NCBI GenBank assembly: GCA_021324995.1
Contig: JAJPIB010000032.1
Coordinates: forward strand, 3,671 to 67,670
Direction: 5' to 3'
Length of the DNA: 64,000 bases
Source of the DNA: Chlamydiia bacterium
GTDB taxonomy: Bacteria > Chlamydiota > Chlamydiia > Chlamydiales > Rhabdochlamydiaceae
The position numbers were made by a program, and so were the translations under genes. The notes below the pieces were generated by a model. That model was given only the letters and a program-made list of their open reading frames with translations, had not been told where the DNA came from and ran no database searches. Positions 1-64,000 of the stretch are shown piece after piece; positions within the stretch are counted from its first letter, which is position 1, and each line of letters begins with the position of its first letter.

Positions 1-1173
1 GCGCGTTCGATCTTCAATTAAAGCACCGGAATCATCAAACAGAGATGCGGAATGCACGGCGTTGACCAGCTCAATAAATTTCTGCAGATCGGGCAAAGAG
101 CGCTCGCTCATCGCCTTCGCAAACTCTTCGAATGTGCTCTCCAATCCTTTTTCCACGCCGAGCACTTTGGAGAGATAGTCTTCGAAGTGTTTTTTTTGCT
201 TGGTCGTGAAATCTTTAGCAGGAGGGAAATCGTTCAATTTCTCAAGAAAAATTGCCTTGAAAAACGCAGAGAGGTCCTTTAAGGAAATGTTCTTTTTTGC
301 AAAAAGAGCGATGAGCTTGACATACAGATGGTTTTCAAACCACCTGAGGTAATTGTTAAACATCATGATGACTTGGCGAACGCCTTCGACATCGAAATTT
401 CTCCAATCGCCTAAATAATATCCTTGCTCGTCGACGAGAACGACGGCATTTTGTGTCCGTTCGTGATCGATCATTAGTGTCGAGGCATTGGGCAGCTTGT
501 GAACAAGTCCTTTTTGCGTCATGAGGTCGATTCCCGATAAAGCGAGGGTCGTTCGCGTCTTCGCTAAAAGGTGAAAAATAGCGTCTCCAAAGGTCTGATT
601 GAAGAGAATGCCGATTTCAAGTTGAGCTGTGGGAGCGCCACCAGGGACATTCCACAAATGCAGGCCATTGGATACTCTTGCAGTGAATGCATCCACCCAC
701 CCCCAAAAGGAAGCAACGGTGGTATCCAAGTCGGGCGAGCTATGAGCTGTGACATAATGCGAACCAGCATAGACTTTTCCCATTCCGATAGGGAACAAGA
801 TTTGAAATTCATCCCGCGGTATCCATTTGCCAGTGATCTTTGCGCGCGCTTGATAATTTTCTTCTTCGCTTAAATGCGAAAACTGGTTCAACCAAAGTTC
901 AAAATGAAAAAATGCGTAGGAATCCAAAATGTGGTGCTTATTGATTTGCTCGATGTAGTCTAAAACCGCAGCAAGCAGAAAGCAGGGGCTCGGAACACTT
1001 TTGATCAGCTCATATAGAGCGCGATTGACGCGCTCGCTCTTCTCTTTTTCATGAAGCTCATTGAATGCTGAATCGCTAAACTTTTTGATGAGAGATGGGA
1101 GATTTTCAAACTTGTACAAAGAGATCTTAAAATCTCCAAGAGAGCTTTCTTCCATTCCGTGCCCGCTTTCCAT
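1..1173 (-). CDS. DHH-family phosphoesterase-like protein; C-terminal end lies beyond the window (partial)
   Basis: Absent from the ORF track because it runs off the window. The reverse frame is open from ATG (complement of 1171-1173) to position 1, 391 codons (MESGHGMEESSLGDFK...). It contains HYVTAHSSPDLDTTVAS, which fits DHH motif I (H-x-x-PD-x-D-x-x-x-S). Confidence 0.6.
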   Translation of the reverse strand, partial: MESGHGMEESSLGDFKISLYKFENLPSLIKKFSDSAFNELHEKEKSERVNRALYELIKSVPSPCFLLAAVLDYIEQINKHHILDSYAFFHFELWLNQFSHLSEEENYQARAKITGKWIPRDEFQILFPIGMGKVYAGSHYVTAHSSPDLDTTVASFWGWVDAFTARVSNGLHLWNVPGGAPTAQLEIGILFNQTFGDAIFHLLAKTRTTLALSGIDLMTQKGLVHKLPNASTLMIDHERTQNAVVLVDEQGYYLGDWRNFDVEGVRQVIMMFNNYLRWFENHLYVKLIALFAKKNISLKDLSAFFKAIFLEKLNDFPPAKDFTTKQKKHFEDYLSKVLGVEKGLESTFEEFAKAMSERSLPDLQKFIELVNAVHSASLFDDSGALIEDRTR

Positions 1174-1202
1174 AGAAAACACTTTCGAAAAATAATTAAA
1201 AT

Positions 1203-1276
1203 TGGATTGAGCAGGACTCGAACCTGCGACCACCCGCTTAGAAGGCGGGTGCTCTATCCAGCTGAGCTATCAATCC
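1203..1276 (-). tRNA. tRNA-Arg (anticodon UCU)
   Basis: The reverse complement folds as a cloverleaf: GGATTGA/TCAATCC acceptor stem, anticodon stem CCCGC/GCGGG with loop CTTCTAA, and T-arm GCAGG-TTCGAGT-CCTGC. No CCA is encoded. Confidence 0.95.
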
Positions 1277-1378
1277 GAGAATTTCACCTTATAGAGCTTC
1301 CATTTGTCTAGAAACCAAAAAATGCTAGGGAGCTCGTTATCATGACAAAAAGACACATTTTCTTAAATCATAAACTGT

Positions 1379-3001
1379 CTATTCTTCGCTCTCGCCGAAT
1401 GTTTCAAAGGCAGCGTCAAACTCTTTTTTATTGGCTTGATCGCGGAAAACCTCTTCCTGTCCCTCGGTCAGCTTTTTGTAGTCGTGAAAAGAACGAACAA
1501 TATGCGGCCTTACAAAAATAATGACATTGCGTTTTTCATCCGTGCGTCGCGTCTTACTGAATGCTGCGCCGATAAAGGGTAACCCGCCCAAACAGGGAAG
1601 GCCTGCTTTATGCTGAGCTTTTGTATTACGAATCATCCCGCTGAGTACAAGGAAATGCTTGTCGGGCACATGGACATGGGTTGCCATGTTCGTCTTTGTC
1701 GTCCGGATTCCATTGACCTGGTTATTGGTATTCATAGGGTCATGGTCCAGGCTTTCGGTGATCTCTTCATTCAGATTCAATGTGATCACATCTCCTTCGC
1801 CAAGGCGCGGTGTGATGCTGAGACTGACCCCGATATCGCGATACTCAATATTGGCGGTCGTTTGCTGGCTCTGTCCGACAGTCTGAACAACAGAACCTGT
1901 GAAGGGAATATTGTCTCCGACAAAAATCGTTGAATTTTTATTGTCCTGGGTGATGATCTTCTGATTTAAAACGATCGTGCTGCTTCCATCCACCTGCAAC
2001 GCGGAGACTAAGGATCCTAAAGAGAGATAGGATTTGCCCTTGTGCATAATGATATCTCCGATCACCCCCAAATCAAACCCGGGGACGAGAGGGATTTGAT
2101 TCAGCCCCGTTGGGGTATTCGTCGCATTGATTCCCTGCATCGTATTGGCAAAACTATTGCCCACATGATGGCTGCCCGGGGCAAAATTGCCGACACCAAA
2201 CCCAAGCTTGTTGTTGTATTGACCTCCAGCTGCCCATTGTAACCCAAATTCCAAGCTCTTTTTGACGTCGGTCTCGATCACAAGGACCTCAATAAAGACT
2301 TGGCGAAGCGGAATGTCAAGGCTAGAAACGAGAGTCTTCACTTTCTTCAGGGTGCCTGGGTCAGCAGAGAAAAGCAGAGAGTTAGTCGCTTTGACCCACT
2401 GTAGAGACTGAATGGCGTTGATCAACTTTATGGGTGCGTCCGGTTGATTGCGAAGATCAGCAGCAACTTTTTTGAGGGATTCTTCAAGTTCAGGTCCCTC
2501 GTGATATTGAAGCTTATAGACAAAAAATTCGTAGCGCTCGCTGTCCTGCATATCAAATTTGGGGTCGTTCGAAGCAAGAAGTCCATTCATAGACCTACGC
2601 GACCCAAAAGAATCCGGCGCCATTTCTGCATCGCTGCGATGGATGACAAAGTAGCCGGCCTCTGTAGCCACGTTGAATCCGTGTCCTCTTAAAAGCTGGA
2701 TCAATGCCTGGACGACGGTTTCAGAGCTGACGGATTTGCCTGTGGACAGAGAAATATTAAAATTGAGGTCGCGGCTATCGTAGATGAAGTTTTCCTCTGA
2801 AATCCTGGAGACAAAGCGGATGAACTCAATGACAGGAACGTCATTGAAATTGATGCTATGACCCACGCAGTTTTCCGGAAGCTGCTCTAAAAAGGCTTCC
2901 TGATTCTCTTCCGCACTCAAAATGGAAAAATTTTGGGAGGAAAACAGCAAACTTGCGAGGCCGCTGCGCATGACTAACTGAAACAGTTTATTTGTCTTCA
3001 T
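1379..3001 (-). CDS. Secretin-family outer-membrane channel, short paralog of the T3SS secretin
   Basis: Signal-like N-terminus. N0 motif INFNDVPVIEFIRFVSRISEENFIYD. One ~84-aa module (EFFVYKLQYHEGPEL...WVKATNSLLFSADPGTLKKVKTLVSSLD). C-terminal secretin domain (ANIEYRDIGVSLSITP, LPCLGGLPFIGAAF, IIFVRPHIV). Confidence 0.85.
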   Translation of the reverse strand: MKTNKLFQLVMRSGLASLLFSSQNFSILSAEENQEAFLEQLPENCVGHSINFNDVPVIEFIRFVSRISEENFIYDSRDLNFNISLSTGKSVSSETVVQALIQLLRGHGFNVATEAGYFVIHRSDAEMAPDSFGSRRSMNGLLASNDPKFDMQDSERYEFFVYKLQYHEGPELEESLKKVAADLRNQPDAPIKLINAIQSLQWVKATNSLLFSADPGTLKKVKTLVSSLDIPLRQVFIEVLVIETDVKKSLEFGLQWAAGGQYNNKLGFGVGNFAPGSHHVGNSFANTMQGINATNTPTGLNQIPLVPGFDLGVIGDIIMHKGKSYLSLGSLVSALQVDGSSTIVLNQKIITQDNKNSTIFVGDNIPFTGSVVQTVGQSQQTTANIEYRDIGVSLSITPRLGEGDVITLNLNEEITESLDHDPMNTNNQVNGIRTTKTNMATHVHVPDKHFLVLSGMIRNTKAQHKAGLPCLGGLPFIGAAFSKTRRTDEKRNVIIFVRPHIVRSFHDYKKLTEGQEEVFRDQANKKEFDAAFETFGESEE

Positions 3002-3280
3002 TCTTCTACATTACTCAGGGCTTGCGTCGAACATTATATGCATCTTCCTTCTTTTTTGAATACAAAATTCAAAACGCTGAGAGAAACCTATTTTAAATAA
3101 ATTTTAACCAAACACTTCTGATTGAGATATTTCAAATGAATCCAAAAAATCTTGACGTTTTCTGAATTTTTTATAATTTGATTTTTTGATGGATTTTTGT
3201 TTCTTCTCTACTTCTGTGTCACAGCACATAATTAAATTAACTAGAGAAACTCTCAGAACAAGGCACAAACAAAAAAGCGC

Positions 3281-3339
3281 AGCCAAAGCCCCGGGATTGG
3301 CTCGGTCTTAAATCCAAATTTTCAATCACGCTGGATATA
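3281..3339. repeat. Half-copy of MITE subfamily A (one arm folded on itself)
   Basis: agccaaagccccgggattgg + ctcggtcttaaatccaaattttcaatcacgctggatata matches the arm sequence of the elements at 11850-12007 and 51236-51395. Confidence 0.6.
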
Positions 3340-3414
3340 AAGACGTTCTTACATTGATCAAAACTCTGCACTTATGAAATCATCTAAGCGAAGTTATACC
3401 TTCATCAGGAGAAT

Positions 3415-3918
3415 ATGAAAGGCGTCACAATCGATAAACTCGACATTAAAGACCATTTAAGATGGGCACAAGACCAGGAAATCTTGGATGCTGCTTTGGT
3501 CAGTGAAGCATCGCTGGTCGCACACCATCCCGAGATTCTGGGAATGTCAATGATTTACTCTTCGAAGTTTGAAGAATTGTTCGAGCTTCAAAAACGGAAT
3601 CAGCATTGGGCCTGCTTTTCGCCTCCTGAAAACTTTCAGCTTTTCAAGACGCGCTTTTTTTCCTATCGCTTATTTCCAAACATCCATTGGGAAGGTGATG
3701 AAGATAGCAAAAGCGACTCTGAAGCAAAAGAAGAAGACGGAGAATTCGAGATAGGTCTTATTTCTACCCTAGTCCAAGTTAAGGCCCCAGGCAATCAGTT
3801 CTCTGTACTTTTCGAAAAAGACAAAGACGCCTTGATCTCCCTGCTTAAATCCATCCAATGGATTAACAAACTTCTTAAACAAATCAATGGACGCAAGCTG
3901 CAATATCAAAAGGGCTAG
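3415..3918 (+). CDS. Hypothetical protein
   Basis: A 167-aa ORF lying 5 nt upstream of dapB on the same strand. No motif recognised. Confidence 0.5.
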   Translation: MKGVTIDKLDIKDHLRWAQDQEILDAALVSEASLVAHHPEILGMSMIYSSKFEELFELQKRNQHWACFSPPENFQLFKTRFFSYRLFPNIHWEGDEDSKSDSEAKEEDGEFEIGLISTLVQVKAPGNQFSVLFEKDKDALISLLKSIQWINKLLKQINGRKLQYQKG

Positions 3919-3923
3919 GAGCC

Positions 3924-4586
3924 ATGACTATAAGCATAGCCGTATTGGGATCTACAGGCAAAATGGGGAAAAAAATCCTTGAGCTGGCCAGGAGCGATCC
4001 TGAATTTTCAGTCACTGGAGCCCATTCTCGTCAACAACCTGATCTAGAGGTGATTTCCAAATGCGATGTCGCCATCGACTTCTCTTCTCCCTTAGCCACT
4101 CTAGAACATCTGGCATCGGCGCTCTTGGCAGGAAAACCCCTTGTCTTAGGCACTACAGGACATTCTCCCGAAGAAAAGCGGTCCATTGAAGAAGCAGCCA
4201 AAAAGATTCCCATTCTCTATTCGGCAAATTTTAGCTTTGGGATCGCTCTTTGTCTTGAGACCGCAGCGCGCTTTGCAAAAACTTTGGGCGACGCTTGGAA
4301 TATTGAGATCGTAGAAACTCACCATGCCCATAAAAAAGACTCCCCCAGCGGTACAGCCCACGCTTTTTTAAACGCTATAGGCCAAACCGTCACTGTTCGT
4401 TCCTTCCGCGTTGGCGAAGTGATCGGAGATCATACAATTATTTTTGAATCAAACAAAGAAAGGATCGAACTCAAGCATGTCGCCAAAAGCCGAGACATCT
4501 TTGCACAAGGAGCTTTGATAGGAGCCAAATTTTTAGTTAGGCAAACCCCTGGGCTTTATTCACTTAATGATTTAATCTTTCAATAA
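3924..4586 (+). CDS. dapB: 4-hydroxy-tetrahydrodipicolinate reductase (short form)
   Basis: N-terminal dinucleotide-binding loop IAVLGSTGKMGKKI and the DapB signature E-THHAHKKDSPSGTA. Confidence 0.9.
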   Translation: MTISIAVLGSTGKMGKKILELARSDPEFSVTGAHSRQQPDLEVISKCDVAIDFSSPLATLEHLASALLAGKPLVLGTTGHSPEEKRSIEEAAKKIPILYSANFSFGIALCLETAARFAKTLGDAWNIEIVETHHAHKKDSPSGTAHAFLNAIGQTVTVRSFRVGEVIGDHTIIFESNKERIELKHVAKSRDIFAQGALIGAKFLVRQTPGLYSLNDLIFQ

Positions 4587-4656
4587 AATAATTAAATACT
4601 TCTAATATTCTCTAATTTGATATTATCGTGCTTTAATTTTTCAAAACACGGTTTTT

Positions 4657-6294
4657 ATGGCATCTAATATTCCAATTATCGGAGCTTTGTACCAGTGGTG
4701 GTGCAACTACGCAAAGAAGCAGGAAATTATTGCAGCTACGTTTAACTTTGAAAAGCTTCTCAAAAAGTCAAATCCTTCAGATGCCACGCCGCTGACTCAA
4801 AAAACTGTGGAATTTCTCCAGCAGTGTAAAGACAATCCTGCCCTTAAAAATGAAATTGCAAAATTGGAGCGCGCTTACTTCTCCTATTTGAATAAAACAG
4901 GCAACGCTCTTCCGCCCTCCTATATTTCCAAAGAAAATTGTCATCTCGTCGATACTTTCTCTAAAATGGGCATCTCCAAAGAATTCCTGCGCGAGCACCC
5001 CGAATTCTTAGCGCTAGCCCGCAAACATTTTTGGCAGCACTATTTTCCCTTCGTTAAACTTCCTGTCCTCATGATTGGGAAGGAACTTTTTATTCTCTTT
5101 GAAACCGGAGAAAACACTCGAGAATTTCAATGGAAGTCTTGGTCATCGATCAGGGATCTTAAACTCGAAAATTTCCGTGTGACCTATCAAGGATTTGCTG
5201 TGGGCCATCCCGATAAGTCCACGCATATGGTTCCTCTTAAAACCGTAGATGCGGGCGGCAAGTATGCCCTGCAGTTTGTGACAACTTGTCCAACAGGCCG
5301 TGGGCTACCCAGTTCTATCGATATTAAAACAAGTGGTCATAGCTTTACTCAAATTATTCTGCCTAAAGAAAATGCAACAGATGCAGAAGTATATTCCGTG
5401 GGTTATTTTCCAAGGAAGTTTGCCGACTTAGGCCTGCGTGTTTTTAAAACCGTCCCAGGGATCTACCGCAACCACGACTCGAACGTCACCCGGATCCAAG
5501 CAAAACAAGTTTTTCCTATCGTCAAGCAGTACGTATTTGAAGACGATGCCCCAAATAATCCTTCTCTCTTTTCAATCGTGCAAAATATGGGTGAGGTCTG
5601 CAGAGCCCTCAGGGAAAAAAATATCGATTTTCAACCGATTACCCTCGGGCAGATCAATAAAGCGATCTTTGAACGCAATGAGCCCGAACTTGACCGTATT
5701 CTCATCTTCCTGACTGAAATTCGGGAAAGAATTGTGAAGGGATCTTTAAATGTCTCTATTGCAGCAATGAGCCGAAAAGAAAAGGCTCGAGCGATGATCC
5801 ATCGATTTGAAGAAGCTCAAGGCAAGCATCCCTATCACGTGTTAGGAGCGAATTGTACAGCTGTCTCTTTCCAGCAAGAGGCTTTTGCTGTAGCCTTTCT
5901 AGATGCCAAACTCGACAGTGGCAAGGCTGTGCGCGTTTACGATTCTCAAATCGACATGAGAGATCACAAATATGGAATTCTAGATCGCATCCAAGAAGTC
6001 ATCGGAAGGATTTTGCTACACTTTTTTGCTGCGCTGCCGCTGACAGGCCCTCTCCTTGGAAGTGGCAGCACGCATCCTGACGCAGAACATCTTCAGGCTC
6101 GTCCCTTGATTCCTTCTGTGCTTTCTCAGACCGCTTTCGCGACACATCAATTTTTAACTGCAACTTTCACGCCCCGGCCACTCTTTCCCGCCGGAGAGAT
6201 TTTAGCGCAAAGCACTCCGGTCATCGAACCCCCTGGACTCATCTCAAGGTTAAAATACCTCTGGAGAAGAGATTCTCTTTTGCACCGCTCATGA
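4657..6294 (+). CDS. Hypothetical protein with a possible permuted-papain (PPPDE/DeSI-like) His...Cys motif pair
   Basis: A 545-aa ORF. It has SGHSFTQIIL...VYSVGYFP (His228) and PYHVLGANCTAVSF (Cys400), which resembles the Y-x-L-L-x-x-NC-x-x-F motif of PPPDE peptidases. Confidence 0.6.
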   Translation: MASNIPIIGALYQWWCNYAKKQEIIAATFNFEKLLKKSNPSDATPLTQKTVEFLQQCKDNPALKNEIAKLERAYFSYLNKTGNALPPSYISKENCHLVDTFSKMGISKEFLREHPEFLALARKHFWQHYFPFVKLPVLMIGKELFILFETGENTREFQWKSWSSIRDLKLENFRVTYQGFAVGHPDKSTHMVPLKTVDAGGKYALQFVTTCPTGRGLPSSIDIKTSGHSFTQIILPKENATDAEVYSVGYFPRKFADLGLRVFKTVPGIYRNHDSNVTRIQAKQVFPIVKQYVFEDDAPNNPSLFSIVQNMGEVCRALREKNIDFQPITLGQINKAIFERNEPELDRILIFLTEIRERIVKGSLNVSIAAMSRKEKARAMIHRFEEAQGKHPYHVLGANCTAVSFQQEAFAVAFLDAKLDSGKAVRVYDSQIDMRDHKYGILDRIQEVIGRILLHFFAALPLTGPLLGSGSTHPDAEHLQARPLIPSVLSQTAFATHQFLTATFTPRPLFPAGEILAQSTPVIEPPGLISRLKYLWRRDSLLHRS

Positions 6295-6358
6295 CTGAAA
6301 ATCTCGGGAGGCAATTTTCAGTTGAATAAAACTGGGGAAGGAGTCCATCATTATTTCT

Positions 6359-7183
6359 ATGAAAGATGTTCCAGTAAAAGATTTTTTCATCGGAAAAAAC
6401 CAGCCGCTGGTCGTGATGTCGGGGCCTTGCGTCATCGAGAGCTTAGACCATGCACTTTCCTGCGCGGAAGAACTGGTGCGAATTTTTGGCGATCAGAAAG
6501 GAATTAACTACATCTATAAGTCCAGCTACGATAAAGCTAATCGTTCCGCATTCTCTTCCTTTCGAGGCCCAGGTCTCAAAGAAGGCCTGAAAATTCTAGA
6601 AAGGGTGAAAAAAGAATTTAATATCGCCGTGCTCACTGACGTCCACTCTCCTGAAGAAGCTACAAGCGCGGGCGAAGTGTGCGACATTCTGCAAATTCCC
6701 GCTTTTCTCTGCCGCCAAACAGATTTGATCGTTGCTGCTGCCCAAACCGGCGCTGTGATTAATGTGAAAAAAGGGCAATTCATGGCTCCCTGGGATATGC
6801 AGAATGTTGTCGATAAAATCACGGCAGCCGGAAATGAGAAAATCATCCTCACCGACCGAGGAACCTCTTTCGGCTATAACAATCTCGTCAGCGATATGCG
6901 GACTATCCCGATCATGCAGGGATTTGGATTCCCGGTCTGCTTTGACGCCTCCCACTCTGTGCAAATTCCCGGCGGCCTCGGAACATCTTCCGGCGGCAAA
7001 CGCGAATTCATCCCGACGCTGTCCCGTTCAGCCATTGCTGCGGGTTGCAACTGTCTATTCATCGAATCTCATCCTAATCCTCCTCTTGCCAAAAGCGACA
7101 AAGACTCTGTATTTCCCTTTTCTGAATTGCCAAAACTTTTAACCGAGCTCAATCAACTTTACTCTCTCGTACAAGGTTTTTAA
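6359..7183 (+). CDS. kdsA: 2-dehydro-3-deoxyphosphooctonate aldolase (KDO-8-phosphate synthase)
   Basis: Motifs GPCVIES, YKSSYDKANRS, LQIPAFLCRQTDL, NVKKGQF, TDRGTSFGYNNLVSDMR and FDASHSVQ. Confidence 0.95.
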   Translation: MKDVPVKDFFIGKNQPLVVMSGPCVIESLDHALSCAEELVRIFGDQKGINYIYKSSYDKANRSAFSSFRGPGLKEGLKILERVKKEFNIAVLTDVHSPEEATSAGEVCDILQIPAFLCRQTDLIVAAAQTGAVINVKKGQFMAPWDMQNVVDKITAAGNEKIILTDRGTSFGYNNLVSDMRTIPIMQGFGFPVCFDASHSVQIPGGLGTSSGGKREFIPTLSRSAIAAGCNCLFIESHPNPPLAKSDKDSVFPFSELPKLLTELNQLYSLVQGF

Positions 7184-7797
7184 TGTTCCGCAGGGCCACA
7201 CTTTTTTCTTTTCTCCTTCTTGGCGCCATTGCTTCTATTTGGGGATTTTCTCTGGTGCACGTGCGCTTTAGCGATATTTCATGGATAAAAGAAAGGATCA
7301 ACGAAGAAAAAAAGACGAGTTCGACTCAGCTTTTCTCAACGACCCAACAACAGCGCAAAGGAGTCGTTAAAGAAATTTGGTTCGCTCAAGAGGACAATTC
7401 TCGGCTTCATTACCGAATTTTCAGCGAATCTTCTTTGCTCACTATCCAACCCGAAGGCAAGAGCTTCGATTTTATCGAAAAGTTGGAAAAAATTAAATGC
7501 TGGATGCAAGATAAGCTTTACACGCCTAGCGCAGGAGGAAGCCATTTGCAACAGATCCGCTTTCTCGCTGCAGAAGAAGGTATATACCGCTACACTTCCC
7601 AAGAGTTTTTAGCGCAGTCCGTTGCGCTTTCTCTTTATCGTATGGGAGGGCATGATCTGCCAAAAGAAATGGGAACCACAAAACCGTTTCTAAAAGGAAT
7701 TGCGCAGGATGTCTCTTTTGCCGTATCGGGTAAAAACCCACAATTCAAAGCCAAACATTTTAATGCAGAACTCAACACACTTGAGGGAAAAAAATGA
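7183..7797 (+). CDS. Membrane-anchored hypothetical protein (LptC-position gene)
   Basis: A single N-terminal TM segment (ATLFSFLLLGAIASIWGF). The start overlaps the kdsA stop, and the gene lies between kdsA and lptB. The LptC assignment rests on position only. Confidence 0.55.
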   Translation: MFRRATLFSFLLLGAIASIWGFSLVHVRFSDISWIKERINEEKKTSSTQLFSTTQQQRKGVVKEIWFAQEDNSRLHYRIFSESSLLTIQPEGKSFDFIEKLEKIKCWMQDKLYTPSAGGSHLQQIRFLAAEEGIYRYTSQEFLAQSVALSLYRMGGHDLPKEMGTTKPFLKGIAQDVSFAVSGKNPQFKAKHFNAELNTLEGKK

Positions 7798-9452
7798 AGC
7801 TCACATTAGACTTCTTGCATAACCTCATTTGCAGCCCGCCTACATATTCAAGTCTGTCTTGGCTGCGTGGAGAAGAAAATTCGGAAAAATCATCGATTTT
7901 TTCAAGAAAAGTAAGTTATGCAAGAAGTCTATTTGCCTCAGTCCTCTTTGCGCTTTGCACAGCTCCTTTAGCAGCAACTTTCTCCTCTGAGATCGGCGTT
8001 GAATCGACTGAAGAAAGCCCTGTCCTTGCAAATAGTGGCACTCTCTCTTCGACAAATGCGAGCTACGATGGAAGTTCCCTGCTGCTCACCGGCCACGTTT
8101 CGCTAAACCACGGACTGGGCAAAATGACTGCCGAAGAAGCTTCTTTGCAGCGTCAGGAAGCGGGAAAAGATTTTCCTTTTTCTCTGATCCAATTGCGTAA
8201 AGACGTCATCCTCTCGCTTAAAAACAGCGCCCAGATCACCTGCGGCAGCGCCGATCTCGATTTCGCCGCCTTAAAAGGAGCGTTGCTCTCTCCTGAAAAT
8301 GGAAAAGTGGTCTATACCGATCAGATTAAAAAGAAAAGATCGAGCGACACATCCCTTCTTCAGCTCAGCGGAAAATGCATCGACCTCAATTTCTCTAAGC
8401 AATCGGACGACACCAAAACCGATTACGAAATCGACAACATTTTAGCTAAAGAAGAAGTTGTGATCGACTACGCCGACAACTTTCAACTTTATGCTCACCG
8501 CGCTCTTTACCGCAAGGAGCTCTCTTCAAACGACAAAACGTCAAAAAGAGAATTTCAAGGAGTGGTTACGGCTTATCCCCAAGATGATCTGTCCCAATGC
8601 CGTCTTTCCCATTTAGGAGATGAAATCTTTTCCGACATGGTCGACATCGATCTCATTAACTCTAAAATTTCCCTTTTGCGCCCCAAAGGCACTCTCGCAA
8701 CATCCACTCTTCCTCAGATGCAATCGGGAGAAATCCATTTTCAATCGGACTATCTGTATTGGGACCAGGCAAAAAGTGTTCTGACTCTTAAAGGAAATAT
8801 CTCCATCCAAGAAGCCTCTTTAGGCACTCTCGACGCGCAAGACGAATTGCAGATTGTGCAAACATCTGTTGATGGCAAATACATCCTCAAAACCATGCAA
8901 GCACAAGGGCCTTCGGTTCTCGTGTATAAAGATGCTCATAAAAATACACATAAGTTAGTGTCCCACGGAAGCGTTCACTTAGATCGCGACAAGTTAAAAG
9001 CAACGATTGAAAGTCCGAAAAAAGAAGGAACCATCGCTCTCGACAAACAAATTTACTACGAAGAATCGGAGATCGCTTTTTACGCAGACAATGCATCGAT
9101 CGAGTATTCTATTGTCGATGATTCAATTCAGCCCTCTCTGCTCAATTTGAAAGGAAACATCCGTCTCTTTTCCCACGATCCATTGAAACCCCCGCGCTTT
9201 GGATCGGCCGACCGCCTCACTTATTCGCCCACGACTCGCACGCTAATTCTCTCCGCCAATCCTGGGAAAAAAGTTCTCTTTTGGGATGAAACACAGGGAA
9301 TGCGACTAAGCGCTCCAGAAGTTCACATCGTGTACGACCCTGAAACAAAACAGCAAAGCGTGAAAGGAATCGGTGCAGTACAATTTTCCTTCACTCCAGA
9401 AGAGCAAAGCAAACTCCAACAACTTTTCCCTCAACTTAAAGTCTCGCCATGA
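7794..9452 (+). CDS. Exported hypothetical protein (possible LptA/OstA-like, by position)
   Basis: A 552-aa ORF translationally coupled to both neighbours (ATGA overlaps). It has a signal-like stretch SLFASVLFALCTAPLAA. The function is inferred only from its kdsA...lptB context. Confidence 0.6.
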   Translation: MKLTLDFLHNLICSPPTYSSLSWLRGEENSEKSSIFSRKVSYARSLFASVLFALCTAPLAATFSSEIGVESTEESPVLANSGTLSSTNASYDGSSLLLTGHVSLNHGLGKMTAEEASLQRQEAGKDFPFSLIQLRKDVILSLKNSAQITCGSADLDFAALKGALLSPENGKVVYTDQIKKKRSSDTSLLQLSGKCIDLNFSKQSDDTKTDYEIDNILAKEEVVIDYADNFQLYAHRALYRKELSSNDKTSKREFQGVVTAYPQDDLSQCRLSHLGDEIFSDMVDIDLINSKISLLRPKGTLATSTLPQMQSGEIHFQSDYLYWDQAKSVLTLKGNISIQEASLGTLDAQDELQIVQTSVDGKYILKTMQAQGPSVLVYKDAHKNTHKLVSHGSVHLDRDKLKATIESPKKEGTIALDKQIYYEESEIAFYADNASIEYSIVDDSIQPSLLNLKGNIRLFSHDPLKPPRFGSADRLTYSPTTRTLILSANPGKKVLFWDETQGMRLSAPEVHIVYDPETKQQSVKGIGAVQFSFTPEEQSKLQQLFPQLKVSP

Positions 9453-10276
9453 ACCAAAAAAGCTATTCCCCCTACCGTTCCCCCGTCTCACCCACAAAAG
9501 GGATGCTTAACCGTAAACCTCATTCTGCAGCAAAATCAGTAGTTTCAGGGCTTAAACCGCTGTTAAAAGCAGAGCGTCTTTTTAAAGCCTATAGCGGCAA
9601 ATCCGTCGTCAGTGGATTGACTCTGGAAGTGGGAAAGGGGGAAGTCGTGGGTCTTCTTGGACCAAACGGAGCAGGAAAAACAACCGCCTTTTACATGACG
9701 ATCGGCCTGATCAAGCCAGATGCAGGAAAAGTCTTCTTCAATGGGCAAGATGTCACTCAACTCCCGATTGACAAACGCGCAAAAATGGGAATGGGATATC
9801 TCGCCCAAGAACCTTCTGTCTTTCGCCAACTCACCGTAGAAGACAATATTCTCTGCATCCTCGAGACATTGGACATCACCCCGGAAGAAAGACAAAACCG
9901 CTTGCAAAATCTCCTCGGAGAACTCCACCTTACCTCGCTTGCAAAAAAGAAAGCGAGCAGTCTCTCCGGAGGAGAGCGCAGGCGCCTAGAAATCACACGA
10001 GCCTTGATCATCCAGCCTTCTCTTTTGCTTCTCGATGAACCTTTTGCCAATATCGATCCGATTGCCGTCAACGACGTTAAAACCATGATCCGCCATCTCA
10101 AGAGCAAGGGGATCAGCGTTCTGATTACCGATCACAACGCGCGTGAAATTTTTACCATCGTCGATCGCAGTTATCTCGTCCGAGATGGCAAAGTTCTGAT
10201 GTCGGGCACAGTCCATGAGCTCCTCGAAAACCCCGAAGCCCGTGCCTCTTATTTTGGCGAAAATTTCAAACTTTGA
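9449..10276 (+). CDS. lptB: LPS export ABC transporter ATP-binding protein
   Basis: Walker A GPNGAGKTT, signature LSGGERRRLEI, Walker B LLLDEPF, and an LptB-like C-terminus. The first ~18-35 codons may be an over-extension; an alternative Met lies at 9503. Confidence 0.9.
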   Translation: MNQKSYSPYRSPVSPTKGMLNRKPHSAAKSVVSGLKPLLKAERLFKAYSGKSVVSGLTLEVGKGEVVGLLGPNGAGKTTAFYMTIGLIKPDAGKVFFNGQDVTQLPIDKRAKMGMGYLAQEPSVFRQLTVEDNILCILETLDITPEERQNRLQNLLGELHLTSLAKKKASSLSGGERRRLEITRALIIQPSLLLLDEPFANIDPIAVNDVKTMIRHLKSKGISVLITDHNAREIFTIVDRSYLVRDGKVLMSGTVHELLENPEARASYFGENFKL

Positions 10277-10285
10277 TGGACAATT

Positions 10286-10705
10286 ATGGCTCAAAAAGTC
10301 ACTGCGCCCAATCCATTAACACCTCCGCATTTTTTAACTTTACAAGGACAGGCTATACCCTTAAAGCAGATCTGTTTTGCTTCCTTTGAAGATCCTTTGC
10401 CTGTTCCTCCCTCGTTTGAGAGTCAAAAAAGAGCCATCGAACGGTTTGTCGGTTTCCGGAATTGGCAGAGCACAGGCGATGTTGAAGAGGCAAAGAGAAG
10501 AGTGGTGGAATGCGTCTTAAAACAAAGAAAGATTCTAGATTTAAGCGGACTCGGCCTATCTCCTTTTTCCAGCAACATGCTGAAACATCTGGATTTCCTA
10601 GGAACCTTTATCTGTGACGATGCCAATGATTCACCGGGAAAGCTCCCGGATTACTTTCTTGAAAGAGAGTGGACAATCCTATTCATCCACGAAAGCAAGC
10701 GCTGA
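10286..10705 (+). CDS. Hypothetical protein resembling the N-terminal cap of LRR effectors
   Basis: FRNWQSTGDVEEAKRRVVECVLKQRKILDLSGLGLSPF resembles the W..W...E.R..A..R...C......L.LS.LGL..LP lead-in of IpaH/SspH/YopM-type LRR proteins. Only 139 aa long. Confidence 0.4.
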   Translation: MAQKVTAPNPLTPPHFLTLQGQAIPLKQICFASFEDPLPVPPSFESQKRAIERFVGFRNWQSTGDVEEAKRRVVECVLKQRKILDLSGLGLSPFSSNMLKHLDFLGTFICDDANDSPGKLPDYFLEREWTILFIHESKR

Positions 10706-11815
10706 TCTCTGCATCAGCACTTCATCGAGCGCTGCAAGGATTGCATTTTGAGGAATGCGATAGAGACAGTCGCTCATTTTGCTTCCCCCGCATCCATCCT
10801 GATAGCAAGGGCGACAAGAAAGCGCTTGTGCAACTACCTTAGCTCTAGGATGCATCCAAGGCCCCCAATTTTGCTCCGATGTCGGCCCAAACAGAACAAC
10901 GACAGGCGTCTTTGTCGCAGAAGCGATATGGAGTGGAACAGAATCGACACAGAGAAGTGCTTTGCTCATCTGGATCAGCGCAGAGAGCTCCTTAAGAGTC
11001 ATTTTACCCGCGAGATTGAGAATAGGGATTTCAGGAACTAAAGATAAAATTTCCCGAACCATTGCCATTTCTTGCTCATCGGGTCCTGCGGACATCACCA
11101 GACGCATTCCTCTCGCATGAAGCGTTGAAACCAATGCTGCAACCTGTTTTGGAGAAAGGCATTTAAACCTCCATCGTGAAACGGGATGGATCAAGATGTA
11201 ATTCCCCGGCCTAATTTCTTCAGGCTCTAACCACGACAGGACTTTGCTCCGAGCTTCATCGGGAATGTGCAAAGATAAGTCTCTCTCTTCAATTGAAGGA
11301 AAAATTCCCATGCGGCGAAGCACATCGAGTTGTCGCTCGACCGTATGTCTGGGGTGTGGACATGGCTTAACAACATGAGTAAAGGCTTTGCGCTTTGCAA
11401 AAAAGCCTGAACCCTTAGGATCAAATCCAACGCGGTATCTAGCCTTTGAAACGGTAGCAGCGAGGGCCCCGCGATCCCCTTCCGTCAAATTGATCACGAG
11501 ATCATATCCTTTCGAGCGGATGCTCTGAATCAAGCAGAGTTCTTTGCCTATTTTCTTAAAAAAAGGAAGCTTCTTCCACCCTCGGTCGTACAGAAGATAA
11601 TCACTAATCGCGGGGTGTCCCTCAAGCATCGGCAGAGTGTCTTTATAAATGAAAGCATCGATCTGAACGTTGGGAATTGCCTTTTTCAAATTGCTAAACA
11701 ACGGAGAAGTGAGCAGGACATCGCCGTGATGCCGCATTTTAATGACAAGGATTTTCTTGATTAAGGAGAGGTCGGGATAATTGCCGTAGGTCATGATTAA
11801 CCTATTCATGTTCAA
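10679..11815 (-). CDS. Glycosyltransferase family 9 (LPS heptosyltransferase-like)
   Basis: The N-terminal ILVIKMRHHGDVLLTSPLFSNLKKAIPNVQIDAF is typical of GT9. The size (378 aa) and the neighbouring LPS genes are consistent with this call. Confidence 0.8.
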   Translation of the reverse strand: MNMNRLIMTYGNYPDLSLIKKILVIKMRHHGDVLLTSPLFSNLKKAIPNVQIDAFIYKDTLPMLEGHPAISDYLLYDRGWKKLPFFKKIGKELCLIQSIRSKGYDLVINLTEGDRGALAATVSKARYRVGFDPKGSGFFAKRKAFTHVVKPCPHPRHTVERQLDVLRRMGIFPSIEERDLSLHIPDEARSKVLSWLEPEEIRPGNYILIHPVSRWRFKCLSPKQVAALVSTLHARGMRLVMSAGPDEQEMAMVREILSLVPEIPILNLAGKMTLKELSALIQMSKALLCVDSVPLHIASATKTPVVVLFGPTSEQNWGPWMHPRAKVVAQALSCRPCYQDGCGGSKMSDCLYRIPQNAILAALDEVLMQRSALAFVDE

Positions 11816-11847
11816 GGAGAGAGGGTTAATTTATTTTTTAGCAAGGC

Positions 11848-12009
11848 TATGCCCAACGTAATTGAAAATTTGGATTTAAGACCGAGCCAAAGCCTCGGGA
11901 TTGGACGATTGAATCTAGGTCCTATTTCTAATAGGGGCTAGATTCAATCGCGCCAATCGTGGGAGCTTTCGCTTCGGTCCTAACCAAATTTTCAGTCACA
12001 TTGGGTATA
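11848..12009. mobile_element. MITE-like palindromic element, subfamily A (with flanking TA)
   Basis: Arms of ~45 bp are inverted repeats: ...caacgtaattgaaaatttggatttaagaccgagccaaagcc... versus the reverse complement of ...ggagctttcgcttcggtcctaaccaaattttcagtcacattggg. The core is a nested palindrome. TA lies on both flanks. A second copy is at 51234-51397. Confidence 0.8.
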
Positions 12010-12099
12010 GAGATTTTTGCATTGCTGTGGAAAATTTACCATCGAGTTTAATTTAGCAGAATCTTATAATTAACTGCTTTCACAATTGGAGATTTTAAC

Positions 12100-12525
12100 A
12101 TGCCAAAAGAACAAACACTTTCCATCATCAAACCGGACGCGGTCTCTGGTAACCACATTGGAGCTATTCTTTCCCGCTTTGAGAAAAATGGCCTTAAGAT
12201 TGTCGCAGCAAAGATGCTCCATATGACGACAGAGCAAGCCAAAGCTTTCTACGCCGTGCATGCCCATCGGCCTTTCTTTCAAGAACTCGTCGCTTTCATG
12301 ATCGAGGGACCTGTTCTCGTTTCTGTCCTCGAAGGAGAAAATGCTGTCATGAAAAATCGGGAGCTGATGGGAGCAACTAATCCTAAGGAAGCGGCTCCGG
12401 GAACAATCCGCGCCGACTTTGCTAAATCGATCGACAAAAACGCTGTTCACGGTTCAGACAGCGTTGAAAATGCGAAAAACGAAATCGTCTTCTTCTTCAA
12501 ACAGCAAGATATCTTTTCCCGCTAG
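12100..12525 (+). CDS. ndk: Nucleoside diphosphate kinase
   Basis: [10 protein letters not shown] at the N-terminus and the active-site motif NAVHGSDS. 141 aa. Confidence 0.95.
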
Positions 12526-12540
12526 AATTTTTCCTTTCAT

Positions 12541-12575
12541 TTGCTTGTGGAACCTTTCCGCAAGCAAAGTTTTCT
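12541..12575 (+). terminator. Rho-independent terminator downstream of ndk
   Basis: Stem ttgcttgtgg / ccgcaagcaa (10 bp including one G-U pair), a 7-nt loop, then agttttct. Confidence 0.6.
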
Positions 12576-12615
12576 ATGAGCCTATCTCAGTAAAAAGTTT
12601 CAGTCAATTTTCGGG

Positions 12616-13226
12616 TTATTTGGCATCAAGGATCAGTGTCACTGGGCCATCGTTGACAAGGCTGACCTGCATTTTCGCACCAAAAATTCCGGTCTGCACT
12701 TTCAGCTTTTGAGCGGATACGTCTAAAATGAATTTTTCGTAGAGTTCTTTATACCGAAAATGATTCAAGAATCGGTTTTGGCTGCGCCTGCATCCCAGAC
12801 TTTCGATCTGTAAAAAGTGCCCCTATTTCTAATAGGAAGCACTTTTTAAACCGGTTTCACCTGATCAAAATTCTGGGCGCATGCTTTGCCAAAAACCGAT
12901 TCTTGAATCATTTTCGGTATAGCCATTTTCGGAGGTGCGGATTCTGTAAATGCGGGGCGCCTGCCCTCAGAGCAATTTCCGTAAAGAGTGAACTGGGAAA
13001 CAATCAATACCTCTCCCTGGATGTCGAGAAGAGATAAGTTCATCTTTTCGTCCGCATCCGCAAAAATGCGGAGCTGAGTAAGCTTATTCGCTAGCCAAAG
13101 TGTTTGCTGGGGGACATCATTTTTATGCACAGCGAAGAGCACAAGTGCCCCTTTTCCAATCGAACCGACAGCCTTTCCATCGACTTCGACCTTAGCATTT
13201 GTAACTCTTTGGATAACGATCCGCAT
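12616..13226 (-). pseudogene. dtd: D-aminoacyl-tRNA deacylase gene split by a 168-bp MITE
   Basis: The 5' part (13226 to 12922) encodes MRIVIQRV...SQFTLYG...RRPAFTESAPPKMA. The 3' part (12750 to 12616) encodes [44 protein letters not shown]. Joined, they give a normal 146-aa Dtd. The annotated 126-aa ORF ends in element-encoded residues [24 protein letters not shown]. Confidence 0.85.
12752..12919. mobile_element. MITE-like palindromic element, subfamily B, inserted in dtd
   Basis: Terminal inverted repeats taccgaaaatgattcaagaatcggttttggc ... gccaaaaaccgattcttgaatcattttcggta. TA dinucleotides lie at 12750-12751 and 12920-12921. Removing the element plus one TA restores ATG GCT AAA GAA. Confidence 0.85.
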
Positions 13227-13227
13227 C

Positions 13228-15036
13228 TTATTGCAAGAGATTTAATCGAGATTTTAACAGATCGAGCTCTTCCCGAATTTCTTCAGGGAGATGCTCTCCG
13301 AAAAAGGAGAAATAAGATTCTAGCTCTTCGACTTCCTTTTGCCAGCCTTCGCATTGGAAAAGCTGCGCAAACTTTTCTTCAGGGATGTCTAAGTTCGAAA
13401 GATCGAAGCTTTCCTTGGTAGGAAGGTAGCCGATGGGAGAAAGTTGCGCAGGTGCTGCTTGCTCGCACCTTTCAAAAATCCATTTCAGAACACGTATATT
13501 TTCTCCAAAACCCGGCCAAAGAAATTTTCCATCCACATCTTTTCTAAACCAGTTAACACTATAAATGCGGGGAAGTTTTTTTCTTTTGTCCGCACCCATA
13601 TTTAACCAGTGGGCAAAATAATCTCCCATGTTGTAGCCGCAAAAGGGAAGCATTGCAAAGGGATCATGGCGCAGCTTTCCGATTTCTCCTGCCGCCGCAG
13701 CTGTCATTTCAGAAGAAATAGAAGCGCCTAAAAAAACTCCATGCTCCCACGAAAGGGCCTCCGCAACAAGGGGCACAACCGCCGCTCTTCTCCCGCCAAA
13801 AATAATTGCTGAGATGGGAACCCCACTGGGGGTTTCGTAATTGAGATCGAGGACTGGACATTGGATACTAGGCGTTGTAAATCTCCCGTTGGGATGAGCG
13901 GCTTTTCGCCCGCAATCGGGCGTCCATTCCTTTCCTGTCCAATCGATTAAATGGGAAGGGGGTTCTCGAGTCATTCCTTCCCACCATACATCGCCATCAT
14001 CAGTGAGAGCGACATTGGTAAAAATGGAATTGCGCGCGATCGTCTGCATGGCATTCGGATTGGAGTCAAATGAGGTACCTGGAGCGACCCCAAAAAAACC
14101 TGCTTCTGGATTGATCGCGTAAAGCTGGCCGTCTTTACCGAATCGCATCCACGCGATATCATCGCCGACGCATTCCACTTTCCAACCTTTGAGAGTTGGC
14201 ATAAGCATGGCGAGATTGGTTTTCCCGCAAGCACTGGGGAAAGCAGCAGCGATGTACTTTTTTTTGCCTTCTGGACTTGTGACTGCCATGATCAGCATAT
14301 GCTCAGCAAGCCAGCCTTCATCTCTTGCCATGACAGAAGCAATGCGTAAAGCGAAGCTCTTTTTGCCTAAGAGAGCATTGCCGCCATAGCCACTTCCAAA
14401 CGACCAGATGCTTCTTTCTTCAGGAAAATGGACGATATATTTCTCATCTGGAGAACAGGGCCAGGGCACATCTTTTTTTCCCTTGGTTAAGGGGAAGCCC
14501 ACGCTGTGCATGCAAGGGACAAAATCATTTGGGCCAAGCGCTTCGAGAACTTTTTTCCCGACGTGCGTCATGATATGCATATTGCAGACGACATAGGCAG
14601 AATCTGTGATTTCAACGCCGATATGGCTCAAAGAAGAACCGATTGGACCCATGCAGTAAGGGATGATGTACATTGTTCTTCCCTGCATGCAGCCGGCAAA
14701 CTTTGTTTTGAGCAGGGCGTGCATTTCATCGGGATCGCGCCAATTATTTGTAGGGCCAGCGTCCTCTTTAGATTTTGAACAGATGAATGTCGCCTCTTCG
14801 ACGCGCGCAACGTCGGCTGGGCATGAACGGCACAAAAAAGAGTGGGGACGTTTTTGCTCATTCAGGGGGATAAATATTCCGCTGCTCACGAGCTTATCGC
14901 AGAGTGCATCGTATTCTTCCTGGGAGCCATCGCAAAAATGCACTGCGTCAGGTTCACACAATTGAACGGCTTCTTCGATCCAAGAAGTAAGACGTTTGTT
15001 TTGTGTCCATTCAGGAGGGAAATTGATTGAAGCCAT
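13228..15036 (-). CDS. pckG: Phosphoenolpyruvate carboxykinase (GTP)
   Basis: 602 aa with [13 protein letters not shown] (kinase-1a), [10 protein letters not shown] and WMRFG motifs typical of GTP-dependent PEPCK. Confidence 0.95.
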
Positions 15037-15039
15037 GAC

Positions 15040-16140
15040 TTAATGCGCAGACAAACTCTTGCGCCTCTTAAACTTATCCAAATATTCTAATGCTTTGCCT
15101 GTCCCTAAGCACACGGCGAGAAGAGGATTTGGAGCGATGATCACAGGAAGGCCGGATTCTTTGATCAATGCTTTATCCAGACCTTTGATCAACGCGCCTC
15201 CTCCTGCAAGAACCATTCCACGCTCGACAAGATCGGCAGCAAGTTCCGGAGGACATTTTTCTAAAGCAAGTTTGACGCTCTCTACAATTTGCTGGATAGG
15301 CTCAGCTAGACACTCTCGAATTTCAACAGAATTAATGCGTTTTGTGATCGGAAGTCCAGCCACCTGGTCGCGGCCACGCACTTCCATTTCAAGTTCATGC
15401 TCTCCAAGTGGATAAGCAGAACCGATCGTCATTTTGATCTCTTCTGCCGTCCTTGGGCCGATCATGAGGTTGTAGGTACGGCGCATGTAATTCACAATGC
15501 ATTCGTCGAACTCATCTCCAGCGATACGGAGCGAACGAGACTCTACGATGCCCCCCAAAGAGATGATCGCAATCTCTGTGGTTCCGCCGCCGATATCGAT
15601 AATCATGTTAGCGGAGGGCTCGTGAACGGGCAGATCTGCGCCAATGGCGGCTGCCATCGGTTCTTCAATCAAAAGAACCTCTTGAGCGCCTGCTCTGAGG
15701 GCAGAATCTTCTACTGCGCGTTTCTCTACCCCTGTGATCCCTGAAGGAACCGCGATTAAAATTTTGGGGCGGAACAAACTCCGCGCAGGAGTCACTCTCT
15801 TGAGGAGAGCCTTGATCATTCCTTCAGCAATCTCAAAATCAGCGATTACGCCATCTTTCATCGGACGGACCGCATGAATCTTGCGCGGCGTTTTTCCCAG
15901 CATCGCTTTTGCCTTATGGCCAACCGCCAGGACTTCATTGCTTGAAGAATCCACAGCGACAACAGAAGGTTCTGCAAGAACAATCCCCTTACCGCGAACG
16001 TAGACAAGAGTATTCGCAGTTCCAAGGTCGATTCCAATATCATTCGAGAAAATACCTGAAACTTGGCCGAACTTATCGAACATGCGACGGCCGAGTTTAT
16101 CAAAGATTTGTTTCAGATTATGCTGATTTGATGACGCCAT
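15040..16140 (-). CDS. mreB: Rod-shape/cell-division actin homolog MreB
   Basis: [19 protein letters not shown] and [10 protein letters not shown] motifs. 366 aa. Confidence 0.95.
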
Positions 16141-16183
16141 AGCCCATTTATTTTACATTTTTGCTGATGTACAAAGTCAAGTT

Positions 16184-19100
16184 TTAAGTCTTTAAAAGCT
16201 CTAATACATCTTCCCAAGTAAGTTTGGCAATAGCTTCATCATCGCAGCTCACGACTTTCTTGACCAACCCTTTTTTCCTCTTTTGCATCTCGGCAATCTT
16301 TTCTTCAATTGTATTTAAAGTAATTAACTTGTAAGCCGACACAGAATTTTTCTGTCCAAGGCGGTGAACGCGATCTGTCGCCTGACTCTCAACCGCGGGG
16401 TTCCACCACATATCGTAATGGATCACGGTATCCGCCCCGACGAGGTTGAGTCCCGTTCCGCCTGCTTTTAGAGAAACTAAGAAGACAGGAATCGCTTCAT
16501 CTTCATTAAATTGTTTAACAACATCGAGACGGTTTTTGCTCGAGCCATCGAGATAAGCAAAACGGATTCCTCTCGCTTCAAAATCCTCCCTCATGATCTG
16601 AAGCATGCGGGTGTATTGTGAGAAAATGACCGTTTTATGTTTCCCTTCAATCAGAGTTTGCAAAAGATCGAGCAGCATCTCATACTTTGCAGAATCACCG
16701 GGTTCCGCCTTTTCTTTCGCGAAGATCGCTGGGTGACAGCAGATCTGCTTAAGTCGCGTGAGAGTGGCTAGAACATGGATTTGAACGCGGTCAAATCCGT
16801 CGCGCTGAACCAACTTGACGAGTTCATCTCTTGCAGACTGCGCATAAGAGCGATACAGCTCCTGCTGAACATCGGTGAGCTGACAGCGGTAGATCAGTTC
16901 AGAAACAGGAGGCAGATCGTCAAGCACATCTGCTTTCATTCTGCGCAAAATAAACGGAGAGACTTTCTTTCGGAGATAATCGAGGTTTTTTGTTTGCTCC
17001 TTTCCTGATACGCGGATGTATTTCTCCAAGAAACGGTCGAAAGTCCCCAAAAAACTAGGCATGAGGAAGTCGAATAAACTCCATAACTCATCAAGTGAGT
17101 TCTCAATGGGCGTACCAGAGAGAATCAGTCGATGCTCAGCCTGGACCATTTTGACCGATTTTGCGTTCCGCGTTCCACGGTTCTTAATATGTTGAGCTTC
17201 GTCAAGAATGACATAGCTGAAGTTGATCGGCTTATAATGCTCAATGTCTTTTTGAAGAAGCGTATAAGAAGTCACCATCACATCAAAATTGCGCGCTTGC
17301 TCAATTATTTTTTTGCGATTTGTGGGGATCCCGTCGACAACAGTCACTCTGACTTTAGGATTGAACTTGGCGAATTCTTCCTTCCAGTTGTAAAGAAGAG
17401 ATGTTGGGCAAACGATGAGAGCTTTACTCGACTTCTGGGCCATCACCTGGGTTAAGGCCACGATTGCTTGAAGCGTTTTCCCAAGTCCCATGTCATCTGC
17501 TAAAATTCCATTGAGGTACATCATGCGCAGTCTTTCTATCCAACGAATTCCTTCGATCTGGTAGGCGCGCAAAGTCGCTTTAACCTCTTTCGGCACCTCT
17601 GTAAAGGTGAGCTGTTTTTCGCCAAGCATCTGCTTGCGGATTTCGATCAGCTTTTCCGTCATTGAAAACTTGACCGGCAATCCCTCGAACTGAGAGGCGT
17701 CGATATTTGCTAAACTCCAAAGCGGTCGCTCAATCTTATTATTTTCAAGCAGCTCGATACCCATCTCATCAAACAGTTGAATCACTCCCCCCAACCGATC
17801 GAGATCGAGGACGAGAATTTTTGGCATTTTACTGCCTTCACTCACCTTCTTTGCCTTAGATTTAGGAGACTCCAGCTCAATGAAAGAACGCTTAGCACCT
17901 AAGCACTCCCAAAGCTGATCGACGCGAACCCCTTTCAGCGCGCCATCGATGATAAGTTCAATTTCGTAAGTATCGATGCGAGAGGTATGACTTAGCTTCA
18001 AAGTGAAATTTGTCTGATCATAGATAAACTGATCGAGAAGATTTTGTGGACAGTTGAATGTGACGCGATGCTGATTCCGTGGAATCGTATCGGTCATGAA
18101 TTCGACAATCTTTTTCTCAGATTTGGAAACATAAATCGACGCTTCAGCATTGAAAAGAAAATCCTGAAAAAGATCTTCAAGGATCTGTCTCTCCTCGACA
18201 AGATTGCGAGCCAAAATCCCCTGGTCCGTCACGAAAGAGGCTACATTTTCATAGGCAAGCTTAGCGATAGCGGAAGGAATTTTATTTCCATCATAAACAA
18301 AATAAAGGCTGGCATCGAGCTCTCCATCGAGATAAGAGATGTCGCACACGGCTTCGACATTGCCAACAAACGGCAGCGTTACGAAATCTTCTATCGCTTC
18401 TAGGTTTGCAACTTCTGCAAATTTTGCAAGTTGAGGTAAGGAATTTTCAACAAACGTTCCAAAAAGTGGCTCTGGAATCGTCATATCGCGAATTTGTCGC
18501 AAATTGCGCAAATGCACGCGTGTGATATTTTCCGAAAACTTATAGTAAGCCGTTTTGAAAAGCATTCCGGGACTTGCGCACTCAAAAAAACGCACTTCTT
18601 CCAAAGTAACAGCATCTTCGCCGATCAGAAGATGGGGATTGATTAAGATTTTAGACGTAGGTGGCTTGATATATTCCAAGGAAAAGCGCAATCGTGTGAG
18701 CACTGGAGAAAACCGCAAAGGAGTCTCCATTGTCCCCTCATAAATACCAGGCAACTGGGGAAGGTCGTCGTCTTGAGCAACAAATCCTTGTTTGATGAAT
18801 TGCTGAGAAGCGATTTCAAAAGACTTGGCGAGCACCATACCAAACGTCTCTAAATCGAGTCCCGCAACGCGCAATGACCGTTCAGAATTGGCATTTTCAT
18901 TAAATCTGGCTCCATCTCGGATCATTCGTACAATTTCTTGCTGTGTGGGGTCAAACGACTTCAAGGAAAAACAGTACTTTTTACCCCCTATAAAGATTGA
19001 CTCTTCGTAGCGAAGCGCGTCCATGAATGGCTTAATCTGAGGAATATAAAGAGGCTTTGAGCGAAAAGGCAGGCGTAGTGCAAGCTGAATCTCAACAATG

Positions 19101-19675
19101 CCCTTGCTATCGGTGTCGCTACTAGGATTAAAAATCAATGCAAAATCAGCACGATCGCACTCCTGCTTTTCATAATTGCGGAAAAAGGGAGAAGCGGCAA
19201 GGTGCTGAGAAGAAAAGACGTACTCCTGAAGCAGCTGCTTTTGATAATGTTCTTCCTGCCTTTGAACCTCTTTCGTCTCCGCTTCTTTAATTTTTTCCAG
19301 TAATTTTTTCTTCTCTTCTTTATCGATGACCGACTTCTCACCCATCTGCTTCAAGCCATTTTCTTTCGAAAAAGCGACAAGAATCTTATCAATATGTTCT
19401 TCGAGATAAAAAAGAACAGCGGCCAAGTGATGGCAGTCGTAATTGTATGGACAATCGCAATCAGAATCGATCGTTTGGCAATCGACTCGATCAATTTCAA
19501 TTTCACTCTCATAGCAATTATCAAATTGTCCTAAAACTTTCGCTGCAATGCGCATTGTTTTGGCATCGAGGTGCAAAAGTTTTGCAGAAACAACTTTTTG
19601 CTTATCGTAAAGATCCCGTCCTTCTTTAACGATGGATGAAGAAAAATCTTGCTTAAGCTTGCGAAAGTTCAACAT
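16184..19675 (-). CDS. SNF2-family helicase with N-terminal SWIM zinc finger
   Basis: SWIM motif CDCPYNYDCHHLAAVLF. Helicase motifs LADDMGLGKT (I), DEAQHIKN (II) and QATDRVHRLGQ (VI). 1163 aa. Confidence 0.9.
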   Translation of the reverse strand: MLNFRKLKQDFSSSIVKEGRDLYDKQKVVSAKLLHLDAKTMRIAAKVLGQFDNCYESEIEIDRVDCQTIDSDCDCPYNYDCHHLAAVLFYLEEHIDKILVAFSKENGLKQMGEKSVIDKEEKKKLLEKIKEAETKEVQRQEEHYQKQLLQEYVFSSQHLAASPFFRNYEKQECDRADFALIFNPSSDTDSKGIVEIQLALRLPFRSKPLYIPQIKPFMDALRYEESIFIGGKKYCFSLKSFDPTQQEIVRMIRDGARFNENANSERSLRVAGLDLETFGMVLAKSFEIASQQFIKQGFVAQDDDLPQLPGIYEGTMETPLRFSPVLTRLRFSLEYIKPPTSKILINPHLLIGEDAVTLEEVRFFECASPGMLFKTAYYKFSENITRVHLRNLRQIRDMTIPEPLFGTFVENSLPQLAKFAEVANLEAIEDFVTLPFVGNVEAVCDISYLDGELDASLYFVYDGNKIPSAIAKLAYENVASFVTDQGILARNLVEERQILEDLFQDFLFNAEASIYVSKSEKKIVEFMTDTIPRNQHRVTFNCPQNLLDQFIYDQTNFTLKLSHTSRIDTYEIELIIDGALKGVRVDQLWECLGAKRSFIELESPKSKAKKVSEGSKMPKILVLDLDRLGGVIQLFDEMGIELLENNKIERPLWSLANIDASQFEGLPVKFSMTEKLIEIRKQMLGEKQLTFTEVPKEVKATLRAYQIEGIRWIERLRMMYLNGILADDMGLGKTLQAIVALTQVMAQKSSKALIVCPTSLLYNWKEEFAKFNPKVRVTVVDGIPTNRKKIIEQARNFDVMVTSYTLLQKDIEHYKPINFSYVILDEAQHIKNRGTRNAKSVKMVQAEHRLILSGTPIENSLDELWSLFDFLMPSFLGTFDRFLEKYIRVSGKEQTKNLDYLRKKVSPFILRRMKADVLDDLPPVSELIYRCQLTDVQQELYRSYAQSARDELVKLVQRDGFDRVQIHVLATLTRLKQICCHPAIFAKEKAEPGDSAKYEMLLDLLQTLIEGKHKTVIFSQYTRMLQIMREDFEARGIRFAYLDGSSKNRLDVVKQFNEDEAIPVFLVSLKAGGTGLNLVGADTVIHYDMWWNPAVESQATDRVHRLGQKNSVSAYKLITLNTIEEKIAEMQKRKKGLVKKVVSCDDEAIAKLTWEDVLELLKT

Positions 19676-29369: not shown

Positions 29370-29374
29370 TCCGT

Positions 29375-31015
29375 ATGAGTAGCTTCATGACGAACATCCA
29401 TTTTGAGCTGCTACCCATCGAGATCCACGCCTCCCGCCTTCTGGCTGTCCTGAGATCCCAGTTTGCAAAAGGGGTGACGCTCACAGATCTCGCGTCTTCC
29501 ATCGAAACAGAATCTCTCCAAAAAATCCGTACCGATGTAGGAAAGGCGCTTTGCTCTGAAGCTGAAGATGCCTTCATTGATGCCCAAAGAGCCCTTCAAG
29601 AATCTTTAAAATGGCTGGAATCGATCTCTATTGTCCGAAAAGAGATCCTATTTTCAAAGACTCTTCCAAAAGAAGAACATGAGGTCATCCAACATGCCAA
29701 AGCTGAGCTTCAACATTTAAGCCAACAGCTTATTCCCGCATTGAACGCCATTGTTGCCAAGAGAGAGGAAAAGTGCAAAGACCTTAGCCGCACTCTTAAA
29801 GAGACAATTGACTTCATGGAAAAAGAGACTGCCATCCGGACCCAAAAAATCGTACTTGACTATGAGAGAATGGGAGTAGAGAGCTTTTCCAAAGTCCAAG
29901 AGATCTTCGACACGTTTTTTACCCATTTGAAGAGTCATTCAGACGCCATCATTGATTACATCAAGCCGAGGATGCAGCAGTGGAATAGGGATGCGCTAAG
30001 CACAGGGCGCGGGTTTCTTATCGAAGCCATCCCCGAATTCCCTTGCTCCCTACTGTTTTCAATTCGAGGAGAATGTCGCCTGATCTTTGAAAACGTCGGT
30101 CATCTACTGGGTTCTGGGTTGGATAAGCTGGTCTTTCGTTCGATTTGCTTGCCTGAAGGGAAAATTCAGGCCTTGATTAAACCCATTTTCCATGAAGAAT
30201 CTCCTGAAAATAAGGATTCCGAGATAAAATATTCCCGGGAGAAGGTCCAATTCATGGGGATGTGGCTGGAAACAGAAATGCTAATGAAACTAAAGGGAGC
30301 AAGAGGGATCATCGCCTTGGAGGAGAGGATGGTCTTTGAATGGGACGGGGAAAAAAGACTCTTTTTGGCTGAAGATTACTACTGGGACGGTTCCTTGTGG
30401 GATTATTTGAAGTATCCGATCAAAAACAAGATTGAATCAGCGAAAGTCTCTCCTCAAAAGCAAAAGGAAATTCTCTCCGACCTGCTGCAGGGACTTGTTG
30501 CCATTCATCAATGTCACATTGTCCATCACGACATTAAACCCGACAATATCCTTTTCGATTCGCAAAAAGAAAGATCTGCTGTCATTGCCGACTTTCATTT
30601 AGCGACTTATCTTGGAGACGCTTCTAGACTCAAAAGGATCGGGTTTGTCCCCAAATGGGCCCCTCCTGAGTACGCAAAAATCGAACTCAGCCCCAATAGA
30701 TCCTTTGAAGAGATCTTACAAGAGCGTCTTTGCATCACATCGGGAAAGTTGGATGTATGGGGGATGGGCCTCATCTTTTATATGTTGACGACCTATGAGC
30801 TCCCCTTTTGGGTACAAACGGAAATGCAGACCTTTGACCCAGTAGAGGAAGAAAAGCTATTCCAAGTGACCGGCAATCTAAGAAGGGGGTGGCTTCCCGA
30901 GCATCTTAAGAGTTCCCCCTATTTCCCCCTCTTGGAGAAAATGCTGGAGCCAGATCCTTTAGACCGCTGCACATCTCTTGAGGCGCTTGAGATCCTCAAT
31001 CAGCTCGTCATTTAA
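29375..31015 (+). CDS. Eukaryotic-like Ser/Thr protein kinase with an N-terminal coiled-coil region
   Basis: G-loop LGSGLDKLVF, ALIKP lysine, catalytic loop HHDIKPDNILF, DFH in place of DFG, and PKWAPPEY. The track start at 29351 (TTG) lies inside the terminator hairpin, so I chose the ATG at 29375; an alternative ATG is at 29387. Confidence 0.8.
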   Translation: MSSFMTNIHFELLPIEIHASRLLAVLRSQFAKGVTLTDLASSIETESLQKIRTDVGKALCSEAEDAFIDAQRALQESLKWLESISIVRKEILFSKTLPKEEHEVIQHAKAELQHLSQQLIPALNAIVAKREEKCKDLSRTLKETIDFMEKETAIRTQKIVLDYERMGVESFSKVQEIFDTFFTHLKSHSDAIIDYIKPRMQQWNRDALSTGRGFLIEAIPEFPCSLLFSIRGECRLIFENVGHLLGSGLDKLVFRSICLPEGKIQALIKPIFHEESPENKDSEIKYSREKVQFMGMWLETEMLMKLKGARGIIALEERMVFEWDGEKRLFLAEDYYWDGSLWDYLKYPIKNKIESAKVSPQKQKEILSDLLQGLVAIHQCHIVHHDIKPDNILFDSQKERSAVIADFHLATYLGDASRLKRIGFVPKWAPPEYAKIELSPNRSFEEILQERLCITSGKLDVWGMGLIFYMLTTYELPFWVQTEMQTFDPVEEEKLFQVTGNLRRGWLPEHLKSSPYFPLLEKMLEPDPLDRCTSLEALEILNQLVI

Positions 31016-31497
31016 CTGCGCATCCAATCCGATCGCTTCGCTTTTTTGATTTTGGAAGATTTCTTTTTTTGAGGGGCTTTTGAAAGAAGGGATTCGGGGC
31101 TTTCTAATTTCTCCTCTTTTTGAGCATGAATCAGCTTGACAAGCTCTTCCCCTTCTTGGGCTAGCTTTTCCTTGGATTCCTGGATCCTTTTCCATTGTTC
31201 AGGGGTGAAATTAGCGGGGTTTTCTGCATTGGCGATAAGCTGCTCTTCGCTAATCCCCGATTTTTTGCACATAATTTTGATGTGGTCCTTCATGTGTTCA
31301 TGCAGCTCCTTCATCATGCGGGCGGCGGCGATCTTGTCCTCTTGATCACCAGTGATGATCATCTGCTTCAGAAGCTCAATAAAATCGAGCGATTTTTGAA
31401 AGATCTCTTGGACATTCCCTCCCCTTCCCTCTGCAGCCTGCTGATACATGAAAATCAAACGCGAAAACTCTTCTCTGAACATTAAGAACGCATCCAT
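31012..31497 (-). CDS. Hypothetical helical protein, paralog 2 of a tandem pair
   Basis: 161 aa. It shares ...NP(A/S)NFTPEQW..IQES... and a Lys-rich tail ending in (D/Q)WMRS* with the upstream ORF. Confidence 0.65.
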   Translation of the reverse strand: MDAFLMFREEFSRLIFMYQQAAEGRGGNVQEIFQKSLDFIELLKQMIITGDQEDKIAAARMMKELHEHMKDHIKIMCKKSGISEEQLIANAENPANFTPEQWKRIQESKEKLAQEGEELVKLIHAQKEEKLESPESLLSKAPQKKKSSKIKKAKRSDWMRS

Positions 31498-31910
31498 TGA
31501 GATTTTTTCGACTTTTTACCCCCTTTCCCTAAGGAAGGCTTCTTGCCCAGCCCCTCTACTGCCTTTGCGAGGTCTTCCCCGGCTTTGGAAATTTGCTGCC
31601 TTGATTCCTGAATAGCGGCCCACTGCTCGGGGGTAAAATTGGAGGGGTTATCTGCATAGGAGAGAAGCTGCTCTTCCGTGAGACCCGATTTCTCTGTAAT
31701 TTGCTGGGCAGCGATGATCATCTGACTATAAAGTTCGCTCATCATCTTCATCGCCTCCTGCTTCTCTTCGGGAGTACCCTTCTCAATCTGCGTTTTGAGA
31801 TGCTTGAAAAATTCCAAAGATTGGGAAAAGACTTCGTCCAGGCTCGAGAGGTTTCCCTCGGCCCCTTCACGAAACAGTTTGAGTAAACGATCAAAGTCAT
31901 CTTTCAGCAT
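31482..31910 (-). CDS. Hypothetical helical protein, paralog 1 of a tandem pair
   Basis: 142 aa. Its stop overlaps the start region of the next paralog by 16 nt. It has the same motif set and a C-terminal KKSKKSQWMRS*. Confidence 0.65.
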   Translation of the reverse strand: MLKDDFDRLLKLFREGAEGNLSSLDEVFSQSLEFFKHLKTQIEKGTPEEKQEAMKMMSELYSQMIIAAQQITEKSGLTEEQLLSYADNPSNFTPEQWAAIQESRQQISKAGEDLAKAVEGLGKKPSLGKGGKKSKKSQWMRS

Positions 31911-32035
31911 CGAATATCGCCAACAATAATAGTCCCCTTAATTTTATTATCATTAATTAACATTTTTAATTCACTTTATTTAAAAAAATGAGAAAAATTA
32001 CCCTCCATATAGAACAGCACTCAAAGTATACTAAA

Positions 32036-32061
32036 GCCGATTCTTGAACCATTTTTGCTAT
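32036..32061. repeat. Degenerate solo terminal repeat of MITE subfamily B
   Basis: gccgattcttgaaccatttttgctat compared with the subfamily B end accgattcttgaatcattttcggtat. Confidence 0.35.
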
Positions 32062-32109
32062 GTAAAAAGCTTTTTGCAGTTGCTTTTAACAGAATAAGGG
32101 GTTAAACCT

Positions 32110-32553
32110 TTGGTGGTGTGGGTATATAGGGAGTGTTTGGCTTTGCTTGAACCATTGATAAGAAGGCTTGCTGAAGAACTGGAGCTTGACGAGGTGCCTG
32201 TCAGGGAAAAAGATAGCGCCTACCAAGTGCTTCTGAACACAGACTTAAAGATCCGCATTCAAGAATTGGATCCGGGACTTGCGTTTTGGGCACGGATTGC
32301 GCCCTGTCCCAAAGAGAAGCGGGAAGATCTCTTTATTTTGCTCATGAAAGCAAATTTTCTAGGCCAGGGAACGGGGAATAATACGATTGCATTGGACGAA
32401 AATGAGAACTTCTTGACACTCTCTTCTGTTTTACCGTATGACATGAACTATAAAACGTTCAAAGATGCGCTAGAAGATTTTGCAAATTATCGCGACTATT
32501 GGAAAGAAGAAATCATCCGATATAACAAAGCGGCCCAAGAAAATATATTCTGA
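32110..32553 (+). CDS. Class I T3SS chaperone-like protein (CT663/Scc4-position gene)
   Basis: 147 aa, small and acidic. It contains the ...IALDENENFLTLSSVLP... pattern common in CesT/SycE-type chaperones and lies directly upstream of the FHA-SctD gene, as CT663 does in C. trachomatis. The start codon is uncertain (TTG in the track). Confidence 0.55.
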   Translation: MVVWVYRECLALLEPLIRRLAEELELDEVPVREKDSAYQVLLNTDLKIRIQELDPGLAFWARIAPCPKEKREDLFILLMKANFLGQGTGNNTIALDENENFLTLSSVLPYDMNYKTFKDALEDFANYRDYWKEEIIRYNKAAQENIF

Positions 32554-32584
32554 TCTGAAGATTTTTTTAAGGAATTACTAATTA

Positions 32585-34315
32585 ATGGCTGGCTATCTCA
32601 TCGCAGAGGAAGGCCCTCTCGCTGGACTTATCGTCCGGATGGAAGAGGGAGAGGAATGGATTTTAGGCAGAGACCCCGACGAAGTGACCATCGTGCTCGA
32701 AGATCCGATGGTTTCGAGGAAACATGTCATCTGCAAGCTGACTGCAGAAGGATACATTCTCGAAAATTTAAGCTCGGTCAACCCTGCGACGCAAGACGGA
32801 AAGGTGATCACCGAGCCTGTTTTGCTGCGCGAAAATGACATTTTACAAATTGGAAGCACGTTTTTCCGTTTCACCGAAAAAACGCCCTCCGATACCTTTG
32901 AGGATACTTCCATTCCTCACGAGCCCGAAATGATTGAAGAAAAAGAAGACCTCTCTTCTGTAAACGTCGAAACGACGGATGAAGTTCGCTGGTTTCTAAA
33001 AGTCATTTCCGGTCCAAATAGCGGTGCAGAATTCGCCATGCAGCGCGGGTCTACCTATATTTTGGGAAAAGACCCCAACTTATGCGACATTGTTTTTCAA
33101 GATTTGAGCGTTTCCAGGCAGCATGCCCGTCTAATTGTCGACAATGATAACGCTATTTTTATCGAAGATTTGGGCAGCCGCAACGGCGTTCTCATCAATG
33201 GTGAGCCGGTGACGGATAGGCACCCCATTTCTTCTCAGGATCTGGTCGCTTTGGGTACAACATCCTTTTTGATGCTTGACCGCGAGCAAGTCCATGAGAC
33301 TATTATTTCTCCTCCTTATATCCACCCATCCAAACCTGAAGAAGAACTCCCTGCTCCTTCCACTTCCACTGCAGAAGCTGTCATAGAAAGGAAAGACTGG
33401 CGCGAGATCATCATCCCGAAAAAACATCTCATCCTAGCCGGAGTATTTAGCCTCGCTGTCCTTGCAGGACTTGTTAGTATGATGGCTCTATTTAAATCTA
33501 ATACGATTGTTGTTCCTGTCGTCGATGAAAGTCGCACTATTCGAGAGGCTATCCCAGGATTTGAAGATGTGCAATTTTCCTATAATCCCTCGAACGGAAA
33601 AATCTTTTTAGTCGGCCATGTCCTGACTGCCGTCGACAAACAGGAGCTTCTTTACAAAATTAATAACCTTCCTTTCATCCGAAGCGTTGAAGACAATATC
33701 GTCGTCGATGAACTTGTTTGGGAAAACACAAACGCTCTATTGATGACCAATCCCAACTGGATCGGTGTTTCCGTTTACTCCCAAGTTCCGGGCAAATTCG
33801 CACTCAGAGGATATGTGCAAACCCCGGAGCAGATGCAGGCCCTCACCGATTACATCAACCTCAACTTTCCTTATCTTGATAAACTTGACAACCAGGTTGT
33901 GATCGAAACAAACTTGGAAACTCAGGTGGGAAGCATGCTTCAGGCAAGAGGATTTAGCGGGGTTACCGCTCAGATTAATAACGGGGAAATTGTTCTAGCC
34001 GGCAGAGTCGACCAGAAACAAACGCATGCTTTTTCCGAAATGGTCGATCAGATGAGAGCGCTCAAAGGCATTCGAACCGTAAAAAACTTTGTGATTTACA
34101 CTACCGCTGATACCTCGCGCATCGACATCTCCTCCCAATACAGAATCTCAGGATACTCGAAAAAAGATGACCAAAAAATGTTCATTGTGATTAATGGAAG
34201 AATCCTCAGTATTGGCGATACGATCGATGGGATGACAGTTACAGGAATTCTTCCAAATATGGTATTGCTTGAAAAAGATGGATTAAAATTTAGAATTAAC
34301 TACAATCTGCAATAA
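32585..34315 (+). CDS. sctD: T3SS inner-membrane ring protein SctD (CdsD) with two N-terminal FHA domains
   Basis: Two FHA-like units (GRDPDEVTIVLEDPMVSRKHVIC...NGT-like; GKDPNLCDIVFQDLSVSRQHARL...SRNGVLING). One TM segment (LILAGVFSLAVLAGLVSMMALF). A periplasmic C-terminal region. The position matches CT664. Confidence 0.85.
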   Translation: MAGYLIAEEGPLAGLIVRMEEGEEWILGRDPDEVTIVLEDPMVSRKHVICKLTAEGYILENLSSVNPATQDGKVITEPVLLRENDILQIGSTFFRFTEKTPSDTFEDTSIPHEPEMIEEKEDLSSVNVETTDEVRWFLKVISGPNSGAEFAMQRGSTYILGKDPNLCDIVFQDLSVSRQHARLIVDNDNAIFIEDLGSRNGVLINGEPVTDRHPISSQDLVALGTTSFLMLDREQVHETIISPPYIHPSKPEEELPAPSTSTAEAVIERKDWREIIIPKKHLILAGVFSLAVLAGLVSMMALFKSNTIVVPVVDESRTIREAIPGFEDVQFSYNPSNGKIFLVGHVLTAVDKQELLYKINNLPFIRSVEDNIVVDELVWENTNALLMTNPNWIGVSVYSQVPGKFALRGYVQTPEQMQALTDYINLNFPYLDKLDNQVVIETNLETQVGSMLQARGFSGVTAQINNGEIVLAGRVDQKQTHAFSEMVDQMRALKGIRTVKNFVIYTTADTSRIDISSQYRISGYSKKDDQKMFIVINGRILSIGDTIDGMTVTGILPNMVLLEKDGLKFRINYNLQ

Positions 34316-34383
34316 GCTACGGGCACCTCTCGGAGAACCTTTTGGATAGCGCTGTAGTAGAATACACCAATGGAGCGAAGCTT

Positions 34384-34620
34384 ATGTACGGCTTAGAAAA
34401 GAAAGAGAGAGCTCTTTTTGAATTCGACCTCGAAAAAGAATTAAAGAGCAATCCTTCAAAAGCGAAAGAACTCCTTAAGACAGTGGATGCGCGCATTCAT
34501 GAAATCAAAAACACTTTAAGACAGGGCACGAGCTCCGAAGGCTTCGATCATTTAGGTGTTTTGCTCCACGGTTACGCAGCCTTACAAAAAGTACTAACGA
34601 AAATTGCCAATAAGAAATAA
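34384..34620 (+). CDS. cdsE: Needle co-chaperone CdsE/YscE-like
   Basis: A small helical protein directly upstream of the needle gene. ATG at 34384 is preceded by ggag; the track's TTG start at 34342 is probably over-extended. Confidence 0.55.
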   Translation: MYGLEKKERALFEFDLEKELKSNPSKAKELLKTVDARIHEIKNTLRQGTSSEGFDHLGVLLHGYAALQKVLTKIANKK

Positions 34621-34637
34621 TAAAAGGAGAATTCCTC

Positions 34638-34886
34638 ATGGCTGAATCCCAATGGTGTACAATATCATTCACTACACTGATTAAACAATACCAGAAGCTG
34701 CAAAGCCAGGTTATTTCCCAAGTCCGCGCTGTTGCGAGTAAAATTTCTCAAGCGACGCCGGGTAAGTTCCTGTTGTTGCAATTCTCGATGAGCCAAGTGA
34801 CTCAGATCGGCGAATCGATTTCTAACTTGATCTCGCAGGTGCAATCGGTGGTCAATAACATGGTGCGGAATCAGAAAGTCCAGTAA
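34638..34886 (+). CDS. sctF: T3SS needle filament protein SctF (CdsF)
   Basis: 82 aa. The pattern PGKFLLLQFSMSQVTQIGESISNLISQVQSVVNNMVRNQK is typical of the YscF/MxiH/PrgI family (P..LL.LQ....... S.....K-like C-terminal helix). Confidence 0.8.
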   Translation: MAESQWCTISFTTLIKQYQKLQSQVISQVRAVASKISQATPGKFLLLQFSMSQVTQIGESISNLISQVQSVVNNMVRNQKVQ

Positions 34887-34931
34887 TCCGTTCCTTGCTT
34901 CGTTTGAAAACTTTAAAAATAAGGTGGTAAC

Positions 34932-35378
34932 ATGGGACAGCTTCAACAATACAAAGATCACTTCATCCTATTGGCTGAAGCCGGTTTTATTGCGATTAAC
35001 CAAGCCGATGAAGATGCAGCAATCAAGCTGTTCAAGGCCGCAGAACTCCTCGATCCTCAAAACGTGCTTCCAAAAATCGGTTTTGGCTACATGCATCTCT
35101 GTAAGCTTGAGCTTAAGCAAGCCGCTAAATCCTTTGAAAGCATCTTAGCAGAAGATCCACATAATGAAATGGCGCGCGCTTTTTTGGGCCTCAGTCTGTC
35201 GCTCAATCCCGCAGAATGCGCAAAAGGAGAAAAAGTGCTTGAAGAATCGCTCAAATCGTCCAAAGATCCCGCTGTACAAGGGCTAGCAAAAAGTTCATTG
35301 GAGTTTGTCGAGAAGTTTGTTAAAAAATCTCCTTCTCCAGCACAAAGTGCGATGCACCAAAAGAAGGACCACAAATAA
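34932..35378 (+). CDS. cdsG: TPR-like needle chaperone CdsG/YscG-like
   Basis: 148 aa with TPR-like helical repeats (AAIKLFKAAELLDPQN, AAKSFESILAEDPHN). The position after sctF matches CT667. Confidence 0.6.
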   Translation: MGQLQQYKDHFILLAEAGFIAINQADEDAAIKLFKAAELLDPQNVLPKIGFGYMHLCKLELKQAAKSFESILAEDPHNEMARAFLGLSLSLNPAECAKGEKVLEESLKSSKDPAVQGLAKSSLEFVEKFVKKSPSPAQSAMHQKKDHK

Positions 35379-35410
35379 ATCAGCTCATTTTCAGTCACCT
35401 TCGGCATAAA

Positions 35411-35437
35411 AGGCGGAAATCTCTTCCGCTTTTTTTT
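35411..35437 (+). terminator. Rho-independent terminator after cdsG
   Basis: ggcggaa-atctc-ttccgc followed by a run of eight T. Confidence 0.7.
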
Positions 35438-35655
35438 ACAAAAAAATCAGAGTCAAAGGAATTTATATTTAGATTTTATTTAGATTAATGAAATTAAGAT
35501 GATAAACAAAGTATCTTCATGACCAAAAATATGCTTTGTGATATTCCTAAACTAGCGCCCTCTGAAATGAGCTTTTTTGTTGAGTGGCTTTGCTCTCAAA
35601 AAGTTTTCTTTTGAAGAACGCACAATCCAACACCCCAATAGAGTGAGAGTTTCCA

Positions 35656-36318
35656 ATGGCAGATAATTCCTTGCCCGGCGGCGTCGAAGATCCAGGAAGA
35701 GTTTTTTCCACAGAATCCATTGGGTCAAGCGGAAAAGAAAGCCTTTCTGTCCCCAACCAATCTTTTACAGCCTTTATGCAGAAGGGAGCAGCGCCTACTC
35801 CCATGGAAACCGCAGGGAAATCCTCAACGATTTCTCCTTTCAGCTTGATGCAGGGTCAACCTCCTGTGGCAACAACGCCGAGTCTTGACACACTTATGAC
35901 ACAAGTTAAAAATGTCCACAGCACTCTAGGAGACATTAACACGCAACTCAACACACCTAATCTTAAATTGAAAGCTTCTACTAAATACCTTGTAAAGAAC
36001 AAACTCACCGATGCCAATGAACATCTCCGCTCTTTCAATGAGCGAATCGGCGCGGAAGTTCCTAAACAACCAGATGCGAGTAAATTTTCTGGGCCTTTGG
36101 GTAGGTTTTTTGCTTACTTGAACGACGGACAGGCTCAGATGGAACAGGCCAAAATACAGCTTCAAAATCTGAAGGAAAAAGGAACGAATATGTCTCCAAG
36201 CGACTTTCTTCTGGTTCAAATAAAAATGAATAAAGCACAACAGCTCCTCGAATTTACTTCTGTGCTTCTTTCGAATGCTGTTTCCGCATTTAAACAGATA
36301 ATGCAAGTCCAACTTTAA
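35656..36318 (+). CDS. Hypothetical T3SS-cluster protein (CT668-position gene)
   Basis: 220 aa and hydrophilic, lying immediately upstream of sctN. The assignment rests on synteny only. Confidence 0.55.
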   Translation: MADNSLPGGVEDPGRVFSTESIGSSGKESLSVPNQSFTAFMQKGAAPTPMETAGKSSTISPFSLMQGQPPVATTPSLDTLMTQVKNVHSTLGDINTQLNTPNLKLKASTKYLVKNKLTDANEHLRSFNERIGAEVPKQPDASKFSGPLGRFFAYLNDGQAQMEQAKIQLQNLKEKGTNMSPSDFLLVQIKMNKAQQLLEFTSVLLSNAVSAFKQIMQVQL

Positions 36319-36400
36319 ATTTTTGTGGAGGAGTTTTATGGATACAATCATTTTTATTGCTCTTACAGAAGATACTTCTCCCAAAAGGAATAAATAAGCG

Positions 36401-37720
36401 ATGGAACAACCTCCGGACTTTGAAAATCTCATTACCCACCTTGATGAGCTAGAACTCACTACTGTGCATGGCCGCATTACTGAAGTTGTAGGAATGCTGA
36501 TCAAAGCCGTGGTGCCTCAAGTCAAAATGGGCGAGGTAGTGGTGATCAAGCGCGATGGCGAGCCTCTAATGGCAGAGGTCGTCGGTTTTACGCGTGAAGA
36601 GGTGTATCTTTCGCCGCTGGGCGAGATGTCGGGAATTGGAACTTCTTCCGAAGTAATTCCTTTGCGCATGCCCATGCACATCAAGGTGGGCCCGGGCTTA
36701 TTAGGCCGCGTCTTAAACGGTTTGGGCAAGCCCATAGACATAGAGACAAAAGGCCCTTTGACCGATGTAGAAGAATCCTTTCCAGTCATAGGCCCCCCTC
36801 CCGATCCCCTCAAGCGAAGCTTAATTGAAGAGCCAATCTCTGTAGGAATACGCTGCATCGATGGCGTACTTACATGCGGGAAAGGACAGCGCATGGGCAT
36901 TTTTGCCGCAGCAGGCGGCGGAAAGTCTACCCTGCTCGGGATGATAGCGCGCAATGCAAAAGCCGATGTGAATGTAATCAGTTTGATCGGCGAGCGCGGA
37001 CGCGAGGTGCGCGAGTTCTTAGAGAATGATTTAGGTCCTGAAGGGATGGCGCGATCGGTGATCATTGTGTCCACCTCCGACCAAGCGGCGCAGCTCAGAA
37101 TCAACGCTGCCTATGTGGGCACAGCCATTGCTGAATATTTCCGCGAGCAGGGAAAAACCGTCATTCTAATGATGGACTCTGTCACGCGTTTTGCCCGCGC
37201 CTTACGAGAAATTGGCCTCGCTGCGGGCGAGCCTCCCGCTAGAGCTGGCTTTACTCCTTCCGTTTTTGCGACACTGCCTCGTCTTTTAGAGAGATCGGGT
37301 AATTCGGAAAAGGGATCAATGACAGCGTTTTATACCGTGCTGGTCGCAGGCGATGATATGAATGAGCCAGTTTCTGATGAAACCCGGTCCATTCTCGATG
37401 GCCATATTATTTTATCTTCCGAGCTCGCGCGCCAATACCACTACCCTGCCATCGATGTTCTCGGCTCCATCAGCCGTATTCTTTCAAATGTCGTCGATAA
37501 AGAACATCTTCAGCTGATTGGAAAAATTCGCGAAGTCCTTGCTAACTTCAAGAAAAATGAGTTGCTCATTCGCATTGGAGAATACAAGCCAGGCTCAGAT
37601 AAAGGAGCTGACTTTGCGATTAAATACATCGACAAAGTGAATCGTTTCTTAAAACAATTGGTCGATGAAAAATCAAGCTTTGAAGAAACTTTGCACCAAC
37701 TTAAAGCTTTATTTCGATGA
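36401..37720 (+). CDS. sctN: T3SS ATPase SctN (CdsN)
   Basis: Walker [18 protein letters not shown], Walker [15 protein letters not shown], and a FliI/YscN-like C-terminus. Confidence 0.95.
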
Positions 37721-38229
37721 GCGATGCCCCACATCACTATCCTCTTGAACAAATCGCAATCATCAAACAGAAAAAGTTCGATGAAGCCGAGAAAGTTCTT
37801 CGGGAAAAAAAGAAAGCTTTAGAGCTCGAAGAAGAAAAACTTATTGCTGTTGAAAAAGAACGGGATGAGGTGAAAGATCACCGCTTTGCCAAATTGACGC
37901 AGCTTCGCGAAAAAATGGATGAGGGTGCGCCATCAGATAAGATCCAACAAATGCGCTATTACCTAAAAATCGTGGATGAAAAGCTGAAATTGAAAGAGGT
38001 GAAGGTTAAAGAGCATCAAAAGCTTGTCGAAAATGCCAAGCAGCAAGTGGAAAATGCGCGCGCTGACCTTCTCAAAAAACAGCAAGATGTCGAAAAGATG
38101 CAAATCCATCGCAAGGAATGGGAGAAAGAAGTCAAAGCCATCGCAGAGCATAAAGAAGGCGTTGAATCCGATGAGATGGGATCTTCCCTCCATCAGCGCC
38201 GCAAGCAAGCCTCCAAAAAAAAACACTAG
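37717..38229 (+). CDS. sctO: T3SS stalk protein SctO (CdsO)
   Basis: A 170-aa charged coiled-coil protein. Its start overlaps the sctN stop (ATGA). The position matches CT670. Confidence 0.7.
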
Positions 38230-38350
38230 ACTTCTGTTCAGATTGAACACTGGACAATTGCGCGTACCTAGAGTATAGGTGTATAAAACTCATTTCTTTA
38301 ACGAATGAGTTTCAGTAGGCGATTGGCCTTGAACCTAAACTTGAGGATGT

Positions 38351-39697
38351 ATGACAGATGTGAGCAAGATCCATGGCCCTTCTGGCCCTGCAGGAGACTC
38401 GGGAAAAAAAGAAAAGTCTTCAGCAGATATGGACAAGTTCAAGGATGAAATGCGCAAGCGGGTGAACGAAGTTGGTAAAATCGACCCAGATGAGAAAAAA
38501 AAACGGAAACAGCGAGAAGAGGGCGATGAGGAAGATTTTGCAGCGCCTCAGCAGGGTACGCCGACGCCAGCTGATCAAGTCACTCCTTTTTCCCTAGAAA
38601 AAGAAGCTAAAAAAATTAGCCCAGCTGATATGCAAAAAGAAGGGCCCGGGGTTTCTCCTCTCAAAGCAGCTCAGCCGACTCCGCCTAATGCCCGACCTTC
38701 TTTCTTCCAAGCCCCTTCATCGGAAGAGCTGTCGGATGATTCTGGAATGCTTGAAGAAGAGTCGTTTCGATCTCCACCCTCGTATGGCAGTGCGCCCCAG
38801 CCCGGTGTACGACAGCAAAGTTCCTGGAATGCGGGGGCACAAAACCCGCCGATTGGACCTCCTGAGTCAAATCAGCAGTATCCCGAATCAAGACCCTCCC
38901 AACCCTCTCGGCAATCCCCTGTAGGCCCACCACAAACGCGTAAAGAAGAGCGTTTAGAGATGCCGCAAAAAATAGAGCCTCCTTCTAAACAGAGAGAATC
39001 TCAAGGGTATACCGCAGAATCTTTGAAGGATACTCAGGAACCCAAAGAGCAGGACGCTCTCTTTTTTGAACAGATGGGGAAAGACAAAGAGGGGCAAAAA
39101 AGCGAAGTAGAAGAAAAAAAATCGGAAGAAACCGAAGCGGGGAATTTTCCCATAACAGGCACCCCTTCTCCTACCCCATTTTCCGCGATCGAAGAGGAGA
39201 AAACCGAGGACAAGGATAAAATCGCCTCACCAGATGCAGCGACATTTTCTTCGGGAAGTGCTGAACCTCAGTTAGTTCCGCCAGCCGCCCCGGCTCCGGA
39301 AAGTTTGCCGCCTTACGCGCTCCTGAATCCACAAATCCAGGAAATGTTTGATCGAATGGTGGGCGTAATGACGGTCATGACTCAATCGGGGATGACAGAA
39401 ACGACCTTCACTTTAAATTCTCCGCAATTTGCTTCTTCTGTTTTTTTCGGAACTCAAATTATAATCCAGGAGTTTAGTACTGCTCCCCAAGCTTTTAATA
39501 TCCAAATCAATGGTGCTCCTCAAGCCATAGGACTGCTTCAAAATAATGCTGATGAGTTAATGGCCGCCTTTCAGGCGGGCAATTATGGCTTCCGCGTGAA
39601 TCGTTTGGAAACAGGCTATTTGGGTTCGCGCCCTCTTATCAAGCGTAAAGAAAAAGCGGAAGGGGATAAACAAGACCAAACAGGAGACAACCTTTAA
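38351..39697 (+). CDS. sctP: T3SS needle-length regulator SctP-like (CdsP), long form
   Basis: 448 aa. A Pro/Gln/Glu-rich, low-complexity N-terminal region of ~320 aa is followed by a globular C-terminal domain (FTLNSPQFASSVFFGTQIIIQEFSTAPQAFNIQING...). The position matches CT671. Confidence 0.65.
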   Translation: MTDVSKIHGPSGPAGDSGKKEKSSADMDKFKDEMRKRVNEVGKIDPDEKKKRKQREEGDEEDFAAPQQGTPTPADQVTPFSLEKEAKKISPADMQKEGPGVSPLKAAQPTPPNARPSFFQAPSSEELSDDSGMLEEESFRSPPSYGSAPQPGVRQQSSWNAGAQNPPIGPPESNQQYPESRPSQPSRQSPVGPPQTRKEERLEMPQKIEPPSKQRESQGYTAESLKDTQEPKEQDALFFEQMGKDKEGQKSEVEEKKSEETEAGNFPITGTPSPTPFSAIEEEKTEDKDKIASPDAATFSSGSAEPQLVPPAAPAPESLPPYALLNPQIQEMFDRMVGVMTVMTQSGMTETTFTLNSPQFASSVFFGTQIIIQEFSTAPQAFNIQINGAPQAIGLLQNNADELMAAFQAGNYGFRVNRLETGYLGSRPLIKRKEKAEGDKQDQTGDNL

Positions 39698-40389
39698 TGA
39701 GCATTTTATCATCCAATCCCCTGAGGAAATCTTCTCAAACAGATTCCCAGCGGACTGAAGAAAAACCGATTTGCAAGAAAGTTCCTGAAGGTCATTTCCG
39801 AGAGCACCTCCAAGGAGAACGCATTGCTGAAAAACTGCGCGAGAGGAATGTTTTTGCCATGATTGCAGAAGAGAAAGAGGAAGAATCTCAAGAGGCAGAA
39901 GAGATTGTAAACGCTGCGATTCACAGTAGCCAGGCTTGCTCAAGTTTGATCTCTTCTGCAGAATCTAGCTGTGCAAATTCTATCGCTGCAACAAGAGGAA
40001 CGGAACTTTCCTCAGAAATGGAAGCCTTATTTGAAAAAATGGCCTCTTGCATGATTGTGATGAACGCTTCGAATGATGTAGAGACCACACTTTTTCTTGA
40101 TGGCGCGAACTTTGCCTCTTCCTCGCTCTTTGGAGCGCAGATCACGATTAAAGAATTCAGTACCGCTCCAAAGGCATTCAACGTTGAAATCATTTCCAAC
40201 TCAAACGCAGCAGCAATGATTGATGCGGGGAAGGACAATCTACTTTCTCATTTTCAAAAGGGCAATTTTAACTTTAGCGTTCATCGCCTGGATACACACA
40301 TTGCCGAGCTTGGGGATAAGCCTGTTTTCCATCGAAAGGAGAGCATCGGCGATGAGCAAAAAGACTCAAGTGGAGATAGCGGCCAATGA
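39697..40389 (+). CDS. Second SctP-like protein, short form (paralogous C-terminal domain)
   Basis: 230 aa. Its C-terminal TLFLDGANFASSSLFGAQITIKEFSTAPKAFNVEIISN...GNFNFSVHRLDT aligns with the preceding ORF's C-terminal domain. Its start abuts the upstream stop. Confidence 0.55.
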   Translation: MSILSSNPLRKSSQTDSQRTEEKPICKKVPEGHFREHLQGERIAEKLRERNVFAMIAEEKEEESQEAEEIVNAAIHSSQACSSLISSAESSCANSIAATRGTELSSEMEALFEKMASCMIVMNASNDVETTLFLDGANFASSSLFGAQITIKEFSTAPKAFNVEIISNSNAAAMIDAGKDNLLSHFQKGNFNFSVHRLDTHIAELGDKPVFHRKESIGDEQKDSSGDSGQ

Positions 40390-41597
40390 ACCATGCGCCT
40401 CTTAGCTGGATTAAAGAGATCCAACATACATTGATCGATGCCAAAGCGATCCCCTTATTTGGAAATGCTCCCGATTTTCCCTGGGAAAAACTCTCCCATA
40501 AAGTCGCAGACCTTTTACATGCTTCCGAAATGAAGGTCTCTTTGTACAAAACCAGTTTTGTTAAACAGGATGATATCCTTTCAGGGCTTGGAGCCTACCC
40601 CGTTTCCATCGTTTTGCAAGCCACACCTCTGAGTGGCGCAGTTTATTGGGTGATGGGAAAAGAAGACGTCTCCGCATTGACTGCCATGGCATTAACGGAA
40701 AACCACGAAACAAAAGGGTTTTCCTCTTCTAAATTTCAAGAAGGATTTTACTACTATCTCGCTACGCAGATCGTTCAGCTGATCGATGAAATGAACGCCT
40801 TTGGCGACCTATCGATTAAAATCGCAAAGCCTGCCCTCCCCTCGCAAGAAGATGCGCTTTGCATGGATATTGAAATTCAAATCCATAAGCACAAATGCTG
40901 GGGAAGACTCGTCTGCCCAGCTTCTTTTCATGAAGCTTTTAGATCCCATTTCTACTCTCAGACTCCCTCCTTGCTGACGCGCAACAGTGCTAAAAAAATG
41001 GATGTTACTGTCGGCATCGAGCTAGGACATACTGAACTTTCCGTTTCAGAGTGGAAGAAAGTGGGCATTGGAGATTTTATCCTTCTCGACAGATGCACCT
41101 TTGATCCCACGACAAAAAAAGGAACAGCAGCCCTCACGCTGGAAGGTACCCCCCTTATGCGCGTTAGGATCAAAGACAATAGTTTAAAAATTATCGATTA
41201 CGCTTTTTATCGCGAGGAACAAAACCCTATGAATCCCGAAATACCCCCAGATGAAGAAGGACACAACGCACATATGGAATCCGAGGACTTTTCTTCTGCT
41301 GAATTCGACGATGAAAACTCTGATCATCAGGGTGAACATCTTTGGTCGCCAGAAAATGGCGGTGCGGAAAAGCTGATCTCTTCTAAGGAGATCCCGCTAA
41401 CTTTGACTGTAGAGGTAGCGAGAATGCGCATCAATCTCGAAAAGCTAACGCAGTTGTCTCCTGGGAATGTCTTGGAGTTGCCGGTTCGCCCTGAACATGG
41501 GGTCGATATTGTGATCGGTGGCAAAAAAGTAGCAAAAGCAGAGCTTGTCAAGCTCGGCGAAATGTTAGGTATAAAAATCCTGCAGCTTGGGGATTAA
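40386..41597 (+). CDS. sctQ: T3SS cytoplasmic ring / sorting platform protein SctQ (CdsQ)
   Basis: C-terminal SpoA/FliN domain (LTLTVEVARMRINLEKLTQLSPGNVLELPV...DIVIGGKKVAKAELVKLGEMLGIKI). 403 aa. Confidence 0.85.
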   Translation: MNHAPLSWIKEIQHTLIDAKAIPLFGNAPDFPWEKLSHKVADLLHASEMKVSLYKTSFVKQDDILSGLGAYPVSIVLQATPLSGAVYWVMGKEDVSALTAMALTENHETKGFSSSKFQEGFYYYLATQIVQLIDEMNAFGDLSIKIAKPALPSQEDALCMDIEIQIHKHKCWGRLVCPASFHEAFRSHFYSQTPSLLTRNSAKKMDVTVGIELGHTELSVSEWKKVGIGDFILLDRCTFDPTTKKGTAALTLEGTPLMRVRIKDNSLKIIDYAFYREEQNPMNPEIPPDEEGHNAHMESEDFSSAEFDDENSDHQGEHLWSPENGGAEKLISSKEIPLTLTVEVARMRINLEKLTQLSPGNVLELPVRPEHGVDIVIGGKKVAKAELVKLGEMLGIKILQLGD

Positions 41598-41605
41598 CTC
41601 CTTTT

Positions 41606-43201
41606 ATGGCGGAGAGTTCATTTTATAAACAAAACACCATGCCGGATTTGATCACGGGAGAAAAAGATCCTGAACTCCCTCCCATGATCGGCCCTTATAA
41701 AATTGAATGCCTTTTAACAAAAGGAGGAATGAGTCTTTTATATCTCGGTCTTGATCCCGAAACAAAAAAAACCTTAGCCATCAAAGTTCTATCTCCCTCT
41801 CATGTCGCCCACCCTGAAGTCGTGCGGCAGTTTCTGCAAGAAGCTAAAGTCATCGCTCTGACTAACCATCCCAATATTGTTAAACTTTACGGTCAAGGTG
41901 AATGGGAAAAAGGTCTTTACATCGCGATGGAGCTCATCCAAGGTATCTCCCTGAGACAATTTATTCTGCAGCACTCCCTCTCGATCAGAAGAACTCTAGA
42001 AATTGTCCTTCAAGTCGCTTACGCTCTCCTCCATCTCCATTCGCATGGCGTGATTCATCGCGATCTTAAGCCAGAAAACATTTTGATTACCGAAGAAGGT
42101 GAAATCAAAGTCATCGACTTTGGAATTGCACAGCTCCACGAAGAAAGGGAAAAAAAATCAGACATATCCCGTTTTTTAGGAACTCCTAATTACATGAGCC
42201 CCGAGCAAAAAGAGAATCCCTCCTCTGTAACATTTGCATCCGACATCTATTCTCTCGGCGTCATCCTCTATGAGCTTATTTCTGGAAAGCTGAGTTATGG
42301 AATGATCAATATGACAGCTTTTCCAAAGGGGTTGAAAAAAATAGCTTCTAAAGCCCTCGCTGTCTCCGTCGAAGAGCGCTACCAAAATATCTCAGAATTT
42401 ATTCAGGATATCTCGCATTACTTGACCTCCAAAGATCTCGACAAGGAGCGCCCAGGTGGAGACCAAGCTAAAGAATTGATGGAAAAGGTTCTCAAGGCAA
42501 ATCTTGACCTCTCTCCTCTCGTCTTGCCCCTTTGGCCCCAAATGGATTTAGGGATTGCCAGAGGAAGGGGCTTGCAACAGTTGGGACTCTATTACGACCT
42601 TTTCCGCTTTCCAAACAACACATTCCTCGTCGTGCTGGCAAGCCTTGCTAATCCTGCCATCGAATCCGCAGTAGCAGTCGGCGTTCTTCGCGGGATGATC
42701 AAAATGTCCCTTAACGATCAGATCCATTCCGCCAAATCACCGTTTAAGCTGATTCCCTTTGTGGAAAAGTTGAATGCCCTCCTCTGCGAAGATTCCATGG
42801 GCAACAAATTTGCTGTCAGCCTATTGCTCCTTGACCCCATTGCAGATACAGCCACTTATCTCTCCTGCGGCTTTGGCGATCTCATTCACATCCCTGAAGG
42901 ACAAGTCCACCTGCGCAAACTCTCTTCCCAAAACGAGCTTTTGGGAACATCGACAGCCGTCGAATTTTCCTCAACAACGGACAACTGGAATCCCGGCGAC
43001 ATACTTATTCTTCACACCCTGAGCGCACTTTCCCCTAGCAAGGAAGAGCTCGACACCTCCTTAGCAGAGGCCATTTCTGAAAATTTACTTCTCTCAGCAC
43101 AAAGACAAGCGGAAACAATTCTTAAAAAAGTCTCCTTCTCGCCCGCCTATTCCCGCATCACTTATCCAAAGACCGTACTCTCTATCCAGCGCATCGTTTA
43201 A
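41606..43201 (+). CDS. pkn5: Ser/Thr protein kinase Pkn5-position gene, fused to a degenerate PP2C/SpoIIE-like domain
   Basis: Kinase motifs LAIKVL, HRDLKPENILI, DFGIA and GTPNYMSPE. The C-terminal ~230 aa has a SpoIIE-like layout (YYDLF...FLVVLASL..., FAVSLLLLD...YLSCGFGDLIHI, NPGDILILHT). Confidence 0.85.
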   Translation: MAESSFYKQNTMPDLITGEKDPELPPMIGPYKIECLLTKGGMSLLYLGLDPETKKTLAIKVLSPSHVAHPEVVRQFLQEAKVIALTNHPNIVKLYGQGEWEKGLYIAMELIQGISLRQFILQHSLSIRRTLEIVLQVAYALLHLHSHGVIHRDLKPENILITEEGEIKVIDFGIAQLHEEREKKSDISRFLGTPNYMSPEQKENPSSVTFASDIYSLGVILYELISGKLSYGMINMTAFPKGLKKIASKALAVSVEERYQNISEFIQDISHYLTSKDLDKERPGGDQAKELMEKVLKANLDLSPLVLPLWPQMDLGIARGRGLQQLGLYYDLFRFPNNTFLVVLASLANPAIESAVAVGVLRGMIKMSLNDQIHSAKSPFKLIPFVEKLNALLCEDSMGNKFAVSLLLLDPIADTATYLSCGFGDLIHIPEGQVHLRKLSSQNELLGTSTAVEFSSTTDNWNPGDILILHTLSALSPSKEELDTSLAEAISENLLLSAQRQAETILKKVSFSPAYSRITYPKTVLSIQRIV

Positions 43202-44183
43202 TGATTGTTATCACTAAAGCTTTATTTCCACTGAAATAATCGCAGTTATCTGGAACTTCCAGCACAATTTCCTCTTCGTGAAAATCGAGATAAGGATTAG
43301 CGATAATTTCGCTCACAAATCGATCATCCTCATATTTAGATGTCGGACTGCTCAAGAAGCAGGAAAAGCGCGATCCATTGCGCATGTGCGACTTCAAGCA
43401 TTCGCTTAAAAAAAGATATAAACGATCACCTTTGTCGGAAAACACAAACGGTTCTTCGGCTTTTTTAAAAAGCGCATTTACTTCCTTTTCGCTCAACATC
43501 TCTTCTTTCACAAGAAAGTCGATTTTACTTTTAAGCTGTTCAGCTGTGATTTGACCGCGCTGGGAAAGCTCGCTTAAGAACCGAGCTAACTGCATCGCCT
43601 CTGTCTTTTCTTTCAGAGGAACCTCTTTCATGAGGTAGGCGAGATCGTCATCGGAATACTTGATTTCTTTCAAAAAAGGAACCGCCTCTTCTGCAGCTCG
43701 AATGACCGAGCCTCCTTGTTGCAGGACAAGATGAGAATGTGCGCTATCTTCTTGCATTTTTTGCATTTCTTCTTCGCTTTGCAACGGATAATCGTCGAAG
43801 AAAATACAATCGAATATACCCAGCTTCGGCAATGCGTTCTGCCATGTCTCTTCAATGATTGTCACATTAGGATAGTTTTTCGCCCATTCCCTTGCTTTTT
43901 TGGCCACTTCAGGATGGAATTCGATGATCGTATGACTTTTTGGATGAAAACTCTGAATGCGCTCTGCGGAATAGGCCAGGCCAAAGCCCACTTCTAATAC
44001 ATCGCCAAAAGGTTTCAGTGCATCGATACAAGCGTGCATATAAGGTTTTTCCCATTCCATCATCACCTGGAATTTCCCATCCTTAAGCAATACTTCTTTT
44101 CCTTGCTCGTCTCTACAGTAATGCATCTTACAGTGTAAAAAATCTTGGGCCATGTGGTGAAACTCCCGTTTACAATAATCCAA
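43182..44183 (-). CDS. Class I SAM-dependent methyltransferase, GAMT/RMT2-like
   Basis: MMEWEKPYMHACIDAL...GDVLEVGFGLAYSAERIQ...IIEFHP...FDCIFFDDYP and C-terminal LEVPDNCDYFSGNKALVITIIK resemble guanidinoacetate N-methyltransferase. A helical insertion of ~100 aa is present. Confidence 0.7.
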   Translation of the reverse strand: MDYCKREFHHMAQDFLHCKMHYCRDEQGKEVLLKDGKFQVMMEWEKPYMHACIDALKPFGDVLEVGFGLAYSAERIQSFHPKSHTIIEFHPEVAKKAREWAKNYPNVTIIEETWQNALPKLGIFDCIFFDDYPLQSEEEMQKMQEDSAHSHLVLQQGGSVIRAAEEAVPFLKEIKYSDDDLAYLMKEVPLKEKTEAMQLARFLSELSQRGQITAEQLKSKIDFLVKEEMLSEKEVNALFKKAEEPFVFSDKGDRLYLFLSECLKSHMRNGSRFSCFLSSPTSKYEDDRFVSEIIANPYLDFHEEEIVLEVPDNCDYFSGNKALVITIIKRCAG

Positions 44184-44332
44184 AAAGTATTTTAGGATTC
44201 GTTACATGTCATTTTAATTTTAGGCGCTGAAGCCCTGAAAAGCATTTTTTTTAAAAAGGTTAGAAAAAGCTTAAGGGGAAATCCCTTCCCTAAGGCAGTT
44301 TTCAACGACATAATACTGGGGTCTTTTAAGCT

Positions 44333-47300
44333 ATGCAACAATTTCGGAAGCGCTACTGGTATAAAGTTGCCCTGTGTGCATCCTACATTCCACTGATCTA
44401 CTCACCCATTGCCTACACAGCGAATGTCGAGGGAAAATTTATTGAAGCAGCTATCCCGTCAAGTATCGACGTTGATAAGGATACTTACACCGCCAATTTC
44501 AATAACCTCTCGATTATTGAGTTCATCCGTTTTGCGAGCAAAATCACCGGATTGAATTTTGTTTTTCAAGAAGCTGACCTCCAATTCACAGTGACAATCT
44601 TCTCCGAAGAGCCTGTGACTGCAAAGAATATGATGACCGTTCTTTCTCAAGTATTGCGCACCCACAATTTAATTTTACTCGAACAAGACGGCAATGTTCT
44701 AATCACGACAAGCACGAATGTCAACCAAATACCCACCATTGTTTCGGCGGATCTTCCTGAATCACGCGCCGGTAATGCTGCACTCATCACGCGCATTTTT
44801 AGAATCAAAAATGCCAATGTCAATTCGATCGCCAACATTATTCGACCAATGACATCGCAAGGTGCTTTGATCGAAGTTTCCGTTGAAACACGGCAACTTA
44901 TCGTTACTGATATCACTACAAATGTCGAACAAATCGCCATTTTGCTCGGCAGCTTGGATGCCCCGCACACGCCCCTTGACGTCGATACCTACATCGTGCG
45001 CAATATTTCTCCACAGGATTTAATTCAACTTACTCAGCAGATTCTAAATCCCTTCGCCGAAGGCAACCCTCTCATTTTCGTTCCTCAAGCAGAAACGAAC
45101 TCCATCTACATTGTTTCAACACCCTATCTGATTGATCGCGCAATGACGGTGATGGAGGATCTCGATATTCCAACAAAACCTGTTCAAATTGGAAAACCTG
45201 CACTGACTGGCAAGGATATTTTCATTTACAAGCCGATTTATCTCTCTGCTTCCGACTTGCTCGAAGAACTGGCTCAAATTGCTTCCCAGCTAAAAAAAAC
45301 GGGGGGAGCGCGGTCAGATCTTGAAATGGCCATCGATGACGCTACGGAAGTTAAAGATACAGGTTCGGTGATGTTTGTTGCTGATACGCAAACAACGGTA
45401 AAGATTAAAGATATCCTTGCAGCAATCGACAACAACCCCTATATCACCCATGGTGGCGAGCGTTCAAAATCCACATTCTTAGCCTATCAGCCTGTTTATC
45501 GCTCGGGAGAAGAACTTGTGACAGAACTGAACGATTTAGAAAAAAGCCTTAAACAATCTGGACTGGCAAATCCACTTTTGCTTGCGACCTTAGATTCGAT
45601 GAAATGGGTGGCGACAGCAGAAACTCTGATTTTTACTGGAGACCCTCAATCCATTGAGCGTATTCAGGGGATTTTAAAATCGATGGATGCGCCAACGCCC
45701 TATGTGAAATCCTCCCAGATCTTCATCTACAAACCGCTTTACAATGCCCATGATCAGATCCTGATCGCGCTTAATGCCCTGATTCCTGCCCTTCAAAAGA
45801 CCAACACAATGGCGGATGATAATTTGATAGCAGCGATCAAAGAAATGCAATGGAATTCCGAGACACAATCCTTTCTGATCATTTCGGATCCGGCTTCCAT
45901 TGAGCGCCTTAAAGAGCTATTTGCTTCGATTGACGCACCTATTCAGGGGATGGGTCCCGGACCCAAAGAATTTTACGTGTATAAGCTTGAGCATGCCCAG
46001 TGTGAGGCTCTGCTTACCGAATTGAAAAGCGTTGCAAAAAAAATGCCTGTCAACTCTCTTCAAGGGCAAAATCTCATAGCAGCAATTGAACGCATTGAAT
46101 GCATCCAGTCTAACAATTCCCTGCTCATTACAGGAACAACTGAGATCATCGACCAGATCAAAACGCTTATCACCGAGTTCGACTCCAGTTCAGCAACAGG
46201 GATTTCTGCTGGCGCTCATTCTTTCTTGATCTACAAACCTAAATACCTGCCCGCATCGCAAATCCAAACAGCGCTGACAGATTTATCCAGCGATCTAGCT
46301 GCATCTGGGCTCAATGATCCGCAGCTTTTTAGGACGATCGATACCATGCGGTACGTCGAACAGACAAATTCGCTCATCTTTACGGGAACGCAGGAAGGAC
46401 TCGATAAAACGCAAAACCTCATCAATACCATCGATACGAGCGCAGCGCTAGGCTCGATCCAAAACATTGGCAATATCACTTTCTTCCTATACAAAGTCCA
46501 ATCAGCCTCCCCCGATAAACTTGTCCATTCACTCAAAAATTTTGCGGCAGATTTAAAACAATCCAATATTGAGGACAAACATCTCGCTGAAGCTATCAAC
46601 ACGGTAAAATGGATTAAAGAAACGAATTCCTTAATGTTCACAGGGACTCCCGATGCCCTTGAGAAAATAGAACAACTTGTCAAAAAGTTCGATTTACCCT
46701 CCTTAGGTGGCCCAACACAAATCGAGCGCGCCGCCCCCGTCTTTACGATTTATAACCCCAAATATGTCGATGGCGATGAGCTCATTTCCATTCTCTGCGA
46801 TTTCATGGAAAACCTCATGTCCTCCGGCGTCTCCGACCCAGGGCTATTCGATACGATCAACAATTTGAAATGGATCGCCAAAACCTCGTCTCTGCTAGTT
46901 TCAGGCGATCAAGCCTCAGTCGACAAGGTACAGCAACTTCTCGTCAAATTCGATATTCCTAACAAGGACATTGCAACACCATCTATCGAATCGATCGACA
47001 ACACCAGCTTCCTCGTTTACAAGCTGCAATTCCACCCCGGCAATGACATCCAAAGAGCGCTCCAGCAAGTGGCGACAAGCCTTAGCAAAGGAGGCAATTC
47101 ACCTGTAGCCCTCGTCGATGCCATCCATTCGCTGCAATGGATCCAAGTGACTAACTCCCTTCTCTGCTCCGGTCAGCAAGATGTGCTTGTCAAATTGAAA
47201 GAACTGATCCAAAACCTCGATGTTCCCTTGCGCCAGGTATTCATTGAAGTCCTTGTCATCCAGACAACCCTCACCAACCAACAGAACTTTGGCTTGATGT

Positions 47301-48190
47301 GGGGTGGACAGGTAAAATACCTTAACAAAACGATCTTGCAATCCGGCAACTTCCCCTTAAGCAACAGCCAGGGCAGCTCAACTCCTACCGCTGCAACGCA
47401 GTTCCCCACCAACCTTCAAGGAATCAATGCGACGACAACGCCTACAAACACCAGCATTCCCTTTTCCACAGGCTTTGACTTGGGAGTCATCGGCGACATC
47501 ATCATGCACAAGGGCAAGTCCTTCATCTCTTTGGGCTCATTGCTCAACGCCATTCAGCTCGACACCGATTCCACAGTCATCCTAAATCCCAAGATCATCA
47601 CTCAGGACAACCGCCAGTCAACGATCTTCGTCGGACAAAACGTCCCCTACACAGGCGCGCTGATTACCAGCACTACATCCAGCCAGACGCAAACAGCGAA
47701 CATCGAATACCGCGATGTCGGCGTCAGCCTGACGATCACACCCATTCTAGGCGATGGGGATGTCATTACCATGGACATCGTCCATGATATCTCTCAATTG
47801 CTCAATGGTCAAAACGTCACGACTTCTAGTCAGCAAGTCAACGGTATTCAAACTAGCCACGCGCACATGGAGACGCGCGTCCACGTGCCAAACAACCATT
47901 TCGTCGCATTAAGCGGAATGATCAACGACCAAAAGACGCATTACCGCACTGCAATTCCCTGCCTCGGAGGGCTACCCGTCATTGGCGCGCTATTCAGCGA
48001 GAATGACAGACAGGCGCAAAAAGGCAACATCATTATCTTTGTCCGTCCGCAAATCGTAAATACTTACGCGGAATACAAAGCCATTACCGAACACCAGGAA
48101 TGGCTATACAAGGATAACGCGAGACTGCCCGTTCTTAAAGAAGAATTTGATGAGGGAATTGATATGGTAAAACTTCCGGAAAATGAATAA
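44333..48190 (+). CDS. sctC: T3SS outer-membrane secretin SctC (CdsC), giant form with 8 tandem periplasmic modules
   Basis: N0 (NFNNLSIIEFIRFASKITGLNFVFQE), two N-type domains, eight ~84-aa repeats, then a secretin domain (ANIEYRDVGVSLTITP, IPCLGGLPVIGALF, IIIFVRPQIV). The position after pkn5 matches CT674. Confidence 0.9.
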   Translation: MQQFRKRYWYKVALCASYIPLIYSPIAYTANVEGKFIEAAIPSSIDVDKDTYTANFNNLSIIEFIRFASKITGLNFVFQEADLQFTVTIFSEEPVTAKNMMTVLSQVLRTHNLILLEQDGNVLITTSTNVNQIPTIVSADLPESRAGNAALITRIFRIKNANVNSIANIIRPMTSQGALIEVSVETRQLIVTDITTNVEQIAILLGSLDAPHTPLDVDTYIVRNISPQDLIQLTQQILNPFAEGNPLIFVPQAETNSIYIVSTPYLIDRAMTVMEDLDIPTKPVQIGKPALTGKDIFIYKPIYLSASDLLEELAQIASQLKKTGGARSDLEMAIDDATEVKDTGSVMFVADTQTTVKIKDILAAIDNNPYITHGGERSKSTFLAYQPVYRSGEELVTELNDLEKSLKQSGLANPLLLATLDSMKWVATAETLIFTGDPQSIERIQGILKSMDAPTPYVKSSQIFIYKPLYNAHDQILIALNALIPALQKTNTMADDNLIAAIKEMQWNSETQSFLIISDPASIERLKELFASIDAPIQGMGPGPKEFYVYKLEHAQCEALLTELKSVAKKMPVNSLQGQNLIAAIERIECIQSNNSLLITGTTEIIDQIKTLITEFDSSSATGISAGAHSFLIYKPKYLPASQIQTALTDLSSDLAASGLNDPQLFRTIDTMRYVEQTNSLIFTGTQEGLDKTQNLINTIDTSAALGSIQNIGNITFFLYKVQSASPDKLVHSLKNFAADLKQSNIEDKHLAEAINTVKWIKETNSLMFTGTPDALEKIEQLVKKFDLPSLGGPTQIERAAPVFTIYNPKYVDGDELISILCDFMENLMSSGVSDPGLFDTINNLKWIAKTSSLLVSGDQASVDKVQQLLVKFDIPNKDIATPSIESIDNTSFLVYKLQFHPGNDIQRALQQVATSLSKGGNSPVALVDAIHSLQWIQVTNSLLCSGQQDVLVKLKELIQNLDVPLRQVFIEVLVIQTTLTNQQNFGLMWGGQVKYLNKTILQSGNFPLSNSQGSSTPTAATQFPTNLQGINATTTPTNTSIPFSTGFDLGVIGDIIMHKGKSFISLGSLLNAIQLDTDSTVILNPKIITQDNRQSTIFVGQNVPYTGALITSTTSSQTQTANIEYRDVGVSLTITPILGDGDVITMDIVHDISQLLNGQNVTTSSQQVNGIQTSHAHMETRVHVPNNHFVALSGMINDQKTHYRTAIPCLGGLPVIGALFSENDRQAQKGNIIIFVRPQIVNTYAEYKAITEHQEWLYKDNARLPVLKEEFDEGIDMVKLPENE

Positions 48191-48225
48191 TTCGAGTAGC
48201 CTTTCGATTAAAAGAGTTATAGGGT

Positions 48226-48870
48226 ATGCACTCTTCTATCAAAGTTGTGCTTTTTGATCACGATGACACTCTCGTGCGTACAATTAAGGTTAAGTGGGCA
48301 CAACACAAGTACATTGCACAAACATTCTATGGTAAAAAACTCAGCAACAAAGAATTGCGCCAGCATTGGGGAAAGCCGCTTACTCTCTTAATGAAACTCT
48401 TGTATGAAACGGATAATCTCGACATGGCGATGTCCTATAACATTGCTACTAGAAATAAATTTCCTAAATATCTCTTCAAAAACACAATAAAAACTTTAAG
48501 CACTCTTCGCAGATCAGGAAAAAAAGTAGGAATTGTTTCTTCAACGGCCCGATGGAGTTTGCAGTACGATTTTCTTACTTTAAACATCCCGGGCCAATTA
48601 TTTGACTACATTCAAACTGAAGAAGACACCCCATTTCATAAACCGAATCCTCACGTGTTTGCTCCTTTTTTAGAATGGCTAGAAAAAGAAAATATTCAAC
48701 GAAATGAAGTTTTATACGTGGGAGACCACCTCAATGATATGGTTGCAGCACAAGAGGCTGGTTTTGATTTTGTTGGAGTAGGGACGGGCTTGATCTCCGT
48801 CAAAGAATTTCAAGAGCATCATGCAGACGCTATTCCTGAACTCGCTCACATCCTTAAAAGAATCAGATAG
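48226..48870 (+). CDS. HAD-superfamily hydrolase (subfamily IA-like), paralog 1
   Basis: Motif I VLFDHDDTLV, motif II VSST, motif IV VGDHLNDMVAAQEAG. Confidence 0.8.
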   Translation: MHSSIKVVLFDHDDTLVRTIKVKWAQHKYIAQTFYGKKLSNKELRQHWGKPLTLLMKLLYETDNLDMAMSYNIATRNKFPKYLFKNTIKTLSTLRRSGKKVGIVSSTARWSLQYDFLTLNIPGQLFDYIQTEEDTPFHKPNPHVFAPFLEWLEKENIQRNEVLYVGDHLNDMVAAQEAGFDFVGVGTGLISVKEFQEHHADAIPELAHILKRIR

Positions 48871-48947
48871 CTGAATTTTCTTAGAAGTTCCCGAAAATCA
48901 TCCATCTATAGTAAACTTTTTGCCTTAGTCAATTTACTAGGGTTTAT

Positions 48948-49661
48948 ATGTATCACCCCATGCAACCCATTAGCCCATCGATCAAGTTAGTCTTATTCGA
49001 TCACAACGATACTTTAGTTGGTTCCATCAAGTCAAAATGGGCACAGCATAAATTCATCGCCAAAACGTTTTACGACAAAAAACTAACCGATGCAGAGATA
49101 CGGCTTCACTGGGGAAAACCATTTACCGTCTTGTTGAAACATTTATATGGAACCGACCACATCGATATGGCGATGTGCTACAATATCGCTACGCGGAGTA
49201 AATTTCCCAAAATCCTCTTTAGGGATACCATCAAAACGCTTAGAGCACTCCGTAAATCAGGTAAAAAGGTGGGACTTGTCACAGCTACAACGCGATCTAG
49301 CTTGAATCATGATTTTCAAACCCTTAAAATTTCTGAACAACTCTTTGATTTTATCCAGACTGAAGACGATACCATCTATCACAAGCCAGACCCGCGCGTA
49401 CTCGAACCTGTTTTAAAATGGATCGCAGAGCAACAAATCCAACCGGAGGAAGTCTTATGCGTCGGAGATCAACTGATCGATATGACCATCGCACAGGAAG
49501 TGGGTTTTGGATTTGTCGGCGTCAGCACAGGCCTTGTCTCGGTTGAAGAATTCGAGCAACATCAAGTCAAAGGAGTTTCTCGTGTGGGTCATTTAATTAT
49601 ACCGAAAATGATCCAAAAATCGATTTTAGGTGCGCCTGCATCCCAGACTTTCGATCTGTAA
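48948..49661 (+). CDS. HAD-superfamily hydrolase, paralog 2, with its C-terminus replaced by a MITE insertion
   Basis: Same motifs (VLFDHNDTLV, VTAT, VGDQLIDMTIAQEVG). The last 20 codons ([20 protein letters not shown]) are encoded by the subfamily B element. Confidence 0.75.
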   Translation: MYHPMQPISPSIKLVLFDHNDTLVGSIKSKWAQHKFIAKTFYDKKLTDAEIRLHWGKPFTVLLKHLYGTDHIDMAMCYNIATRSKFPKILFRDTIKTLRALRKSGKKVGLVTATTRSSLNHDFQTLKISEQLFDFIQTEDDTIYHKPDPRVLEPVLKWIAEQQIQPEEVLCVGDQLIDMTIAQEVGFGFVGVSTGLVSVEEFEQHQVKGVSRVGHLIIPKMIQKSILGAPASQTFDL

Positions 49662-49768
49662 AAACTCCCACTCCCTCTTTCTAAGAAAGACAATTTTTGC
49701 GGCTGCTGCACCTAGTCGAAATTCTGAATGCATGTTTTCCTAAAAACTGATTTTTGAATCAGTTTGTA
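49600..49768. mobile_element. MITE-like palindromic element, subfamily B, second copy
   Basis: taccgaaaatgatccaaaaatcgattttaggtgcgcctgcatcccagactttcgatctgtaaaaa... closely matches 12752-12919. TA lies at 49598-49599 and 49769-49770. The right arm is more degenerate. Confidence 0.8.
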
Positions 49769-49795
49769 TAATGAATTTTGCACCATGGAAAATCA

Positions 49796-50767
49796 TTAAG
49801 CGATGCTTGCATTGTGGAAGCATGCCTTTTCTTTTTTTACAACTGCACAGGTGATCACATCTGCAATGTTTTTCCAGTAATCAGATAGCTCTAGAAACTT
49901 ATCACTTCCAGCATCAAGATGGCAGCGTGCAATTTTCTCAAAGCCTCTTAATAGTTCAATCTCTCGAAGCGACTTGTAAGGCATGCAACCCATCGGCTCA
50001 GGACGCGGCTTCATTGCCAACTCCTCTAGAGTACGATGCAACCTCTTCTCTTCATCCAAATAATAGTGCAAAGAAGTGACTGTGTGAACATAACGACCGA
50101 CAGGAATTTCTAATTCAGATGCGATAAGCTCCTGCAACATCGTGAACTCAAAAATATTGATAGGAAGTAGAGTCACCGCATTTTCACTTCTCCAAAGAGA
50201 TTGACATTCCAAAGCACCGTTGCGAATGAGGAAATGAAGCGAATCAATACACGGAGAGTATTTAATATCTGAGTCGCCCACAGCATGAATATGGATCACC
50301 GCTCTTCGAGAATTTGGATCTTGTTGGAGCTGCCTAATGACTTCTTGAATTTGATCAACGTTTCCGAGATGCCTCACCCGGTAACCATAATTGGAAGACA
50401 CTGTCCTTCCATCATCGCTGAATTCAAATGCCCGTGAATTATAAAAGCCTATCGCCTGAAGGTCAATTTCATCGGAAAGCGTACAAAGCAACGTTCTTGG
50501 GATAATATCTTCAATAAGAAAATATGAGGCATTTATTAATCTATCCCGTGGGTTTTCTAAAACAAACGTCACATAGCGCAACTCTTTTGTCGGTCTGTCG
50601 ACCATTCCCCAAAAGGATCCCACAGATTTAGAGTTCCTTACAGATGAAACCACTTCACTTTCAGAAAATGCTTGCAGAACCTGAAAAAAAAGATCGTGAG
50701 CCGAGTCGCAGACAAGATGCAACGGTGCTTTATTAGTAAGCGTATTTTCCTGCTTATATTTCATCAA
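49796..50767 (-). CDS. Divergent thymidylate synthase (ThyA)-fold protein
   Basis: YGYRVRHL...DQIQEVIRQLQQDPNSRRAVIHI...SPCIDSLHFLIRNGALECQSLWRSENAV..LPINIFEFTMLQELIA...VHTVTSLHYY aligns with ThyA YGxQWR...DQ...L..DP.SRR...S.WN...PCH...QFYV..G.LSCQLYQRS.D..LG.PFNIASY...H..GD.H.Y. Confidence 0.7.
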   Translation of the reverse strand: MMKYKQENTLTNKAPLHLVCDSAHDLFFQVLQAFSESEVVSSVRNSKSVGSFWGMVDRPTKELRYVTFVLENPRDRLINASYFLIEDIIPRTLLCTLSDEIDLQAIGFYNSRAFEFSDDGRTVSSNYGYRVRHLGNVDQIQEVIRQLQQDPNSRRAVIHIHAVGDSDIKYSPCIDSLHFLIRNGALECQSLWRSENAVTLLPINIFEFTMLQELIASELEIPVGRYVHTVTSLHYYLDEEKRLHRTLEELAMKPRPEPMGCMPYKSLREIELLRGFEKIARCHLDAGSDKFLELSDYWKNIADVITCAVVKKEKACFHNASIA

Positions 50768-50881
50768 TAGTCACAAGAGATCAACAAATAATCCAAGAAT
50801 CGATTTTGGTATACATACTAGACACTTACATCGATTAAGTCGATTGGGAAAAATTAAAAAAAAAATAAAGGAAAACTTACA

Positions 50882-50897
50882 GCGGCCGGTTGGCCGC
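50882..50897 (-). terminator. Possible terminator hairpin downstream of the UPF0391 gene
   Basis: gcggcc-ggtt-ggccgc stem-loop. On the minus strand it is followed, after ~9 nt, by a T-rich run (ttttcctttattttttttt). The geometry is weak. Confidence 0.35.
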
Positions 50898-50927
50898 CGC
50901 GGACTTTGAAGAACGCAGAAATTTGAC

Positions 50928-51116
50928 TTAGGTCGCAGGTACCGTCACAGGTGTAGGAACGACCACAAGACCAAAAATCAACATAATCAGAAAGAGAACG
51001 ATGAAGATGAAGAATAGGATCTTAGCAATCTGAAGTGAAACCCCCTCCACACCGCGAAAGCCGAAAAAACCCGCAATTAGCGCAATAATTAAGAAAATAA
51101 GAGCCCACGTAAGCAT
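50928..51116 (-). CDS. UPF0391/DUF1328 small membrane protein (YtjA-like)
   Basis: MLTWALIFLIIALIAGFFGFRGVEGVSLQIAKILFFIFIVLF fits the family pattern ML.WA..FL.IALIAG.LGF.G.AG....IAKILFFIF.VLF. Confidence 0.8.
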   Translation of the reverse strand: MLTWALIFLIIALIAGFFGFRGVEGVSLQIAKILFFIFIVLFLIMLIFGLVVVPTPVTVPAT

Positions 51117-51233
51117 TTTTTACCCCTGTTAATTGAATTAAGGGCGTTCAACAAAAACGAACATGCCCATATAAATTAGCAATTAACACAGTCAAAACAA
51201 TAAAACAAATAATATTTTTAAAACAAGGAGAAT

Positions 51234-51397
51234 TATACTCAACGCGATTGAAAATTTGGATTTAAGACTGAGCCAAAGCCCTGGGATTGGACGATCGAAT
51301 CTAGCCCCTATTTCTAAGAGTGACGACGATTCGATCGCGCCAATCGCGGGAGCTTTCGCTTCGGCCCTAAACCAAATTTTCAGTCGCGTTGGGTATA
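51234..51397. mobile_element. MITE-like palindromic element, subfamily A, second copy (with flanking TA)
   Basis: Near-identical arms to 11848-12009 (attgaaaatttggatttaagac[c/t]gagccaaagcc...; ...gggagctttcgcttcgg[t/c]cctaa). TA lies at 51234-51235 and 51396-51397. It supplies the last 5 codons and the stop of the MFS ORF. Confidence 0.8.
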
Positions 51398-52714
51398 GGA
51401 TGACTTTCTTGCGGATAAACGCTGAACCACTACCCATAGGATGATGATTAAAATCCCTGAGCAAGAATAAACGATGGGCAATGCTGAGGAGTCCTGAGCG
51501 GGGAAAAGCCCCAAAACGGTAATGGTCAGAAACATCCAGAAATATTGAATAATATATAACGAAGAGGACGCATAGACTTTATCTTCTGACGCTGCAACAG
51601 AAGCAGCTTGACTCTGCGATATAATGAAAGGTGTGACGAAAAAAATAAGTATCGGCGCGCCAAATAAGGTAAGGACATTCACGAAACCCACGTCGAAAAA
51701 CAGCCACATGATAGCTGAAAATAGAAAAAAGCCACACCCTCCCGCAAGAATCAAAGCTTTTGATGAGAATCGATGATTTAAATGCGCAGAGACGATTCCT
51801 CCTAAAAAAAGACCGATGTTGGGAATTAAATTGTAAAGACCAAAGTGATGTGCGGGGATATGGAGTTTGTTTGTTGCAATGAAGGGAGCTTCTGCTGAAA
51901 AAACGTAGAGAAGGATAGCGGCACAAGCTGCGATGATGGCATACAGTCCAGAAATAGGTTTGAGGAATTGTTTAAAATAAGATTTTATAATTATGATCGG
52001 ATGTAAATGATGGGAACCTTTTTCTTTGATCGTTTCAGATAACAGAAGGCTCATGCCACTCACAAAAAGAGCATACATTAGCATAAAATAGAAACAACCC
52101 TGCCAAGATACATATTCTGTGATAAATCCGCCAAGACAGATACTAATCGCGGGAAGAATCGCAAAACTGCTAAGCAGGTAGGAGAGAATTTTTTTCTGTT
52201 CGTGAAGAGAATAGGAATCAGCGAGTAGAGTATTAGTTACAAAAACACCGCAAGAAGCCCCAAATGCAGTAAGCCCTCTACCAAGCAACATGAGAAAAAA
52301 TGAATGAATATGGATAGAAAAAAGACATAATAAAGAACCTAACAACGCTAACGCACACCCAGCGTAAAGAGCGGGTTTTCTTCCTAATGCCTTTGCAATA
52401 GGCGTATAGGCTATCTGAGCTAGCAGACATCCGATAAGATAGAAGGAAATCGTTTTTTGAGCATCTGCTTTTGTAACATGGAAATAATCCGCTAGACTAG
52501 GAAGTGCAGGAGTATACAAAATGCCGAGAACATTCCCAAAAGATCTTAAAAAAATTAAGATCAGGATCGAAGGTTTTTTTTTTGAACGTATTCCATAAAC
52601 CCTTTCTAATCGAAAGCCATCGATTTTGTAAATAGTGCATTTTAATCTATACCGGTTCCGTTTCAATTGGCTATAGAATTTCGATTTTAACACAACCATT
52701 TTTTGATCCATCAA
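51380..52714 (-). CDS. MFS transporter (Bcr/CflA-like drug-resistance type); 5' end uncertain
   Basis: About 12 hydrophobic segments and an N-terminal LYTPALPSLADYF motif typical of Bcr-type MFS proteins. The first ~22 codons of the track ORF lie inside a MITE (see findings). Confidence 0.8.
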   Translation of the reverse strand: MMDQKMVVLKSKFYSQLKRNRYRLKCTIYKIDGFRLERVYGIRSKKKPSILILIFLRSFGNVLGILYTPALPSLADYFHVTKADAQKTISFYLIGCLLAQIAYTPIAKALGRKPALYAGCALALLGSLLCLFSIHIHSFFLMLLGRGLTAFGASCGVFVTNTLLADSYSLHEQKKILSYLLSSFAILPAISICLGGFITEYVSWQGCFYFMLMYALFVSGMSLLLSETIKEKGSHHLHPIIIIKSYFKQFLKPISGLYAIIAACAAILLYVFSAEAPFIATNKLHIPAHHFGLYNLIPNIGLFLGGIVSAHLNHRFSSKALILAGGCGFFLFSAIMWLFFDVGFVNVLTLFGAPILIFFVTPFIISQSQAASVAASEDKVYASSSLYIIQYFWMFLTITVLGLFPAQDSSALPIVYSCSGILIIILWVVVQRLSARKSSYTQRD

Positions 52715-52813
52715 ACAGGGGCATTATTCAAGCAATAAGGCCCTGTTTGATGGATCGGAAAAGGGGGTTGTTAAAAATCGAAATTCTATAGCCCATTGAA
52801 ACGGAATCGGTAT
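52648..52813. mobile_element. MITE-like palindromic element, subfamily D
   Basis: Arms of ~75-80 bp: taccggttccgtttcaattggctatagaatttcgattttaacacaacc... versus the reverse complement of ...ggttgttaaaaatcgaaattctatagcccattgaaacggaatcggta. TA lies on the left flank. Confidence 0.75.
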
Positions 52814-52814
52814 T

Positions 52815-52862
52815 TACTGGTTCCACTTGAAAGTTGCCAAATTCCCCAACTCTCAAGCGTCA
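52815..52862. repeat. Fragment of MITE subfamily C abutting subfamily D
   Basis: tactggttccacttgaaagttgccaaattccccaactctcaagcg resembles the termini of the element at 56116-56273 (tactgcttccacttgaaagttgg / ttgaaagttggggaatttgcc). Confidence 0.4.
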
Positions 52863-52924
52863 GCAGAATCGACAACGTTTCTACAGACATGCGCTAACGA
52901 GCTAATGCCTACTCCAATAATTCT

Positions 52925-54202
52925 TTAAGCTCTGATTTGGTAATTGCCCTGAATGATCCATTTGTAAGAGGTTAACGCGTTTAGTCCCATTGGACCTCTT
53001 GCATGTAATTTTTGCGTGCTAATGGCAACTTCAGCGCCTAATCCAAATTGCGCTCCATCGGTAAAGCGTGTGGAAGCATTGACATAAACGGCTGCTGAGT
53101 CAACCTCTTTAATGAAACACTCCGCATGTTGATGATTTTCTGTTAATATGCCATCGCTGTGACCTGTACTATGAACTTGAATATGCCTAATCGCCTCCTC
53201 CACGTTTTCTACAACCTTGATTCCAAGGATAAGACTTAACCATTCCGTGTCCCAATCATTCGCTTCTGCAAGCTTACACGAGGCATCCTGCATGAGATTC
53301 CATGCCTTACTGTCTAGACGAAATGTAACACCTTTGTTGCTTAACTTTTTTACAATCACAGGAATAAAAAAAGGAGCAATAGCGGCATGAATCAGCACCG
53401 TATCTAAAGCATTGCACACTGTTGGCCTTTGTGTTTTCGCATTCAAAATAACCCCGAGAGAACGTTCTAAATCGGCTGACTCATCTACAAACAAATGACA
53501 AATACCGATTCCTCCCGTCACCACGGGAATGGTGCTATACTCACGGCAAAATTGTTGCAATGCTGAGCTGCCGCGAGGAATGATCAAATTGACATATTCA
53601 TGCAACTGAAGCAGTTCCTTAACCCAGGCCCGATCCGAATTAGCAATTAATTGCATTGCCTTTGCAGGAAGACCGACCATTTCTAAAGACTGTTGAATGA
53701 TCTCAACCAATATTTGATTTGTATGAAGAGCTTCCGACCCGCCGCGTAGTATTGCGCAATTACCCGATTTGATGGTCAAAGCCCCAATATCAAGAGTTAC
53801 GTTTGGCCTTGATTCATAGATTACTCCCAATACACCGATAGGGATCCGACATTTCGCTAGTTTAAGTTGATTGGGAAGGCTTTTTTCATCAAACAACTCT
53901 CCAACTGGATCAGGAAGAGCAATTATTTGAGATATGTCATTGATAATCCCTTCTAATCGATTTTTTAAAGAGAGTCTCTCCAATAAAGAAGTGCTTAGGC
54001 CGTTTGCCTCTGCAAAGGTTGTATCGTGTTGATTCGCCTGCATAATGGCCTCTTCTTGTTTTTTCAGATTCCCAATCAGAGCTTCCAAAGCTCCATTTCT
54101 TTGACCTAGAGAAGCCTTAGACATGTCAAAGGCAGTTGTTTTGGCAGTAATTGCCATTTTTTTTACATGGGTATGATCATTCATTTTAATTTTCCTCTTC
54201 AT
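52925..54202 (-). CDS. proA: Gamma-glutamyl phosphate reductase
   Basis: 425 aa aldehyde-dehydrogenase-fold protein with the ProA-type C-terminus ...VNASTRFTDGAQFGLGAEVAISTQKLHARGPMGL. Confidence 0.95.
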   Translation of the reverse strand: MKRKIKMNDHTHVKKMAITAKTTAFDMSKASLGQRNGALEALIGNLKKQEEAIMQANQHDTTFAEANGLSTSLLERLSLKNRLEGIINDISQIIALPDPVGELFDEKSLPNQLKLAKCRIPIGVLGVIYESRPNVTLDIGALTIKSGNCAILRGGSEALHTNQILVEIIQQSLEMVGLPAKAMQLIANSDRAWVKELLQLHEYVNLIIPRGSSALQQFCREYSTIPVVTGGIGICHLFVDESADLERSLGVILNAKTQRPTVCNALDTVLIHAAIAPFFIPVIVKKLSNKGVTFRLDSKAWNLMQDASCKLAEANDWDTEWLSLILGIKVVENVEEAIRHIQVHSTGHSDGILTENHQHAECFIKEVDSAAVYVNASTRFTDGAQFGLGAEVAISTQKLHARGPMGLNALTSYKWIIQGNYQIRA

Positions 54203-54966
54203 TCTTGAAATAGTGTTCCAATCTGTTTGCCTTCCACCAGGTCGATCAAAACATTAGGACGGGTAGAACATGCAATAATCGTTCTAATACCTGACTTCGA
54301 AGCTATTTGAGCCGCTTCAATTTTTGTTGCCATCCCTCCTGTTCCAAGAGATGTAGAAGAGCCTCCTGCAAGGGCATAAATTTTTTCATCGATTTGATGA
54401 ACGATAGGAATGAGTTTTGCATCTGAGTCAAGACGAGGATCAGAAGTATAAAGACCTTCTTGATCAGTCAATAGGATGACAGTGTCAGCACTGATTAAAT
54501 TTGCCACCAATGCTGCTAAGTTATCGTTATTTCCGACACCTATTTCTTTTGTTGAAACCGTGTCATTTTCATTAATAATTGGAATAATATTGTGCTGTAA
54601 TAAACAACCTAAAGTGTCCCTCGTGACATGACGCTTGAAATGGAAAAAATCTTCCCTTGTTAAAAGCACTTGTCCTACTTGAAGATCGAATAAGGAAAAC
54701 AATTCAGACCAAACTTGCATCAATTTCACTTGTCCAATAGAAGCAAATGTCTGTTTGGAAGGAAATGGATCGACTTTGTCAAAGCTTAGGATACCTCGTC
54801 CTGTTGCGACGGCACCCGAGCTGACCAATAATAGCTCTAGGCCCTGGCCATGTAAGTGAGCTATTTGCTGTGCCAATCCCAACATGCATCGTCGAGATAG
54901 CTTTTGAGTCCCTTGTGTCAGGGTGCTTGTCCCCACTTTAATAACAATTCTACGCATCGTTTTCAT
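54199..54966 (-). CDS. proB: Glutamate 5-kinase (short form without PUA domain)
   Basis: IVIKVGTSTLT, VSSGAVA and NDNLAALVA motifs. It overlaps the proA start by 4 nt. Confidence 0.9.
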   Translation of the reverse strand: MKTMRRIVIKVGTSTLTQGTQKLSRRCMLGLAQQIAHLHGQGLELLLVSSGAVATGRGILSFDKVDPFPSKQTFASIGQVKLMQVWSELFSLFDLQVGQVLLTREDFFHFKRHVTRDTLGCLLQHNIIPIINENDTVSTKEIGVGNNDNLAALVANLISADTVILLTDQEGLYTSDPRLDSDAKLIPIVHQIDEKIYALAGGSSTSLGTGGMATKIEAAQIASKSGIRTIIACSTRPNVLIDLVEGKQIGTLFQE

Positions 54967-55372
54967 GAGAAAACCATTTTTTTAAATACAAAATAAATTG
55001 AAAAGTATTAACTCCAGACGCAATTAACCGACTGGAATTAACGACAAGTATCCTAGTTCTAAATAGAACTAAAAAAATGTATTATTGAATAAAAAATTAA
55101 CCCAAGAAGGGAGGGGGCGGGGGCAAGTTGACAAACTGACGTTTAGATGTTGTAAAAATTAACTCTTCCATATTTATCACCACAAAGGCGAAATAAAAAA
55201 TTTAGATCTGCTGTTCTTACCCAAGTGAGCATACAAAACGAGAAACTTTAAATCAATTCTCAAAAAACCAATAAGATCGGTTAATTAGCTAAAGGGTGCG
55301 TTTTGAGCTGAATGACAACAAGCTCGATAGGTTTGCGCGGATTATTAACGCTTTTATTTATTGGCCTTCCCC

Positions 55373-55397
55373 TATTCTTGAATCATTTTCGGTATAA
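55373..55397. repeat. Solo terminal repeat of MITE subfamily B
   Basis: ttcttgaatcattttcggtata is identical to the right end of the element in dtd. No matching left arm lies nearby. Confidence 0.5.
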
Positions 55398-55412
55398 CCC
55401 CAGAGTAGATGC

Positions 55413-55619
55413 TCAAATGGGGTAGGACTCTGGAAGTAGATGGGGAGTTGGCTCAACAGAGCGTTTTTGCCATATATCAGAGTTTTTCAATTCCTTCTCT
55501 GGGATAATTGAAAAAAGCATTCGGTAATTTTCAAGAAATTCAATAATTTGGTCCGAGGTCGTCCCTTGACAACGACTGAGATATTCCGCAGTGAAATATT
55601 GAATAGTTTTTTTATTCAT
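55413..55619 (-). CDS. Small hypothetical protein overlapping the nucleotidyltransferase gene
   Basis: A 68-aa ORF whose start overlaps the upstream ORF's stop by 8 nt. No motif recognised. Confidence 0.4.
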   Translation of the reverse strand: MNKKTIQYFTAEYLSRCQGTTSDQIIEFLENYRMLFSIIPEKELKNSDIWQKRSVEPTPHLLPESYPI

Positions 55620-56079
55620 GCAAAAAACTCAGGGCTTTTGCGTCTTCTAAATCTTGAGGTCGACCTGATGCTTGTTTCATTTTGATCAGATCATTTAACG
55701 CCAAAATCTGGATGGAGCCCAGGGAAGTTTTAACGACTTTCGGATTAGATGCGTTTTTGAGATCATAGTTGATAATGATATCCACTTGATTAAGTGGATT
55801 AGAGGTGTCGTAGAAATTCCAAGCGATCAAGTTGCGATTCTGGATGTACTCCTCTCTAAAATGGAACAAAGTCTCTGCATTAATCGGAAGCAAAGAGACA
55901 AGCCCCATTTGTTTAAACGCCTTTTCTACGTCTTGGAGGTTTTTCAACGACCATTCAATGACGACATCGACATCAACCGTTCCTCTAATAGCTCCATGCA
56001 ATGCAACCGCATACCCACCAACGATAGCATAGGAAACTTTAGCTTTATCTAAAGCGGAACAAATGTCGTGAATAAACAT
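55612..56079 (-). CDS. Minimal nucleotidyltransferase-fold protein
   Basis: AIVGGYAVALHGAIRGTVDVDVVI fits the G[GS]-x(9-13)-D-x-D signature of Pol-beta-superfamily minimal nucleotidyltransferases. 155 aa. Confidence 0.65.
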   Translation of the reverse strand: MFIHDICSALDKAKVSYAIVGGYAVALHGAIRGTVDVDVVIEWSLKNLQDVEKAFKQMGLVSLLPINAETLFHFREEYIQNRNLIAWNFYDTSNPLNQVDIIINYDLKNASNPKVVKTSLGSIQILALNDLIKMKQASGRPQDLEDAKALSFLHE

Positions 56080-56113
56080 GCCTCTCCATTCCTCATAGGG
56101 TGCATTGTTAGCA

Positions 56114-56275
56114 TATACTGATGCTTGAAAGTTGGGGAATTTGCCAACGCTGAAGGCGGCAGATTGTATCCGAGCCCGCCCAGGCTACTATTGGGAAATA
56201 GAGCCTGGGCGGGTTGGATGCGCAGATGCCCCTTCGGCTAAGGCAAAACTCCAACTTTCAAGTGGAAGCAGTATA
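56114..56275. mobile_element. MITE-like palindromic element, subfamily C (with flanking TA)
   Basis: tactgatgcttgaaagttggggaatttgccaacgc... versus the reverse complement of ...ggcaaaactccaactttcaagtggaagcagta. The core is a palindrome (cgagcccgcccaggct...agcctgggcgggttgg). TA lies at 56114-56115 and 56274-56275. Confidence 0.75.
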
Positions 56276-56453
56276 TACTGCTATTTAACATGCTGTCAAG
56301 AAAGACCTTGGCGTTTTCAAGTCAAAAAATTGCGAGAGTTGGAATCCTTTCTGGCGAGTCCGCCTACCGGCGGCACGTCCAGAAAGCCGGGTTTAGCCCC
56401 TTCAGGGACCTCACTTCGATTCCCAGACGAAAGCCAAATCGTTGACTTTCTTT

Positions 56454-56494
56454 CCGGCCAAAATAACCCACCAGAGGTGGGTTATTTTGGCCGG
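56454..56494. other. Perfect 18-19 bp hairpin overlapping the start of the tRNA-Phe fragment
   Basis: ccggccaaaataacccacc (56454-56472) pairs with ggtgggttattttggccgg (56476-56494). Confidence 0.6.
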
Positions 56495-56531
56495 AACTGG
56501 AATCGAACCAGCGACACAAGGATTTTCAGTC
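56486..56531 (-). repeat. 46-bp direct repeat identical to the 3' half of tRNA-Phe (att-like)
   Basis: tttggccggaactggaatcgaaccagcgacacaaggattttcagtc is identical to 62385-62430. That segment covers the tRNA-Phe from the anticodon loop to the 3' end plus 2 nt. Confidence 0.85.
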
Positions 56532-56729
56532 TTTAAAAACCCTATCCGGCAATTACTCTAGATGATCTAAAATCACCTTACGTTGCCGAATCATAAAGGG
56601 AAAATGGATTATTTTCGAGGAAAGTTTGTCAAGCAACGGTAATCAAGTTCAAGCCTGGGAAGTTGGCTATTCCGGATGAAAATGATGCATTTAAGTACCC
56701 TCTAAGGAAATTCTTTAGAGGGTATGATA

Positions 56730-58283
56730 CTATAAGGCTCTTTTCCCACTATATCTTATCACCACTCTTGCCATTTGGTTAGGGACATATGAATAGGGAA
56801 TGATTTGCTGATCTATTAATCGTAATGTTTCTGGTTTAGCCCCCTGATCGATTGCCTTCTGCTTGGCCTTTTCATAAAGTTGATTTAATACTTCCTCTCG
56901 ATTTTGTAAGCTGACGACTGTATCAATGGTGCCTGAGATTTCCGAAAGTGCTGCTCCATAAGCATTCGCAACGTTAAAGAACGCGGGCATTTGATATCCT
57001 TCCTGAAAATACGAAGAAGGGAGTAATGCTGATCCACCACCTACAAAAACGACAGGGATATTTTTGTGTTCTCCTTGAATATTTGCTATCAATACATCCA
57101 ATTGAACTTTAATTTTTTTGAAAACCACACTCGCTCTATCTAAGTCAAGACAAACTAGATCAGGGTTGGATTCTTTTATTTCCAAATTTCCAATACGAAG
57201 AGCAACATCCGTCAGTGTAAGCTCAGCACCCCCAAAGCAAAGGGCTTTTGAAGTGAGCTCTTTAGCCACACTGTTTGGCCCTACGAAGGGTTGATCTGCA
57301 TCGAAACACACAGTACTTCCTCCGCCTAAAGCTATAGAGAGAACATCAGGCATTGAAAAATTGAGAGAAACACCGCCTATATTTGATTTGTTTAAGCTTC
57401 GGATGGGAAATCCTTTACGTACTAATCCAACATCAGTGGAAGTTCCTCCAATATCGACAACAATGGCATTTTCCAGCCCCGCAAGGCGCACCCCTCCGAT
57501 GAATGAATTCGTAGGTCCTGCTGAAATAGTAAGCACTGGGTAGTCAATAGCCCTTTGGATTTCAATAAGGCTTCCATCATTTTGCGTAATCATTAAAGGA
57601 CATGTGAGCTTGAGGCTTGTACAAGCTGCTTGCAGAGAGTAAAAACCCTTTTGCATCACCTGCTTTAAGGCGGCATTGAGAATGGTGGAGTTTTCCCTTT
57701 CAATAAATCCAATGCCTCCAATTTCATGAGAGAGTGAAATCGGAAAATCAGAGCCTGCTATTTCTTTTACCAAATCCGAAACAACCTGCTCTTGATAGCC
57801 GTTTAGAGGGGAGAAAACGCCTATAATAGCTATACTATTCACTTCTTTTTTAAGAAGAGATTGAATAGCTCTACGAGCCTCTTCTGTACAGAGATCGGTT
57901 AAAGTGCCTCCGTGACATTCTAATCCTCCGCTGATTGTTTCTACTCCTCCGATAACAGCATTTTTTAGCTCTTCAGGCCATGCAAAGCCTACGGGTAGTG
58001 TTTCTGGCCTTTGTCCTGCAATCCGAATCACTCCAACGCGGAATAAATCCCTTTTTTGCAAAATGGCGTTTGTTGCATGGGTTGTCCCTAAAAAGATACC
58101 TTGAATTTGCTCTGGGTTAATAGCTGACTGTTCTATTAAACTGTTTAAAGCAACCCCAAATCCCAGACTGATGTCTTCTGTGGTGGTTGTTTTTACAGCG
58201 CAAACAATCTTGTTTTGTTCATCCAGAAGAACGGCGTCCGTATTTGTTCCTCCAATATCCATCCCAATAATGTACTTTGTCAT
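56730..58283 (-). CDS. Hydantoinase A / oxoprolinase-family (ASKHA-fold) protein
   Basis: IIGMDIGGTNTDAVLL at the N-terminus and a second phosphate-binding motif VVDIGGTSTDVGL, a layout typical of HyuA-type proteins. Confidence 0.8.
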   Translation of the reverse strand: MTKYIIGMDIGGTNTDAVLLDEQNKIVCAVKTTTTEDISLGFGVALNSLIEQSAINPEQIQGIFLGTTHATNAILQKRDLFRVGVIRIAGQRPETLPVGFAWPEELKNAVIGGVETISGGLECHGGTLTDLCTEEARRAIQSLLKKEVNSIAIIGVFSPLNGYQEQVVSDLVKEIAGSDFPISLSHEIGGIGFIERENSTILNAALKQVMQKGFYSLQAACTSLKLTCPLMITQNDGSLIEIQRAIDYPVLTISAGPTNSFIGGVRLAGLENAIVVDIGGTSTDVGLVRKGFPIRSLNKSNIGGVSLNFSMPDVLSIALGGGSTVCFDADQPFVGPNSVAKELTSKALCFGGAELTLTDVALRIGNLEIKESNPDLVCLDLDRASVVFKKIKVQLDVLIANIQGEHKNIPVVFVGGGSALLPSSYFQEGYQMPAFFNVANAYGAALSEISGTIDTVVSLQNREEVLNQLYEKAKQKAIDQGAKPETLRLIDQQIIPYSYVPNQMARVVIRYSGKRAL

Positions 58284-58286
58284 AAA

Positions 58287-59360
58287 TTAACCTCCTATGA
58301 TTGTTTGCAAAATGGATTGATAGTCGATTTCATACCCAAAGGCTTTGGGTCCTACAAGTTTAAGACCTTCTGATGTTTGCCAAATGTCTGGAGCAGGAAG
58401 GACAATAAGAGCAACTTGGAGTCCGTATCGTAGCATTTCGCTAGTCAATGGAGTGCCGCTATTTTCATCCAATAAGACCAAAATATCTGGTGTAGAAGCC
58501 AGAACTTCGGACCCTTTTTTGGCGAGCAGATATTCATTTTGATAGAACAGCTCAATTTTTTCTTTATCGCATAGAAGAGTCACGGAACCTTGTAAAAATC
58601 CGTCTTTTACTTCTTGATTCACATCAATAAGAGTACCACGTCCTATTGTCACTCCGTTTGAGCTTTGGATAAGAGCTTGAATAGGGTCTTTCCCTGCTTC
58701 TCGGGCAGTCCTGATAGCACTCCCTAAGCTCAAGGCTTTTGATAAACTGCCTGTAACTACACTTCCAGGGACCTCAGTTCCTTTCATTAGGTAGAACCCT
58801 ACCGCACTACTAGACCCCATAGATACGGTCACTGACCTTGCTATTCTTTCCAAAGTCTTAGCATTTGAGGTTTCAATAATTACACGATTACCTAGACAGT
58901 CCACCATGACAGCGGGGGTGCTTTCAAGATTGTTTAAATAACAGCTACTCATCTGCAATTCAGGAAAGGCTCTGCCAATCATATCGGCATCTAAGACTGG
59001 CAATTTTAATTTTGCTGCAGCCAATAACGGTGTAAAAGCATTTGCTCCTCCAATTTCAGCCGCCATTAAAACAGTCGGTTTACGTCCTAATCTGTCTTCA
59101 ATAGTTTGAAGAAGAATGTCTAATTCATTGCCACTGGATAATCTTTCCATGTTGATGAGAGGAGCTCCCATCTGCGAAAGAGGTACTATTAAATCATCTT
59201 CTTGCAGCTCATCCACTGTGATTATTTTTATAGGACCATATTTTTCGATGAGATAGCGAGTCATTAAAGCAGCATAAGATGGATCGCCGCCACCTCCTGA
59301 GCCCAAGACAGCACTTCCTAGACTTAGGTTTTCTAAATCATTAACCGTCAATTTTTTCAT
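58287..59360 (-). CDS. DUF917-family protein
   Basis: LGSAVLGSGGGGDPSYA near the N-terminus and a length of ~357 aa fit my recollection of DUF917, a family usually found next to hydantoinase-like genes. Confidence 0.7.
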   Translation of the reverse strand: MKKLTVNDLENLSLGSAVLGSGGGGDPSYAALMTRYLIEKYGPIKIITVDELQEDDLIVPLSQMGAPLINMERLSSGNELDILLQTIEDRLGRKPTVLMAAEIGGANAFTPLLAAAKLKLPVLDADMIGRAFPELQMSSCYLNNLESTPAVMVDCLGNRVIIETSNAKTLERIARSVTVSMGSSSAVGFYLMKGTEVPGSVVTGSLSKALSLGSAIRTAREAGKDPIQALIQSSNGVTIGRGTLIDVNQEVKDGFLQGSVTLLCDKEKIELFYQNEYLLAKKGSEVLASTPDILVLLDENSGTPLTSEMLRYGLQVALIVLPAPDIWQTSEGLKLVGPKAFGYEIDYQSILQTIIGG

Positions 59361-60567
59361 AAGTTTTTCTCCTTTGATAAATAAGATTTAAAGTTATTTG
59401 TGTTAAAAATGATGTGAGGAAAGCGTCCATGGCAGGAATACCTGTTGTCCACCATTGCAGCACTGAGGAGGATATGCTGATTACAACCCCTATAGACCAG
59501 CTCACAAGAGATAACTGCGGAATCGGTGTGTAGTTTGTAGTCGTCCTTTCCATGAGATAGTTAGCAAGAATAACAGCTCCCATTCCTCCGATGGTAATCC
59601 CTAAAAAATCAAGAACGGACTCAATGTTTCCTAGAGGGTTAAAACAGGCGATCAAAGTGCCGATTCCTCCTAAAGCAATGGCTCGAATCCAAATAGGAAA
59701 CGTGGCTGAGAATGAAAAGGAAGAAGCAATAGAGGAATACAAATTTGCATTGTTTGTTTGCCATCCTGATATTAGAACAAAACAGCAGGTCCACATCGCC
59801 CACAAAGCGCCGTGTCCTATTTGCAGCGTATCCAAGATGGAATTTCCTCCTATGATAGAGAAAAGATAGACCCCAATGGTTTCAATTAAAGGAACTACTA
59901 TCCCATAGAGTAAAAGAATGCAGAGCTTTGCATCTTTTTTTGATTTTGCGTGTCTAAAAAAGGTTGGCAGATCAATCACCGCTGCAATATTAGCTCCAAT
60001 CACTAAAGAAAGACCGGAAACCCATGAGATAGGTAGAGAAGTAATAGGCGGAATGACTCCTCCAGCTGAAAAAGCAGCATAAAGAAGAGTAATTCCTAAC
60101 AGGGGGGCGCTAATGTAAGACAAGTTCTTCATCGCTTTCATGCCAAAGCACATGATCAAGCTGATGATTAGACCCATTCCAATATTGATAGGAAGAAAGG
60201 GAATGGAAAAACCTAATCCACTAAATAACTGGGCTGCACTTAAGCTCATTACATTCAATTGAATGCCAAACCAACCTAACATGGAAAGGATCATTACAAA
60301 TCCAAAAAGCCACTTGCCTGTCTTGCCAAAATAAGTTGTAGCGTGTTCCACGGTGCTTTGCGGACGGTATGTGCTCAAAGAAGCTAAAAGGTAACCCAAA
60401 ACCAATAAAAACAGATTGCCGGTGCCTACACTCAGTAATGCAGCAACCCATCCAAATTTTTGACAGACAAGACTACCAATCATGATAACGGGGAGACAGA
60501 TTGTCCCCCCAGTTTGGATACTTAACAGTTGCCACCAGGATTGTTTTTTAACATTGCAAGTACTCAT
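59341..60567 (-). CDS. NCS1-type (cytosine/purine/hydantoin-like) permease
   Basis: 408 aa with ~12 TM segments. The N-terminal WWQLLSIQTGGTICLPVIMIG is typical of CodB-like permeases. Confidence 0.75.
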   Translation of the reverse strand: MSTCNVKKQSWWQLLSIQTGGTICLPVIMIGSLVCQKFGWVAALLSVGTGNLFLLVLGYLLASLSTYRPQSTVEHATTYFGKTGKWLFGFVMILSMLGWFGIQLNVMSLSAAQLFSGLGFSIPFLPINIGMGLIISLIMCFGMKAMKNLSYISAPLLGITLLYAAFSAGGVIPPITSLPISWVSGLSLVIGANIAAVIDLPTFFRHAKSKKDAKLCILLLYGIVVPLIETIGVYLFSIIGGNSILDTLQIGHGALWAMWTCCFVLISGWQTNNANLYSSIASSFSFSATFPIWIRAIALGGIGTLIACFNPLGNIESVLDFLGITIGGMGAVILANYLMERTTTNYTPIPQLSLVSWSIGVVISISSSVLQWWTTGIPAMDAFLTSFLTQITLNLIYQRRKTYEKIDG

Positions 60568-60906
60568 CTATACATCCTCTTCAAGATAACCCATGATTTG
60601 AGTCACAACTCGCTGAGGCCATTCTTCTATAGAGCGTTCTGGCAGAAAAGTTTGTATAACCCTCTCTGCTAATTTGGCTTTTAATACGATTTGGGGAAGT
60701 TTTCCAACTGTCATTGGATAAACGTGTTGGATGAAAAATGTGCTGGGATTTTCTAAAGCATATCCATTGGCACGAGCCATTTTTCGATAGCTCTCGAATT
60801 CTTCATCTCCTAGCTCTTCAATCCTTCGATCTTCTTTAGGATCGGGGTATTGCCTGTGGTCAGCTGCTCCTGCGAGAATAACCCCTAAGTTCAGCGCTGA
60901 GACCAC
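60568..60906 (-). CDS. Hypothetical protein (GTG start; possibly the 3' part of a frameshifted gene)
   Basis: 112-aa ORF. The same frame stays open 183 nt further upstream (to 61089) without any ATG, GTG or TTG, and it overlaps the end of the upstream ORF. Confidence 0.4.
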   Translation of the reverse strand: MVSALNLGVILAGAADHRQYPDPKEDRRIEELGDEEFESYRKMARANGYALENPSTFFIQHVYPMTVGKLPQIVLKAKLAERVIQTFLPERSIEEWPQRVVTQIMGYLEEDV

Positions 60907-61057
60907 ACTCTTCCATGCTGCTGGAGAGGGTAATGAGGTTGATGCAACAACTCCCTGTACAACGATTGCTGATGAGACTAAATCGCTTGGGTAAGGAGTG
61001 ATTGCTTCATAAGTTTGATTTCGACTGTTTAGATTTGATTTAAAAAAGACACATTCT

Positions 61058-61852
61058 TCACGAACAATGAAGATACTCCATGTCCTTTGCTAAGAATTTA
61101 GCACCAACTACAAGAGGAACACCCATTTTTTGTGCTGCCAAAAGAAGGGTCTTATAGGTCCAAAACATAGGAACGCACGGCAAACTGTTATAGCTAATTG
61201 TAAAACGATCTGAACTCATCTCTTCTAATTGCCCATCACCTAAAGCCCTTGCCTGTTCACGCACAAAGCCTACGGAGGCTATTGACAAAAGTTGTCGTGT
61301 TTTTCTAACAAGGTTGTCAGTAAAACTTGTTGAGACGTCTTTTTCAAATTGTTTCAATTTTTTCGGATCAGCTGCGTCATTTCTACATAAAGGAGAGGAC
61401 GCTTTCGATGCTTTTACTGTTTTTGCAACAGAGAGTAGGAAAGATTCCACTAAGAAGAGCTCATCGGCTGTTAGGGCAATATCTAACCCTTGTTCTTGCA
61501 ACAACGTTTGTAAAGAGACCCCACTTTTCATGAGGGGGTTCAAAGACTTGGATAACTTTTCCATCTTCTGCTGAGCTATTGAGATTTGAGCTTGAACGGA
61601 GTCAATCGCTTCCAAATATCTAGGAAAGGCCATTGCAATTTTAACCGCGCGAATTTGGCAGGCATTTTCCCCAACAACAGCATCAAATTGTTCTAGATCA
61701 CCTCTCTGCACAGCCATCATTGCTTGTTTTGTTGCGGTTAAAAGCAAGCTGTACTCTTTAAGCCCTGTTCTCAGGCTTCCATTAATTTTAGTAGAAGCCT
61801 CATAGGGCAATAGCTCGCTTAAAAAGTTTTTTTGAATAACTAAGCTAGTCAT
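61058..61852 (-). CDS. Hypothetical protein
   Basis: A 264-aa helical ORF with no recognised motif. Confidence 0.55.
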   Translation of the reverse strand: MTSLVIQKNFLSELLPYEASTKINGSLRTGLKEYSLLLTATKQAMMAVQRGDLEQFDAVVGENACQIRAVKIAMAFPRYLEAIDSVQAQISIAQQKMEKLSKSLNPLMKSGVSLQTLLQEQGLDIALTADELFLVESFLLSVAKTVKASKASSPLCRNDAADPKKLKQFEKDVSTSFTDNLVRKTRQLLSIASVGFVREQARALGDGQLEEMSSDRFTISYNSLPCVPMFWTYKTLLLAAQKMGVPLVVGAKFLAKDMEYLHCS

Positions 61853-62008
61853 AAAATCTCCATATATGTTTGTACTCTTTTCATGATCATTGCATGAAAA
61901 GAATGGTTTTTAAAAGTTTCTGTTTTGAGTGGTTATTAACAAAAGAACATGGGGTTCTTAAGTCAATAAAACCAGATCAAAAAATATCTAAAAAATTTAG
62001 GAAAAAAA

Positions 62009-62137
62009 TTAATGAGCGAGATGCTCATGATGAGAAGAATGATGATGAACGCGTACAGAGCTTGATAAGATGTACATAGATAGACCAGACTTAGCCGAAT
62101 ACGGCCTTGCCCCACAGTCAAATTGTTCTTGTTTCAT
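62009..62137 (-). CDS. Possible 42-aa His-rich peptide
   Basis: An ORF below the track's size cut-off: MKQEQFDCGARPYSAKSGLSMYILSSSVRVHHHSSHHEHLAH*. It is preceded by aaggag 6 nt upstream of the ATG. Confidence 0.3.
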   Translation of the reverse strand: MKQEQFDCGARPYSAKSGLSMYILSSSVRVHHHSSHHEHLAH

Positions 62138-62386
62138 AACTTCTCCTTAAATGGATTGCCTATGCTATCAAGCACAAGCGGCTTAATTATACACAATTTT
62201 GGGTTTTTATGTCTATAAAAACACATCTCACTTATTATAAAATATTTATATTTGACTCATAAAGGGGCATAAGAACTTTTCTTTAGGACTATTGGGGAAG
62301 AGGCGGGTACTTCCCTGATAAAAAAAGGAAATCTAGAATTCCGGACATATTCCGGATCGTTTACACCGGTAAGAGCGTAAAAGGTT

Positions 62387-62459
<73 letters not shown>

Positions 62460-62534
62460 AGGATACTTGTAAATAAAACAAGTACAGGAGGATAGACTTT
62501 TGGTGGATTTTAGGCAATGGATTTTGCTACAGCA

Positions 62535-64000
62535 CTAAAGGTTTAGGAGGAGGGCTACTTTCTTTGCCGCTTCAGGTTTGAGCTGGTCCATATCTTTAAG
62601 GATATTGACGGCTTCAAGCATTTGGAGATCATCCACTCCCCAGTTATTCTGAGAAGTGGGAGCTGGAGATTCTCCTTTCTTGACTAGCTCTATGGCTGCC
62701 AAAAATGACTTATAGTCCTTATTATTCTCTAGGCGGTATGAGCTATTTGTCCGCAGCTGATCTGTCATTTGCGTCCATAAGGAAAGCTTTTTTTGCAGAT
62801 TAGGAAGGTAGTTTTGCTGAAACCAAGGCTTGTTGCGGGGATCGATATCGTTCAAAGGATCGGAGTAAGCGGAAGGGATCCGGTCGCTTTTGAGCGGAAA
62901 CTCCAGATAGCGCTCGCCGATCGCCATTGCAGAATAAGAGGTCGGAAGCACAATATCCGCTTTGACGCCGTCGATTTGTGTGGTGCGGCCGGAAACAGTG
63001 TAATACCTGCCGACGGTCACCTTAAAGAAGGAGGTTGCTGCGGAATCTGTCACTGTTTGATACTGGATCGTTCCTTTGCCATAAGTTCTATCGTCGCCGA
63101 CGACCAGTCCCGCGCCATAGTCTTGCAAGGCTTGGGCTACGATTTCAGCGGCTGAAGCGGAAGCCCGCGATGTGAGGATGACGAGAGGCCCATTATAATA
63201 GCAGCGTCCATCCAAATCGCGCAGGTACTGTGTTTCATTGCGGGCATATTTGGAAATGACAATAATGCCACTGGTGATAAACAGGCCGGCGACTTTGACC
63301 GCTTGATTTAGAAATCCTCCGGAATTCTCCCTCATATCAAGGACAAGTCCATTGAGATTCCCTTTCTTTTTAAGTTCGCGAAGCGCTTCCCTCAAATCCA
63401 GCTCGCAACTCGAACCTTCTCCACTTTCATAAAAGGAAGGCAGGTTCAGCTTGCCAATAATCCCGTCTCCATAAGGCTCATAAGAATATTGGACGCGGTC
63501 GTCCTGCATGACAATTTTTTCTCGTTTCAGCTCGACGCGATAGAACTGTGAGTCTGTTTCACTCGTGAAACGACGAAAACCAATTTTTATTTTACCCGCT
63601 CCTGCACCTTGAAGTCGGTTCAATACTTCATCATAAGAAGCTCCTTCCATCGACTTCCCATCGATCTCGACGAGAAGGTCGCCCTGAGAAATTTTTCCGC
63701 AGCGCTCAGCGGGACCGCCTTTAATCATGTCGTGAATGACTACCCCATCTATCCCTTCGCGAAGAACAACTCCAATCCCTTCAAACTGCTTTTCTAGGCT
63801 GGTGCGCATTGCATATGCCTCTTCTGGACTGAAATAGGAGGAATGCGCGTCGAGGCTTTTGGCCATCGCCTTCAGAGTATGCATACAGAGGTAATGCTCC
63901 GTTGCTCCACCTGAAGGAAGGTAGGTGTCTTCCATACGAGCAAATCTTCTTTCCCAGAGGTCAAATAATTTTTGTCTTTGCTGTGGATTCCAAGAACGAA
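62535..64000 (-). CDS. Carboxy-terminal processing (tail-specific) protease, S41 family; N-terminus beyond the window
   Basis: PDZ region (GIGVVL...GGPAERCGKISQGDLLVEIDG) and S41 motifs (LDMRENSGGFL, TSRASASAAEIVA, TYGKGT). The frame stays open from 63935 to the window end. Confidence 0.85.
   Translation of the reverse strand, partial: RSWNPQQRQKLFDLWERRFARMEDTYLPSGGATEHYLCMHTLKAMAKSLDAHSSYFSPEEAYAMRTSLEKQFEGIGVVLREGIDGVVIHDMIKGGPAERCGKISQGDLLVEIDGKSMEGASYDEVLNRLQGAGAGKIKIGFRRFTSETDSQFYRVELKREKIVMQDDRVQYSYEPYGDGIIGKLNLPSFYESGEGSSCELDLREALRELKKKGNLNGLVLDMRENSGGFLNQAVKVAGLFITSGIIVISKYARNETQYLRDLDGRCYYNGPLVILTSRASASAAEIVAQALQDYGAGLVVGDDRTYGKGTIQYQTVTDSAATSFFKVTVGRYYTVSGRTTQIDGVKADIVLPTSYSAMAIGERYLEFPLKSDRIPSAYSDPLNDIDPRNKPWFQQNYLPNLQKKLSLWTQMTDQLRTNSSYRLENNKDYKSFLAAIELVKKGESPAPTSQNNWGVDDLQMLEAVNILKDMDQLKPEAAKKVALLLNL

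Follow-up and report, generated by a model that had tools for sequence, protein, structure and literature searches.

A GspD-type secretin with eight tandem N-domain modules in the type III secretion locus of an environmental chlamydia

RESULTS AND DISCUSSION

A giant secretin in a conserved type III secretion locus

We analyzed a 64,000-nucleotide stretch of contig JAJPIB010000032.1 from a member of the Rhabdochlamydiaceae (here, the window), which encodes components of a type III secretion system (T3SS) together with two secretins of very different size (Table 1). The larger gene lies 3' of cdsQ and pkn5 in a cdsN-cdsO-cdsP-cdsQ cluster of the nonflagellar T3SS kind, the position of CdsC, with one methyltransferase gene intervening. 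The order CdsN-CdsO-CdsP-like-CdsQ-Pkn5-secretin is also that of Chlamydia and recurs in many related genomes, and because of this conserved synteny we assign the giant secretin to the T3SS. A preliminary description of the same DNA had placed it there as well, and its association with CdsD, CdsN, CdsO, CdsQ, and Pkn5 extends to many genomes. Its closest named relatives are from the Rhabdochlamydiaceae.

TABLE 1 Features discussed in the text, with positions numbered from the first nucleotide of the window
Feature	Position	Strand	Basis and remarks
Short secretin paralog, 540 aa	1379-3001	-	Pfam; signal peptide, N0, one module, secretin domain
CdsD/SctD inner-membrane ring protein, 576 aa	32585-34315	+	Pfam Yop-YscD_cpl, FHA, CdsD_PD1, CdsD_PD2, CdsD_C
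CdsN ATPase	36401-37720	+	Pfam ATP-synt_ab and T3SS_ATPase_C
CdsO stalk	37717-38229	+	YscO-like
Long ruler-like ORF, 448 aa	38351-39697	+	CdsP/SctP position between CdsO and CdsQ
Short ruler-like paralog, 230 aa	39697-40389	+	Homology to C terminus of the 448-aa ORF
CdsQ C-ring protein	40386-41597	+	Pfam FliMN_C
Pkn5-like Ser/Thr kinase	41606-43201	+	Pfam Pkinase and SpoIIE
Methyltransferase gene	43182-44183	opposite	Between Pkn5 and giant secretin
Giant secretin ORF	44333-48190	+	ATG start, 1285 aa, uninterrupted
Predicted Sec signal peptide	44333-44419	+	aa 1-29, MQQFRKRYWYKVALCASYIPLIYSPIAYT; hydrophobic N terminus in translation; cleavage site approximate
N0-N1-N2 region	44477-45214	+	aa ~49-294; Pfam type_II_gspD_N0, phmmer
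Modules M1-M4	45215-46219	+	aa 295-380, 381-461, 462-545, 546-629; module HMM E 1e-32 to 1e-34 each
Modules M5-M8	46220-47254	+	aa 630-715, 716-802, 803-891, 892-974; module HMM E 1e-34 to 1e-36
Secretin domain (outer-membrane double barrel)	47255-48112	+	aa ~975-1260; Pfam PF00263
C-terminal tail and stop codon	48113-48190	+	aa 1261-1285; 65% mean identity across orthologs

Domain layout and predicted fold of the modules

The giant secretin consists of a signal peptide, an N0-N1-N2 region, eight Secretin_N modules in series, and a secretin barrel. Pfam identifies the elements of the secretin superfamily in their usual order, with N0 (PF21305, type_II_gspD_N0) at aa 55 to 122, Secretin_N (PF03958) in 8 separate stretches (E 1.6e-57), and Secretin (PF00263) at aa 1075 to 1242 (E 5.7e-36). 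In phmmer searches, aa 49 to 281 align to the N0-N1-N2 crystal structures of XcpQ/GspD (4e9j, 5ngi, and 3ezj) and aa 938 to 1254 to GspD/XcpQ cryo-EM chains, the secretin domain aligning also with GspD, PilQ, and InvG chains; the Pfam and phmmer results bear out the earlier reading that an N0/N1/N2 region and a secretin domain flank the array. The N0-N1-N2 region is expected to dock on the inner-membrane rings, and M8, adjoining the secretin domain, is the N3 equivalent. A putative S-domain-like pilotin or stabilizing segment in the C-terminal tail is speculative. Together, N0 and 10 Secretin_N-type domains (N1, N2, and M1 to M8) make eleven periplasmic domains, so that well over four N-type domains stand in series.

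A profile HMM that we built from the eight module boundaries of the preliminary description recovers eight full-length copies at those same boundaries (i-Evalue 1e-32 to 1e-36 each), confirming the eight tandem modules reported for this 1285-aa ORF, and gives weak partial matches in N1 and N2 as well. The modules recur with a period of 81 to 89 aa (typically ~84 aa), and their alignment displays the motif that had been written for them, F.IYKP.Y ... L..L..SG..D..L...I..M.W...TNSL.FTG ... I..L....D. Pairwise identity between modules is 19 to 37% (maximum 38% under another aligner). At the DNA level, direct repeats do not exceed 24 nt, and a tandem array is absent. Collapse or expansion of repeats during assembly is therefore not an issue, as had been argued from the divergence of the copies, and the array is old.

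AlphaFold2 models of monomeric M1-M4 (mean pLDDT 81.8) and M6-M8 (pLDDT 78.4) predict a beta-alpha-alpha-beta-beta-alpha fold for each module, joined by linkers of 10 to 20 aa with pLDDT <50; geometry between modules in these monomer runs is arbitrary (global TM about 0.2). The best Foldseek matches, at probability 1.00, are N-domains of type II secretion system (T2SS) secretins for M1-M4 (E 2e-8) and N-domains of ExeD, EpsD, GspD, XcpQ (N0-N2), and InvG for M6-M8, and injectisome entries (7ah9, 6q14, 5tcr, and 3gr5) are also among the matches. Every module is thus predicted to have the secretin N-domain fold, and Pfam Secretin_N matches and these monomer structure comparisons agree with the earlier proposal that the modules are copies of N-type ring domains.

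The short secretin paralog carries a single module, at aa 158 to 239 (module HMM, E 2.3e-27), which the preliminary description had also noticed; Pfam and the module HMM detect no N1, N2, or array in it. It matches M8 plus the secretin domain of the giant secretin at 51% identity over 387 aa (E 6e-130). Its conserved neighbors are a DUF5399 gene and a large ORF that matches no Pfam family; no T2SS genes lie near it.

Module number varies widely among environmental chlamydiae

Relatives of the giant secretin are present in 337 species-level genomes and carry 5 to 23 modules, most commonly 8 or 9. The range is 5 to 18 among the best 120 homologs and 5 to 21 in 80 species genomes, with the maximum of 23 found among 50%-identity representatives. 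Homolog length is quantized in steps of about 84 aa, the family spanning 1,030 to 2,370 aa and up to 26 periplasmic domains. It is widespread among environmental chlamydiae, the Rhabdochlamydiaceae and Simkaniaceae included; cultured Rhabdochlamydia, for example, has 7 modules. Multiplication to between 5 and 23 modules is therefore normal in these organisms; the protein had been presented as exceptional, but its eight modules lie near the mode. The preliminary description had also weighed the possibility that this length is universal and already characterized. The first part largely holds, but the second does not: our literature searches returned no paper describing such module arrays, and in the literature searched the family is annotated only generically. 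One 15-module homolog (P0067) is not adjacent to T3SS genes.

Gains and losses of modules map to the N-proximal and central part of the array (M1 to M4), and the order M5-M6-M7-M8 is kept in nearly all architectures. Across 59 eight-module orthologs, identity is 66% in N0, 66% in N1, and 58% in N2, falls to 35 to 40% in M1-M4, and rises through 51 to 52% in M5-M6 (M5, 52%) to 62% in M7 and 70% in M8, with 62% in the secretin barrel. The conservation profile of the array is spacer-like, strong at both ends and weak in the center.

Module number covaries with a ruler-like ORF

In the published gene order, CT670 (CdsO) and CT671 (CdsP) precede CdsQ (PMC3574062), and CT671 has been described as a needle-length ruler (PMC5040114). 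Two ORFs of the window occupy this SctP position between sctO and sctQ, and the C terminus of the longer one is 41% identical to the shorter over 124 aa. Neither has a Pfam match or a PDB profile match. The 230-aa ORF reaches the YscP model TIGR02514 (type_III_yscP) at E 0.034 and 14 bits, below the 76.5-bit cutoff, and 3 of 19 orthologous C-terminal domains match it weakly (E ≤ 1). On the strength of position and these subthreshold matches, the 448-aa ORF is likely a ruler.

The CdsP-position ORF is 528 to 670 aa long at loci with at least 11 modules (n = 6) and 263 to 516 aa at loci with 9 or fewer (n = 26). These ranges do not overlap (n = 32; Mann-Whitney p 1e-6), a pattern that we noticed post hoc, that is carried by the six high-module loci, and that mixes our own ORF calls with gene-caller lengths. 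Length and module number are correlated (Pearson r 0.74), with a slope of 23.6 ± 3.9 aa per module (n = 32, kinship ignored). The high-module loci fall in at least three clades, each beside a low-module neighbor with a short ruler, and control lengths are flat (CdsQ, 399 to 425 aa; Pkn5, 528 to 536 aa), as is that of the short ruler paralog (205 to 275 aa whatever the module number). Within the range of 5 to 9 modules there is no correlation with ruler length (rho -0.07), and the CdsO-CdsQ gap, a crude proxy, bears no relation to module number. The ruler of Yersinia, YscP, measures about 1.9 Å per residue. At that value the slope corresponds to 2.4 to 4.5 nm for each added module, about as much as a single N-domain ring is tall. 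That module number rises as the likely ruler lengthens suggests that these injection machines are unusually long. It also supports the view that the modules are spacer rings arranged in series, by which the basal body is lengthened; the consequences for the ruler foreseen in the preliminary description gain support accordingly.

A probable stacked array of spacer rings and its alternatives

We consider it probable that the giant secretin is the SctC/CdsC of the T3SS injectisome of an environmental chlamydia, that it is a GspD-type secretin in which an N3-like periplasmic domain has been multiplied, and, as a whole, that the modules form a stacked array of spacer rings. Secretins oligomerize into 12- to 15-mer ring channels in the outer membrane; each module would likewise form a ring, as N1 to N3 do in solved secretins, and the rings would stack in series from the end docking on the inner-membrane rings (N0-N2) to the gate-proximal end (M7, M8, and the barrel). 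The central modules would act as spacers setting the height of the periplasmic conduit, and a longer tunnel for needle and rod would require a ruler that lengthens with the array. Scaled from Thermus PilQ, eleven periplasmic domains would give a conduit of roughly 45 to 55 nm; the whole basal body of C. trachomatis measures 34 nm (PMC4682100). We propose more tentatively, and with something short of even confidence, that module number (5 to 23) sets basal-body height stepwise, with a co-tuned ruler and conduits of ~40 to >100 nm, which would be the longest secretin channels known. An array of 21 to 23 modules, if fully stacked, would measure about 100 nm and so would be hard to fit into periplasms of ordinary width.

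The modules could instead lie in series without forming a rigid stack. Flexible linkers would make the array an extensible tether, folding like an accordion, with which the basal body could follow a periplasm that varies in width or is widened locally (in elementary as against reticulate bodies, or on host contact), and module number would set a maximum reach and not a fixed height. We judge this unlikely. In its favor, the C. trachomatis basal body shortens from 34 to 29 nm upon contact with the host, a plasticity that the authors credit to the linked periplasmic domains of the secretin and CdsD (PMC4682100), and the periplasm of that species, ~14 nm wide, reaches ~29 nm at the T3SS pole (PMC4336559). 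The low-pLDDT linkers point the same way, and the absence of a ruler correlation at 5 to 9 modules would fit slack in the system, but solved secretin N-domains form ordered rings, and the covariation with the ruler seen when modules are many suggests that the added length is put to use. Tether and spacer rings overlap and are not mutually exclusive.

It is less probable still, and in our view doubtful, that the modules, folded back or packed sideways into a second wall or collar, or docking envelope layers, peptidoglycan, or partner proteins, leave conduit length unchanged. Arrays of 18 to 23 modules would be implausibly long if fully extended, the central modules are poorly conserved, and the five-layered envelope characteristic of arthropod-associated Rhabdochlamydia might need anchoring (PMC9723776), all of which would suit such a role. 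However, in the chain the modules come after N0-N2 and before the barrel and are hence in series, the only domain type detected is the ring-forming N-domain fold, and covariation with the ruler-like ORF is not something that a collar or dock predicts.

Sequence class is the point on which a type II GspD might be argued for. The giant secretin passes the NCBIfam GspD model TIGR02517 (380.1 bits against a cutoff of 351.35), falls far below the cutoffs of the canonical SctC models TIGR02516 (98.4 versus 238.45 bits) and NF011873 (53.2 versus 524), and has T2SS GspD chains as its best PDB sequence matches. By sequence it is thus a GspD-type and not an SctC-type secretin, a point missing from the preliminary description. 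However, all chlamydial nonflagellar T3SSs use a T2SS-like secretin (PMC3459982), a published pattern with which its GspD-like, non-YscC-like secretin domain agrees and which CdsC shares. No gspE, gspF, or gspG lies near the gene, whose neighbors are CdsN, CdsO, CdsQ, Pkn5, and CdsD, and its place downstream of CdsN-CdsO-CdsP-like-CdsQ-Pkn5 is repeated in many genomes, making a role in type II secretion very improbable. That the array is an assembly or annotation artifact, such as a misjoined repeat or fused ORFs, is scarcely credible: adjacent modules 95 to 96% identical in two very long homologs (P0122 and P0037) mean that copy number could be misassembled there, but here DNA repeats are ≤24 nt, modules are ≤38% identical, the ORF is uninterrupted, and the eight-module form occurs in dozens of independent assemblies, complete chromosomes included.

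Significance

The architecture of the injectisome basal bodies solved so far hardly varies, against which the giant secretin family is much larger and modular. Should the modules be spacer rings in a stack, the injectisomes of these organisms would exceed the height of imaged ones by as much as severalfold, with implications for envelope architecture and a wide or multilayered periplasm. The ruler covariation would then indicate, from comparative data, that the length of the ruler follows that of the basal body as well as the exposed needle. Stepwise height, if true, would provide a natural length series for the matching of ruler, rod, and needle to basal-body size.

Comparison with known secretins

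The nearest counterpart is C. trachomatis CdsC (CT674), which likewise follows CdsQ and Pkn5, has a T2SS-like secretin domain and not one of YscC/InvG type (PMC3459982), and belongs to an elongated, flexible basal body (PMC4682100), a trait that the giant secretin would share. Both proteins are much larger than other T3SS secretins. CdsC is, as had been stated, the shorter of the two (921 aa). Insertions and a hydrophilic N-terminal domain of ~250 residues, described as unique, account for its extra mass (PMC4682100). Compared with that description, the giant secretin owes its own extra mass to seven more Secretin_N modules, placed after N2 and before the last N-domain. No Chlamydiaceae-type ~250-residue hydrophilic domain precedes N0, which begins at aa ~49 to 55, right after the signal peptide.

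For N0-N2, every module, and the barrel alike, sequence and structure comparisons match best to GspD/XcpQ/PulD (N0-N1-N2-N3-secretin). GspD has three N-type domains after N0, where the giant secretin has ten, and the gene of the giant secretin lies among T3SS genes and not T2SS genes. InvG, YscC, and EscC play the same role in the machine and share the N-domain fold by Foldseek, but they are 560 to 610 aa long, contain N0, N1, and N3 only, and have a different evolutionary origin (PMC3459982).

Thermus thermophilus PilQ also has unusually many beta-alpha-beta-beta-alpha N-domains in one secretin. Its six stacked rings, N0 to N5, form a 350-Å cylinder spanning a wide periplasm (PMC5745081), which corrects the earlier view that secretins carry two to four N-type domains. 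Six rings and the secretin domain occupy 35 nm in this 757-aa protein, called "one of the largest" characterized (PMC5745081). PilQ is, by analogy, a functional precedent for the spacer idea, although it serves type IV pili and DNA uptake with six rings, whereas the giant secretin has eleven periplasmic domains and an injectisome context, and the giant secretin family displays a copy-number series of a kind not reported for PilQ.

Architecture of the giant secretin

The giant secretin is encoded by an uninterrupted ORF and carries eight tandem modules (M1 to M8) between its N-terminal periplasmic domains (N0-N1-N2) and its C-terminal secretin domain, here called the barrel. A profile HMM built on the eight module boundaries of the preliminary description recovers eight full-length copies (E-values of 1e-32 to 1e-36 each) with a period of 81 to 89 aa, gives weak partial matches to N1 and N2, and finds a single copy in the short secretin; it was used in place of a whole-protein self-BLASTP, which returned the identity match only. 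The modules share 19 to 37% pairwise identity (maximum 38% with a different aligner), and the DNA of the gene contains no repeat longer than 24 nt and no tandem array. Given this divergence at both levels, we reject an assembly artefact as the source of the array in the window and conclude that it is ancient and that all of its module copies are old. The preliminary description of both secretins thus stands in full as regards the ORF, the module boundaries, their divergence, and the lone module of the short protein.

Features of the window and of one related locus discussed in the text
Feature	Location	Strand	Length	Remarks
Large ORF beside short secretin	~1-1268			Minus strand; no Pfam match; runs off window start
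Short secretin	1379-3001	-	540 aa	
DUF5399 protein	3415-3918	+		
Three-ORF block	26935-31015	+	476, 300 and 554 aa	First two without Pfam match, then Ser/Thr kinase-domain protein
CdsD	32585-34315	+	576 aa	
Long ruler-like ORF	38351-39697	+	448 aa	
Short ruler paralog	39697-40389	+	230 aa	
Methyltransferase-like gene	43182-44183	-		Between pkn5 and giant secretin; 20-nt overlap with pkn5 end
Giant secretin	44333-48190	+	1285 aa	
N0 domain, giant secretin	aa 55-122			Pfam
Secretin_N (PF03958), giant secretin	Eight separate stretches			Pfam; combined E-value 1.6e-57
M1-M8, giant secretin	Start aa 295, 381, 462, 546, 630, 716, 803, 892			Module profile
Secretin domain, giant secretin	aa 1075-1242			Pfam; C-terminal
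HAD-type hydrolase	48226-48870	+		Tandem paralog, 3' of giant secretin
HAD-type hydrolase	48948-49661	+		Tandem paralog, 3' of giant secretin
525-aa protein	L084 8079-9656		525 aa	Upstream of P0067
P0067, homologous secretin	L084 10001-15469			15 modules

Residues 49 to 281 can be aligned with crystal structures of N0-N1-N2 from XcpQ and GspD. We modeled M1-M4 and M6-M8 in AlphaFold2 with ortholog alignments (mean pLDDT 81.8 and 78.4, respectively), and each module was predicted to adopt a beta-alpha-alpha-beta-beta-alpha fold, with short low-confidence linkers in between. Both models matched the N-domains of type II secretion system (T2SS) secretins in Foldseek searches of the PDB (ExeD, EpsD, GspD, XcpQ N0-N2, and Deinococcus radiodurans DR_0774), followed by the type III (T3SS) secretin InvG, with probability 1.00 and E-values down to 2e-8. 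Global TM-scores were low (~0.2), as expected for a monomer model, in which the modules, like beads on a string, may point in any direction relative to one another. These models agree with the N-type fold proposed for the modules beforehand, and since that fold is predicted for every module, the giant secretin is predicted to comprise N0 plus ten N-type domains (N1, N2, and M1-M8). M8, adjoining the barrel, is the counterpart of N3.

A GspD-type secretin in a T3SS locus

By sequence the giant secretin is of GspD type, scoring 380 bits against TIGR02517 (cut-off 351) versus 98 bits (cut-off 238) and 53 bits (cut-off 524) against two SctC models. Upstream of it lie genes for CdsD, a CT668/FliE-like protein, CdsN, CdsO, two ORFs in the position of CdsP, CdsQ, and a Pkn5-like kinase; this is a chlamydial T3SS cluster, and the same gene order precedes a multi-module secretin in many other genomes. 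The conflict between sequence and locus is only apparent because all chlamydial nonflagellar T3SSs recruited a T2SS-like secretin (Abby and Rocha, PMC3459982). On this context and its recurrence we reject a T2SS GspD and retain the earlier assignment to the T3SS.

Several neighboring genes deserve mention. The three-ORF block just upstream of the T3SS cluster, which includes a second Ser/Thr kinase, may encode effectors or accessory proteins. A methyltransferase similar to that in the window occupies the matching place in a related locus (L085), and many related loci have a ~316-aa ORF and YidD after the secretin instead of the HAD-type hydrolases. No T3SS genes adjoin the 15-module homolog P0067; upstream of it are a glycosyltransferase block and a protein with weak Pfam matches to N0 and Secretin_N plus an intimin/invasin-type beta-domain (IAT_beta). 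C. trachomatis CdsD is considerably longer than the window protein, and on that comparison the inner-membrane ring protein would be shorter in the window and the secretin longer.

Across M8 and the barrel the short secretin shares 51% identity with the giant one, of which it is a close paralog; it has no N1, no N2, and no array. Its DUF5399 and large-ORF neighborhood is conserved in another locus (L082), and no T2SS genes are adjacent to it. Short one-module paralogs form ~25 representative clusters.

Distribution and evolution of the array

When one genome per species was scanned, relatives turned up in 337. All of the top 80 are MAGs of environmental Chlamydiota (Rhabdochlamydiaceae, Simkaniaceae, and Parachlamydiales) carrying 5 to 21 modules, most commonly 8 or 9; the 120 best homologs are 1,032 to 2,050 aa long with 5 to 18 modules, their length quantized by ~84 aa. 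Exhaustive HMMER searching of 1.84 billion representatives yielded ~95 clusters (50% identity) with at least 5 modules, the largest member having 23 modules in 2,368 aa. Rhabdochlamydia proteins of the P0078/P0081 type have 7 modules, and a truncated copy from a Simkania negevensis MAG (L054) has 8. The nearest protein is 89% identical, the nearest species genome 70%, and the nearest named cluster is [quoted passage not shown] The protein had been put forward as an outlier, which this distribution does not bear out: it is an ordinary member of an uncharacterized family. Among L001 to L080, many of the near genomes were submitted under the names Verrucomicrobia or Verrucomicrobiae, and individual ones as Acidobacteria or, in the case of L064 (secretin of 6 modules, 1,136 aa), as "Chlamydia trachomatis." All of these seem to be environmental Chlamydiota MAGs filed under the wrong taxon.

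We assigned the modules of ~200 homologs to their best match among M1-M8 of the window. The last four (5-6-7-8) keep their position in almost all homologs, and gains and losses fall in the stretch from M1 to M5. Nine modules in the order 1-6-2-3-4-5-6-7-8 are the most frequent architecture, and the 1-8 order of the window ranks second. Regional identity over 59 eight-module orthologs was 58 to 66% for N0-N2, 35 to 40% for M1-M4, 51 to 52% for M5-M6, 62% for M7, 70% for M8, and 62% for the barrel. Judged from sequence conservation, both ends of the protein are constrained and the middle of the array seems to behave like a spacer. Adjacent N-proximal modules are up to 95 to 96% identical in two homologs, P0122 (the 21-module secretin of locus L073) and P0037 (18 modules), so expansion by recent tandem duplication is ongoing in these lineages, although their copy number may be unreliable in short-read assemblies.

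Covariation with the ruler-like protein

In Chlamydia, CdsP (CT671) sits between CdsO and CdsQ (PMC3574062) and is considered the ruler of needle length (PMC5040114). The two adjacent ORFs in this position in the window share a C-terminal domain of ~120 aa (41% identity) that matches the YscP model below threshold and whose profile retrieved nothing in Pfam and nothing credible in the PDB; the short paralog is missing from some loci. A first, crude proxy for ruler length, the CdsO-CdsQ nucleotide gap, did not correlate with module number (rho 0.04). Because the gap spans either one ORF or two and depends on where tblastn HSPs end, we turned instead to the length of the ORF bearing the conserved domain and added four high-module loci with gene context (total n = 32); the other four of eight high-module look-ups (P0067, P0102, P0104, and P0119) had no upstream T3SS genes or no upstream sequence and were left out.

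The long ruler-like ORF, with lengths taken from two calling methods, measured 670 aa at 21 modules, 614 aa at 15, 589, 562, and 555 aa at 12, and 528 aa at 11, versus 263 to 516 aa (median, 409) in 26 loci with 5 to 9 modules. Lengths in the two groups are fully separated (Mann-Whitney p 1e-6), and ruler length rises with module number (Pearson r 0.74; Spearman rho 0.46, p 0.008; slope, 23.6 ± 3.9 aa per module), a pattern noticed post hoc on six high-module loci and with statistics that ignore kinship. The high-module loci fall in at least 3 clades of a neighbor-joining tree of M8 plus the barrel, each beside a relative with few modules and a short ruler (in one such pair, 15 modules and 614 aa versus 8 modules and 414 aa). 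Control proteins were flat across module numbers (CdsQ, 399 to 425 aa; Pkn5, 528 to 536 aa), as was the short ruler paralog (205 to 275 aa), and across genomes only the long ORF scales. The consequence foreseen for the ruler is plausible. Inside the 5 to 9 module range there is no trend. At ~1.9 Å per residue, as in the Yersinia ruler, the slope corresponds to ~2.4 to 4.5 nm per module, which is roughly as tall as a single N-domain ring.

Possible function of the array

We lean toward the view that the modules would form stacked rings that determine how tall the periplasmic conduit is, by analogy with N1-N3 of solved secretins. Each module would build a ring, and one ring would sit on the next between a conserved docking end, where N0-N2 would contact the inner-membrane rings, and a conserved gate end, where M7, M8, and the barrel would form the gate and pore; conduit height would then be set by the variable central modules. 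If the modules lengthen the conduit, a longer needle and rod, and hence a longer ruler protein, would be expected. Scaled from Thermus PilQ, eleven periplasmic domains would give the window secretin a length of roughly 45 to 55 nm, against 34 nm for the entire basal body of C. trachomatis (PMC4682100).

The main rival, which is compatible with stacked rings, is that the modules act as an extensible tether, which would fit the flexible linkers between them and the fact that the basal body of C. trachomatis is known to contract from 34 to 29 nm (PMC4682100). Less likely, the modules fold back or pack laterally, which would remove the implausible ~100 nm implied at 21 to 23 modules but is at odds with the ruler covariation. 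A possible reason for such reach is the thick five-layered envelope reported for arthropod-associated Rhabdochlamydia (PMC9723776); the arrays are not limited to its family and occur in others too. The array varies at the level of the family, and its covariation with the ruler opens the stacked-ring hypothesis to a direct test by cryo-ET, a method that Pilhofer et al. are said to have applied to environmental chlamydiae in 2014.

Comparison with characterized secretins

Secretins average 555 ± 151 aa (PMC4827864), and the precedents named in the preliminary description, with two to four ring domains, were incomplete. Searches of the open-access literature, where absence is no proof, turned up no account of chlamydial secretins with Secretin_N modules in tandem. 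P0251, a 931-aa homolog with an N-terminal extension, was discarded as a Chlamydiaceae comparison, being an unplaced metagenomic protein adjoining a Fic gene. The C. trachomatis secretin CdsC, compared by its description only, differs in that its extra mass has been ascribed to a unique N-terminal domain of 250 residues rather than to an array (PMC4682100). Relative to characterized secretins, what is new here is a GspD-type secretin that serves a T3SS and carries an N-domain array of variable copy number.
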